From Candidatus Omnitrophota bacterium (GTDB lineage Bacteria > Omnitrophota > Gorgyraeia > Zapsychrales > JANLHA01): a stretch of DNA of 32,000 nt. The position numbers were made by a program, and so were the translations under genes. Where the stretch lies: positions 540,001 through 572,000 of the forward strand of contig OY759724.1 of the NCBI GenBank assembly GCA_963662715.1, read 5' to 3'. Shown here one piece after another: positions 1 to 32,000 of the stretch. Positions within the stretch are counted from its first letter, which is position 1. Each line of letters begins with the position of its first letter. Under the pieces are notes generated by a model, which ran no database searches, was not told where the DNA came from, and was given only the letters and a program-made list of their open reading frames with translations.

Positions 1-518
1 TCTTTCCCGACCAGCGGATTGAGAAGCGAAGTCGACAGCTTATATCTCAGGGCCGACGGGCCCTGGACCTCCATGAGCTCGCGATAATCGATAAATTCGT
101 TCCAAAACAATTCCGGAAGCCGTTCTGTCCGGGATGAGTTGAAACTGTGCAGGTCCAGCGGCAGGACCACGACCTTTAACTCGGGCATGTCATCCATATA
201 GCGCTTGATCAAATAATAAGAATGCATATAGCTGGTCCCGCCGAACGAGAGGTTGAAGATCATCTGCTGATAAGGAATCAGATTGAGGCCGTCCTGAAAA
301 TGAGAGTCACCCAAAAAGACAATCTGCACCGTATCCTTAACCTGAAGGAACGTATTCAGGACACGGTAATTCTTAGACTTGTTTTTTTCAAACTGCTTGT
401 TGATCCCTTCCAGCACCCAGAAAGACAGCACAAACAGGATACAAAAGAACAAGACATATCCTTTATTAAGCCGATATTTTTGACTGGGCTCAAAACTGGA
501 AATAAATGAATTCTTCAT
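1..518 (-). CDS. SGNH/GDSL-like hydrolase/acyltransferase partner of the MBOAT protein (PatB/AlgJ/DltD-like); partial, 3' end lies beyond the window start
   Basis: Absent from the ORF track because it runs off the window. My own minus-strand translation from ATG 518..516 reads MKNSFISSFEPSQKYRLNKGYVLFFCILFVLSFWVLEGINKQ...DTVQIVFLGDSHFQDGLN. That is an N-terminal TM anchor followed by the GDS(H) block-I motif of SGNH hydrolases. The start overlaps the MBOAT stop by 29 nt (490..518), and the frame stays open to position 1. Confidence 0.6.
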   Translation of the reverse strand, partial: MKNSFISSFEPSQKYRLNKGYVLFFCILFVLSFWVLEGINKQFEKNKSKNYRVLNTFLQVKDTVQIVFLGDSHFQDGLNLIPYQQMIFNLSFGGTSYMHSYYLIKRYMDDMPELKVVVLPLDLHSFNSSRTERLPELFWNEFIDYRELMEVQGPSALRYKLSTSLLNPLVGK

Positions 519-1926
519 AATTGGTCACTCCAAACAGCAATAGCAGGAACAGCATAACAAAATACACCACGAATTGCACCGGAGCCTTCCAGGTCAAGGT
601 CACGAATAAATTATTTTTAATATATTGAAAAATTTGAATAATGAACAGCAGGCAAATGAAGATCAGTGTATACGACATCATGTGCTGATGCAGCATATTG
701 CTCAAGGGCTGTCGCACAAACAGCAACGCATAGGTCATCTCCTTGACTTGTGAGAGACCTTGCGCCCGAAAAAGCAGCCATCCATAACAGGTCAGGTGGA
801 AAAAAATAATGATTTGTAAACCAGATAAAATTTTTCTAAAAAAGTCATTCTTCACTTCCGGACATTTTTGCCTTAATGGGCTTAAGAGTCGATAACCGAC
901 AAGTAAGCATCCCTGGTAAAACCCCCACAAGACATATGTCCAGGCCGCACCATGCCACAGTCCCCCCAAAAGCATCGTAAGCATTAGATTGCGGGCAGTA
1001 AGAATTCCTGACCCTCGGTTTCCTCCTAAGGGAATATAGAGATAGTCCTTTAACCAACTCGACAAGCTGATATGCCATCGCTGCCAAAATTCCCGAGGAT
1101 TTCTGGAGAAATACGGCTGACGAAAATTTACCATGATATCAAATCCCATCAACCGCCCCACTCCCCGGGCGATGTTGCTGTATCCGGCAAAGTCGCAGAA
1201 GATCTGAAAGGCAAAGGCATACAAGCTGACCTGAATCGTCAAACCGTTATAAGGAAACTCTTGGTTAAAGACAAGGTCGACGATCTTGGCCAGATTATCA
1301 GCAATAAACATCTTGAGGAACAGTCCCCAAAAGATAAGAAAGCAACCTTCATACAACTCATCCAATCTCAGCTTTCGCGGTCGCAAGATCTGCGGCAGGA
1401 GTCGCGAGGCACGTTCAATAGGTCCGGCAACGAGTTGCGGGAAAAAGGCTACAAACAGAGCAAAATCGAAAAATTGCCGCGTCGGCTTTAACCGTCTCCG
1501 ATAAATATCAATCGTATAACTCATGGTTTGAAACGTATAAAAGGAGATCCCCACCGGCAGTACAATGTTCAATAGTCTCGGATTCCCTTTCACGCCAATG
1601 AGACCTAAAAACTCCGCAAAGGAGTATACAAAAAAATTGCAATATTTAAAGAAACCTAACAGGGACAGGTTCACAAAGACACTAATAAACAACAGCCGCT
1701 TTCTTCGCTTAATATCCTGCGTCTCATCGATCTTTATGCTACAGAAAAAATCAACAACGGTTGAGATAAGAATAAGAGAAAGGAATCGCCAGTCCCAAAA
1801 GCCATAAAAGACATAGCTTGCAACTAGTAGCAGCCTGTTTTGTTTCCGAACATCTTTGTGAAGGATAAGATAAAGGCTGTAGACAATAACGAAAAAAAAG
1901 AAAAATTCTATAGAATTGAATAGCAC
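490..1926 (-). CDS. MBOAT-family membrane-bound O-acyltransferase (AlgI/DltB/PatA-like)
   Basis: 478 aa, polytopic. Carries the hallmark MBOAT segment REFWQRWHISLSSWLKDYLYIPLGGNRGS with the invariant His. GTG start at 1926. Confidence 0.9.
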   Translation of the reverse strand: MLFNSIEFFFFFVIVYSLYLILHKDVRKQNRLLLVASYVFYGFWDWRFLSLILISTVVDFFCSIKIDETQDIKRRKRLLFISVFVNLSLLGFFKYCNFFVYSFAEFLGLIGVKGNPRLLNIVLPVGISFYTFQTMSYTIDIYRRRLKPTRQFFDFALFVAFFPQLVAGPIERASRLLPQILRPRKLRLDELYEGCFLIFWGLFLKMFIADNLAKIVDLVFNQEFPYNGLTIQVSLYAFAFQIFCDFAGYSNIARGVGRLMGFDIMVNFRQPYFSRNPREFWQRWHISLSSWLKDYLYIPLGGNRGSGILTARNLMLTMLLGGLWHGAAWTYVLWGFYQGCLLVGYRLLSPLRQKCPEVKNDFFRKILSGLQIIIFFHLTCYGWLLFRAQGLSQVKEMTYALLFVRQPLSNMLHQHMMSYTLIFICLLFIIQIFQYIKNNLFVTLTWKAPVQFVVYFVMLFLLLLFGVTNYEEFIYFQF

Positions 1927-2233
1927 GATATGATCACTGGTTTAATACGATGTCTTCCGGACCGTGGCCCTCTTTTAATATAGAGCGGGCCACATAAATG
2001 TTCAAGCACATCTTCATAATATGCTCAATCATCATGTTAAGATAACCACCAAAAAGATGAACCTTTGCGACAATTTCAGGTCCTGTCTCGGTTTTGCCTT
2101 TGCAGGGACGCTAGTTTTTCCCAGCGAGAAAAACCAGTTCCAATCCTCATTTAGGCTTGATCAGGTCAAATTGTTCATCATTAAACAGCTTTTCGTATTT
2201 AAGTCCTTGCTTCGAATCATGAATTCAGTATAA

Positions 2234-4522
2234 TTGAGATGGATTTATTTCCTGGCACAAAGACGCCTTTTCCTCAGAATGATAAAATTCTCTATCCAAA
2301 ATCCCATAAACAAAGCCCTCCTCACCGCTCTAAAATTCCTCCTCCCCTTCCTCCTGTGGATCTATCTGCTTAAGGCCTATATTTGGGGTGAAGCGATTAT
2401 CAAGGGAGACACTTTCCACATCTATTCCGCGGTTAAATTTTATATGGATAATTTCAGACACAGTGTCTTCCCCCTCTGGAATCCCTTTAACATGACGGGG
2501 ATGACAGCTCAGATCTTAATGAACTATATCGGGGCATACAATCCCATTTGGATGCTGACTCTGATCTTAAACGTTTCAGGCGTACATGCCTACAAGGCCT
2601 TTATCATCACCATGATCTGTTATTGCTACATCGGCTCAATCGGATTTTACCTCTTGGCCCGCGCCGTGCTCCGCCATCATGTGGCGGCCTATACGGCCTT
2701 TCTATTGTTGTTGTTTTCCGCGAATAATCTTTTTATCTTGGTTGATTTTAACATTCCGCTGATCTTTATTCCCGGGGTGTGGTTTTTCTTCTTTCTCGTC
2801 CGTTTTTGTCAAAACGGCGGACTCCGGTACTTCATGGGCATCTGTTTCTCCCTTATGCTCATTGTGTCAACTTATCTCCCGACATATGCCCTTACCGTTT
2901 TTCTCTTTGCTGTCCTGATCTTTGTCATCCTCAATGTGAAAGCGACAAAGCTGATCTTAGGCCGAGTGTTTTTATTCCTTAAAACTCACCCTCCGTGGGT
3001 GCTGCTGTTTCTCTTTGGAATCGGCGTCGCCTTATTTCCCGGCGCCAATGCCTATCACTTAACATCCCAAAGGGATGTCCTCGTCTCAAGTCGGCATACA
3101 ACCCAAACCCTTTTTAATAAAGGGGCCCGGATAGACGACTACAGTAGGAGTACGGACGGCGATTTAAGCGCAAGGATGTCCTTGGATGACCTCTTTTCCA
3201 ACTTAGGCAGGCTCCATTACGGCAGGGATATCTTATTTTATGTCTCCATCTTTGCCTACATCCTCCTCGCCCTGAGTTCATTTAACACCACGAATAGAAG
3301 AATTGTATTCCTTGTCTTGCTAGGATTGCTCCTCTTCCTTTTGATGATCACCAACGCCAGCAGCCTCCACCGGTTCCTGTTTAATCACCTCTTCTACTTC
3401 CGGTTCACTCGCAACATCTTCTTCTTCCTGAGTTATTTCATGGCCATCTTCTGCCTTTTGGTCGGCGAACAGACGAGGATATTTCTTGAACAGCGAGAGG
3501 CCCTCAGGAAAAACAAATATTCCCTGCTGTTGGCCATTGTGGTTTTCCATGTCTGCTTCTGGATCTTTATATCAAGTCTAGAGGATGTGATCTTTTCCTC
3601 CTTCCTGACCGTTCTCTTGAGCCTGGTCTTCTGGTGCGCCTTCCTTTTCCTGAAGGGCCGTCACAATCACTCAATTTTGTTTCTCCTTCTTTTCTGCTGT
3701 ATCGTCGTGCAACCCATAGAAGTGTTTCTCAATCATAATAGAGATCATGTGTATCCAGTCTTCTTCCAAAAAGCGGCAAAATACCCGTCAACAAAGGCCA
3801 CTTTTTCTTACGTCCGCGACAAAAATACGAGCATCATTAAACGTCCTGAGGGCAACTATCCCCTCAATGCCTGGTACCGAATATCTCTGACAGATGCCCC
3901 CCAATTTGACAGCACCGGCTTTCCGTGTTATTGGACAAGACATCTTTATACCAGGTTAAAACCAGAAATATTTGACTCCTACGCAAGGGACAAATTTCTC
4001 CTTTACGATCGGATAGAATTGCTCCAAGACCACGACGTTTCCGCAGCCAAATTAGAAGAGGTCTTCACTGACAGAGCAAACCGCGCCATTGTCTTTCCTG
4101 AAGACAGGACAAAAATGGCCGAAGATTTAGCCAATTTTTTAAAGACCCCGAATCAAGACCAGGGCCAGGCCGTGATATTGGATGGCCCGTCACAACATCA
4201 TCTGCGGGTCAACCATTTTGACAGCAATTCCCTGGGAATCGAAACTACATTGACAGAGGCCAAATTCCTGGTTTACAACGATAGTTTTCTCAGACACTGG
4301 CAGGCCACCCTCGACGGGACAAGGATCCCGCTCTATCGCGCCAATATCGCCTTTAAAGGGGTGGCGATCCCTCCGGGAAGACATCTCTTGACCTTCCGCT
4401 ATCATCCCCCGGGAGGAATGATGGGCTACTTCTTTGTCCTCAGTGTCTTTCAGGCCTTCTTTGGACTCGTAATCGTCCTCTTTATCGATAATCGAAAAAA
4501 AGGTTTCCCCGCACATGAATAA
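2234..4522 (+). CDS. Large polytopic membrane protein, YfhO-like / GT-C-like candidate glycosyltransferase
   Basis: 762 aa with many TM helices over about 520 aa, then a soluble C-terminal domain and a final TM. The C-terminal segment NIAFKGVAIPPGRHLLTFRYHPPG resembles the conserved end of YfhO-family proteins. The track start is TTG at 2234; an in-frame ATG at 2279 is an alternative start. Confidence 0.5.
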   Translation: MRWIYFLAQRRLFLRMIKFSIQNPINKALLTALKFLLPFLLWIYLLKAYIWGEAIIKGDTFHIYSAVKFYMDNFRHSVFPLWNPFNMTGMTAQILMNYIGAYNPIWMLTLILNVSGVHAYKAFIITMICYCYIGSIGFYLLARAVLRHHVAAYTAFLLLLFSANNLFILVDFNIPLIFIPGVWFFFFLVRFCQNGGLRYFMGICFSLMLIVSTYLPTYALTVFLFAVLIFVILNVKATKLILGRVFLFLKTHPPWVLLFLFGIGVALFPGANAYHLTSQRDVLVSSRHTTQTLFNKGARIDDYSRSTDGDLSARMSLDDLFSNLGRLHYGRDILFYVSIFAYILLALSSFNTTNRRIVFLVLLGLLLFLLMITNASSLHRFLFNHLFYFRFTRNIFFFLSYFMAIFCLLVGEQTRIFLEQREALRKNKYSLLLAIVVFHVCFWIFISSLEDVIFSSFLTVLLSLVFWCAFLFLKGRHNHSILFLLLFCCIVVQPIEVFLNHNRDHVYPVFFQKAAKYPSTKATFSYVRDKNTSIIKRPEGNYPLNAWYRISLTDAPQFDSTGFPCYWTRHLYTRLKPEIFDSYARDKFLLYDRIELLQDHDVSAAKLEEVFTDRANRAIVFPEDRTKMAEDLANFLKTPNQDQGQAVILDGPSQHHLRVNHFDSNSLGIETTLTEAKFLVYNDSFLRHWQATLDGTRIPLYRANIAFKGVAIPPGRHLLTFRYHPPGGMMGYFFVLSVFQAFFGLVIVLFIDNRKKGFPAHE

Positions 4523-5471
4523 AACCATGACATCTCGTTTTCTCCCCCTGTTGCTGTCGTTCAGCAAAAAGTGTTTAGTCCTCTACCTGAGCGTCGGGCT
4601 GCTATGCTTTCTGCTCGTGGATTCCGATAAAGCCAACCTGAACCGGCTTAATTTTCTCAAGGGACAAGTTGCATCTTATATGCTGGAATTGGAGCACTCC
4701 CCGGAGAAGCCCGATATAGAAAAGATTCAGCTCGCCTTATACTACAATAAAAAGGTCCACAAAAGATTCCCGGATTCACTCGTCCACGGAAGAATCGGCA
4801 CATGCTATTTTTATCTCAACGAACAGGACCAGGCCATCAAGGCCTATCAAGAGGCGATTGCCTTGGAACCGCAATTGTATTCTTTTTATTGGGATTTAGG
4901 GGTGGTCTTCTTTGAAATAAAGGATTATGAGCGCAGCGTCGAATATCTCGGCAAGGCATTTAGGCAAATCCCCATAGCCATGATGTATTTTAAACAAACA
5001 GATGACCTTTTAAACGAGAAGGGGCTGACAAGAAAAATCGTTTTCATTAAGCAATTAGAAAAACGCGCCAAAGTCGATGCCGAAACGGCCCTGCACTTGA
5101 TCGCCCAAAGCTATTTTCACCTCAACAAGTACAGAGAAATGCAACGGGTGGCGTCCGAGGGGATCAAGTCTTTCCCAAACAGTGCCTTGCTGAAGTATGA
5201 CTTGGGTCTGGCTTTTTACAGACAGGAAGATTACCCAAAGGCCGCTGTCTTTCTCTCTCAGGCCATTGGATTGGCCCCACATTTCCTCGAGGCCTATCAA
5301 TTTCGCGCGGCGTGCTGGGAGAAAATGAATATGTATGGAAAGCGACACGTCGATCTTAAGGCTGCAACCGACTTAAAGGACCGTGGGAAGACGGGAACAG
5401 TGCTCCCCCGCGTTCATTCGTATTACTGGATAACGAACCTCCGTCTATTCCTGAAAATGACACGTGTTTGA
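4515..5471 (+). CDS. Membrane-anchored TPR repeat protein
   Basis: 318 aa with an N-terminal TM helix (LVLYLSVGLLCFLLV). TPR-type 34-aa repeats are present, e.g. AIKAYQEAIALEPQLYSFYWDLGVVFFEIKDYERSVEYLGKAF and YPKAAVFLSQAIGLAPHFLEAYQFRAACW. The ATG overlaps the upstream stop by 8 nt (ATGAATAA), indicating translational coupling. Confidence 0.8.
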   Translation: MNKTMTSRFLPLLLSFSKKCLVLYLSVGLLCFLLVDSDKANLNRLNFLKGQVASYMLELEHSPEKPDIEKIQLALYYNKKVHKRFPDSLVHGRIGTCYFYLNEQDQAIKAYQEAIALEPQLYSFYWDLGVVFFEIKDYERSVEYLGKAFRQIPIAMMYFKQTDDLLNEKGLTRKIVFIKQLEKRAKVDAETALHLIAQSYFHLNKYREMQRVASEGIKSFPNSALLKYDLGLAFYRQEDYPKAAVFLSQAIGLAPHFLEAYQFRAACWEKMNMYGKRHVDLKAATDLKDRGKTGTVLPRVHSYYWITNLRLFLKMTRV

Positions 5472-5666
5472 TGGCTATCTAAATACCAAAAAACCTAAAA
5501 ATCCAAGAAAGCAGCCTAAATTTATAAGATGTCTTCTTTCTGAAAATCAAATTATTTGGGAAGAAAAATCCAAGGCCCACCTAAGAACTCTTTAGAGAAG
5601 CCTCGGATGCAAACCCCTTCGCTTCGCGAGAGGGTCCGTTCTCTTTATCTACATATAAATGAAACT

Positions 5667-5686
5667 CCACGGCCTCACGGCCGTGG
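5667..5686. repeat. IS200 end hairpin, 3' side of tnpA
   Basis: CCACGGCC-TCAC-GGCCGTGG: perfect 8-bp GC-rich stem with a 4-nt loop. It differs at one loop base from the copy at 6192..6211. Confidence 0.8.
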
Positions 5687-5717
5687 TTTCTTAACTATTT
5701 TGACTGTGCAAACGCAG

Positions 5718-6146
5718 CTAAAATTCTATCTGCGTTTGTCCTCGGTCTTCCCGGCCTTGATATTCGATGTATCGCTTTATCGATTCTTCGTCGGCTCCAA
5801 CCGTTGACACAAAATACCCTGCTGACCATATCCCTGCCTTTTTCACATACATCTTGTCTAAAAACTTATATCGCCGCCTCATCAGCTTTGCTGTGTTACT
5901 CTTAATCAGATTTACTGCATGACTTACAGCCATCTTCGGCGGAATTGATGCCAAAAGATGCATATGATCTAAATCTGTATTTACTTTTTCAATGATGATC
6001 TCAGGATACCGTCTCATCACTCCCAAAACGCATCTTTTGACATACTCCGCCGAACCCCATCGCAATATCTTTCGCCTATATCTTGTACAAATGACAATAT
6101 GGTATCTGGCATAGTAAACTGTGTGTCCTTGCTTCAAATATCTCAT
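5718..6146 (-). CDS. tnpA: IS200/IS605-family Y1 (HUH) transposase TnpA
   Basis: 142 aa. N-terminus YYARYHIVICTRYRRKIL, HUH motif in DLDHMHLLASIPP, and the catalytic Tyr region IKRYIEYQ near the C-terminus. Size is typical for IS200 TnpA. Confidence 0.92.
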   Translation of the reverse strand: MRYLKQGHTVYYARYHIVICTRYRRKILRWGSAEYVKRCVLGVMRRYPEIIIEKVNTDLDHMHLLASIPPKMAVSHAVNLIKSNTAKLMRRRYKFLDKMYVKKAGIWSAGYFVSTVGADEESIKRYIEYQGREDRGQTQIEF

Positions 6147-6191
6147 GCACCCATTGTATCATACGCAACCAAGACCTCGGAAACGCTTCAT

Positions 6192-6211
6192 CCACGGCCT
6201 CATGGCCGTGG
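6192..6211. repeat. IS200 end hairpin, 5' side of tnpA
   Basis: CCACGGCC-TCAT-GGCCGTGG followed by TTTTTT. Same orientation as the copy at 5667..5686. Confidence 0.8.
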
Positions 6212-6226
6212 TTTTTTCGCGATAAT

Positions 6227-6255
6227 AAAAAATCCCTCATAAAGAGGGATTTTTT
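6227..6255 (-). terminator. Intrinsic (potentially bidirectional) terminator downstream of the giant repeat-protein gene
   Basis: AAAAAATCCCTC-ATAAA-GAGGGATTTTTT: a 12-bp stem including A/T tails, so a U-run follows the stem on either strand. It lies about 90 nt past the stop at 6344. Confidence 0.7.
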
Positions 6256-6343
6256 ATTTATCAGGGTGGCTGGCTAGAGCAGGTTAGAACCTATCTGGTA
6301 ACACTCATAACGTAATCACTCCTTACGATATCTAACTCAAATC

Positions 6344-9300
6344 TTATGGGAGAACATATGTTCCAGTCGTAGTCGCCGTACTGCCTGCGGTTACCGTTAC
6401 ACTTCCATCCACAGGCCGTTCCCATCCGGATATATTCCGGTAACGGATCGTATACGTATTCACCGCTACATTGCTGATCACCTCCCCGCTATTATGCCAG
6501 CCAGTATCTGGCCCGACCGTCATCCGCCACTGCGCCCCGTCATCGATCGCGCCTTGCGGAGATATCGTTACGCTGATCGCGCCCTGCTCGATGATTTCGG
6601 TGTACGTCCCGGTTGTCGTGACTGTGCTGCCATCAGTGACCGTCACACTTCCATCTGCGGGCCGTTCCCAGCCATAGATATTCCGGTAACGGATCGTATA
6701 TGTCCCGACCGGCACATTATTGAGCATATCCCCGCTGTTATGCCAGCCCGTATCCGGGCCGGTTGTCATCCGCCATTGCGCGCCGTCATCGATCGCGCCT
6801 TGCGGAGATATCGTTACGCTGATCGATCCCTGTTCGATAATCTCAGTATACGTCCCGGTTGTCGTCGCCGTACTGCCTAGGGTTACTGTTACACTTCCAT
6901 CTGCGGGCCGTTCCCAGCCATAAATATTCCGGTAACGGATCGTATATGTCCCGACCGGCACATTATTGAGCATATCCCCGCTGTTATGCCAATCTATATC
7001 CGGGCCAACCGTCATCCGCCATTGCGCGCCGTCATCGATCGCGCCTTGCGGAGATATCGTTACGCTGATCGATCCCTGTTCGATAATCTCAGTATACGTC
7101 CCGGTTGTCGTCGCCGTACTGCCTAGGGTTACTGTTACACTTCCATCTGCGGGCCGTTCCCAGCCGTAGATATTTCGGTAACGGATCGTATATGTCCCGA
7201 CCGGCACATTATTGAGCATATCCCCGCTGTTATGCCAGCCCGTATCCGGGCCGGTTGTCATCCGCCATTGCGCGCCATCATCGATCGCGCCTTGCGGAGA
7301 TATTGTCACACTGATCGCGCCCTGCTCGATAATCTCAGTATACGTCCCGGTTGTCGTCGCCGTGTTGCCTAGGGTTACTGTTACACTTCCATCTGCGGGC
7401 CGTTCCCAGCCGTAAATATTCCGGTAACGGATCGTATACGTATTCACCGCTACGTTGCTGATCACCTCCCCGCTGTTATGCCAATCTGTATCCGGGCCAA
7501 CCGTCATCCGCCACTGCGCGCCGTCATCGATCGCGCCCTGCGGAGATATTGTCACACTGATCGCGCCCTGCTCGATAATCTCAGTATACGTCCCGGTTGT
7601 CGTCGCCGTACTGCCTACGGTTACCGTTACACTTCCATCCGCCGGACGTTCCCAACCGTATATATTCCGGTAACGGATCGTATACGTATTCACCGCTACG
7701 TTGCTGATCACCTCCCCGCTGTTATGCCAATCTGTATCCGGGCCAACCGTCATCCGCCACTGCGCGCCGTCATCAATCGCGCCCTGCGGTTCGATTGTCA
7801 CACTGATCGCGCCCTCTTCGATAATCTCGGTATACGTCCCGGTTGTCGTCGCCGTGTTGCCTAGGGTTACTGTCACACTTCCGTCTGCCGGGCGTTCCCA
7901 GCCGTAAATATTCCGGTAACGGATCGTATAGGTACTCACCGCTACATTGCTGATCACCTCCCCGCTATTATGCCAGCCAGTGTCCGGCCCGACAGTCATC
8001 CGCCATTGCGCACCGTCATCGATCGCGCCTTGCGGAGCTATCGTTACGCTGATCGATCCCTGCTCGATTATCGGTGTATATGTGCCTTGCACTTCAACAT
8101 AATCCCCGGCGGGATAAGGGATAACCTGGTCAACCGGGCGCGTCCAGCCGTATATATTCCTGAACCGCACACGATAGTCCGCTGACGGCAAACCGGTAAT
8201 CACGTCTCCGCTATCATGCCAACCCGTATCCGGCCCGGTGGTCAACCGCCATTGCGCGCCGTCATCAATCGCTGCTTGCGGTTCGATCGTGCAGGTGAAT
8301 CCTTCGGTATTATTGACAGTAATAGTGATCAGTTCATTGTCAGACAATGACGGGGTACCGTCATCACTGACCTCAAACTCCACATTCGGATATTCACCGG
8401 CCTGATCATAACCCGGAGTCCAGCTAAAATCCCCGGTCCCGTTTCCGTTATCGGTAAAATTCGCTCCTGTCGGGAGGTTCAATCCGACGAGATTTAAGTT
8501 GTCGCCCTCCACATCGGAAGCCGTGACAGTAAAGCTAAGGGTATCACCTTCATCCACGACTCTGTCGCCGATAGGGTCGAGAACCGGAGCATCATTGACA
8601 GAATGAACTGTTATTGTAACCGTAGCTGTGTTGGAATCGACAGTCCCATCATGAGCTATATAGGTAAAATAGTCTTCTCCATAATAATTCTCATCCGGTG
8701 TATATGTCGCCACATCATCAACCAAAACCACTGATCCATAAGATGGATCATCAACAATAAAATAATCCAAAGGATCACTATCCGGATCTGTTGCCAGTAA
8801 CGTGATATCAACCGCTGTATCTTCATCTGTCTCATCACTGATATCTTCGGCAACTGGCGGATAATTGATGTCATTGTACTCATAAGCACCCATATCCACA
8901 AGCGGCGGAGTGCCGTTGCCGGTATCAATCGTTAATGGATCGTCATAAAACCGCACGTCCCCGGCTAAGTCAAAAGGAAGCGGCTCAGTAGTATCCCCGT
9001 CACCGTCTAAGTCATAAGTATCTACCGGGACAGCCGTATTATCCCCGGCATCGATACTCGGGGAGCCGACGGAAAGCCGCAAATCATCGTCTTCTGTGCC
9101 TGGAATATTATCCGGTCCATCCGGATCAACGAACAATGGATCTGCGTCGATGTTGCCGATACCTGCATATCCGCCTTGAATGTTGGAGTAAGAAATAGTT
9201 GTAGCAGATGGATCCTCTTCATACAATTCATCCGGAGTATCATTCCAGAAAATACAGTTAGACAGGAGCATTAAATCTGGAACAAAATTGAATATCGCAC

Positions 9301-12300
9301 CACCTTTCATAACTGCGGAATTAGCTGTAAAACTGCAATTAATCAGTGTCGCGTAGCCATCATTGTTGTACATTGCACCACCCCGTTCTGAGAAGTTTCC
9401 ACTAAAGGTGCAATTAATCAACGTCGGCCAAGACATACTAAAATTATACATTCCACCACCGCTGGATTCTGCGGAGTTACCTGTAAAGCTACTGTTAATT
9501 AATGTCGGATTGCTAGAAGTGTCAACAGCCATGCCACCTCCGACTGCAGCAGAGTTACCGATAAAGGAACAGTTAATCAATGTCGGGTTGGCTTGGTCAA
9601 AGATCCACATTCCACCACCCAATGAACCCGAACGGTTTGGTAAGTTATTAATAAAATGACAGTTAATCAATATTGGATTACTATTTCTCCAGACCATCAT
9701 TCCACTACCATTAGCTGCAAAATTGCCGCTAAAAACACAATTAGTCAAAGATGGACTTCCATTATAAATATACATCCCACCACCACGTTCATCTGGCCAA
9801 TCTGGCCAAGCATTTGCATTCCCGCTACGAATCGTAAAACCGTCCAAAACTGCAGTTACATCGGTTCCGCTGCCAGTCACGACATGATAACTGTTTTCAC
9901 TATTATCCCCGCCGGATTCGTCATCACCGTTTAGATCACCGCTTAGAATGGTCACGTTTGTTTCATAATCCCTCTCATTTCGCTGGATTTCCGTGCCGTT
10001 AAATCCGCCGTAAAGAGCTACGTTATTAATGAGTTGGAAAGTAACAGTACGGTCACCTCCGGGCCCGTCTGGTGTATAAGTGCCGGCCGCCACCCAGATT
10101 TCATCACCAGCTAAAGCATTACTCAAAGCATCCTGTAAGTCCACATAGGCGTCTGCCCAGGAACTGCCGTCATTATTTCCTGTCGCACTATCATCCACAT
10201 AAATCGGCCCTTTTTTGTATTCATAAGCCCCCATATCCACGAGCGGCGGTGTGCCGTTACCTGTATCAATCGTTGCAGGATCATCATTAAGCCTAGCGTA
10301 ACCATCTAAGTCATAAGGAAGCGGTTCCGAAGTGTCTCCATCGCCATCCAGGTCAAATGTGTCTGCCGGCACCGCATCATTGTCACCGGCATCAATACTT
10401 GGCGACCCGGCGGAAAGCCGCAAATCATCGTCTTCTGTGCCTAAGATATCATCCAGCCCGTCAGGATCAACGAATAATGGATCGGCGTCAATATTACCGA
10501 TACCCGCATACCCGCCTTGGATGTTGGAGTAGGAAATAACCGGTGAGGAAGAAATATAATAAATTTCTTCAGGAGAATCTCCCCAAAGAATGCAGTTAGT
10601 AAAAATGGGGCTGCCGTAATAGTTGTAAGCCCCCCCTCCGCTTTCTCCTGCAGTGTTGCCGCTAAAAGTACAATTAGTTAAGGTTGAGCTCCCATAATCA
10701 TTGACCATTCCTCCACCCCTTTCTTCTGCAAAATTGGCTCTAAAGGAGCAATTGGTCAAGATTGGGCTGGACGTATAATTATTGAACATCCCACCGCCAT
10801 GTTTTCCGGCGTAGTTTTGGGAGAAGGAGCAGTTATTCAAGTTCGGGCTGGCGTAATCGTTAAACATCCCTCCACCGTGGAATTGGGCAGAGTTTTGGGA
10901 GAAGGAGCAGTTGATTAAAACCGGATTGCATATCCCCTCATTGTTCATTCCCCCGCCGCGGTTAATGGCATAGTTGCTGCGGAAGGAACAATTGGAAAGC
11001 GTCGGACTCCCCTCAACGTTGTATAGTCCTCCGCCATTTTGTTGTTGCCCACTTGAGCCGTTAGCATTCCCCCCCGTTATGGTGACCCCATCGAGAATTG
11101 CCGAGACATCTGTTCCGCTGGCGTTTACGACATGATAACTGTTCTCACTGTTGTTGGCAAAATCAGGCCCGTCATCCCCGTTCAAGTCGCCGCTTAAAAT
11201 GGTCACATTGGTTTCATAATCCCTCTGGGCACGTTGAGTCTCGGTCCCGTTAAAACCGCCGTAAAGAGCAACGCCATTTTTGAGTTGGAACGTGGCCGTG
11301 CGGTCACCGCCCGGCCCGGCAGGCGTATACGTGCCATCGGCCACCCAGATTTCATCACCGGATACAGCCGCGCTCAAGGCATCCTGCAAATCAACGTAAG
11401 CGTCCGTCCAGGAAGTCCCATCATTATTCCCCGTGGCATTACTATCCACATAAATCGTGGCTCTTTTGTATTCATAAGCCCCCATATCCACAAGCGGCGG
11501 AGTGCCGTTGCCGGTATCAATCGTTAATGGATCATCATAAAAACGCACGTCCCCGCCCAAGTCATAAGGAAGCGACTCTGTAGTATCCCCGTCCCCGTCT
11601 AAGTCATAAATATCAGCCGGAACCGCATCATTATCCCCGGCATCGATGCTAGGAGATCCTGCAGAAAGCCGTAAATCATCATCTTCTGTGCCTAAGATAT
11701 CATCCAGCCCGTCAGGATCAACGAATAATGGATCGGCGTCAATATTACCGATACCCGCATACCCGCCTTGGATGTTGGAGTAGGAAATAACCGGTGAGGA
11801 AGAAATATAATAAATTTCTTCAGGAGAATCTCCCCAAAGAATGCAGTTAGTAAAAATGGGGCTGCCGTAATAGTTGTAAGCCCCCCCTCCGCTTTCTCCT
11901 GCAGTGTTGCCGCTAAAAGTACAATTAGTTAAGGTTGAGCTCCCATAATCATTGACCATTCCTCCACCCCTTTCTTCTGCAAAATTGGCTCTAAAGGAGC
12001 AATTGGTCAAGATTGGGCTGGACGTATAATTATTGAACATCCCACCGCCATGTTTTCCGGCGTAGTTTTGGGAGAAGGAGCAGTTATTCAAGTTCGGGCT
12101 GGCGTAATCGTTAAACATCCCTCCACCGTGGAATTGGGCAGAGTTTTGGGAGAAGGAGCAGTTGATTAAAACCGGATTGCATATCCCCTCATTGTTCATT
12201 CCCCCGCCGCGGTTAATGGCATAGTTGCTGCGGAAGGAACAATTGGAAAGCGTCGGACTCCCCTCAACGTTGTATAGTCCTCCGCCATTTTGTTGTTGCC

Positions 12301-12787
12301 CACTTGAGCCGTTAGCATTCCCCCCCGTTATGGTGACCCCATCGAGAATTGCCGAGACATCTGTTCCGCTGGCGTTTACGACATGATAACTGTTCTCACT
12401 GTTGTTGGCAAAATCAGGCCCGTCATCCCCGTTCAAGTCGCCGCTTAAAATGGTCACATTGGTTTCATAATCCCTCTGGGCACGTTGAGTCTCGGTCCCG
12501 TTAAAACCGCCGTAAAGAGCAACGCCATTTTTGAGTTGGAACGTGGCCGTGCGGTCACCGCCCGGCCCGGCAGGCGTATACGTGCCATCGGCCACCCAGA
12601 TTTCATCACCGGATACAGCCGCGCTCAAGGCATCCTGCAAATCAACGTAAGCGTCCGTCCAGGAGGTACCGTCATTAAATCCCGTGGCATTGCTATCCAG
12701 ATAAATCGTGGCGCCATAGGCTTGTCCGGTAAAAATAAATGCTGTACATACTAAGCTGAGAACTGCAAATAGCGTTCTTTTAATCAT
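6344..12787 (-). CDS. Giant secreted repeat protein / putative adhesin: signal peptide, 3 right-handed beta-helix (Pmp/PbH1-like) modules, cadherin/Ig-like domains, 8 x 82-aa repeats
   Basis: 2147 aa. Signal peptide MIKRTLFAVLSLVCTAFIFTGQAYG. Three modules each open with a cap, IYVDSNATGNNDGTSWTDAYVDLQDALSAAVSGDEIWVADGTYTP, continue with coils of about 23 aa of the type NCSFSxNxAxxxGGGMxN, and close with DADPLFVDPDG...DDDLRLSAGSPSIDAGDN...GAYEY. Then come a VNDAPV-bounded cadherin-like domain and a He_PIG/CADG-like domain (PTGANFTDNGNGTGDFSWTP), followed by eight 82-aa repeats. Approximate nt map: signal peptide 12713..12787, module 1 11462..12712, module 2 10211..11461, module 3 8877..10210, cadherin/Ig region 8315..8876, repeats 6347..8314. 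Confidence 0.9.
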   Translation of the reverse strand: MIKRTLFAVLSLVCTAFIFTGQAYGATIYLDSNATGFNDGTSWTDAYVDLQDALSAAVSGDEIWVADGTYTPAGPGGDRTATFQLKNGVALYGGFNGTETQRAQRDYETNVTILSGDLNGDDGPDFANNSENSYHVVNASGTDVSAILDGVTITGGNANGSSGQQQNGGGLYNVEGSPTLSNCSFRSNYAINRGGGMNNEGICNPVLINCSFSQNSAQFHGGGMFNDYASPNLNNCSFSQNYAGKHGGGMFNNYTSSPILTNCSFRANFAEERGGGMVNDYGSSTLTNCTFSGNTAGESGGGAYNYYGSPIFTNCILWGDSPEEIYYISSSPVISYSNIQGGYAGIGNIDADPLFVDPDGLDDILGTEDDDLRLSAGSPSIDAGDNDAVPADIYDLDGDGDTTESLPYDLGGDVRFYDDPLTIDTGNGTPPLVDMGAYEYKRATIYVDSNATGNNDGTSWTDAYVDLQDALSAAVSGDEIWVADGTYTPAGPGGDRTATFQLKNGVALYGGFNGTETQRAQRDYETNVTILSGDLNGDDGPDFANNSENSYHVVNASGTDVSAILDGVTITGGNANGSSGQQQNGGGLYNVEGSPTLSNCSFRSNYAINRGGGMNNEGICNPVLINCSFSQNSAQFHGGGMFNDYASPNLNNCSFSQNYAGKHGGGMFNNYTSSPILTNCSFRANFAEERGGGMVNDYGSSTLTNCTFSGNTAGESGGGAYNYYGSPIFTNCILWGDSPEEIYYISSSPVISYSNIQGGYAGIGNIDADPLFVDPDGLDDILGTEDDDLRLSAGSPSIDAGDNDAVPADTFDLDGDGDTSEPLPYDLDGYARLNDDPATIDTGNGTPPLVDMGAYEYKKGPIYVDDSATGNNDGSSWADAYVDLQDALSNALAGDEIWVAAGTYTPDGPGGDRTVTFQLINNVALYGGFNGTEIQRNERDYETNVTILSGDLNGDDESGGDNSENSYHVVTGSGTDVTAVLDGFTIRSGNANAWPDWPDERGGGMYIYNGSPSLTNCVFSGNFAANGSGMMVWRNSNPILINCHFINNLPNRSGSLGGGMWIFDQANPTLINCSFIGNSAAVGGGMAVDTSSNPTLINSSFTGNSAESSGGGMYNFSMSWPTLINCTFSGNFSERGGAMYNNDGYATLINCSFTANSAVMKGGAIFNFVPDLMLLSNCIFWNDTPDELYEEDPSATTISYSNIQGGYAGIGNIDADPLFVDPDGPDNIPGTEDDDLRLSVGSPSIDAGDNTAVPVDTYDLDGDGDTTEPLPFDLAGDVRFYDDPLTIDTGNGTPPLVDMGAYEYNDINYPPVAEDISDETDEDTAVDITLLATDPDSDPLDYFIVDDPSYGSVVLVDDVATYTPDENYYGEDYFTYIAHDGTVDSNTATVTITVHSVNDAPVLDPIGDRVVDEGDTLSFTVTASDVEGDNLNLVGLNLPTGANFTDNGNGTGDFSWTPGYDQAGEYPNVEFEVSDDGTPSLSDNELITITVNNTEGFTCTIEPQAAIDDGAQWRLTTGPDTGWHDSGDVITGLPSADYRVRFRNIYGWTRPVDQVIPYPAGDYVEVQGTYTPIIEQGSISVTIAPQGAIDDGAQWRMTVGPDTGWHNSGEVISNVAVSTYTIRYRNIYGWERPADGSVTVTLGNTATTTGTYTEIIEEGAISVTIEPQGAIDDGAQWRMTVGPDTDWHNSGEVISNVAVNTYTIRYRNIYGWERPADGSVTVTVGSTATTTGTYTEIIEQGAISVTISPQGAIDDGAQWRMTVGPDTDWHNSGEVISNVAVNTYTIRYRNIYGWERPADGSVTVTLGNTATTTGTYTEIIEQGAISVTISPQGAIDDGAQWRMTTGPDTGWHNSGDMLNNVPVGTYTIRYRNIYGWERPADGSVTVTLGSTATTTGTYTEIIEQGSISVTISPQGAIDDGAQWRMTVGPDIDWHNSGDMLNNVPVGTYTIRYRNIYGWERPADGSVTVTLGSTATTTGTYTEIIEQGSISVTISPQGAIDDGAQWRMTTGPDTGWHNSGDMLNNVPVGTYTIRYRNIYGWERPADGSVTVTDGSTVTTTGTYTEIIEQGAISVTISPQGAIDDGAQWRMTVGPDTGWHNSGEVISNVAVNTYTIRYRNISGWERPVDGSVTVTAGSTATTTGTYVLP
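6347..8314 (-). repeat. Coding tandem repeat, 8 x 246 nt (82 aa)
   Basis: Protein repeats have the form IEQGxISVTIxPQGAIDDGAQWRMTxGPDTxWHNSG....YTIRYRNIYGWERPADGSVTVTxGxTATTTGTYTEI. Antisense ORFs in the track recur every 246 nt (6720, 6966, 7212, ...). The first copy is diverged. Confidence 0.95.
10211..12712 (-). repeat. Coding tandem duplication, 2 x 1251 nt (417-aa beta-helix module)
   Basis: Antisense ORFs at 11234 and 12485 are offset by exactly 1251 nt. Line-by-line comparison by eye shows 10431..11413 identical to 11682..12664 (983 nt). The flanks of each copy carry scattered, mostly synonymous differences. Confidence 0.9.
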
Positions 12788-12850
12788 TCTCTTGTCCTTT
12801 CCTTAATCTTTCGTTTCACTAATAAAAATATTCCTAATAACAGCAATTTA

Positions 12851-12885
12851 AAATAAAAAAAGCAACTCCCGTCTTTGAGAGTTGC
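12851..12885 (-). terminator. Terminator-like hairpin plus U-run inside the putative 5' leader of the giant gene
   Basis: The minus strand reads GCAACTC-(10-nt loop)-GAGTTGC followed by TTTTTTTTATTT. The stem arms are at 12879..12885 and 12862..12868. It lies between the candidate promoter and the ATG at 12787. Confidence 0.4.
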
Positions 12886-12953
12886 CTATAGAAACAATCT
12901 ATCCTCTTCTTTCCATTCAATGGTCCCAGGTGAAATATGTTTATTATTTTAGT

Positions 12954-12982
12954 AATATACTGCGGACAAAAAATATTGTCAA
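12954..12982 (-). promoter_or_regulatory. Candidate sigma70-type promoter upstream of the giant gene
   Basis: The minus strand reads TTGACA (12982..12977), a 17-nt spacer (atattttttgtccgcag) and TATATT (12959..12954). A 7-bp inverted repeat ATTGTCA/TGACAAT (12975..12981 and 12995..13001) overlaps the -35 element. Confidence 0.45.
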
Positions 12983-13350
12983 CGTGATAAAGTATGACAA
13001 TCAGCTTTTCTTGCGTCTTTCCATTTAAGGAAATATAACTCAACGAAATAAATTTTGGGAAAAAGGTCGATTTATATTCTGAGGGAATACCAATTAAGAT
13101 GAAGAAAAAATTTGCTTAACAGTAAAACCCATCGAGGATATTAAAAAAGAAGATACTGATTATCGAGGGAATGGTTCTAACTAAATTTAGGGCTCACTTA
13201 GGAATATTCATAAATTATTAATATTAAATAACTTATGCAGACATAAATTCAGGGTCCCTGATCGGTCTTGTTTCGACACCAGTGACCTTGATTTAAGCCA
13301 GATTCGACAGATTTTTGAGGAAATCGGGCTAAAAATGATCAACTAATCCT

Positions 13351-16300
13351 CTACCAGCGATCATGAGTAGTTACGATATTATCCGCCCCATAAATCTCGT
13401 TAACAAGCATAAGATCTATTAAATCAAGAATCTTTCTTCTAGCCTCTGCATTTGACTCAGATGATACATATTCACGTCTCAGAAGATCTTGAAGTTGGTG
13501 GACATCTGTACCCCGCCTTCCATGTTGATCGCCTTTTTCCGCAATATCTTTAATAACTTGTTGAGCCGCTTCAAGAACAAGATCAAGCACGTCACACGTA
13601 GCCTCTTCCAACATATGCAAAACCGCAAAGCCATTATTCACAAAAGCCGGTGATTTCAAGAATACATCTGCTAAGTCATGATATAATCCAACATCTTGCG
13701 CGGGAACATTTCTGAAGGCATCCGCGGCTTGATTTCGGACATGCTCATCTTCATCAAAAAAGAATTCCTTTAAAAGGGCTTCTGCCCGATGCCTATTCTC
13801 AGCCCAAGTTATTACATCACAGGCCACATCGGCTAGAAGCCTTCGATGATGAACACTTTTCAAAGCCAGTTTATTGGCTTGATCAATATAAGATTCATTC
13901 CTGAAACTTTCACCGAAGACAAGCCATGCCCCTACAAGTCCCATCGTTTCATCACCACTTTCCAATAATTTTGGAATAAGTTCAGCAGCGAGTTCGGGCA
14001 ACCAATGGAAAATGTATGGAAAAAGATACACACCCTGATGTGTAATAAGCGGATAAAGCCGTTGAATATCGCTTTGATGGGGAGAATCATTTGGAAGAAT
14101 AATTAACTTTTGAAGCGAGGTTGTAAATCGTTTTTTATCTTTATTAAATAGTGGAGTCAAAGTTTTTATCATACAACAACGTACGCTAATCAAAGGCTCA
14201 TTATCAAGCGCGATATCAATTACTTCCCAAACTCTATCCTCTGTCTCCGCTACCTGCCACAAAACTGCACTTAAAGCTTCCCAAGCCTGACCACGCACGC
14301 CACTGATACCACGAATATGAATCTGACCACCCCGTTGAAGAAGACTCTCAATATTCATGACTTCACGTTCTGCATTCTGAATATCTGAGTCTTTACCTTC
14401 ATCTGCTTCCCCATTCAAAGCATACCAGATTAACAATTCGAGTATTTCAGAATCACCAGCTACCTGAGGATGCTTTTCTATCAATCGCGCGACCTCTCTA
14501 CCAAAAGGTTTTTTGGAATGCATGTGGGCTCGTTTTACAGCCTGCACTAATGACTCATCAGAAGCTGTTTCCGTCTCTGCCAGACCATATAAAATAGCTC
14601 TAATGTATGAATCATGTGCATCATCAGATATTTTCAAACTTAAGTCCGAAAACCGTTTTGGATCCTTTTTTGTGGCTTCTTGAAGCTCACTGGCAAGCTG
14701 TCTCGCACCGCCATCAACAAAACCATGACCCCGGCGCCTATCTTCATCATTGTCATATCGTTTAATTGCAGAAAGCCAGTGTTTGTCTTTCATTTTTTCG
14801 CATTGAGCCCGTTTAATAGGTGAACCCACAAAATATGCACCCGATTGGCATGGTTCCGCAATTCTTCCTTTTTGGAATTTCCGACGAAGTTCATGTAACC
14901 GCGTCCTAACAGTAGGACCAAGCAATTCCTCTCCTATCTTTTCTAAAATACACCATTGTTCATATCCCGACCTATTAAGATCATAAATGGCTCCTTTTTT
15001 TGTTAGAAAAGGTTCTGTCTCCCCCTCCTGATTGATCCTTTGTAGACGGCTAATAGCAAAATCTATCCCTGGCTTATAATTGAGAATAGCTTGCTCAATG
15101 GTATTTTTCTTTTCAGTATCTAAATACGGAAATGCTGCCTGACAAGCTTGGGCAAATGACAACCAGTCTGTACCTTGATATCCTGCATCAAAACTCATTT
15201 TGTTAGCGATAAGATCGGACAAATGATTTCCAAAATATTCTGGATTTGATTGAATAACCTCCAAGTGCAAATGCATAAAGCATTCATGCTTATCCGGATT
15301 AAGCTTTTCAAGATAACCATCCGAGATTTCAGGATTATCTTTTGAAACCTGCTTAAAAGCAGACCGAAACATTCCCAGAAATCCATCAAATCCGAAACGA
15401 TCACCCGAAAAAGTTCTATAATTAAAATTATACCAATTTTTACCCTTTTCCCCCTCCGTCACCACCATATCAATTGAACGGGTCAACGCATTAATTGTCC
15501 CTTGCAAAAATGCTTGGGGAGCTTTCTTGGCAAGTTCTCCAAGAGAATGAGTATCAAATGCTTTCAGCTCGTCACGCTCAAAAGGATTGCGGCCAGGATT
15601 GAGTGCAAACCATGCTTCAAAAAGAGAGTGAAGTACCCGTCCACAGCGCTCAGGTGATTTCTCACCCCATGTATGAAGCAGCATCATAATACGGTCTCGC
15701 CCGCGATTCTGAAAAAGATCTTTGGGATGGGAATTGATGACATCTTCACATAACTGAAGGAGGTCGTCATCGGGTTTATTCCGCCTCACAAAACCAAACC
15801 AATTAAGAAGTTGGTCTGCACGCTCCGTATCATCCCCCCACCAAGAACGCAATATACTGGCAATCTCTGCTGGCCGTTCCCCTGCTATATGAGAAAGCCA
15901 CCAAAGCACTGTTTCGAGCCGCTCTTTATTCCTAGCTTCCAGTTGATTTTGTATCCATTTCTTCTCATTCAACAAGTCAAACCATGCCTGTGTCGATAAA
16001 ACTGCTTTACGAAATAATTGATGAAATCTTCCCGACTGATCATCAAACCTAGAAATTATTTCGAATTCTTGTTCGTTAGGATTATCAATTGAGTTTAACC
16101 ATTGGCAGATGGCAGTCTTAATATGAAAACGAATATCTTTAGAAAAAAGAACCGACGAAAGTTCGGCAAGATAACGTTGAGGATCATTTTGCCTTAAGGT
16201 CTCCAGAATCTGCCGCACCTGGGTCCGCCGGAAAAGATGCTGTTCAATTGTTGTAAGAAAAGAGATTATGCTGGTATTCTGATTTACAAATGCACGAGCA

Positions 16301-17979
16301 TAGACATGATCGAAGAAACTCTCGTGAAAAAAATTAACTTGACCACGAGACGAAATAATCAAACCTTCAGAAGTAAGAATATCTATGGCGTTCGGAAAAT
16401 CGTCTAGAATTGAATTCGGCGCACTCAGCTTTTGACGTTCACTCATCCAATTACTTAATACGGTTAAAGGTTGAATGACTGACCATTGTAGATTCCGATC
16501 CCTTGATATAGTTCTCTGTTTCTTTTCAAGCAATTTCTCATGAAGATTGGAACGGGACTGAAATGATACTGCCGAATCACCTATTTCCAGAAAAACGGCA
16601 AGATTAACCGGCAAACGGAGTAATTGACGTTGTGGTTCATTCAGGGAAGAGACATCAAATGCCTTTCTTTTTAGAAGAGGCTCAACCTCAGCTTTCCAAT
16701 CAAGCAAAGGAACTTCAATTTGTTTTGTCTTATTATTATTCTTCAGGCTTTTAAATCTCGGATCACTATCCAGGTCAAACGTTCGGCATACTGCAACGAT
16801 TTTGACATTTCCAAAATTATGTGCGTCAGCCATCAACCGGAATATAACCTCCTTTATTTGCCCATCCCGGCCAGAAACTTCACTAACAGCATCAACCTGA
16901 TCAATAAACAGAACAGAAGGCTGATCAGGAAATGTTCCCCTCAATGTACTAACAGGGCTTTCTTCCCGGCCTGTCAATCCCTTCCCAAGATCCTCTCTAT
17001 TGCTGCATGATAAATAATGATCGACTCTAAAAGCTAAGCAAGGTATTTCTTTTGCTTCCAACTGATTTATCACCTCACGAATAACTCCTGACTTTCCGGA
17101 ACCTGCAACGCCTGTCAGCAAGACTAATTCTGCCCCATCTGCTTTAAGGATTTCATCTAAAAGTGCGGTCGATTGACTTCTGGAAATAGTTTCTCCTCCA
17201 GCGCCAAAAGGCGTATATGTTTGAAGATACGCAGCAGTTTCTTCCTTCAACCGCTGTTGAATCGAGGGATCAAGTGACCATTCTTTAATTCTTAATACAT
17301 TCTGTGATTTTATGGCATTTCGTATGACCTCTGTTGTAAGAATTTTATTGAAATGCCTTTCAAGAATATCCCGAAGATTTGGGAAGGCGGACTTCCCTCC
17401 CACTTGGAAGTATAGATCCCCATAAGAATCAATTAAAGAATCTAACTCTCTTGCCGGAATAACTTCAACATGACTTCGCTTAAGCCATTCTAAGACGACC
17501 TCCTCTGTCTGTTGCCATTCCGTTTTCAATTGTTCAAAATGGTCTATCTGGGCTTGATTGAGGAATTCAGTAAATTGTTTAATAGAGGTAGCTATCTGGG
17601 CTTTTTCCGTAAGAACTCTAAAGTCTTTAGCATTATCCTGTGACACAAAAAAACAATGGGCGTTTTCATCCTCTGAAAACCGATTGGAGAAAGCCTTCAG
17701 GACGCCTTCTCTTTTGAGAGCATTGATAGTCCAATTCCCCCCAGGAGAATTCATTTTAGTCTGATGCCATTCTGTAACCGGCCCCCTAGCGATAGCAAAT
17801 TCAAATCCTTGATATTCAGTTTCGATACATTCAAAATTCAGCCAGTCTGCATTGCCTGCAATAACATCCAGTAAAGAACGAACCACCCATTTTGCTTCAT
17901 ATCTATTCCCGAGTTTATCCCATATCCCCCCTATATTTTGTTTGGCGTCATTTTTTTCCTTTAAAATATTCGTTTTCAT
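13351..17979 (-). CDS. Giant STAND/NACHT-like P-loop NTPase with an N-terminal PD-(D/E)xK-like (Cap4/Mrr-like) module and a long C-terminal helical HEAT-like repeat region (Avs/bNACHT-like architecture)
   Basis: 1542 aa. Walker A LLTGVAGSGKSG (aa 287-298, nt about 17089..17115). Walker B VLFIDQVDAVSE (aa 356-367). The NACHT-like strand KIVAVCRTFD follows. The N-terminal approx. 130 aa read YEAKWVVRSLLDVI...LNFECIE...GFEFAI...EWHQTK, a pattern of acidic residues plus QxK that resembles a nuclease. The C-terminal approx. 1100 aa are helical, with HEAT-like units such as DEDEHVRNQAADAFRNV. The ATG is 1 nt after the upstream stop (TGAtATG). Confidence 0.7.
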   Translation of the reverse strand: MKTNILKEKNDAKQNIGGIWDKLGNRYEAKWVVRSLLDVIAGNADWLNFECIETEYQGFEFAIARGPVTEWHQTKMNSPGGNWTINALKREGVLKAFSNRFSEDENAHCFFVSQDNAKDFRVLTEKAQIATSIKQFTEFLNQAQIDHFEQLKTEWQQTEEVVLEWLKRSHVEVIPARELDSLIDSYGDLYFQVGGKSAFPNLRDILERHFNKILTTEVIRNAIKSQNVLRIKEWSLDPSIQQRLKEETAAYLQTYTPFGAGGETISRSQSTALLDEILKADGAELVLLTGVAGSGKSGVIREVINQLEAKEIPCLAFRVDHYLSCSNREDLGKGLTGREESPVSTLRGTFPDQPSVLFIDQVDAVSEVSGRDGQIKEVIFRLMADAHNFGNVKIVAVCRTFDLDSDPRFKSLKNNNKTKQIEVPLLDWKAEVEPLLKRKAFDVSSLNEPQRQLLRLPVNLAVFLEIGDSAVSFQSRSNLHEKLLEKKQRTISRDRNLQWSVIQPLTVLSNWMSERQKLSAPNSILDDFPNAIDILTSEGLIISSRGQVNFFHESFFDHVYARAFVNQNTSIISFLTTIEQHLFRRTQVRQILETLRQNDPQRYLAELSSVLFSKDIRFHIKTAICQWLNSIDNPNEQEFEIISRFDDQSGRFHQLFRKAVLSTQAWFDLLNEKKWIQNQLEARNKERLETVLWWLSHIAGERPAEIASILRSWWGDDTERADQLLNWFGFVRRNKPDDDLLQLCEDVINSHPKDLFQNRGRDRIMMLLHTWGEKSPERCGRVLHSLFEAWFALNPGRNPFERDELKAFDTHSLGELAKKAPQAFLQGTINALTRSIDMVVTEGEKGKNWYNFNYRTFSGDRFGFDGFLGMFRSAFKQVSKDNPEISDGYLEKLNPDKHECFMHLHLEVIQSNPEYFGNHLSDLIANKMSFDAGYQGTDWLSFAQACQAAFPYLDTEKKNTIEQAILNYKPGIDFAISRLQRINQEGETEPFLTKKGAIYDLNRSGYEQWCILEKIGEELLGPTVRTRLHELRRKFQKGRIAEPCQSGAYFVGSPIKRAQCEKMKDKHWLSAIKRYDNDEDRRRGHGFVDGGARQLASELQEATKKDPKRFSDLSLKISDDAHDSYIRAILYGLAETETASDESLVQAVKRAHMHSKKPFGREVARLIEKHPQVAGDSEILELLIWYALNGEADEGKDSDIQNAEREVMNIESLLQRGGQIHIRGISGVRGQAWEALSAVLWQVAETEDRVWEVIDIALDNEPLISVRCCMIKTLTPLFNKDKKRFTTSLQKLIILPNDSPHQSDIQRLYPLITHQGVYLFPYIFHWLPELAAELIPKLLESGDETMGLVGAWLVFGESFRNESYIDQANKLALKSVHHRRLLADVACDVITWAENRHRAEALLKEFFFDEDEHVRNQAADAFRNVPAQDVGLYHDLADVFLKSPAFVNNGFAVLHMLEEATCDVLDLVLEAAQQVIKDIAEKGDQHGRRGTDVHQLQDLLRREYVSSESNAEARRKILDLIDLMLVNEIYGADNIVTTHDRW

Positions 17980-17980
17980 A

Positions 17981-18520
17981 TCAAACCCCCATCGCCCTCA
18001 GGATAGCATCGAGTTCGACAACATCCTGACGCCGCTCATCAAGAAGATCCCTGGGGAATATTTTTGTATATGAGCGCTTGTCTGATTTCTTATCTTGTCG
18101 AATGTACTTTTCCTCAAAGGCGCATTTACAGGAATCCGTTGTCTTTGCCTCCTGTGAAAATTTGGAATCTACGATCGTCAAGAACAAGCCTTCTATACAT
18201 GGCGTCGCGTTTAATATTTGAATGGACGGCTTTTTGCTCATTCGTCTTTTCAGCTCTCCGGCCGGAACGAAAGGTAAATCTTTATCGATGAGAACAAAAC
18301 ATTGATCATATGACCGGCTGCTTCTTAGGCGTATGGCCTTCTCAATGACACTTTGAGGCGAACCGCCCGAGCCGGACTCGACTTTAACCGCGATATCCAT
18401 ATCCCGAGTAACGTAAGTCTGCTGAACATGCTGTAAGAATGCTTTTTCCGTCGGCCCCTCCCCAACAATCAAAATTGTCTTTTTTGTACGTCTCGGTTTT
18501 CGCCTTGGCCGCGATACCAT
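17981..18520 (-). CDS. RloB-like (Toprim-like) protein, AbiLii-like
   Basis: 179 aa. TILIVGEGPTEKAFLQHV matches the RloB N-terminal motif (ilIvcEGekTE.xYF). YDQCFVLIDKD matches the acidic D.D motif. NATPCIEGLFL matches the nPcFE.w motif. An AGGAGG Shine-Dalgarno sequence overlaps the stop codon of the upstream ATPase gene. Confidence 0.7.
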   Translation of the reverse strand: MVSRPRRKPRRTKKTILIVGEGPTEKAFLQHVQQTYVTRDMDIAVKVESGSGGSPQSVIEKAIRLRSSRSYDQCFVLIDKDLPFVPAGELKRRMSKKPSIQILNATPCIEGLFLTIVDSKFSQEAKTTDSCKCAFEEKYIRQDKKSDKRSYTKIFPRDLLDERRQDVVELDAILRAMGV

Positions 18521-18529
18521 AGAGCCTCC

Positions 18530-19759
18530 TTAAATATTGGGTACCGCGCCGTACGCGCCGGCCATGTATTTGGCATAAATATTATCGTCTCGCCGCACTC
18601 CTTTTAAGTCATCCAAACGATACAGCTCGCTTTTACAATCCTTATTCTTTTCGACTAATACAATCTGCTCTTTTTCAAGATGATTTAATATCTCAAGCGA
18701 ATGCGATGTGAATAAGAGCTGCGTATTCTTTGGATTGGTATCCGGATTGGCAAAGAGTTCAATGATACAAGGAAGTGTATGTGGATGCAGATCTATCTCT
18801 AGCTCATCAATAACAGCCACGCCTCCCTGCTCAATCGCCGGCAAAAGAAAATGCAACAGAACAAACATATTCTTTGTCCCGCTGGACTCAAAGGCAAACG
18901 GCAAGTGATACATTTTTCCTTCAACAACGTGAACACCTAATGCACGATAAACCTTTCTAACTTCGCCAGTCTCGACATTCTGTGCATCACCTTCTTGAAT
19001 CGCAATGTCGTTCAATCCAAGATCAATGTCTTTCAAGAACTGTGTTGCCTTCTTAAATAATTTCTGATTTTTTCTATACTCTTCAGTCGCCTGAAACAGC
19101 CCTTGTTCTCCTAAAGATGCGGTATCCCAAGTCTTTCCCACACGATTGACATTACTGATAATTCCCTGCCAAAATTCTGAAATTTTTGTGATGGTCTCAT
19201 TCTTGATGGCAACCCCGGCAGCAATCAAAGAAACATTCCTGCGTAATATCTCTTTAATGACTTCGGCTCTCAGATTAATGCGCTGGATGATATCAGATTC
19301 TTCCTTTGTTGGATCCCAAAGGCGTTTAAAAAGATAGTTGAAATGATTGGTTGTTTTATCCTTTAAATATAAATCCTCTTTCAGAACGTGTGTTCTGCAT
19401 AAATAAAGAACATATTTATAAATTTCACCACCCTGCTCATAAACGATTTCAAACTCTGCTATACCTTTTTGATTCTTTGAAAAGGAGAATGTATCAAGGG
19501 GAATTGACTCTTTCTCCCCCTCCAACCCGGCAAAAGAATTACGCACAAACCAGCCAAGAAAAGACAAGGCCTTAAGCGCACTGGTTTTTCCGGACGCATT
19601 AGGGCCAATCACCGTTGTGACTTTGCTTAGCCGTGTGCCAGCCGGACTGTCACAAAACATGTTACTTTTTGTCTCCACTCCCTTTCGTAAGACTTCGAAA
19701 TTGATCGTGGATTCTTCGGCAAAGGAGCAGAAATTCTTGAATGTAAACGAATGGATCAT
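18530..19759 (-). CDS. ABC/SMC-head-like ATPase of the AAA_21 type (RloA / AbiLi-like)
   Basis: N-terminus MIHSFTFKNFCSF. Walker A GPNASGKTS. Signature-like ESSGTKN. Walker B VAVIDELEIDLHP. H-loop region LFTSHS. C-terminal YGAVPNI. The track start is 19771, but the ATG at 19759 is preceded by GGAGG at a 5-nt spacing and gives the canonical MI.sF.fKNF N-terminus. Confidence 0.8.
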   Translation of the reverse strand: MIHSFTFKNFCSFAEESTINFEVLRKGVETKSNMFCDSPAGTRLSKVTTVIGPNASGKTSALKALSFLGWFVRNSFAGLEGEKESIPLDTFSFSKNQKGIAEFEIVYEQGGEIYKYVLYLCRTHVLKEDLYLKDKTTNHFNYLFKRLWDPTKEESDIIQRINLRAEVIKEILRRNVSLIAAGVAIKNETITKISEFWQGIISNVNRVGKTWDTASLGEQGLFQATEEYRKNQKLFKKATQFLKDIDLGLNDIAIQEGDAQNVETGEVRKVYRALGVHVVEGKMYHLPFAFESSGTKNMFVLLHFLLPAIEQGGVAVIDELEIDLHPHTLPCIIELFANPDTNPKNTQLLFTSHSLEILNHLEKEQIVLVEKNKDCKSELYRLDDLKGVRRDDNIYAKYMAGAYGAVPNI

Positions 19760-19798
19760 ATTTTCCTCCATTTAGGAATAGAATAGCCTATCTGATAC

Positions 19799-19850
19799 AG
19801 TGAAATAATATCATTTCAACATAATTTTGTCAAATATAAATTATTTCACT
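19799..19850. promoter_or_regulatory. Nested inverted repeats overlapping the operon promoter (operator or recombinase-site candidate)
   Basis: Outer perfect 11-bp inverted repeat AGTGAAATAAT (19799..19809) / ATTATTTCACT (19840..19850), with a 30-nt spacer that contains the -35 element. Inner palindrome TGAAAT-AATATC-ATTTCA (19801..19818) covers the -10 element. Confidence 0.4.
19805..19833 (-). promoter_or_regulatory. Near-consensus sigma70-type promoter of the ATPase/RloB/STAND operon
   Basis: The minus strand reads TTGACA (19833..19828), a 17-nt spacer (aaattatgttgaaatga) and TATTAT (19810..19805). It sits about 45 nt upstream of the ATPase start, in the 74-nt gap after the recombinase stop. 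Confidence 0.55.
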
Positions 19851-20727
19851 CAATAAAATCATCCTTTGGGATGTTTTCCTCGCAAAACTCAATAATCTCC
19901 TTCCAGCGCTCCTCAGGTGTCTCAACCATGATCTTACACGCCCTCTGAATTAACTCTTCTACTGATAAGGCGCTGGCGGGAATTATATCGTTTTCTATTA
20001 TTCCCTTTCTTGTCGGCTTTGATTCCCGCTTCTTGACCTTGTACAACTTGGCCAAGGCCGCTTTGGTGTCTTCGTTGATCAAGCTTATATATGTTTCGGT
20101 GGTGTTGACGGATGAATGGCCGAGCTGTTCTTTGACAAGCTTGATGTTCTGTCCGGCCTTGAGCAGAAACGTTCCATAAGTATGCCGCAAACAATGGATC
20201 GAATATTGTTCGGATAGACCGGCCTCTTTCAGGCATCGCTTAAAGGCCTTCTGAAGTGCCCGTTTTGTTAATGGCTCACCCTCGTCTGAACTCAACACGA
20301 AACAATCCGGGTCATTGCTTAATCCTGATCTTTCACGAAGGATAAAGAATTCCTTGCATATTCTTTTGAATTCCGCGTTAATCCAGACAGAGCGTTTGCG
20401 GCCGCCCTTCCCGTTTTGGACGACGACGGAGGATTGTCTTCCGTCGATAAGCACATCACCGACCTTTAGCTGCCGCATTTCATCAACTCTCAATCCGGTG
20501 AATAGTCCAAGTTCGATCATAAACCAGTCACGAATAAGGAAAAACTTTTGATGCCGGATTCCTTCCTCTTTCAATTCCAAACAGGCGTTCCTAAGGCGAT
20601 CAACATCCGTAATACTGAGGATTTTGTTTTCGCTGATGGTCCATTTAAATGACTTTTTCTTTGGTTCACTTTTCATCTGTTTAATGAACCACTGAATTAG
20701 CCTCATAATAGACGTGATTACACACAA
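19846..20727 (-). CDS. Tyrosine site-specific recombinase (phage-integrase family), compact form lacking an N-terminal core-binding domain
   Basis: Catalytic residues: TGLRVDE (Arg I at track aa 80), HCLRHTYGT (HxxR) and GHSSVNTTETY (His and the nucleophilic Tyr at aa 213). The catalytic domain starts around aa 36. About 80 aa follow the Tyr. Alternative starts are at 20706 and 20676. Confidence 0.85.
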   Translation of the reverse strand: MCVITSIMRLIQWFIKQMKSEPKKKSFKWTISENKILSITDVDRLRNACLELKEEGIRHQKFFLIRDWFMIELGLFTGLRVDEMRQLKVGDVLIDGRQSSVVVQNGKGGRKRSVWINAEFKRICKEFFILRERSGLSNDPDCFVLSSDEGEPLTKRALQKAFKRCLKEAGLSEQYSIHCLRHTYGTFLLKAGQNIKLVKEQLGHSSVNTTETYISLINEDTKAALAKLYKVKKRESKPTRKGIIENDIIPASALSVEELIQRACKIMVETPEERWKEIIEFCEENIPKDDFIE

Positions 20728-21394
20728 CTATAAAAATGTTGTGAAAAGGTAACAATTTGCGCCTAAAATGTATTTATCGAAGACAAAAATAAAGAAAGGA
20801 GTTCATATTTCAGATGAAAGGTGAACTGCTGGAAAGAGAGAAATTCTTTTATTGGTGGGATAATTTTAAGAGAGATTGATAAATCTCTCGTCGAGGATTA
20901 GATTAAAAGGTTCTGACGTCCGGTCAGGGTCTAAATTGTATAATTATAACTAGTTGCAATTAAATAGGTTGCAATGCAAAAAATCTGGGGTCATATCTGT
21001 GTACCCTAACCCACGCAATGCTTATCCACAAATGATATTTGATAATTCATCCGTATAACTATTCTAAAAATCTCTTGCCTTTCCCTAATATTACACTTTT
21101 CGAAAAGAGTTTGCAAATTATTCGATGCCGTTTTCAGCCTTTTGAAAATGGGATTCTATGATCAATATGAAGTTATAAATTTGAGTTAATTGCGAGCTAT
21201 ACTCGCTTAAACAGCTTGCTTAAACAGTTTAACCTGTCATAATATATCTAAAGAACTATTTTCTGCGTAAATTGGTTTTGTGTTTTTATGCTTTCCTTCC
21301 CTGAGAACTTTGAAAAGCTCATACCAATTTCTCGACTGAAGCTCATGTTTCTCATTTTTTTTAACCTTTGCACAAATATTTTTATATCAGATAT

Positions 21395-23056
21395 ATGAAC
21401 AGAACACTTTCAGATCGAATCGTTATTACAGGTGAACCTATCGTGGCGGGATTTGCCATAGGACGGGTTTTTTATTACCAGGATGTTATAACGCGTGAAC
21501 TTGAATTGTTGAGCATCAATGAGAACCAGGTAGAAGGCGAAGTTCAAAGACTAAAAAACGCCCTGAATAAAGCACATCTCGATCTTGCCAACCTTAAATC
21601 ACAAGTGACTTCGGACATTGACGCAAAACACGCTGAGATATTCAATGTCCATCAAATGATATTAAAAGATATTGATCTCATCAAAGAAATAGAAAAAGAA
21701 ATAGAAAATAAATTATTGAACGTAGAGCAAGTCGTCCAAAATGTATTCCAACGACAGGAACAAAAATTGCGCGGAGCCAAGAATAATATTTTTCAAGAAA
21801 GAGCGAATGATGTTGTCGATGTCGGCAGGCGGCTCCTTAAAGCCCTTATGGGTGTAAACAAAAACAATCTATCCACTCTTCCTGATAATGCGGTTATCTT
21901 TGCGCAAAGACTGCTTCCTTCGGATACGGCTCTTTTAAACGTAAAAAATGCAAAGGCTATCGTGACGGTGGAAGGAGCGCAAAATTCTCATGCCGCGATT
22001 CTTGCTAGAGCCCTTGACATCCCTTTTGTTGCAAAAATTAATATCCCAAATGGTCACCTCTTATCCGAGAAACAAATTATCGTTGATGGTGAAAAAGGGG
22101 AAGTTGTCATTAACCCCACTCCTGCGGAACTCAAATCGTATCCTCAATTGATTCAAGAACGGTTAAAATCAAAGCAAAAAATCATTCAAGAAATTAAAGA
22201 TATCACACTTAAAAAAGACGATGAGCTCATTCGGGTATATGCAAACGTATCTTCACAAAGCGAGTTTAAAATGGCCAGGATGTTTAAAGCTGATGGGATC
22301 GGACTTTATCGAACCGAACCCTTTTATATGGGGAGAAGTGATCTGCCCAACGAAGATGAGCTTTTTGCTAAATTGACTAAAACTTTAAATGATGTGTCAG
22401 CCCAAAATGTTTTCCTTCGGCTGCTGGATATCAGCGGGGACAAGACTCTTCCCTTTCTGAATTTTATCGACTTGAAGGATCCGGCTTTAGGGTTAAATGG
22501 TATTCGTTTTCTTTTAAAATACCCACGCTTATTAGAATTACAACTGCGTGTTTTCTTAAGATTGAGCGCTAAATTTAATATCAATGTCGTCGTGCCCATG
22601 GTTACACTTGCCTCAGATATGAAGGATGTCTGTCAGTATCTTTCCCAAGAGAAAGAAAAACTTACAAAAGAGAACCTTCCCTTTAATTCTAAAATTCCCG
22701 TAGGGGCAATGATTGAGACGCCGGCAGCCCTCATGAGCATTGATGAACTTCTTAAATATTGTGACTTTTTAAGTTTTGGGACTAACGATTTAGTGCAGTA
22801 TGTTATGGCGGCCGGGAGAGAAAAACTTGATGTTGCCGATTATTATGAAGCCGGAAATCAATTGATTCTGCCTGCACTTAAAACAGCCATCCAGAAAGCA
22901 AAAGAGCTTGGCAAAGAATGCTGTATATGCGGAGAATTAGCCGGTAACCTGAAGTTTACTGAGGACCTTTTGAATATTGGAATTAGAAATTTCAGTGTGC
23001 AACCTTCATTGATTCCAACTGTCAAAAATAAAATCCATGATATTCTTTTCAAATAA
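21395..23056 (+). CDS. ptsI: Phosphoenolpyruvate-protein phosphotransferase (PTS enzyme I)
   Basis: Phospho-His region EGAQNSHAAILARALDIPFV. GIGLYRTEPFYM. FLSFGTNDLVQY. CCICGELAG. About 553 aa from the ATG at 21395; the track uses an upstream TTG at 21368. Confidence 0.88.
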   Translation: MNRTLSDRIVITGEPIVAGFAIGRVFYYQDVITRELELLSINENQVEGEVQRLKNALNKAHLDLANLKSQVTSDIDAKHAEIFNVHQMILKDIDLIKEIEKEIENKLLNVEQVVQNVFQRQEQKLRGAKNNIFQERANDVVDVGRRLLKALMGVNKNNLSTLPDNAVIFAQRLLPSDTALLNVKNAKAIVTVEGAQNSHAAILARALDIPFVAKINIPNGHLLSEKQIIVDGEKGEVVINPTPAELKSYPQLIQERLKSKQKIIQEIKDITLKKDDELIRVYANVSSQSEFKMARMFKADGIGLYRTEPFYMGRSDLPNEDELFAKLTKTLNDVSAQNVFLRLLDISGDKTLPFLNFIDLKDPALGLNGIRFLLKYPRLLELQLRVFLRLSAKFNINVVVPMVTLASDMKDVCQYLSQEKEKLTKENLPFNSKIPVGAMIETPAALMSIDELLKYCDFLSFGTNDLVQYVMAAGREKLDVADYYEAGNQLILPALKTAIQKAKELGKECCICGELAGNLKFTEDLLNIGIRNFSVQPSLIPTVKNKIHDILFK

Positions 23057-23096
23057 TAAATTAAAGATGAAGACATTTTTTCTTATCTTCTCTTAA

Positions 23097-23693
23097 TCAT
23101 ATTAAATCTTTTAAAGCTTCTTTCTGATTTTTATATATACGAATATTAGAGCCCGCCCCTTCTATTTCTAAATAACTCTCTAAGGTAGTATCTTGTGTAT
23201 TTATGAGACCCAATCTCTTGTCTTGCTTTTTCAGCTGACTTATTAAAGAAACCATATACGCTAAGGTTGAGCTATCAATGTGTGTAACTTCCCTGAAATC
23301 TAAAATAATATTTCTGTCGATATATTCTCTCATCTCATCCGTTATCTCAGTATCAATAATTGGCACGGTAGAGGAATCGATTACGCCTTGAAATATTACT
23401 ATTATAGTCCCGTTTAATCGTTTGATTTCTTTAATAGAGGGTAATAACTTGCCTTTTTCATCCCTGAAAATATCTACTACAGACCGTATCCTTGTTCGAC
23501 ATTTCTTCCGCCCTACAACAGAAATAGCCAACCCTATAATAATTCCAATTAGTATAGTTGAAAATAAAACAATAGCTCTGCTTGCTTCAAAGGTCCAAAA
23601 CAAAAACTTAACCTTTGTGGCTTCGTAATTCTGAGTTGTAAAAACCACCACAAGTGATAGCAGAATTAATATTGAAATTATCTTCCAGTTCAT
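23097..23693 (-). CDS. Membrane-anchored STAS-domain protein (LapA/DUF1049-like N-terminal TM module fused to an anti-sigma-antagonist-like STAS domain)
   Basis: 198 aa. The N-terminus ILILLSLVVVFTTQNYEATKVKFLFWTFEASRAIVLFSTILIGIIIGLAISVV matches the LapA_dom pattern (..QN...V.v.F..w). The C-terminus VIFQGVIDSSTVPIID...ILDFREVTHIDSSTLAYMVSLISQLKKQDKRLGLIN is STAS-like. Confidence 0.65.
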   Translation of the reverse strand: MNWKIISILILLSLVVVFTTQNYEATKVKFLFWTFEASRAIVLFSTILIGIIIGLAISVVGRKKCRTRIRSVVDIFRDEKGKLLPSIKEIKRLNGTIIVIFQGVIDSSTVPIIDTEITDEMREYIDRNIILDFREVTHIDSSTLAYMVSLISQLKKQDKRLGLINTQDTTLESYLEIEGAGSNIRIYKNQKEALKDLI

Positions 23694-23772
23694 TTAGTTT
23701 CCCTTCATACTTTGTCATCAAGAAATGTTAACGCTGTTCACAGAATCATTACAGTTTCAGGAAAACCAAGGC

Positions 23773-23883
23773 TCATACATGTTTTTTACGTTTGTCAGCC
23801 ATTTTCCGATTTCTTCTGGAAGACTCCTGAATTCGTTTTCCGTAATTGTATTTCGCTGAAATCTTATTGCTTTTAGATGTCAT
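23773..23883 (-). CDS. Candidate small, highly basic protein (36 aa)
   Basis: Below the ORF-track size cut-off. My own translation gives MTSKSNKISAKYNYGKRIQESSRRNRKMADKRKKHV. GGAGGTG lies 4 nt upstream of the ATG. No homology is recognised. Confidence 0.3.
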   Translation of the reverse strand: MTSKSNKISAKYNYGKRIQESSRRNRKMADKRKKHV

Positions 23884-23959
23884 ATCGCACCTCCAACAAG
23901 ATTACTTTTCCTTCACAGTCATAAATATTACCTAACCGTTGACCATGAGGTAAGGATTT

Positions 23960-24265
23960 TTATTCTTTTTTTCTACGCCATTTCAAATTGCAATCTGTTT
24001 TGTAATCCCTAAATATAAGAGGGATATTATCATGGCATTTATGACCTGTTAGATACCTTATAATAGTTTCTTTATCGCAATCTACTAAAATCTCTTTAAG
24101 GTGTTCTTTTTTATAAAGCATTTGTTCTTTAGATAACTTTGCGAATTCATCAGGTTTTTCTAAATAATCGACCTTCAACTTAAGCCATTCAATATTTCTT
24201 TCTAACCCCATAATCCATTCTTTACTTGCTCCGCCGAATAAATGTGCAAGTGTTTTTCTTATCAT
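23960..24265 (-). CDS. Hypothetical protein (101 aa)
   Basis: An ORF with an AGGAG Shine-Dalgarno sequence about 8 nt upstream of the ATG. Helical, charged composition. No family recognised. Confidence 0.5.
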   Translation of the reverse strand: MIRKTLAHLFGGASKEWIMGLERNIEWLKLKVDYLEKPDEFAKLSKEQMLYKKEHLKEILVDCDKETIIRYLTGHKCHDNIPLIFRDYKTDCNLKWRRKKE

Positions 24266-24351
24266 TTTATTTCTCCTATTTAAACTACCCTCATAACCTT
24301 GCCATAGACCGCAAGGTTATTAGTCGTTTATTTACATTTTAGTTTACACCT

Positions 24352-24396
24352 AACAAAAATCCTCTGTAATATATTGAACACATTATATCACAGAGG
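24352..24396 (-). terminator. Intrinsic terminator downstream of the stand-alone PAS gene
   Basis: 13-bp stem with one mismatch: CCTCTGTAATATA (24361..24373) pairs with TATATCACAGAGG (24384..24396), with a 10-nt loop. On the minus strand the stem is followed by ATTTTTGTT. Confidence 0.55.
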
Positions 24397-24575
24397 GTCA
24401 GAAAACCAAACTCCCCCTATTGGACGACTTTCGCAACTGGTTATGCTCTGAAGAAGCCGAAAAATTATGTCAAGAACTCACTAATGTTACTTAAACTGTT
24501 CCTTTATCCCTCGGCTTCGCTCGGGACTCCCTTCGGTCGCTTTGGGGTAGGAAGCGTCTGTATTCAACTTAAAGC

Positions 24576-25058
24576 TTACGGGTTTTTCTTTAACCGTGTT
24601 TCTAACTCCCTTATCTTCTTATGGAGCTCATCTATTTTTTTGCGTTCGGTGATGTCTTCGATAGTAAGTATGATCAGCTTCGTGCGATTGGCCTCCAGAT
24701 AAATTCGGCAGGCATTCAGGAGCATTATCTTCTTGCCGATATCAGGAAAGACATGCTCAACCTCAAAGTTATCAAAGCTTGTGGTCTTAGGAAGGATATC
24801 CTCCAGCAACTCTCGCAGTTTCGGAATATCCCATTGATGATTCCCTAAATCATAGATATGCTGATCCTCGGTTTCCTCAGGGTTCACCTTGAAGACTTGA
24901 TAGAAGGAGCGATTGGCCAAGGCTACGGTTAAATCATCCTGCAGAATTATTAAGGGATTACGCACAGTATTTATGATACTCTTGGTGTAATCAAGGGCAT
25001 CTTGAATTTCCAGTTCTTTTATTTTCTTTTTATTTTTCATGGCTTCATCTCCATTCAT
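24576..25058 (-). CDS. Stand-alone PAS-domain sensor protein
   Basis: 160 aa. IINTVRNPLIILQDDLTVALANRSFYQVFKV...HIYDLGNHQWDIPKLRELLEDILP...IEDITERKK. This is a close paralogue of the N-terminal PAS domain of the adjacent 488-aa protein. Confidence 0.8.
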   Translation of the reverse strand: MNGDEAMKNKKKIKELEIQDALDYTKSIINTVRNPLIILQDDLTVALANRSFYQVFKVNPEETEDQHIYDLGNHQWDIPKLRELLEDILPKTTSFDNFEVEHVFPDIGKKIMLLNACRIYLEANRTKLIILTIEDITERKKIDELHKKIRELETRLKKNP

Positions 25059-25129
25059 TATTACCCGTAGTGGTACGAATTTATATCCTGCCAGCCTTAG
25101 TATAGTAGGACTCGAAGGGATTCCCGAAT

Positions 25130-26596
25130 CTATTCTCCCTCTACAAGCTTAACAAATTCATCTACAAGCCTTGGCTCAAACTGGGTTCCTGAATATTTCC
25201 TCAACTCTGTTATTGCTTCTTTCTTACTTATCTTATCGCGATAAGGCCTTGTGCTTGTCATGGCATCATAAGCATCCATTATTGAAAATATCCTGCATTC
25301 CAAGGGGATCCCTTCACCCTTAAGCCCATCAGAATAACCGTTTCCATCCCAGAATTCATGATGGTGGAGAATAAGATTAGCTATATAAAACAACTCCTTT
25401 GACCGAGCTGCTATCCTATTTCCAATTCGTACGTGGTCTTTCATTATTTTATATTCTTCTTCAGAGAGCTTTCTTGGCTTGAACAGTATTTTATCAGAAA
25501 TACCGACTTTGCCCACATCATGCACCTTAGCCAAAAGAATAAGATTTCTTCTCTCATCATCCGAAAGATTTATCTTATCCGCTATCATTACCGCCAAATC
25601 TGTTAGTCTTTCCGAATGCCCCTGAGCCATAAAATCTCTCTCTGACAAAGTTGTTAACAACATATCTACTACTCCACTCTGCGGACTGTCGGTATGAATA
25701 ACTTTATATTCATACATATTCTCATCCGCCCTGCGATATACGTCATAGATGTTTTCTCCCTCAACACCTTCAGATGTCGCCACTCCTATGGACATATTCA
25801 TTTTAGTTGATGGATTCTTATCATTATGTTCGTCAATCAATTTAGTAATTTCAGCTTTTTTGGCTATAGCAGCTTGGTAATCAGTGTTGGGAAGTATTAT
25901 GCAGAATTCATCTCCGCCAAGCCTTGCTATCATATCTATCTTTCTAAAAGGCATCGATATGATTTTAGACGCCATAAGCAGGAGTTCATCACCGGCTTCA
26001 TGTCCCAACGTATCATTTATTAATTTTAATCCATCGATATCTATTGAAATAATACTTATCGGTGACGAGCGCGAGAAATCTTTACCCAGGCGTGCCAACT
26101 CTTGAGCAAAATACGCTCTGCTATAAAGCCCTGTCAAGTCATCATGAAAACTCATATATTTAAAATGTTCTTCTCTTTTTTGTAGCTTCTTTTCCAGCTT
26201 CTTACGTTCGGTGATATCCTCAATGGCAAGAAGAATCATCTCTGTCTGATTAGTTTCTCTAAATATTTTTCGTGCGTTCAAAAGCATTGTCTTCTTCCCG
26301 ATGGCAGGAAATTCATGCTCTACCTCGTAATCGTCGAATGTGCTGTGCTTGGGCAGAATTTCATTCAGCAACTCACGGAGTTTAGGGATGTCCCATTGTT
26401 GGTTGCCCAGATCATAGATGAGCTGCCCTTCAGTCTTTTCGGGAATCACTTTGAAGGTCTGGTAGAAAGAACGGTTAGCCGAGACTACCCGCAAGTCTGA
26501 GTCTAAAACTAATAAAGGCTCACGGATGGTATCAATTATATTCTGGGCATATCCCAGAGAATCCTTGGAAAAGTGTTTTTTCTTTATGCTGACCAT
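25130..26596 (-). CDS. PAS-GGDEF-HD-GYP c-di-GMP turnover protein
   Basis: 488 aa. The PAS domain is as in the neighbouring gene. The GGDEF domain has an intact I-site and A-site, RKIDMIARLGGDEF. The HD-GYP domain has AKVHDVGKVGI and HHHEFWDGNGYSDGLKGEGIPLECRIFSIMDAYDAMTSTRPYR, with GYS in place of GYP. Confidence 0.88.
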   Translation of the reverse strand: MVSIKKKHFSKDSLGYAQNIIDTIREPLLVLDSDLRVVSANRSFYQTFKVIPEKTEGQLIYDLGNQQWDIPKLRELLNEILPKHSTFDDYEVEHEFPAIGKKTMLLNARKIFRETNQTEMILLAIEDITERKKLEKKLQKREEHFKYMSFHDDLTGLYSRAYFAQELARLGKDFSRSSPISIISIDIDGLKLINDTLGHEAGDELLLMASKIISMPFRKIDMIARLGGDEFCIILPNTDYQAAIAKKAEITKLIDEHNDKNPSTKMNMSIGVATSEGVEGENIYDVYRRADENMYEYKVIHTDSPQSGVVDMLLTTLSERDFMAQGHSERLTDLAVMIADKINLSDDERRNLILLAKVHDVGKVGISDKILFKPRKLSEEEYKIMKDHVRIGNRIAARSKELFYIANLILHHHEFWDGNGYSDGLKGEGIPLECRIFSIMDAYDAMTSTRPYRDKISKKEAITELRKYSGTQFEPRLVDEFVKLVEGE

Positions 26597-26693
26597 TTTC
26601 TTTAAAAACCTGCCTTTTAGTAATCTTATTAGTTTAATGCTAAAAAATAATCGTTACAGTTGTTAAGATTTGCCATTTCCCATTATTTAGAAA

Positions 26694-27431
26694 TTATTTT
26701 TTTGCCCTCAAGCTCGAGCTTATTTTCTCGTATTTAATTTCATCAAGATAAAATATAATATCCTGATTTCCGTTCATATTTGCCACCCAACAGAATCCCC
26801 CGATAATACGGCTTAATGGTTCCATTTCCTTCACCCAGCTAGGGTCTCCCTTAGAAACAATAAGTTTGGGTGCAAGCCCTTCACGACTTATTGTATACTG
26901 TTGCCAATCACGGGATAAAATAACAGGACCGATGGATCTTATCCCGACATCACGATATTCGCTTATTATCCCGCCTATCTGGAATAAAGAAATTTTTTCC
27001 CCACCTTTTTCACCTCTAGCCCAAAAAGTCAGCCTATCTGCATTTCTTAAGTCATATCCGCCGGGTTTATCTCCCCAATTGTCTGCTGGATCCAACCAGT
27101 ATAATCCGGCCCAGCCGACCTTTTTAGATTCGCTGTTTTTATAAACGATTTTTATACAAGTATTCCCGGAAAACGGTTCTTGCTTATTATAGAGATCAAT
27201 CTTTAAATCTTTAAAATCACCCATATATCCAGAAGGAGAGAAATTATTACCCGGAGAATTTCCATCTTTATACACGTAAAAAGGGAAATCATTAACCGGT
27301 TTGCCTGGTTGATAGACATCATTAATATTTTCTTCGTACGGTAAAATGTCATTTTTTTCTTCCGCGAGTGTTATAGAAGCAACTACAAAATGCAAGACTA
27401 TTGTTGAAATTAATATTGGTTTAAATTTCAT
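26694..27431 (-). CDS. Secreted hypothetical protein, possibly a carbohydrate-binding-module-like beta-sandwich
   Basis: 245 aa. Signal peptide MKFKPILISTIVLHFVVASITLAEE. Strong AAGGAGGG Shine-Dalgarno sequence. The segment GWAGLYWLDPADNWGDKPGGYDLRNADRLTFWARGEKGGEKI resembles CBM-like domains, but that is a weak call made by eye. Confidence 0.45.
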   Translation of the reverse strand: MKFKPILISTIVLHFVVASITLAEEKNDILPYEENINDVYQPGKPVNDFPFYVYKDGNSPGNNFSPSGYMGDFKDLKIDLYNKQEPFSGNTCIKIVYKNSESKKVGWAGLYWLDPADNWGDKPGGYDLRNADRLTFWARGEKGGEKISLFQIGGIISEYRDVGIRSIGPVILSRDWQQYTISREGLAPKLIVSKGDPSWVKEMEPLSRIIGGFCWVANMNGNQDIIFYLDEIKYEKISSSLRAKK

Positions 27432-27470
27432 GTGCCCTCCTTTAAAAAGAGTTGGTTAAACTATTTACTG

Positions 27471-27857
27471 TTATAAATTATCCATAATCTTCTTCAACTT
27501 AAGCTGGACTTGTTGAGCAATACCTTCCAAGTGGATATTCTTTATGGTTTGCATGGATACAACCGGATCTATAGCAGCAACCTCTACTTTGCCTTCACTG
27601 ATTTCCTGGACAATTACATTGCTTGGCAGCATTAGACCAATTTTATCTTCAATCTTTAAGGCTTCGTATGCATATGGAGGATTACAGGCGCCAAGAATTC
27701 TGTATTTTCGAAAATCGACATCCAATTTTCTCTTTAGTGTTGCCTTAACATCAATATCCGTGAGAACACCGAATCCTTCTTTTTTGAGTTCTTCGATAGT
27801 TTTGGTGACGGCTTCGTCAAAATCAATTTTTAAAAGTTTATTATAATAATAATTCAT
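27471..27857 (-). CDS. DUF302-domain protein
   Basis: FGVLTDIDVKATLKRKLDVDFRKYRILGACNPPYAYEAL...GLMLPSNVIV matches the DUF302 consensus (GACNP...lLPCnv). I prefer the ATG at 27857 over the track's TTG at 27881. Confidence 0.8.
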   Translation of the reverse strand: MNYYYNKLLKIDFDEAVTKTIEELKKEGFGVLTDIDVKATLKRKLDVDFRKYRILGACNPPYAYEALKIEDKIGLMLPSNVIVQEISEGKVEVAAIDPVVSMQTIKNIHLEGIAQQVQLKLKKIMDNL

Positions 27858-27889
27858 ACTATGCCCCTTTTTTGTGAACAATGCTTTAA

Positions 27890-30163
27890 TTACCCTAGTT
27901 TCAAATGCCGCAATCTGAGCGCGTTCCCGATGACGGAAACAGAACTAAAACTCATTGCTGCCCCGGCAATCATCGGACTTAACAGAATACCAAAAACTGG
28001 ATAAAGGACGCCTGCTGCAATTGGTACACCTAATGCATTGTAAATAAAAGCAAAGAAAAGATTTTGACGAATATTTTTCATAACGCCTCGGCTAAGACGA
28101 ATTGCTTTTACGATACCATTCAAGTCACCCTTCACTAGAGTAATTCCAGCGCTCTCAATAGCCACATCAGTTCCTGTACCCATCGCAATACCAACATCTG
28201 CTTCAGCTAGCGCAGGCGCATCATTAATCCCGTCACCTGCTACCATAACAACCGCACCATCTTCTTTAAATTTTATTACAATTTGCTGCTTTTCTTTCGG
28301 CTCAAGCTCTGAGCGAACATCATTTATTCCCAATTCTTTGGCAATTACTGCAGCGGTTCTACGATTGTCACCTGTCAGCATAACGATTTTAATACCCATA
28401 TCATGAAGGGCCTTTACCGCTTCCTGTGTTGTTTTCTTGATAGGATCAGCTATCCCTAAGATACCCGCAACCTTTTGGTCTAGAGCGACCCACATAACCG
28501 TTTGTGCCTTTCCCTGAAGTTCAGATGCCTTTTCTTTTAAATCTTCAGGAAGGACTATTCCATATCCCTCTACGAATTTCTGTTTACCGACAAGTATCAA
28601 TCTTCCATTAACTTTACCCTTAATACCGCCTCCCGTGACAGATTCAAAATCTTCAACATGCTCCAATTTTATCCCTTGTTCCTCAGCATAATCTACCACG
28701 GCTCTTGCTAATGGATGTTCGCTGCTTTGCTCAAGAGATGCGGTAATTTTTAATAATGAGGTATTATCCAAATTTTGTGCGGGGATAGTAGCTGTTACTT
28801 GTGGCTTGCCTGCCGTTAGCGTACCGGTTTTATCCGTAAGCAGATGGGTAATCTTCTCGGTTCTCTCGATTGCCTCTGCGTTTTTAATGAGAATTCCTGC
28901 TTGTGTTCCTCGTCCAACTCCAACCATAATTGACATGGGAGTTGCCAAACCTAACGCACACGGACAGGCAATGATTAGGACTGCTATCGCATTCACCAAA
29001 GCATAAGCTAATGCAGGGTACGGTCCAATCGCCATCCAAATAAGAAAAGTAATCACAGAAATTGCTATAACGATTGGCACAAAGTAACTTGCAACTTTAT
29101 TCGCTAATCCTTGAATAGGGGCACGGCTGCGTTGAGCTTCAGATACCATATTGATAATTTGAGAGAGTAACGTCTCAGAACCAATTTTCTGTGTCTTCAA
29201 GACAAAAGTTCCTGTTTGATTAACGGTCGCTCCAATAACATAATCCCCTTTTGTTTTCTCAACAGCAATAGGCTCTCCAGAAATCATGGATTCATCGATC
29301 GTACTTTTCCCCTCTACTATTATTCCATCCAAAGGCACTTTTTCTCCAGGACGGACTCTTAATAGGTCACCTTTCTGAATATCATCAATATGCACCTCTT
29401 TTTCCTGTCCATCAATAATATGGTGAGCCATTTTGGCAGCCAATCCCAAAAGAGCTTTGATTGCTTTGCCTGTCTTCGCTCTAGCCTTTGCTTCAAGTAA
29501 TTGGCCAAGTAAAACTAAAACAGTAATGACCGCCGCTGACTCGAAATAAAGTCTTAAAGCGCCATTTTGCTTTATTGCTTCTGGAAAAATATTTGGCACA
29601 AGTACCGCGACTGCACTATAAAAGTAAGCAACCCCTACACCAGTCGCAATAAGTGTAAACATATTCAAACTACGGTTGATAATTGATTTCCATGCTCTTT
29701 TAAAAAATATTCCGCCCGCAAAAAAAACAACAGGTGTTGTTAATACCAATTGAAGCCATTGCATAGCTTTTGGTGAAAATGAAGATATTTCATTAAAGGG
29801 AAGCAGGTCTCCCATTGCGATAATAAAAACAGGCAATGTTAATATTAACCCAATCCAAAACTTAAGAGATAATGAACGGATTTCTCTAGAGCCCTCTTCT
29901 TCCTCTGATGAAGCATGCTTGGGCTCTAAAGACATACCACATTTAGGGCAATCACCTGGATAATACTGCTCTATTTCAGTATGCATAGGGCAGGTGTAAA
30001 CAACTTTTTCCGAAGTATCAGATGGATGAGGATTAGTTTTTTGACCAGAAACAAACTTCTCCCGGCAAGTTTCGCTACAAAAATAATAAGCCTCAGAATC
30101 TTGCCACAACTTTATCGATCTATTTTCCTCTACATTCATTCCGCAAACAGGATCTATAAACAT
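27890..30163 (-). CDS. copA: Copper-translocating P1B-type ATPase with N-terminal YHS/TRASH-like and Cys4 zinc-ribbon-like metal-binding modules
   Basis: 757 aa. CPC motif in [19 protein letters not shown] phosphorylation site. [10 protein letters not shown] hinge. The N-terminus has [11 protein letters not shown]...[12 protein letters not shown] (YHS/TRASH type) and [26 protein letters not shown]. Confidence 0.92.
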
Positions 30164-30175
30164 AAAAGTTTTCCT

Positions 30176-31519
30176 TTATATTGCCAAATCATGTTTCTCA
30201 GTATGATTGTGTACCCTCTTTTTTGAAAAAAACAACGCTGCTCCAAGAGATAACGGACCAATCCGGCCCATGAACATCAACATAATGACTATCATTTTAC
30301 CAATAACCGTAAGATTTGGTGTTAACCCTGTACTTAACCCAACCGTGCTTAATGCAGATACGGCTTCGAAAATAATTTCAAAAATATGGACATCTTCGGT
30401 AAGTATCAGAAAATAGATTCCAAATCCCAGTAGAATAAAATAAAAGCTGAATCGGGCTAATGCCATCCGGACACGGTATTCGGGTATTTGATTTTTGTCC
30501 CACACAACCTCTTTTCTTCCTTTGAAAGCGCTTATCATTTGTGCAAAAATGGTAGTGACTGTGGTGGATTTTAAGCCACCTCCTGTCCCTGAGGGAGAAG
30601 CCCCAACAATCATTAGAATTGTCATGAAAAATAAAACGCTGTGGGAAAAGGTTGCTATATCCAGTGTACTGAAACCCGCCGTATTTAACGCCGTCATAGC
30701 CTGAAATAATGCCATCCAGAGTTTCTCGACTAAAGGGTATTGTTGGATGCTTTGTTCAGTAAAAAAGATGACACACGTTCCGACAATCATCATGGCCAAG
30801 GTAAACTGTAAAATGATTCGACTAGTATACGTAATCTTATTTTTTTTATTTTTGAGTTTTTTCCAAAAGTCCGTTATAACAATAAAACCAATTCCGCCAA
30901 GATAACATAGAAACGTAGCCGTCACATTAAGCCAGGGGTCATTGTAGAAATTTTGCAGGTTGTTGTGAAATAGACTGAATCCTGCAGTTCCAAACATCGA
31001 GATACTGTGGAAAATGGCCTGCCAAAGGCTATTTTCTACCTGATGGTGAGAGAAAATCAGATACAGGATTATTGACCCGATGAGTTCAATGATAAACGTA
31101 AAGGCCATCACAGAAATCAGGAAATCATAAAGATTGAAATGTAGAGGAAGACTGAAGTCTGTTTTCACTAGACTTTCTTCGGTCTTCGTGATCTTCTTTG
31201 TGATCATAAGAATAATGCAAGACGCAACCGCCATATATCCCACACCGCCGATTTGTATTAATAATGCGATAATAATTTGGCCGAAAAAAGTATAACTTAT
31301 TGCTATATCTAAAGTAGCCAGGCCGGTTGTGGAAACAGCGGAAGCAGCAATGAACAGATTGTCTATTAGTGAAATATTTATTTTTTGGGCGAAGGGAAGG
31401 CATAAACAAAGTGTCCCAAAGATAATTAGTCCTAAGTAGCCTGCTATCAGAACCTTCTTAGGATCCTTTTGAGCAAAAAATGATGTTGAATGCTTTAAAA
31501 TATTTGTGTCAAAAACCAT
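30176..31519 (-). CDS. ktrB: TrkH/KtrB-family potassium transporter membrane subunit
   Basis: 447 aa. Four pore-loop motifs: AVSTTGLATLD, MFGTAGFSLF, ALNTAGFSTLD and ALSTVGLSTGLTP. The size fits KtrB. There is a 12-nt gap to the copA start. Confidence 0.85.
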   Translation of the reverse strand: MVFDTNILKHSTSFFAQKDPKKVLIAGYLGLIIFGTLCLCLPFAQKINISLIDNLFIAASAVSTTGLATLDIAISYTFFGQIIIALLIQIGGVGYMAVASCIILMITKKITKTEESLVKTDFSLPLHFNLYDFLISVMAFTFIIELIGSIILYLIFSHHQVENSLWQAIFHSISMFGTAGFSLFHNNLQNFYNDPWLNVTATFLCYLGGIGFIVITDFWKKLKNKKNKITYTSRIILQFTLAMMIVGTCVIFFTEQSIQQYPLVEKLWMALFQAMTALNTAGFSTLDIATFSHSVLFFMTILMIVGASPSGTGGGLKSTTVTTIFAQMISAFKGRKEVVWDKNQIPEYRVRMALARFSFYFILLGFGIYFLILTEDVHIFEIIFEAVSALSTVGLSTGLTPNLTVIGKMIVIMLMFMGRIGPLSLGAALFFSKKRVHNHTEKHDLAI

Positions 31520-31614
31520 CGATATTTCCTTTTTATGAAATAAGCAATCTCTTTATTATTTAGCAAACCGGTTTCCCAATAAGTTGTAAAGCCAGGTAAA
31601 TTTTGCTTTGGAAA

Positions 31615-32000
31615 TCATTGGTTTCTCGCAATCATCTTCATAAATAAATCTTCTGTATCACTACGGCGGCAAAGTTCTCTTTTAGGATTCATAACAGCAG
31701 CTGACCCTGCGGCTATCCCGAATTGGACAGCTTCACGTAATGATTTCCCTCGCGATAAAGCAAGGACAATCCCCGCTACCATGCTGTCTCCTGCGCCGAC
31801 TTTACTTACGATCGGAACAGTTGGGGAACGAAAATGCTCAAGTCCGTCTTTCGACACCATTATGGCTCCTGCCGAGCCTAATGAAATAACAACAACCTCA
31901 CATTGTTCTTCTTTAATAAACATCATGGCTGCTTCTTCTAGTTGAGATTCATTCTTAATTTCTTTTCTTGTTAATTCTTGAAGCTCATGCATATTGGGTT
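31615..32000 (-). CDS. PfkB-family carbohydrate kinase (1-phosphofructokinase / tagatose-6-P kinase-like), C-terminal part; 5' end lies beyond the window
   Basis: VVISLGSAGAIMV...VSKVGAGDSMVAGIVLAL is the PfkB signature 2 / anion-hole region. The frame is open to the window edge, upstream of the first in-window ATG. Confidence 0.8.
   Translation of the reverse strand, partial: PNMHELQELTRKEIKNESQLEEAAMMFIKEEQCEVVVISLGSAGAIMVSKDGLEHFRSPTVPIVSKVGAGDSMVAGIVLALSRGKSLREAVQFGIAAGSAAVMNPKRELCRRSDTEDLFMKMIARNQ

Follow-up and report, generated by a model that had tools for sequence, protein, structure and literature searches.

The window, that is, the whole 32,000-nt stretch of DNA that was analysed, carries on its minus strand an island with the order integrase, AbiLi, AbiLii and Avs7-like gene. 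The integrase is a short tyrosine recombinase of 293 aa (19846..20727, minus strand; Pfam Phage_integrase 3.2e-29), located directly upstream of the other three genes and co-oriented with them; an earlier note on this DNA had correctly placed a recombinase next to the operon. A recombinase fragment with 58% identity (residues 1-111) lies directly upstream of a close AbiL cassette elsewhere (L169/L170), and the tyrosine recombinase probably belongs to the mobile surroundings of the AbiL cassette. No tRNA was found at the island boundaries, no convincing direct repeats were found to flank the island, and no GC discontinuity was found across AbiL and the last gene, hereafter the giant gene. An Rfam scan of 12.6-21.4 kb gave nothing meaningful.

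The AbiLi or RloA-type ABC ATPase is encoded at 18530..19759 (minus strand, 409 aa). From the first ATG the open reading frame would span 18530..19771 (413 aa), and the second ATG (19759) is favoured, with a database protein (P0121) of 409 aa and GGAGG 6 nt upstream. The protein matches Pfam AAA_21 (3.9e-29) and AAA_15 (2.7e-15) and PADLOC AbiLi (6.9e-76), and 23 homologues show little or no variation in its Walker A (GPNASGKT), signature (SSGT), Walker B (DE) and H-loop His. The second gene (17981..18520, minus strand) encodes a 179-aa AbiLii or RloB Toprim-type nuclease subunit, which matches Pfam RloB (1.7e-12) and PADLOC AbiLii (1.3e-10 and 5.5e-10) and has the Toprim motifs G20-E21-G22-x-T24-E25 and D79-x-D81, invariant or nearly invariant among 21 homologues. 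Direct adjacency of AbiLi and AbiLii is kept in 50 of 80 sampled AbiL loci.

AbiL (AbiLi/AbiLii) of Lactococcus is equivalent to RloA/RloB of Campylobacter, and AbiL/RloAB belong, together with PARIS (AriA/AriB), to the two-gene split OLD-family class, which pairs an ABC-ATPase with a Toprim protein. By its profile matches and motifs, the pair of the window is assigned to the AbiL/RloAB two-gene module, in agreement with the earlier note. Like AbiL, it has the gene order AAA_21/AAA_15 ATPase, then RloB Toprim, with intact catalytic motifs; unlike AbiL, it has a short AbiLii (179 aa) and appears to share its transcript with a third defence gene of unrelated kind. As both proteins are distant in sequence from the lactococcal prototypes, the assignment rests on HMMs. 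PARIS was considered for the pair and rejected: the AriA matches (1e-33 and 1.5e-17) are far below that to AbiLi, both AriA-matching models equal Pfam AAA_21 and AAA_15 in length and matched range, and for the second protein there is no match to AriB. AbiL of Lactococcus consists of two genes, and this two-component system is placed in one group with PARIS (PMC13064643).

A sigma-70-type promoter with a TG extended -10, TTGACA-17-TATTAT (19805..19833, minus strand), precedes the ATPase gene; with 11 of 12 positions matched, it is the top-scoring promoter site of the region. Promoter-like sites as a class were not enriched (23 found vs 18.9 expected), so that the scan taken by itself is weak evidence. 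An orthologous cassette (L081), whose homology to the window starts just upstream of the -35, has the site with almost every base unchanged; this conservation is better evidence for the promoter than the scan, and indicates that the promoter is that of the AbiL cassette itself.

The ATPase stop TAA sits within TAAGGAGG, in the Shine-Dalgarno sequence of the RloB-like gene, and is separated from the RloB ATG by 9 nt, GGAGGCTCT. The RloB stop and the start of the giant gene form TGAtATG, with a 1-nt gap. These junctions and the near-consensus promoter had all been described in the earlier note and read in the sequence as it gave them. No convincing intrinsic terminator was found inside the three genes, where the two terminator-like sites are poor, with few G-C pairs and within coding sequence. 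The first convincing one 3' of the giant gene is a strong terminator at 12860..12887 (minus strand; stem of 11 pairs, then a T-run), which lies also 3' of a second promoter (12982..12954) and may end the operon transcript. Because of the gene spacing, the three genes are likely carried on one transcript, as had been proposed.

The giant gene (13351..17979, minus strand) is an uninterrupted open reading frame of 1542 aa. A profile of its family aligns residues 2-654 to residues 2-657 of SeAvs7, the Avs7 of Salmonella (9n00), with E=4.3e-30, and 9n00 is the sole PDB sequence match of such strength by phmmer and profile. Within this alignment, residues 2-260 correspond to the SeAvs7 Cap4 domain. 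A Cap4-like PD-(D/E)xK nuclease domain is accordingly placed at residues ~17-255 (17215..17931, minus strand) by the profile, a confident AF2 model and Foldseek; E50, E60, Q73 and K75 are invariant among 24-38 homologues. No Pfam nuclease model matched the giant protein at E<=0.01. The top Foldseek matches of the N-terminal half are Avs3 (8dgc) and Avs4 (8dgf).

Residues ~265-640 (16060..17187, minus strand) form a predicted STAND NTPase with nucleotide-binding, helical and winged-helix domains. Here phmmer aligns residues 272-655 with SeAvs7 (1.5e-16), Pfam matches are weak (AAA, AAA_16, NACHT, nSTAND1, nSTAND5), and Foldseek matches are Avs3/4, NLRP3/9, NLRC4 and NOD2. The family shows no variation at K296/S297 (Walker A), D360 (Walker B), R399, R371 or H552, and K296, D360, R399, R371 and H552 align with K292, D358, R395, R367 and H545 of SeAvs7. 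The best PADLOC match of the protein, the candidate PDC-M54A, covers the NTPase only. The trio was considered as the two-gene candidate PDC-M54 and rejected, as the giant matches PDC-M54A in its NTPase part only; no PDC-M54 model is among the matches listed for the AbiL proteins, and no mention of PDC-M54 was found in the literature.

The remaining residues, ~641-1542 (13354..16059, minus strand), are modelled by AF2 as an all-alpha HEAT/TPR-like solenoid (entirely helical, mean pLDDT 87), which is presumed to be the sensor of a phage protein. The Avs7 family is defined by its sensor, and the Avs7/Dsr1-type sensor is bilobed and helical. Profile comparison gave one weak colinear stretch between residues 1001-1121 of the giant and 988-1107 of SeAvs7, so likeness of the two sensors is weakly supported. 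Foldseek of the sensor against a PDB library to April 2026, without 9N00, found only generic HEAT/ARM solenoids (CAND1, importins, SF3B1), and alphaRep/HEAT matches lie at ~1353-1422. The PADLOC Dsr1 model did not match the giant. A Dsr1-like protein with effector and sensor and without NTPase was sought among the sensor homologues, and the nine shorter relatives, most of which look like fragments, have no SIR2 or other effector.

For the sensor part, phmmer gave 1462 representative clusters, mostly of ~1500-1530 aa and with the same layout. The earlier reading of the giant as nuclease, STAND NTPase and repeat sensor is borne out by the SeAvs7 profile (E=4e-30), AF2 and Foldseek, on which grounds the protein is classed as Avs-type, with an N-terminal nuclease, STAND NTPase and helical-repeat sensor. 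It resembles SeAvs7 (PDB 9N00/9N01/9YIX) in length (1542 vs 1523 aa) and in the order Cap4-type nuclease, STAND NTPase and helical sensor, and differs from it in that the NTPases share only ~20-25% identity. With Avs3 and Avs4 (PDB 8DGC, 8DGF), the best fold matches of its N-terminal half, it shares a nuclease effector with a STAND NTPase; unlike them, it has a sensor of another type, and no sequence-level match to either was detected. Avs3 and Avs4 sensors recognise terminase and portal. SeAvs7 protects E. coli as a single gene, with its Cap4 nuclease required, and is triggered by the major capsid protein of phages, EF-Tu being the cofactor (Lee et al., Nature 2026, PMC13581612).

The five closest homologues of the giant start with MIPGGIADKLG, which corresponds to residue 14 of the window protein. 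No recognisable start is present at that position in the window, and the ATG used lies 1 nt past the AbiLii stop, in frame and with a G-run 6 nt upstream. The resulting 13-codon N-terminal extension is lineage-specific, has no known homology, and residues 1-20 are disordered in the AF2 model. The junction segment with the AbiLii stop, the giant ATG and the 13-codon extension (17951..17984, minus strand) forms an inverted repeat with a second arm inside the giant gene (16118..16151, minus strand; codons ~610-620, FSKDIRFHIK). The arms pair at 27 of 34 positions, including an exact 16-mer, of which 0.01 are expected in 13-20 kb, and the counterparts of 16118..16151 in homologues are less complementary to the 5' arm of the window. 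A long-range hairpin over the new start of the giant gene is possible on this pairing. The 5' UTR of the giant gene was compared with those of homologues in order to place the recombination junction, and the alignment was ambiguous.

Conservation of the trio was surveyed from both sides. For the giant, 80 genomic loci were taken from many phyla (homologues with 25-73% identity, 8-kb reach) and searched for AbiL by tblastn and with two HMMs, for which 109 and 117 homologues had been used; neither AbiLi nor AbiLii was found by either method within 8 kb of the giant homologue at any of the 80 loci. Similarly, none of the 80 first-sampled AbiL loci had a giant homologue. Each of the exact three proteins of the trio is found on one contig only. 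Genes upstream of the giant homologues are heterogeneous and rich in defence functions (TIR, Eco57I, type ISP, PIN, Schlafen, AIPR, Mrr, HepT).

The closest AbiL cassette (L081) has 89%/83% identity to the window pair, and its DNA homology to the window extends from the promoter to the AbiLii stop only, after which an unrelated gene follows. The gene 3' of close cassettes varies in ~13 contexts (RadC, IS3, R-M, HsdR, MBL-fold, unknown or none). In a related organism (L175), where a PAS-GGDEF-HD neighbour is 79% identical, AbiL is kept and the third gene is different. By these comparisons the pair is seen to behave as an independent, mobile two-gene cassette of ~1.9 kb with its own promoter.

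Another close cassette (L163/L164; 84%/80% identity) is followed by a gene for 217 aa and then by a different, split Avs7-like STAND gene, which has 24% identity to the giant (E=3e-25) and matches SeAvs7 with 9.5e-19. The 217-aa gene was considered as a split Cap4 domain and rejected (hhalign probability of 0.2% against the giant N-terminus; no PDB match); its PADLOC match is to the N-terminus of the candidate PDC-S60. Avs7-like STAND genes thus follow the cassette in 2 of ~13 contexts. This frequency among independent contexts exceeds pure chance for a rare family and counts against plain stacking. With only 24% identity between them and different effector modules, the two STAND genes found behind such cassettes did not descend together with the cassette.

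At this locus an AbiL cassette directly precedes an Avs7-type STAND gene, itself a one-gene defence system, and the whole is very probably a small defence island in which two autonomous anti-phage systems of described kinds adjoin. The earlier note had proposed a three-component system, in which the ATPase/Toprim pair and the STAND sensor act as one machine; the STAND protein might sense and the Toprim or Cap4 nuclease execute, or AbiL might regulate the STAND protein. The tight spacing of 9 nt and 1 nt behind one promoter, a giant gene without its ancestral start that depends on the upstream genes, and the second AbiL-then-Avs7-like arrangement (L163/L164) are in keeping with such a machine. 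Against it, the giant occurs without the pair in 80/80 loci and the pair without the giant in 80/80, which is the pattern the note itself had named as evidence of chance juxtaposition; the cassette homology ends at the AbiLii stop, the genes downstream of close cassettes are unrelated, and the STAND genes among them are as divergent in sequence and effector as described above. Each part moreover has a complete catalytic set, and relatives of both work alone. One machine is therefore very unlikely, and the suggestion that the combination is a new system is not supported, as both parts match named, self-sufficient systems (AbiL and Avs7).

Two further explanations concern what the join does. AbiL/Rlo pairs could be guard cassettes that habitually insert into the operons of other defence systems (the Avs7-type STAND gene here and in L163, the type I HsdR gene in L176), and would abort the infection when a phage inhibitor neutralises the neighbour, or when the phage disables or evades it in some way; in the window the pair would serve as a back-up to the Avs7-like sensor, with shared expression and without a complex. 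Close cassettes do adjoin or overlap defence genes, including HsdR with a 4-nt overlap (L176), R-M (L165), Dcm/Vsr/CBASS (L171) and, twice, an Avs7-like gene. The name Rlo, for 'restriction-linked ORF', comes from Campylobacter type I loci (cited in PMC13064643), and PARIS, which senses the anti-restriction protein Ocr, offers a precedent (PMC13064643). Defence genes, however, cluster in islands regardless, several close cassettes have no same-strand defence neighbour (L173, L083) or adjoin genes of mobile elements (RadC, IS); a guard function is on balance unlikely. It is highly improbable that the giant is a decaying remnant, no longer properly expressed since its promoter and start codon were displaced by the cassette. 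The ancestral start (MIPGG...) has indeed given way to the extension without known homology, and the possible hairpin would lie over the new start, but the 1542 codons are unbroken, all family-invariant catalytic residues are present, and an in-frame ATG with its G-run directly follows the upstream stop.

Two autonomous systems side by side thus remain the preferred reading, and the join between AbiL and Avs is very probably an accident of this genome or, at the most, a matter of co-regulation, with no shared mechanism. Because the start of the relatives is lost and the ATG lies 1 nt past the AbiLii stop, the expression of the giant appears to depend on AbiL: here the AbiL promoter most likely drives transcription of the Avs gene, whose translation would start by termination-reinitiation after the AbiLii stop, and low, coupled Avs expression would be the outcome. 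By homology to PARIS and other split OLD-family ATPase and Toprim systems, the AbiL ATPase would hold and sense, and the Toprim nuclease would be released or activated on infection, so that the infection is aborted. The giant would act as SeAvs7 does: the helical sensor would bind a conserved phage protein, this binding would open the ADP-bound NTPase, and ATP-driven oligomerisation would assemble the Cap4-like PD-(D/E)xK nuclease, by which DNA would be cut.

As two systems side by side, the locus is routine defence-island stacking, by which AbiL and the Avs7-like STAND family each gain one divergent member, and which would show how a mobile two-gene cassette can bring the defence gene next to it under its own expression. 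If the guard reading were true, selection would have made a two-layer unit of the welded AbiL and Avs7-like gene, with its dependence at the levels of transcription and translation, and the weld would be no accident. Should the placement of AbiL/Rlo pairs in defence operons prove non-random, this would point to ATPase-Toprim modules as a general guard layer, and the long-standing observation of "restriction-linked ORFs" would be explained.

The three genes lie on the minus strand as an ATPase ORF (18530..19771; 413 aa counted from its first ATG), an RloB ORF (17981..18520; 179 aa) and a giant ORF (13351..17979; 1542 aa). The junctions described in the earlier note are borne out by the sequence: the ATPase stop TAA is located within TAAGGAGG, 9 nt from the next ATG, and the RloB stop and the giant start together read TGAtATG. 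The ATPase start is most likely the second ATG (19759), giving 409 aa, because an identical database protein (P0121) and all relatives have this length and this ATG is preceded by GGAGG at a distance of 6 nt. The promoter TTGACA-17-TATTAT (19833..19805) has a TG extended -10, scores 11/12 and is the top site in the region. Promoter-like sites as a class show no enrichment (23 vs 18.9 expected), and this site is considered credible because the orthologous cassette at L081, a sampled locus, has kept it.

Pfam AAA_21 (3.9e-29) and AAA_15 match the first protein, as does PADLOC AbiLi (6.9e-76); for the second, the matches are Pfam RloB (1.7e-12) and PADLOC AbiLii (1.3e-10). ABC ATPase motifs of AbiLi are kept across 23 homologues, and Toprim motifs GEGxTE and DxD of AbiLii across 21. 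In a recent review AbiL has been grouped with PARIS as a two-component system of ABC-ATPase plus Toprim/OLD, with the stress that the AbiL mechanism is untested, and Campylobacter RloAB has been placed in the same class (PMC13064643). By homology, AbiL would work as a PARIS-like ATPase-Toprim toxin/sensor pair.

In the giant protein, Pfam detects only weak P-loop/STAND signals (residues 263-415). Among PDB sequences there is one strong match, 9n00_A ("AAA family ATPase", 1523 aa; phmmer 1.5e-16, residues 272-655), and this entry is the apo form of Salmonella enterica Avs7 (SeAvs7). SeAvs7 is composed of a Cap4 nuclease, a STAND NTPase and a TPR sensor; the target of the sensor is the major capsid protein of tailed phages, EF-Tu is recruited, the protein tetramerises and DNA is cut (PMC13581612). 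A profile of 24 full-length giant homologues aligns positions 2-654 with SeAvs7 2-657 (E=4.3e-30), and shows a weak colinear sensor stretch (giant 1001-1121 vs SeAvs7 988-1107). Conserved nuclease residues E50, E60, Q73 and K75 form the PD-(D/E)xK/QxK motif, and conserved NTPase residues K296/S297, D360, R399, R371 and H552 align with SeAvs7 K292, D358, R395, R367 and H545, highlighted in the same study (PMC13581612). AlphaFold2 models the N-terminal half confidently (pLDDT 86, pTM 0.83), with Avs3 and Avs4 as top structural matches followed by NLR NACHT modules. The C-terminal half is modelled as an all-alpha solenoid (pLDDT 87) and matches generic HEAT/ARM proteins only, in a fold library older than the 9N00 release. 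The giant is therefore called Avs7-like: its NTPase and effector agree with those of Avs7, and its sensor may do so. The family is large and widespread, with 337 clusters scored and 234 genomic matches in Desulfobacterota, Alpha- and Gammaproteobacteria, Cyanobacteria, Planctomycetota, Actinomycetota and others; with the sensor alone, 1462 representative clusters match. By analogy with SeAvs7, binding of a phage protein would lead to ATP-dependent oligomerisation and activation of the Cap4 nuclease; the protein sensed by this clade need not be a capsid protein.

The trio had been proposed to form a single three-component composite defence system, a proposal that finds no support from either side. 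Giant homologues were sampled at 80 loci from different species (25-73% identity, mostly 8 kb flank), and tblastn found AbiLi/AbiLii relatives near none of them (0/80). An HMM built from 117 AbiLii homologues likewise found no AbiLii in these loci, and the only find of one from 109 AbiLi homologues was a marginal ABC ATPase (E=1e-3) encoded on the other strand. The pair is likewise missing beside the closest giant relative (74% identity). The genes directly upstream of giant homologues are all different, with many other defence functions among them (TIR, Eco57I, type ISP, PIN, Schlafen/AlbA_2, AIPR, Mrr and HepT). At 80 AbiL loci, AbiLi-AbiLii adjacency is retained in 50, and a giant homologue is found in 0/80 (tblastn; family HMM at E<=1); the genes downstream vary (RadC, NIF3-like, UvrD-like helicase, HD, unknown). 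Each of the three exact proteins is recorded on one contig only. Conserved co-occurrence is lacking from either side, and a true three-gene system is considered very unlikely.

The closest cassette, L081 (AbiLi 89%, AbiLii 83% identity), is homologous to the window at the DNA level; the homology starts shortly before the -35 box and ends at the AbiLii stop, and an unrelated, unknown 313-aa gene follows. The mobile unit therefore comprises the promoter and two genes, ~1.9 kb. With further cassettes sampled at AbiLi identities of 72% or more, the close contexts show AbiLii followed by RadC or a RadC fragment (L095, L082), RadC and then Dcm, Vsr, patatin and CBASS (L171/L172), an IS3 transposase (L169/L170), R-M and Fic (L165-L168), or a 183-aa gene and an MBL-fold protein (L175); in L173/L174 and L083 no gene follows on the same strand. 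In L176 (4473-7792) a type I HsdR gene (PADLOC REase_I 1.5e-164) overlaps the AbiLii stop by 4 nt, a clear case of an Rlo-type pair inside a restriction operon, with coupling as tight as in the window.

In L163/L164 (84%/80%), AbiLi and AbiLii are followed after a 48-nt gap by a 217-aa gene and a STAND gene that runs off the contig. This STAND protein has no N-terminal effector, is 24% identical to giant residues 277-709 (E=3e-25) and also matches SeAvs7 (9.5e-19). The 217-aa protein (L163:9343-9993) shows no relation to the nuclease domain of the giant; its match to the PADLOC single-gene candidate PDC-S60 (4e-11) is confined to the N-terminal 150 residues of that candidate. It may represent an uncharacterised effector domain with a gene of its own. 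The arrangement resembles an Avs7-type gene that was split and has another effector. AbiL/Rlo pairs could be guards embedded in other defence operons, with a guard or back-up function towards the Avs7-like neighbour. Its recurrence in about 2/13 independent close-cassette contexts speaks for such a link, which is nevertheless improbable; the two STANDs, at 24% identity, are too different to have travelled with 84%-identical cassettes, and the Avs7-like gene is read here as one of many neighbours of AbiL cassettes.

The window island also carries a tyrosine recombinase, and a truncated homologue (58%, residues 1-111) is located directly upstream of a close cassette (L169:245-577, L170:652-984), which hints that recombinase and cassette move together. 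L175, from Candidatus Auribacterota (GCA_042584625.1), retains AbiL with a different third gene; its PAS-GGDEF-HD protein is 79% identical to that at window 25130-26596, and a PEP-utilising enzyme gene adjoins the AbiL cassette (73% identity; compared with window 21368-26596), the gene order relative to AbiL being inverted. The shared genes suggest that the two organisms are related and that this neighbourhood repeatedly takes up defence cargo.

In each of the five closest giant homologues the protein begins MIPGGIADKLG, with a conserved leader ahead. At this position the window giant reads QNIGGIWDKLG, and it starts 13 codons earlier at an ATG abutting the AbiLii stop; no other in-frame start occurs before Met76, which lies past the nuclease catalytic residues. 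The N-terminal extension is predicted to be disordered. As the MIPGG start is absent, the gene no longer has a start of its own, and its promoter has presumably gone as well, which might mark it as a relic; since the ORF is otherwise intact and all invariant residues are present, it is considered functional. The giant would now depend on the AbiL promoter, with translation probably by termination-reinitiation, and the resulting low, coupled expression would be tolerable for a toxic nuclease. A 34-nt inverted repeat (17951-17984 / 16118-16151; 27/34 matched, exact 16-mer ATATGAAAACGAATAT) has one arm over the AbiLii stop, giant start codon and first ~10 giant codons and the other over giant codons about 610-620. 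One exact 16-nt inverted repeat was seen in 13-20 kb vs 0.01 expected, and lineage-specific changes make the internal arm more complementary than it is in homologues. Fold-back copying may have created the new 5' end; another possibility is a long-range RNA pairing that masks the giant start codon.

The first convincing terminator downstream of the giant gene (12887..12860), a strong intrinsic one, lies ~70 nt beyond a second near-consensus promoter on the minus strand (TTGACA-17-TATATT, 12982..12954). Both precede a surface-protein gene (start 12787), and the stretch 12860-12982 could be a short leader, attenuator or small RNA; an Rfam scan of window 12600-21400 found nothing. The surface protein (6344-12787, minus strand; 2147 aa) is repetitive, with Big_9, cadherin-like and tandem-95 repeats; in its gene, 246-nt units recur in tandem (7-8 copies) alongside repeats of about 1.25 kb, and GC reaches 0.57 vs 0.37-0.44 in the surroundings. 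Direct repeats of 27 nt (5666-5692 / 6191-6217), each with the palindrome TCCACGGCC...GGCCGTGG, lie on both sides of an IS200-type Y1 transposase gene (5718-6146; Pfam Y1_Tnp 1.6e-28). Such palindromes are typical of IS200/IS605 end hairpins.

AbiL/Rlo pairs are read here as mobile cassettes that settle in defence islands, in many cases within other defence operons, in agreement with the historical name "restriction-linked ORFs". For the trio the best explanation is stacking in a small island, with the pair and the giant each adding a new, divergent member to a known system.

Follow-up and report, generated by a model that had tools for sequence, protein, structure and literature searches.

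A divergent member of the Avs7 family of antiviral STAND proteins with a predicted Cap4-type nuclease domain in Candidatus Omnitrophota

Introduction

The window analysed here, a 32,000-nucleotide stretch of DNA from a Candidatus Omnitrophota bacterium, contains a long gene for which a first-pass annotation had proposed an effector-switch-sensor layout like that of Avs and bNACHT proteins. The question raised by this locus is to which known system, if any, the encoded protein belongs and what its large C-terminal region would sense. Our analysis led to the conclusion that the gene is an intact but divergent member of the Avs7 family, which was described only recently, and represents no new kind of system.

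Results

Translation and the list of open reading frames revealed an uninterrupted frame of 1542 codons on the minus strand, a strand which the first-pass annotation had left unstated when it proposed the 1542-aa protein; the translation of the plus strand at 13351-17979 was full of stops. The frame is thus a real ORF, and the identical protein (P0001) is encoded on a 3.36-Mb contig. A word-index search identified 338 full-length homologues; the nearest species representatives were Desulfobacterales and Thermodesulfobacteria MAGs with 72-73% identity. The motifs quoted earlier were all found in place, namely the N-terminal pattern YEAKWVVRSLL (aa 27-37), NFECIE (48-53), GFEFAI (58-63) and EWHQTK (70-75), the NTPase motifs GVAGSGKS (290-297), LFIDQVD (357-363) and CRTFD (398-402), and the HEAT-like DEHVRNQAADAF (1411-1422). 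In 114 full-length homologues, conservation of at least 95% was observed for E28, E50, G58-F59-E60 and W71-H72-Q73-T74-K75 in the nuclease part, for G290/G293/G295/K296/S297, D360/Q361/D363 and C398/R399/F401/D402 in the NTPase part, and for F1407/D1409/R1415/F1422 near the C-terminus; because of this conservation, the motifs are not regarded as chance occurrences. The protein is divided into three domains (Table 1).

Table 1. Features of the STAND gene and its product, with positions in the window
Feature	Residues	Position	Strand	Evidence or motif
Complete ORF, ATG start, Avs7-type antiviral STAND protein	1542 aa + stop codon	13351..17979	minus	
Cap4/DUF4297-type PD-(D/E)xK nuclease effector domain (predicted)	1-262	17194..17979	minus	AF2, Foldseek and profile
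STAND NTPase module (NBD-HD1-WHD)	263-640	16060..17193	minus	phmmer and profile alignment to SeAvs7
All-alpha HEAT/TPR-like solenoid sensor, remotely homologous to the capsid-protein sensor of Avs7	641-1542	13354..16059	minus	
Best-conserved sensor segment	1001-1140	14560..14979	minus	LRRKF...SPIKR...WLsAIxRY...GGARQLAxELQ...P.RF
Canonical HEAT-like repeat including DEHVRNQAADAF	1383-1422	13714..13833	minus	alphaRep/HEAT profile matches, E 7e-7 to 1e-2

An AF2 model of aa 1-262 (pLDDT 84.8) was compared with the PDB using Foldseek. The top matches were SeAvs3 8dgc (1.6e-6), HamA 8zue, Cap4 6wam/6wan/6vm6/6vm5, LmuA 9ux7 and HerA-DUF 9c1m, with probability 1.00, E-values of 1.6e-6 to 6e-4 and 220-250 aligned columns; matches with probability 1.00 were Cap4-type nucleases only. 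SeAvs7 was not returned for this model and is probably absent from the copy of the PDB library searched. Furthermore, the N-terminal profile aligned to SeAvs7 aa 1-190 with an E-value of 4.2e-5. E50, E60 and Q73-x-K75 form the putative active site; E50, E60, Q73 and K75 are invariant in the 114 homologues, and in this alignment-based assignment they fall within 1-2 residues of SeAvs7 D38, D46, Q60 and K62; a GGIxDKxGNxYE motif is located at aa 17-28 in the domain's N-terminal part. Among 26 N-termini of the family, no match to DUF4297 was obtained even at E ≤ 10, nor was another Pfam nuclease family matched. Assignment to the Cap4/DUF4297 group is therefore based on the fold, together with the alignment of the profile to SeAvs7. 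As judged from the model, aa 1-262 have a Cap4-type nuclease fold in which the predicted catalytic acidic residues and the QxK element are intact. The earlier reading of the N-terminus as nuclease-like and of the Cap4/DUF4297 PD-(D/E)xK type is supported by these results; an N-terminus without a nuclease fold is not what the model predicts.

The family profile aligned continuously from 1-654 to residues 1-657 of SeAvs7 (PDB 9N00) with an E-value of 5.7e-33, and phmmer with the single sequence aligned 272-655 to SeAvs7 265-646 (E 1.5e-16). SeAvs7 (9N00/9N01/9YIX), an antiviral STAND protein of Salmonella enterica, ranked first in the PDB and was the sole strong relative there. The NTPase motifs comprise Walker A G290-S297 (K296), Walker B D360 (LFIDQVD), R371, the sensor Arg R399 (CRTFD) and the WHD His H552 (FFHESFFD). 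K296/S297, D360, R399 and H552 map onto SeAvs7 K291/T292, D358, R395 and H545, and R371 aligns with the autoinhibition residue R367 of SeAvs7; all of these residues are invariant in the family. In SeAvs7, K291/T292, D358, R367, R395 and H545 constitute nucleotide and autoinhibition contacts (Lee et al., Nature 2026). Sequence comparison thus identifies the NTPase as a STAND module and not as a housekeeping AAA+ protein, in agreement with the proposal of a STAND-like NTPase.

The best Pfam match of the whole protein was generic AAA (1.3e-6); AAA_16, NACHT and nSTAND matched weakly, and the STAND-specific models stayed below their thresholds. The NACHT model (PF05729) covered only the P-loop (285-333) with 19.8 bits at a cut-off of 26.7 bits. 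NCBIfam gave no match, and the best PADLOC match was PDC-M54A (7e-18). Searches of the whole protein in Pfam, NCBIfam and PADLOC thus returned generic P-loop, weak STAND and partial PDC-M54A matches, and the family was not identified by them. These Pfam and NCBIfam results could be taken to indicate a housekeeping or regulatory AAA+/STAND protein outside phage defence, whose N-terminus would be a non-catalytic adaptor. However, the acidic/QxK site of the predicted Cap4 fold is intact and invariant, and among solved structures only an antiviral STAND protein is a strong homologue. Placing the protein with Avs1-4 and bNACHT, as suggested originally, was not borne out: the NACHT cut-off was not reached, and among PDB chains of Avs and bacterial NLR proteins other than SeAvs7, including Avs3 and Avs4, none was matched by the family profile at E ≤ 1.

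The C-terminal ~1100 aa had been described as helix-rich, with HEAT-like units near the C-terminus. An AF2 model of the sensor (pLDDT 87.3, pTM 0.58) was all-alpha with ~54 predicted helices, in line with a large helical sensor; the pTM of 0.58 alongside good local confidence would fit mobile lobes, the Avs7 sensor being bilobed and sharply bent. The family profile matched designed alphaRep/HEAT proteins at aa 1383-1422. Foldseek with the sensor model returned CAND1, SF3B1 and importins only, with TM values of 0.15-0.29, which indicates a HEAT-like solenoid and no more; SeAvs7 is apparently absent from the library. Searched alone, the sensor matched 1463 cluster representatives at E ≤ 1e-3, nearly all of them proteins of ~1500 aa matched at ~640-1520. 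No SIR2 domain was found among the shorter sensor matches, which resemble split genes or pieces carrying the sensor alone.

It is the sensor that defines the Avs7 family (Lee et al., Nature 2026), and the relation of aa 641-1542 to this sensor was analysed by several comparisons. When the reconstructed residues 1-657 of SeAvs7 served as query in a word-index search, only fragments of up to 1150 aa were obtained; the SeAvs7-type sensor was assembled from the C-terminal fragments P0225 and P0236. An HMM of the sensor relatives aligned from position 931 to 1520 with residues 564-1147 of the SeAvs7-like P0225, through its last residue (i-E 3.7e-14, Z=1.8e9). In the test for homology to the Avs7 sensor, a sensor-only HMM reached 55.6 and 37.8 bits as compared to ≤4.4 bits for 200 shuffles. 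Additionally, hhalign of the sensor against the SeAvs7-type sensor gave a probability of 94.6% and an E-value of 6.5e-8, with an SeAvs7-type profile that is thin, holding 2-4 sequences in the C-lobe. The family profile aligned the sensor segment aa 1015-1121 to SeAvs7 (9N00) 1002-1107, and BLAST matches bridge the sensor described here and the Avs7 sensor. Identity to SeAvs7-like proteins was 10-13% in the flanking lobes and 19-20% in the central segment. Residues 641-1542 are remotely homologous to the sensor of Avs7 and collinear with it. The idea of a sensor that cannot be named and may recognise a novel trigger is therefore unsupported, since the phage major capsid protein has been published as the trigger for this type of sensor.

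The sensor segment aa 1001-1140 corresponds to SeAvs7 ~1002-1107, a region which contacts EF-Tu in SeAvs7. The EF-Tu interface of SeAvs7 comprises Q999, D1003, K1044, H1048 and D1059 (Lee et al., Nature 2026). These contacts are not conserved: D1003, K1044, H1048 and D1059 lie opposite H1029, S1070, R1074 and ~G1087 with a register uncertainty of ±1-2 residues, and Q999 falls outside the profile alignment. EF-Tu binding was predicted for one clade only, comprising 192 of the 1757 Avs7 representatives (Lee et al., Nature 2026).

Directly upstream of the STAND gene, an AbiLi/AbiLii pair is located. The three genes are co-oriented, with 9 nt and 1 nt between them, so that the TGA that ends AbiLii lies one base before the ATG of the STAND gene; an integrase adjoins the locus. 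The best promoter-like site (11/12) was found upstream of AbiLi, and no convincing terminator was detected between the three genes. This arrangement would be expected if the STAND gene were the third component of a composite system with the OLD-family-like ATPase/TOPRIM pair AbiLi and AbiLii. However, AbiLi/AbiLii relatives were absent near all 80 homologous loci analysed by tblastn, a result which largely refutes such a composite. Inspection of the immediate neighbours of 68 loci revealed no conserved partner gene and no cluster of more than two members; furthermore, PADLOC treats AbiL as a system of two genes that suffices by itself, and in the case of SeAvs7 one gene is enough (Lee et al., Nature 2026). 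As conserved linkage was seen in neither set of loci, a three-gene AbiL-STAND system was rejected, and we regard such a composite as very improbable.

Neighbours of the homologues matched TIR/ThsB-like, SoFic, Olokun, Mokosh, type I R-M and PDC models; transposases and toxins were also present. Members of the family occur in Desulfobacterota, Rhizobiales, Acidobacteriota, Dehalococcoidia and other hosts, and their distribution over at least 10 phyla is patchy. The STAND gene fits a single-gene defence system residing in variable defence islands. The defence and mobile-element context, both here and at homologous loci, also argues against a housekeeping function, as does the patchy spread, a pattern typically seen with defence genes that move horizontally; with these observations, a role outside phage defence can hardly be credited at all.

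Discussion

Each part of the effector-switch-sensor layout proposed at the outset, that is a nuclease, a STAND NTPase and a large helical sensor, is supported. The gene product is probably an Avs7-type pattern-recognition receptor that acts against phages as a single protein, with a capsid-triggered nuclease mechanism. In the resting state, the protein would be an ADP-bound, autoinhibited monomer. Upon infection, the sensor would clamp around a freshly synthesised protein of the phage, most likely an HK97-fold major capsid protein; binding would release the NTPase and allow the exchange of ADP for ATP, followed by oligomerisation, which yields a tetramer in SeAvs7. The Cap4-type nuclease domains would thereby be joined into an active dsDNA endonuclease, and degradation of DNA would abort the infection. 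Homology is the basis on which the trigger, the state of oligomerisation, dsDNA as substrate and abortion of the infection are predicted here.

Alternatively, the Cap4-STAND-solenoid machine may have been kept while the sensor diverged to another phage protein or to a host perturbation, so that the proteins would form a sister family to Avs7. The specificity of the sensor could have changed because its identity to SeAvs7-like proteins amounts to only 10-13% in the lobes and ~20% centrally. The lack of conservation at the SeAvs7 EF-Tu contact residues would agree with such a change; furthermore, at least 13 different phage proteins are sensed by similar helical sensors in other Avs families, and the phages that infect the hosts of this family, which are Desulfobacterota and members of many non-enteric phyla, lie outside the published screens. 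However, collinearity with the SeAvs7 sensor extends from its start to the last residue. The capsid-protein trigger and the mechanism were established experimentally for SeAvs7, and likewise for the distantly related sensor of EcDsr1 (Lee et al., Nature 2026). Since capsid protein is sensed both by SeAvs7 and by EcDsr1, which is very distant and has no NTPase, and recognition reportedly proceeds by shape and charge complementarity without specific contacts (Lee et al., Nature 2026), it can be argued that the sensor superfamily has a conserved trigger throughout. A diverged sensor is hence considered unlikely. We give a similarly small chance to the idea that this deep-branching Avs7-like clade needs no host co-factor, or senses another conserved phage component or a non-HK97 capsid; if this were true, more phage patterns would be sensed by one sensor scaffold.

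With the Avs7-type assignment, what is a 'hypothetical ATP-binding protein' in hundreds of homologues from many phyla receives a testable function as a capsid-sensing abortive-infection nuclease. The clade is far from the characterised enterobacterial protein and would be well suited to probing the extent of capsid recognition and of dependence on EF-Tu in the Avs7 sensor superfamily. No new principle is revealed; the value lies in the annotation and in the named candidate residues.

Among known systems, the Cap4 domains of CBASS Cap4, the SeAvs3 N-terminus, Hachiman HamA and Lamassu LmuA share with aa 1-262 the predicted fold and the acidic/acidic/QxK site, at a sequence identity of 9-13%; in the protein described here, the nuclease is fused to an Avs7-type NTPase rather than to a SAVED, helicase or SMC partner. 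Avs1-4 and bNACHT proteins follow the same effector-NTPase-sensor logic with direct recognition of conserved phage proteins, and SeAvs3 also carries a Cap4-type nuclease; however, the sensors of these proteins and their triggers (terminase, portal) are different. The model of PDC-M54A (1621 positions) is collinear in the NTPase, 243-569 aligning with 278-614, and its region ~1250-1385 is also touched by the C-lobes of family representatives; these matches are partial and weak, the nuclease domain is unmatched, and SeAvs7-like proteins match PDC-M54A too. PDC-M54 is a multi-gene candidate in PADLOC, whereas the STAND-protein family has no conserved partner.

Defence-associated sirtuin 1 (Dsr1) possesses an Avs7 sensor and senses capsid (Lee et al., Nature 2026), and the sensor described here would be related to it by transitivity. 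Dsr1 has a SIR2 effector and no NTPase, whereas the STAND protein has a P-loop NTPase and no SIR2 match in Pfam or PADLOC; the Dsr1 models of PADLOC were matched neither by the STAND protein nor by SeAvs7-like proteins. Six accessions of family members were not seen among the entries listed in the accessible part of Tables S7/S8 of Lee et al., Nature 2026.

SeAvs7 differs from the STAND-protein family in host range and in the EF-Tu contacts, which are missing here. Between SeAvs7 and the STAND protein, ~18-21% of the residues are identical across the nuclease and NTPase; for the sensor, the value is 10-20%. Both proteins have the same order of modules at a length of 1523 aa for SeAvs7 and 1542 aa here, and they have in common a Cap4 nuclease, predicted from the model in the present case, matching nucleotide-contact residues and a helical sensor that is collinear to the last residue.

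Results

The first-pass annotation had described a gene for a large STAND-like protein. The ORF list and translation showed an ATG-initiated reading frame of 1542 codons on the minus strand, and plus-strand translation of the same interval contained many stops. All eight motifs quoted by the annotation were located at the residues named, the strand being the sole correction. Public data contain an identical protein (P0001), encoded on a 3.36-Mb contig. We identified 338 homologues as full-length matches, mostly of 1500-1580 aa. An alignment of 114 full-length homologues revealed the quoted motifs as the most conserved positions, namely E28, E50, G58-F59-E60 and W71-H72-Q73-T74-K75 in the nuclease region, G290/G293/G295/K296/S297, D360/Q361/D363, R371, C398/R399/F401/D402 and H552 in the NTPase, and F1407/D1409/R1415/F1422 in a HEAT-like unit. 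Members were found in Desulfobacterales, Thermodesulfobacteria, Nitrospira, methanotrophs, Acidobacteriota, Dehalococcoidia, Planctomycetota, Actinobacteria and many Rhizobiales, the gene being plasmid-borne in some of the Rhizobiales.

Features of the STAND locus and its surroundings
Feature	Position	Strand	Description
MBOAT, YfhO-like and TPR proteins	490-5471
IS200-like Y1 transposase	5718-6146	-	1.6e-28; flanks the adhesin-like gene
Adhesin-like protein	6344-12787	-	2147 aa; Big_9 and cadherin-like domains; just downstream of STAND gene
Terminator-like hairpin	12887-12860	-	strong; 11-bp stem, T-run
Promoter-like site	12982-12954	-	11/12
STAND gene	13351-17979	-	1542 aa
AbiLii/RloB	17981-18520	-	179 aa; directly upstream of STAND gene
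AbiLi	18530-19771	-	413 aa; PADLOC 6.9e-76; Pfam AAA_21; OLD-like ATPase
Tyrosine recombinase/integrase	19846-20727	-	293 aa, TTG start; Phage_integrase 3e-29; XerA/XerC-like; upstream of STAND gene
PtsI-like PEP-utilising enzyme, STAS, PAS, PAS-GGDEF-HD, P-type heavy-metal ATPase, TrkH	21368-32000		ordinary chromosomal genes beyond the integrase

The NTPase (aa 263-640) gave only weak Pfam matches to AAA (1.3e-6), AAA_16, NACHT, nSTAND1 and nSTAND5, the NACHT score of 19.8 bits lying below the cut-off of 26.7. PADLOC returned PDC-M54A at 7e-18, collinear across the NTPase. A PDB sequence search with the STAND protein gave one strong match, 9N00_A (1523 aa; residues 272-655 to 265-646, E 1.5e-16). 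Entries 9N00, 9N01 and 9YIX show Avs7 of Salmonella enterica (SeAvs7), an antiviral STAND receptor, in apo and capsid/EF-Tu-bound states (Lee et al., bioRxiv preprint, then Nature 2026;657:735). A2, a profile of the full-length family, matched 9N00 at E 5.7e-33 in a single continuous alignment of 1-654 to 1-657, with a further collinear piece of 1015-1121 to 1002-1107. SeAvs7 contacts nucleotide through the Walker A Lys/Thr, D358, R395 (ATP gamma-phosphate) and H545 (ADP beta-phosphate), and R367 is its autoinhibition residue (Lee et al.). Counted on the printed A2-9N00 alignment, these correspond to K296/S297, D360, R399, H552 and R371, all invariant in the family. The NTPase is a STAND switch and does not belong to a housekeeping AAA+ protein.

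Pfam gave no match for the N-terminal domain (aa 1-262), and the N-termini of 26 family members likewise had none at a threshold as permissive as E<=10. A1, a profile of these 26 N-termini, had a single significant solved relative, 9N00 chain A residues 1-190 (E 4.2e-5). A confident AlphaFold2 model of aa 1-262 built on A1 (mean pLDDT 84.8) was compared with the PDB by Foldseek, and probability 1.00 was reached for Cap4-type PD-(D/E)xK nucleases only: SeAvs3 (8dgc, E 1.6e-6), Hachiman HamA (8zue), CBASS Cap4 (6wam, 6wan, 6vm6, 6vm5), Lamassu LmuA (9ux7) and a HerA-associated DUF nuclease (9c1m). The next matches, restriction enzymes, EndoMS and Holliday junction resolvases, had E >0.07. In the profile alignment, E50, E60, Q73 and K75 lie within 1-2 residues of SeAvs7 D38, D46, Q60 and K62, and YE 27-28 is opposite YQ 14-15. 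E50, E60, Q73 and K75 are therefore putative catalytic residues, and the fold matches together with this alignment support the nuclease proposed in the first-pass annotation.

The helical sensor (aa 641-1542) was modeled as all-alpha with approximately 54 helices (pLDDT 87.3, pTM 0.58). Foldseek returned only generic HEAT/ARM solenoids (CAND1, SF3B1, importins; TM 0.15-0.29). The PDB sequence library includes SeAvs7, yet this protein was returned for neither the N-terminal nor the sensor model; hence, it is probably absent from the structural copy used (releases up to 2026-04-08), and the fold test says only that the sensor is a HEAT-like solenoid.

A sensor-only search of 1.84 billion cluster representatives yielded 1463 proteins at E<=1e-3, of which 336 also passed E<=1e-30. 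With few exceptions they are 1480-1545 aa in length and match at about 640-1520; they constitute a single large family with a fixed architecture. Some proteins of 860-1120 aa (P0338, P0341, P0368, P0301 and P0377) comprise the whole sensor with a small or absent N-terminal extension and lack an NTPase, a SIR2 domain or any other recognisable effector. These could represent fragments, products of split genes or stand-alone sensors.

SeAvs7 residues 1-657 were rebuilt from the printed alignment and used as query for SeAvs7-like proteins. The C-terminal fragments P0225 and P0236 showed 79-81% identity to SeAvs7 in the overlap and extend to the C-terminus. BLAST linked both to representatives retrieved with our sensor (P0236 564-1105 to P0382 506-1023, E 5e-9; P0225 18-881 to P0280 392-1258, E 1e-15). 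Furthermore, hhalign of the close-family sensor with a thin SeAvs7-like sensor alignment gave a probability of 94.6% (E 6.5e-8, aa 867-1134). An HMM built from 62 distant representatives together with close homologues aligned 931-1520 to P0225 564-1147, its last residues (i-E 3.7e-14, Z=1.8e9). A sensor-only HMM (aa 700 onward) scored the two SeAvs7-like sensors at 55.6 and 37.8 bits; controls (200 shuffles, reversed sequences and all other window proteins including the TPR protein) reached <=4.4 bits.

AbiLi and AbiLii (17981-19771) form a two-gene abortive-infection pair. The gaps in the AbiLi-AbiLii-STAND run are 9 nt and 1 nt. Co-transcription of the three genes is plausible, because the AbiLii stop codon ends one base ahead of the STAND ATG, a G-rich stretch just precedes this ATG, and the best promoter-like site lies ahead of AbiLi. 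AbiLi or AbiLii relatives were found at none of 80 homologous loci in species-representative genomes; the linkage is not conserved. Among the immediate neighbours of 68 homologous loci no cluster exceeded two members. These neighbours were mixed defence and mobile-element genes: TIR/ThsB-like, SoFic, Olokun OloB, Mokosh MkoC and type I specificity subunits, several PDC candidates, transposases, zeta toxin and HipA. Unconserved linkage, such neighbours and many host groups are characteristic of a single-gene defence system that moves horizontally and resides in a defence island. The integrase lies at the border of the defence cluster; as the window has no tRNA gene, the site where the island integrated is not apparent.

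The integrase and the IS200-like transposase enclose a variable region of about 15 kb. GC content is 0.50-0.57 around 6-8 kb, within the adhesin-like gene, versus 0.37-0.42 in the surrounding region, which suggests a separate horizontal origin of this gene. The 563-nt gap between it and the STAND gene holds a promoter-like site followed by a terminator-like hairpin, an odd order if both are functional.

Discussion

SeAvs7 blocks Drexlerviridae phages in E. coli. Its apo form is autoinhibited and ADP-bound; the bilobed sensor wraps around the HK97-fold major capsid protein by shape and charge complementarity, whereupon the lobes clamp and the NTPase is freed. ATP binding then leads to an asymmetric tetramer, and the Cap4 domains come together as an active dsDNA nuclease. 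Assembly is enhanced by EF-Tu, which docks on the outer face of the sensor; this binding was predicted for one Avs7 clade only (192/1757 representatives). Dsr1, without NTPase, has the same sensor and also senses capsid protein (Lee et al.). The SeAvs7 EF-Tu contacts D1003, K1044, H1048 and D1059 are opposite H1029, S1070, R1074 and approximately G1087 in the A2-9N00 alignment; because of these residues, we infer no EF-Tu use for our protein.

Sensor, NTPase and effector each agree with Avs7 at the level of remote homology. Identity to SeAvs7-like proteins was 18-19% in Cap4, 21% in the NTPase, 10-13% in the sensor N-lobe, 19-20% in aa 1001-1140 and 12-13% in the C-lobe. Judged from sequence, all three modules are homologous to and collinear with SeAvs7, the protein belonging to a distant clade. 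The effector-switch-sensor layout put forward in the first-pass annotation was correct, and its idea of a novel trigger has been overtaken by the 2026 literature on capsid sensing by Avs7.

PADLOC 2023 contains no model for this protein. The protein is outside NACHT/bNACHT by the Pfam criterion and is a member of neither Avs1-4 nor Dsr1; it and the SeAvs7-like proteins are both distant, collinear relatives of PDC-M54A. Most probably, it is a member of the Avs7 family and works like SeAvs7.
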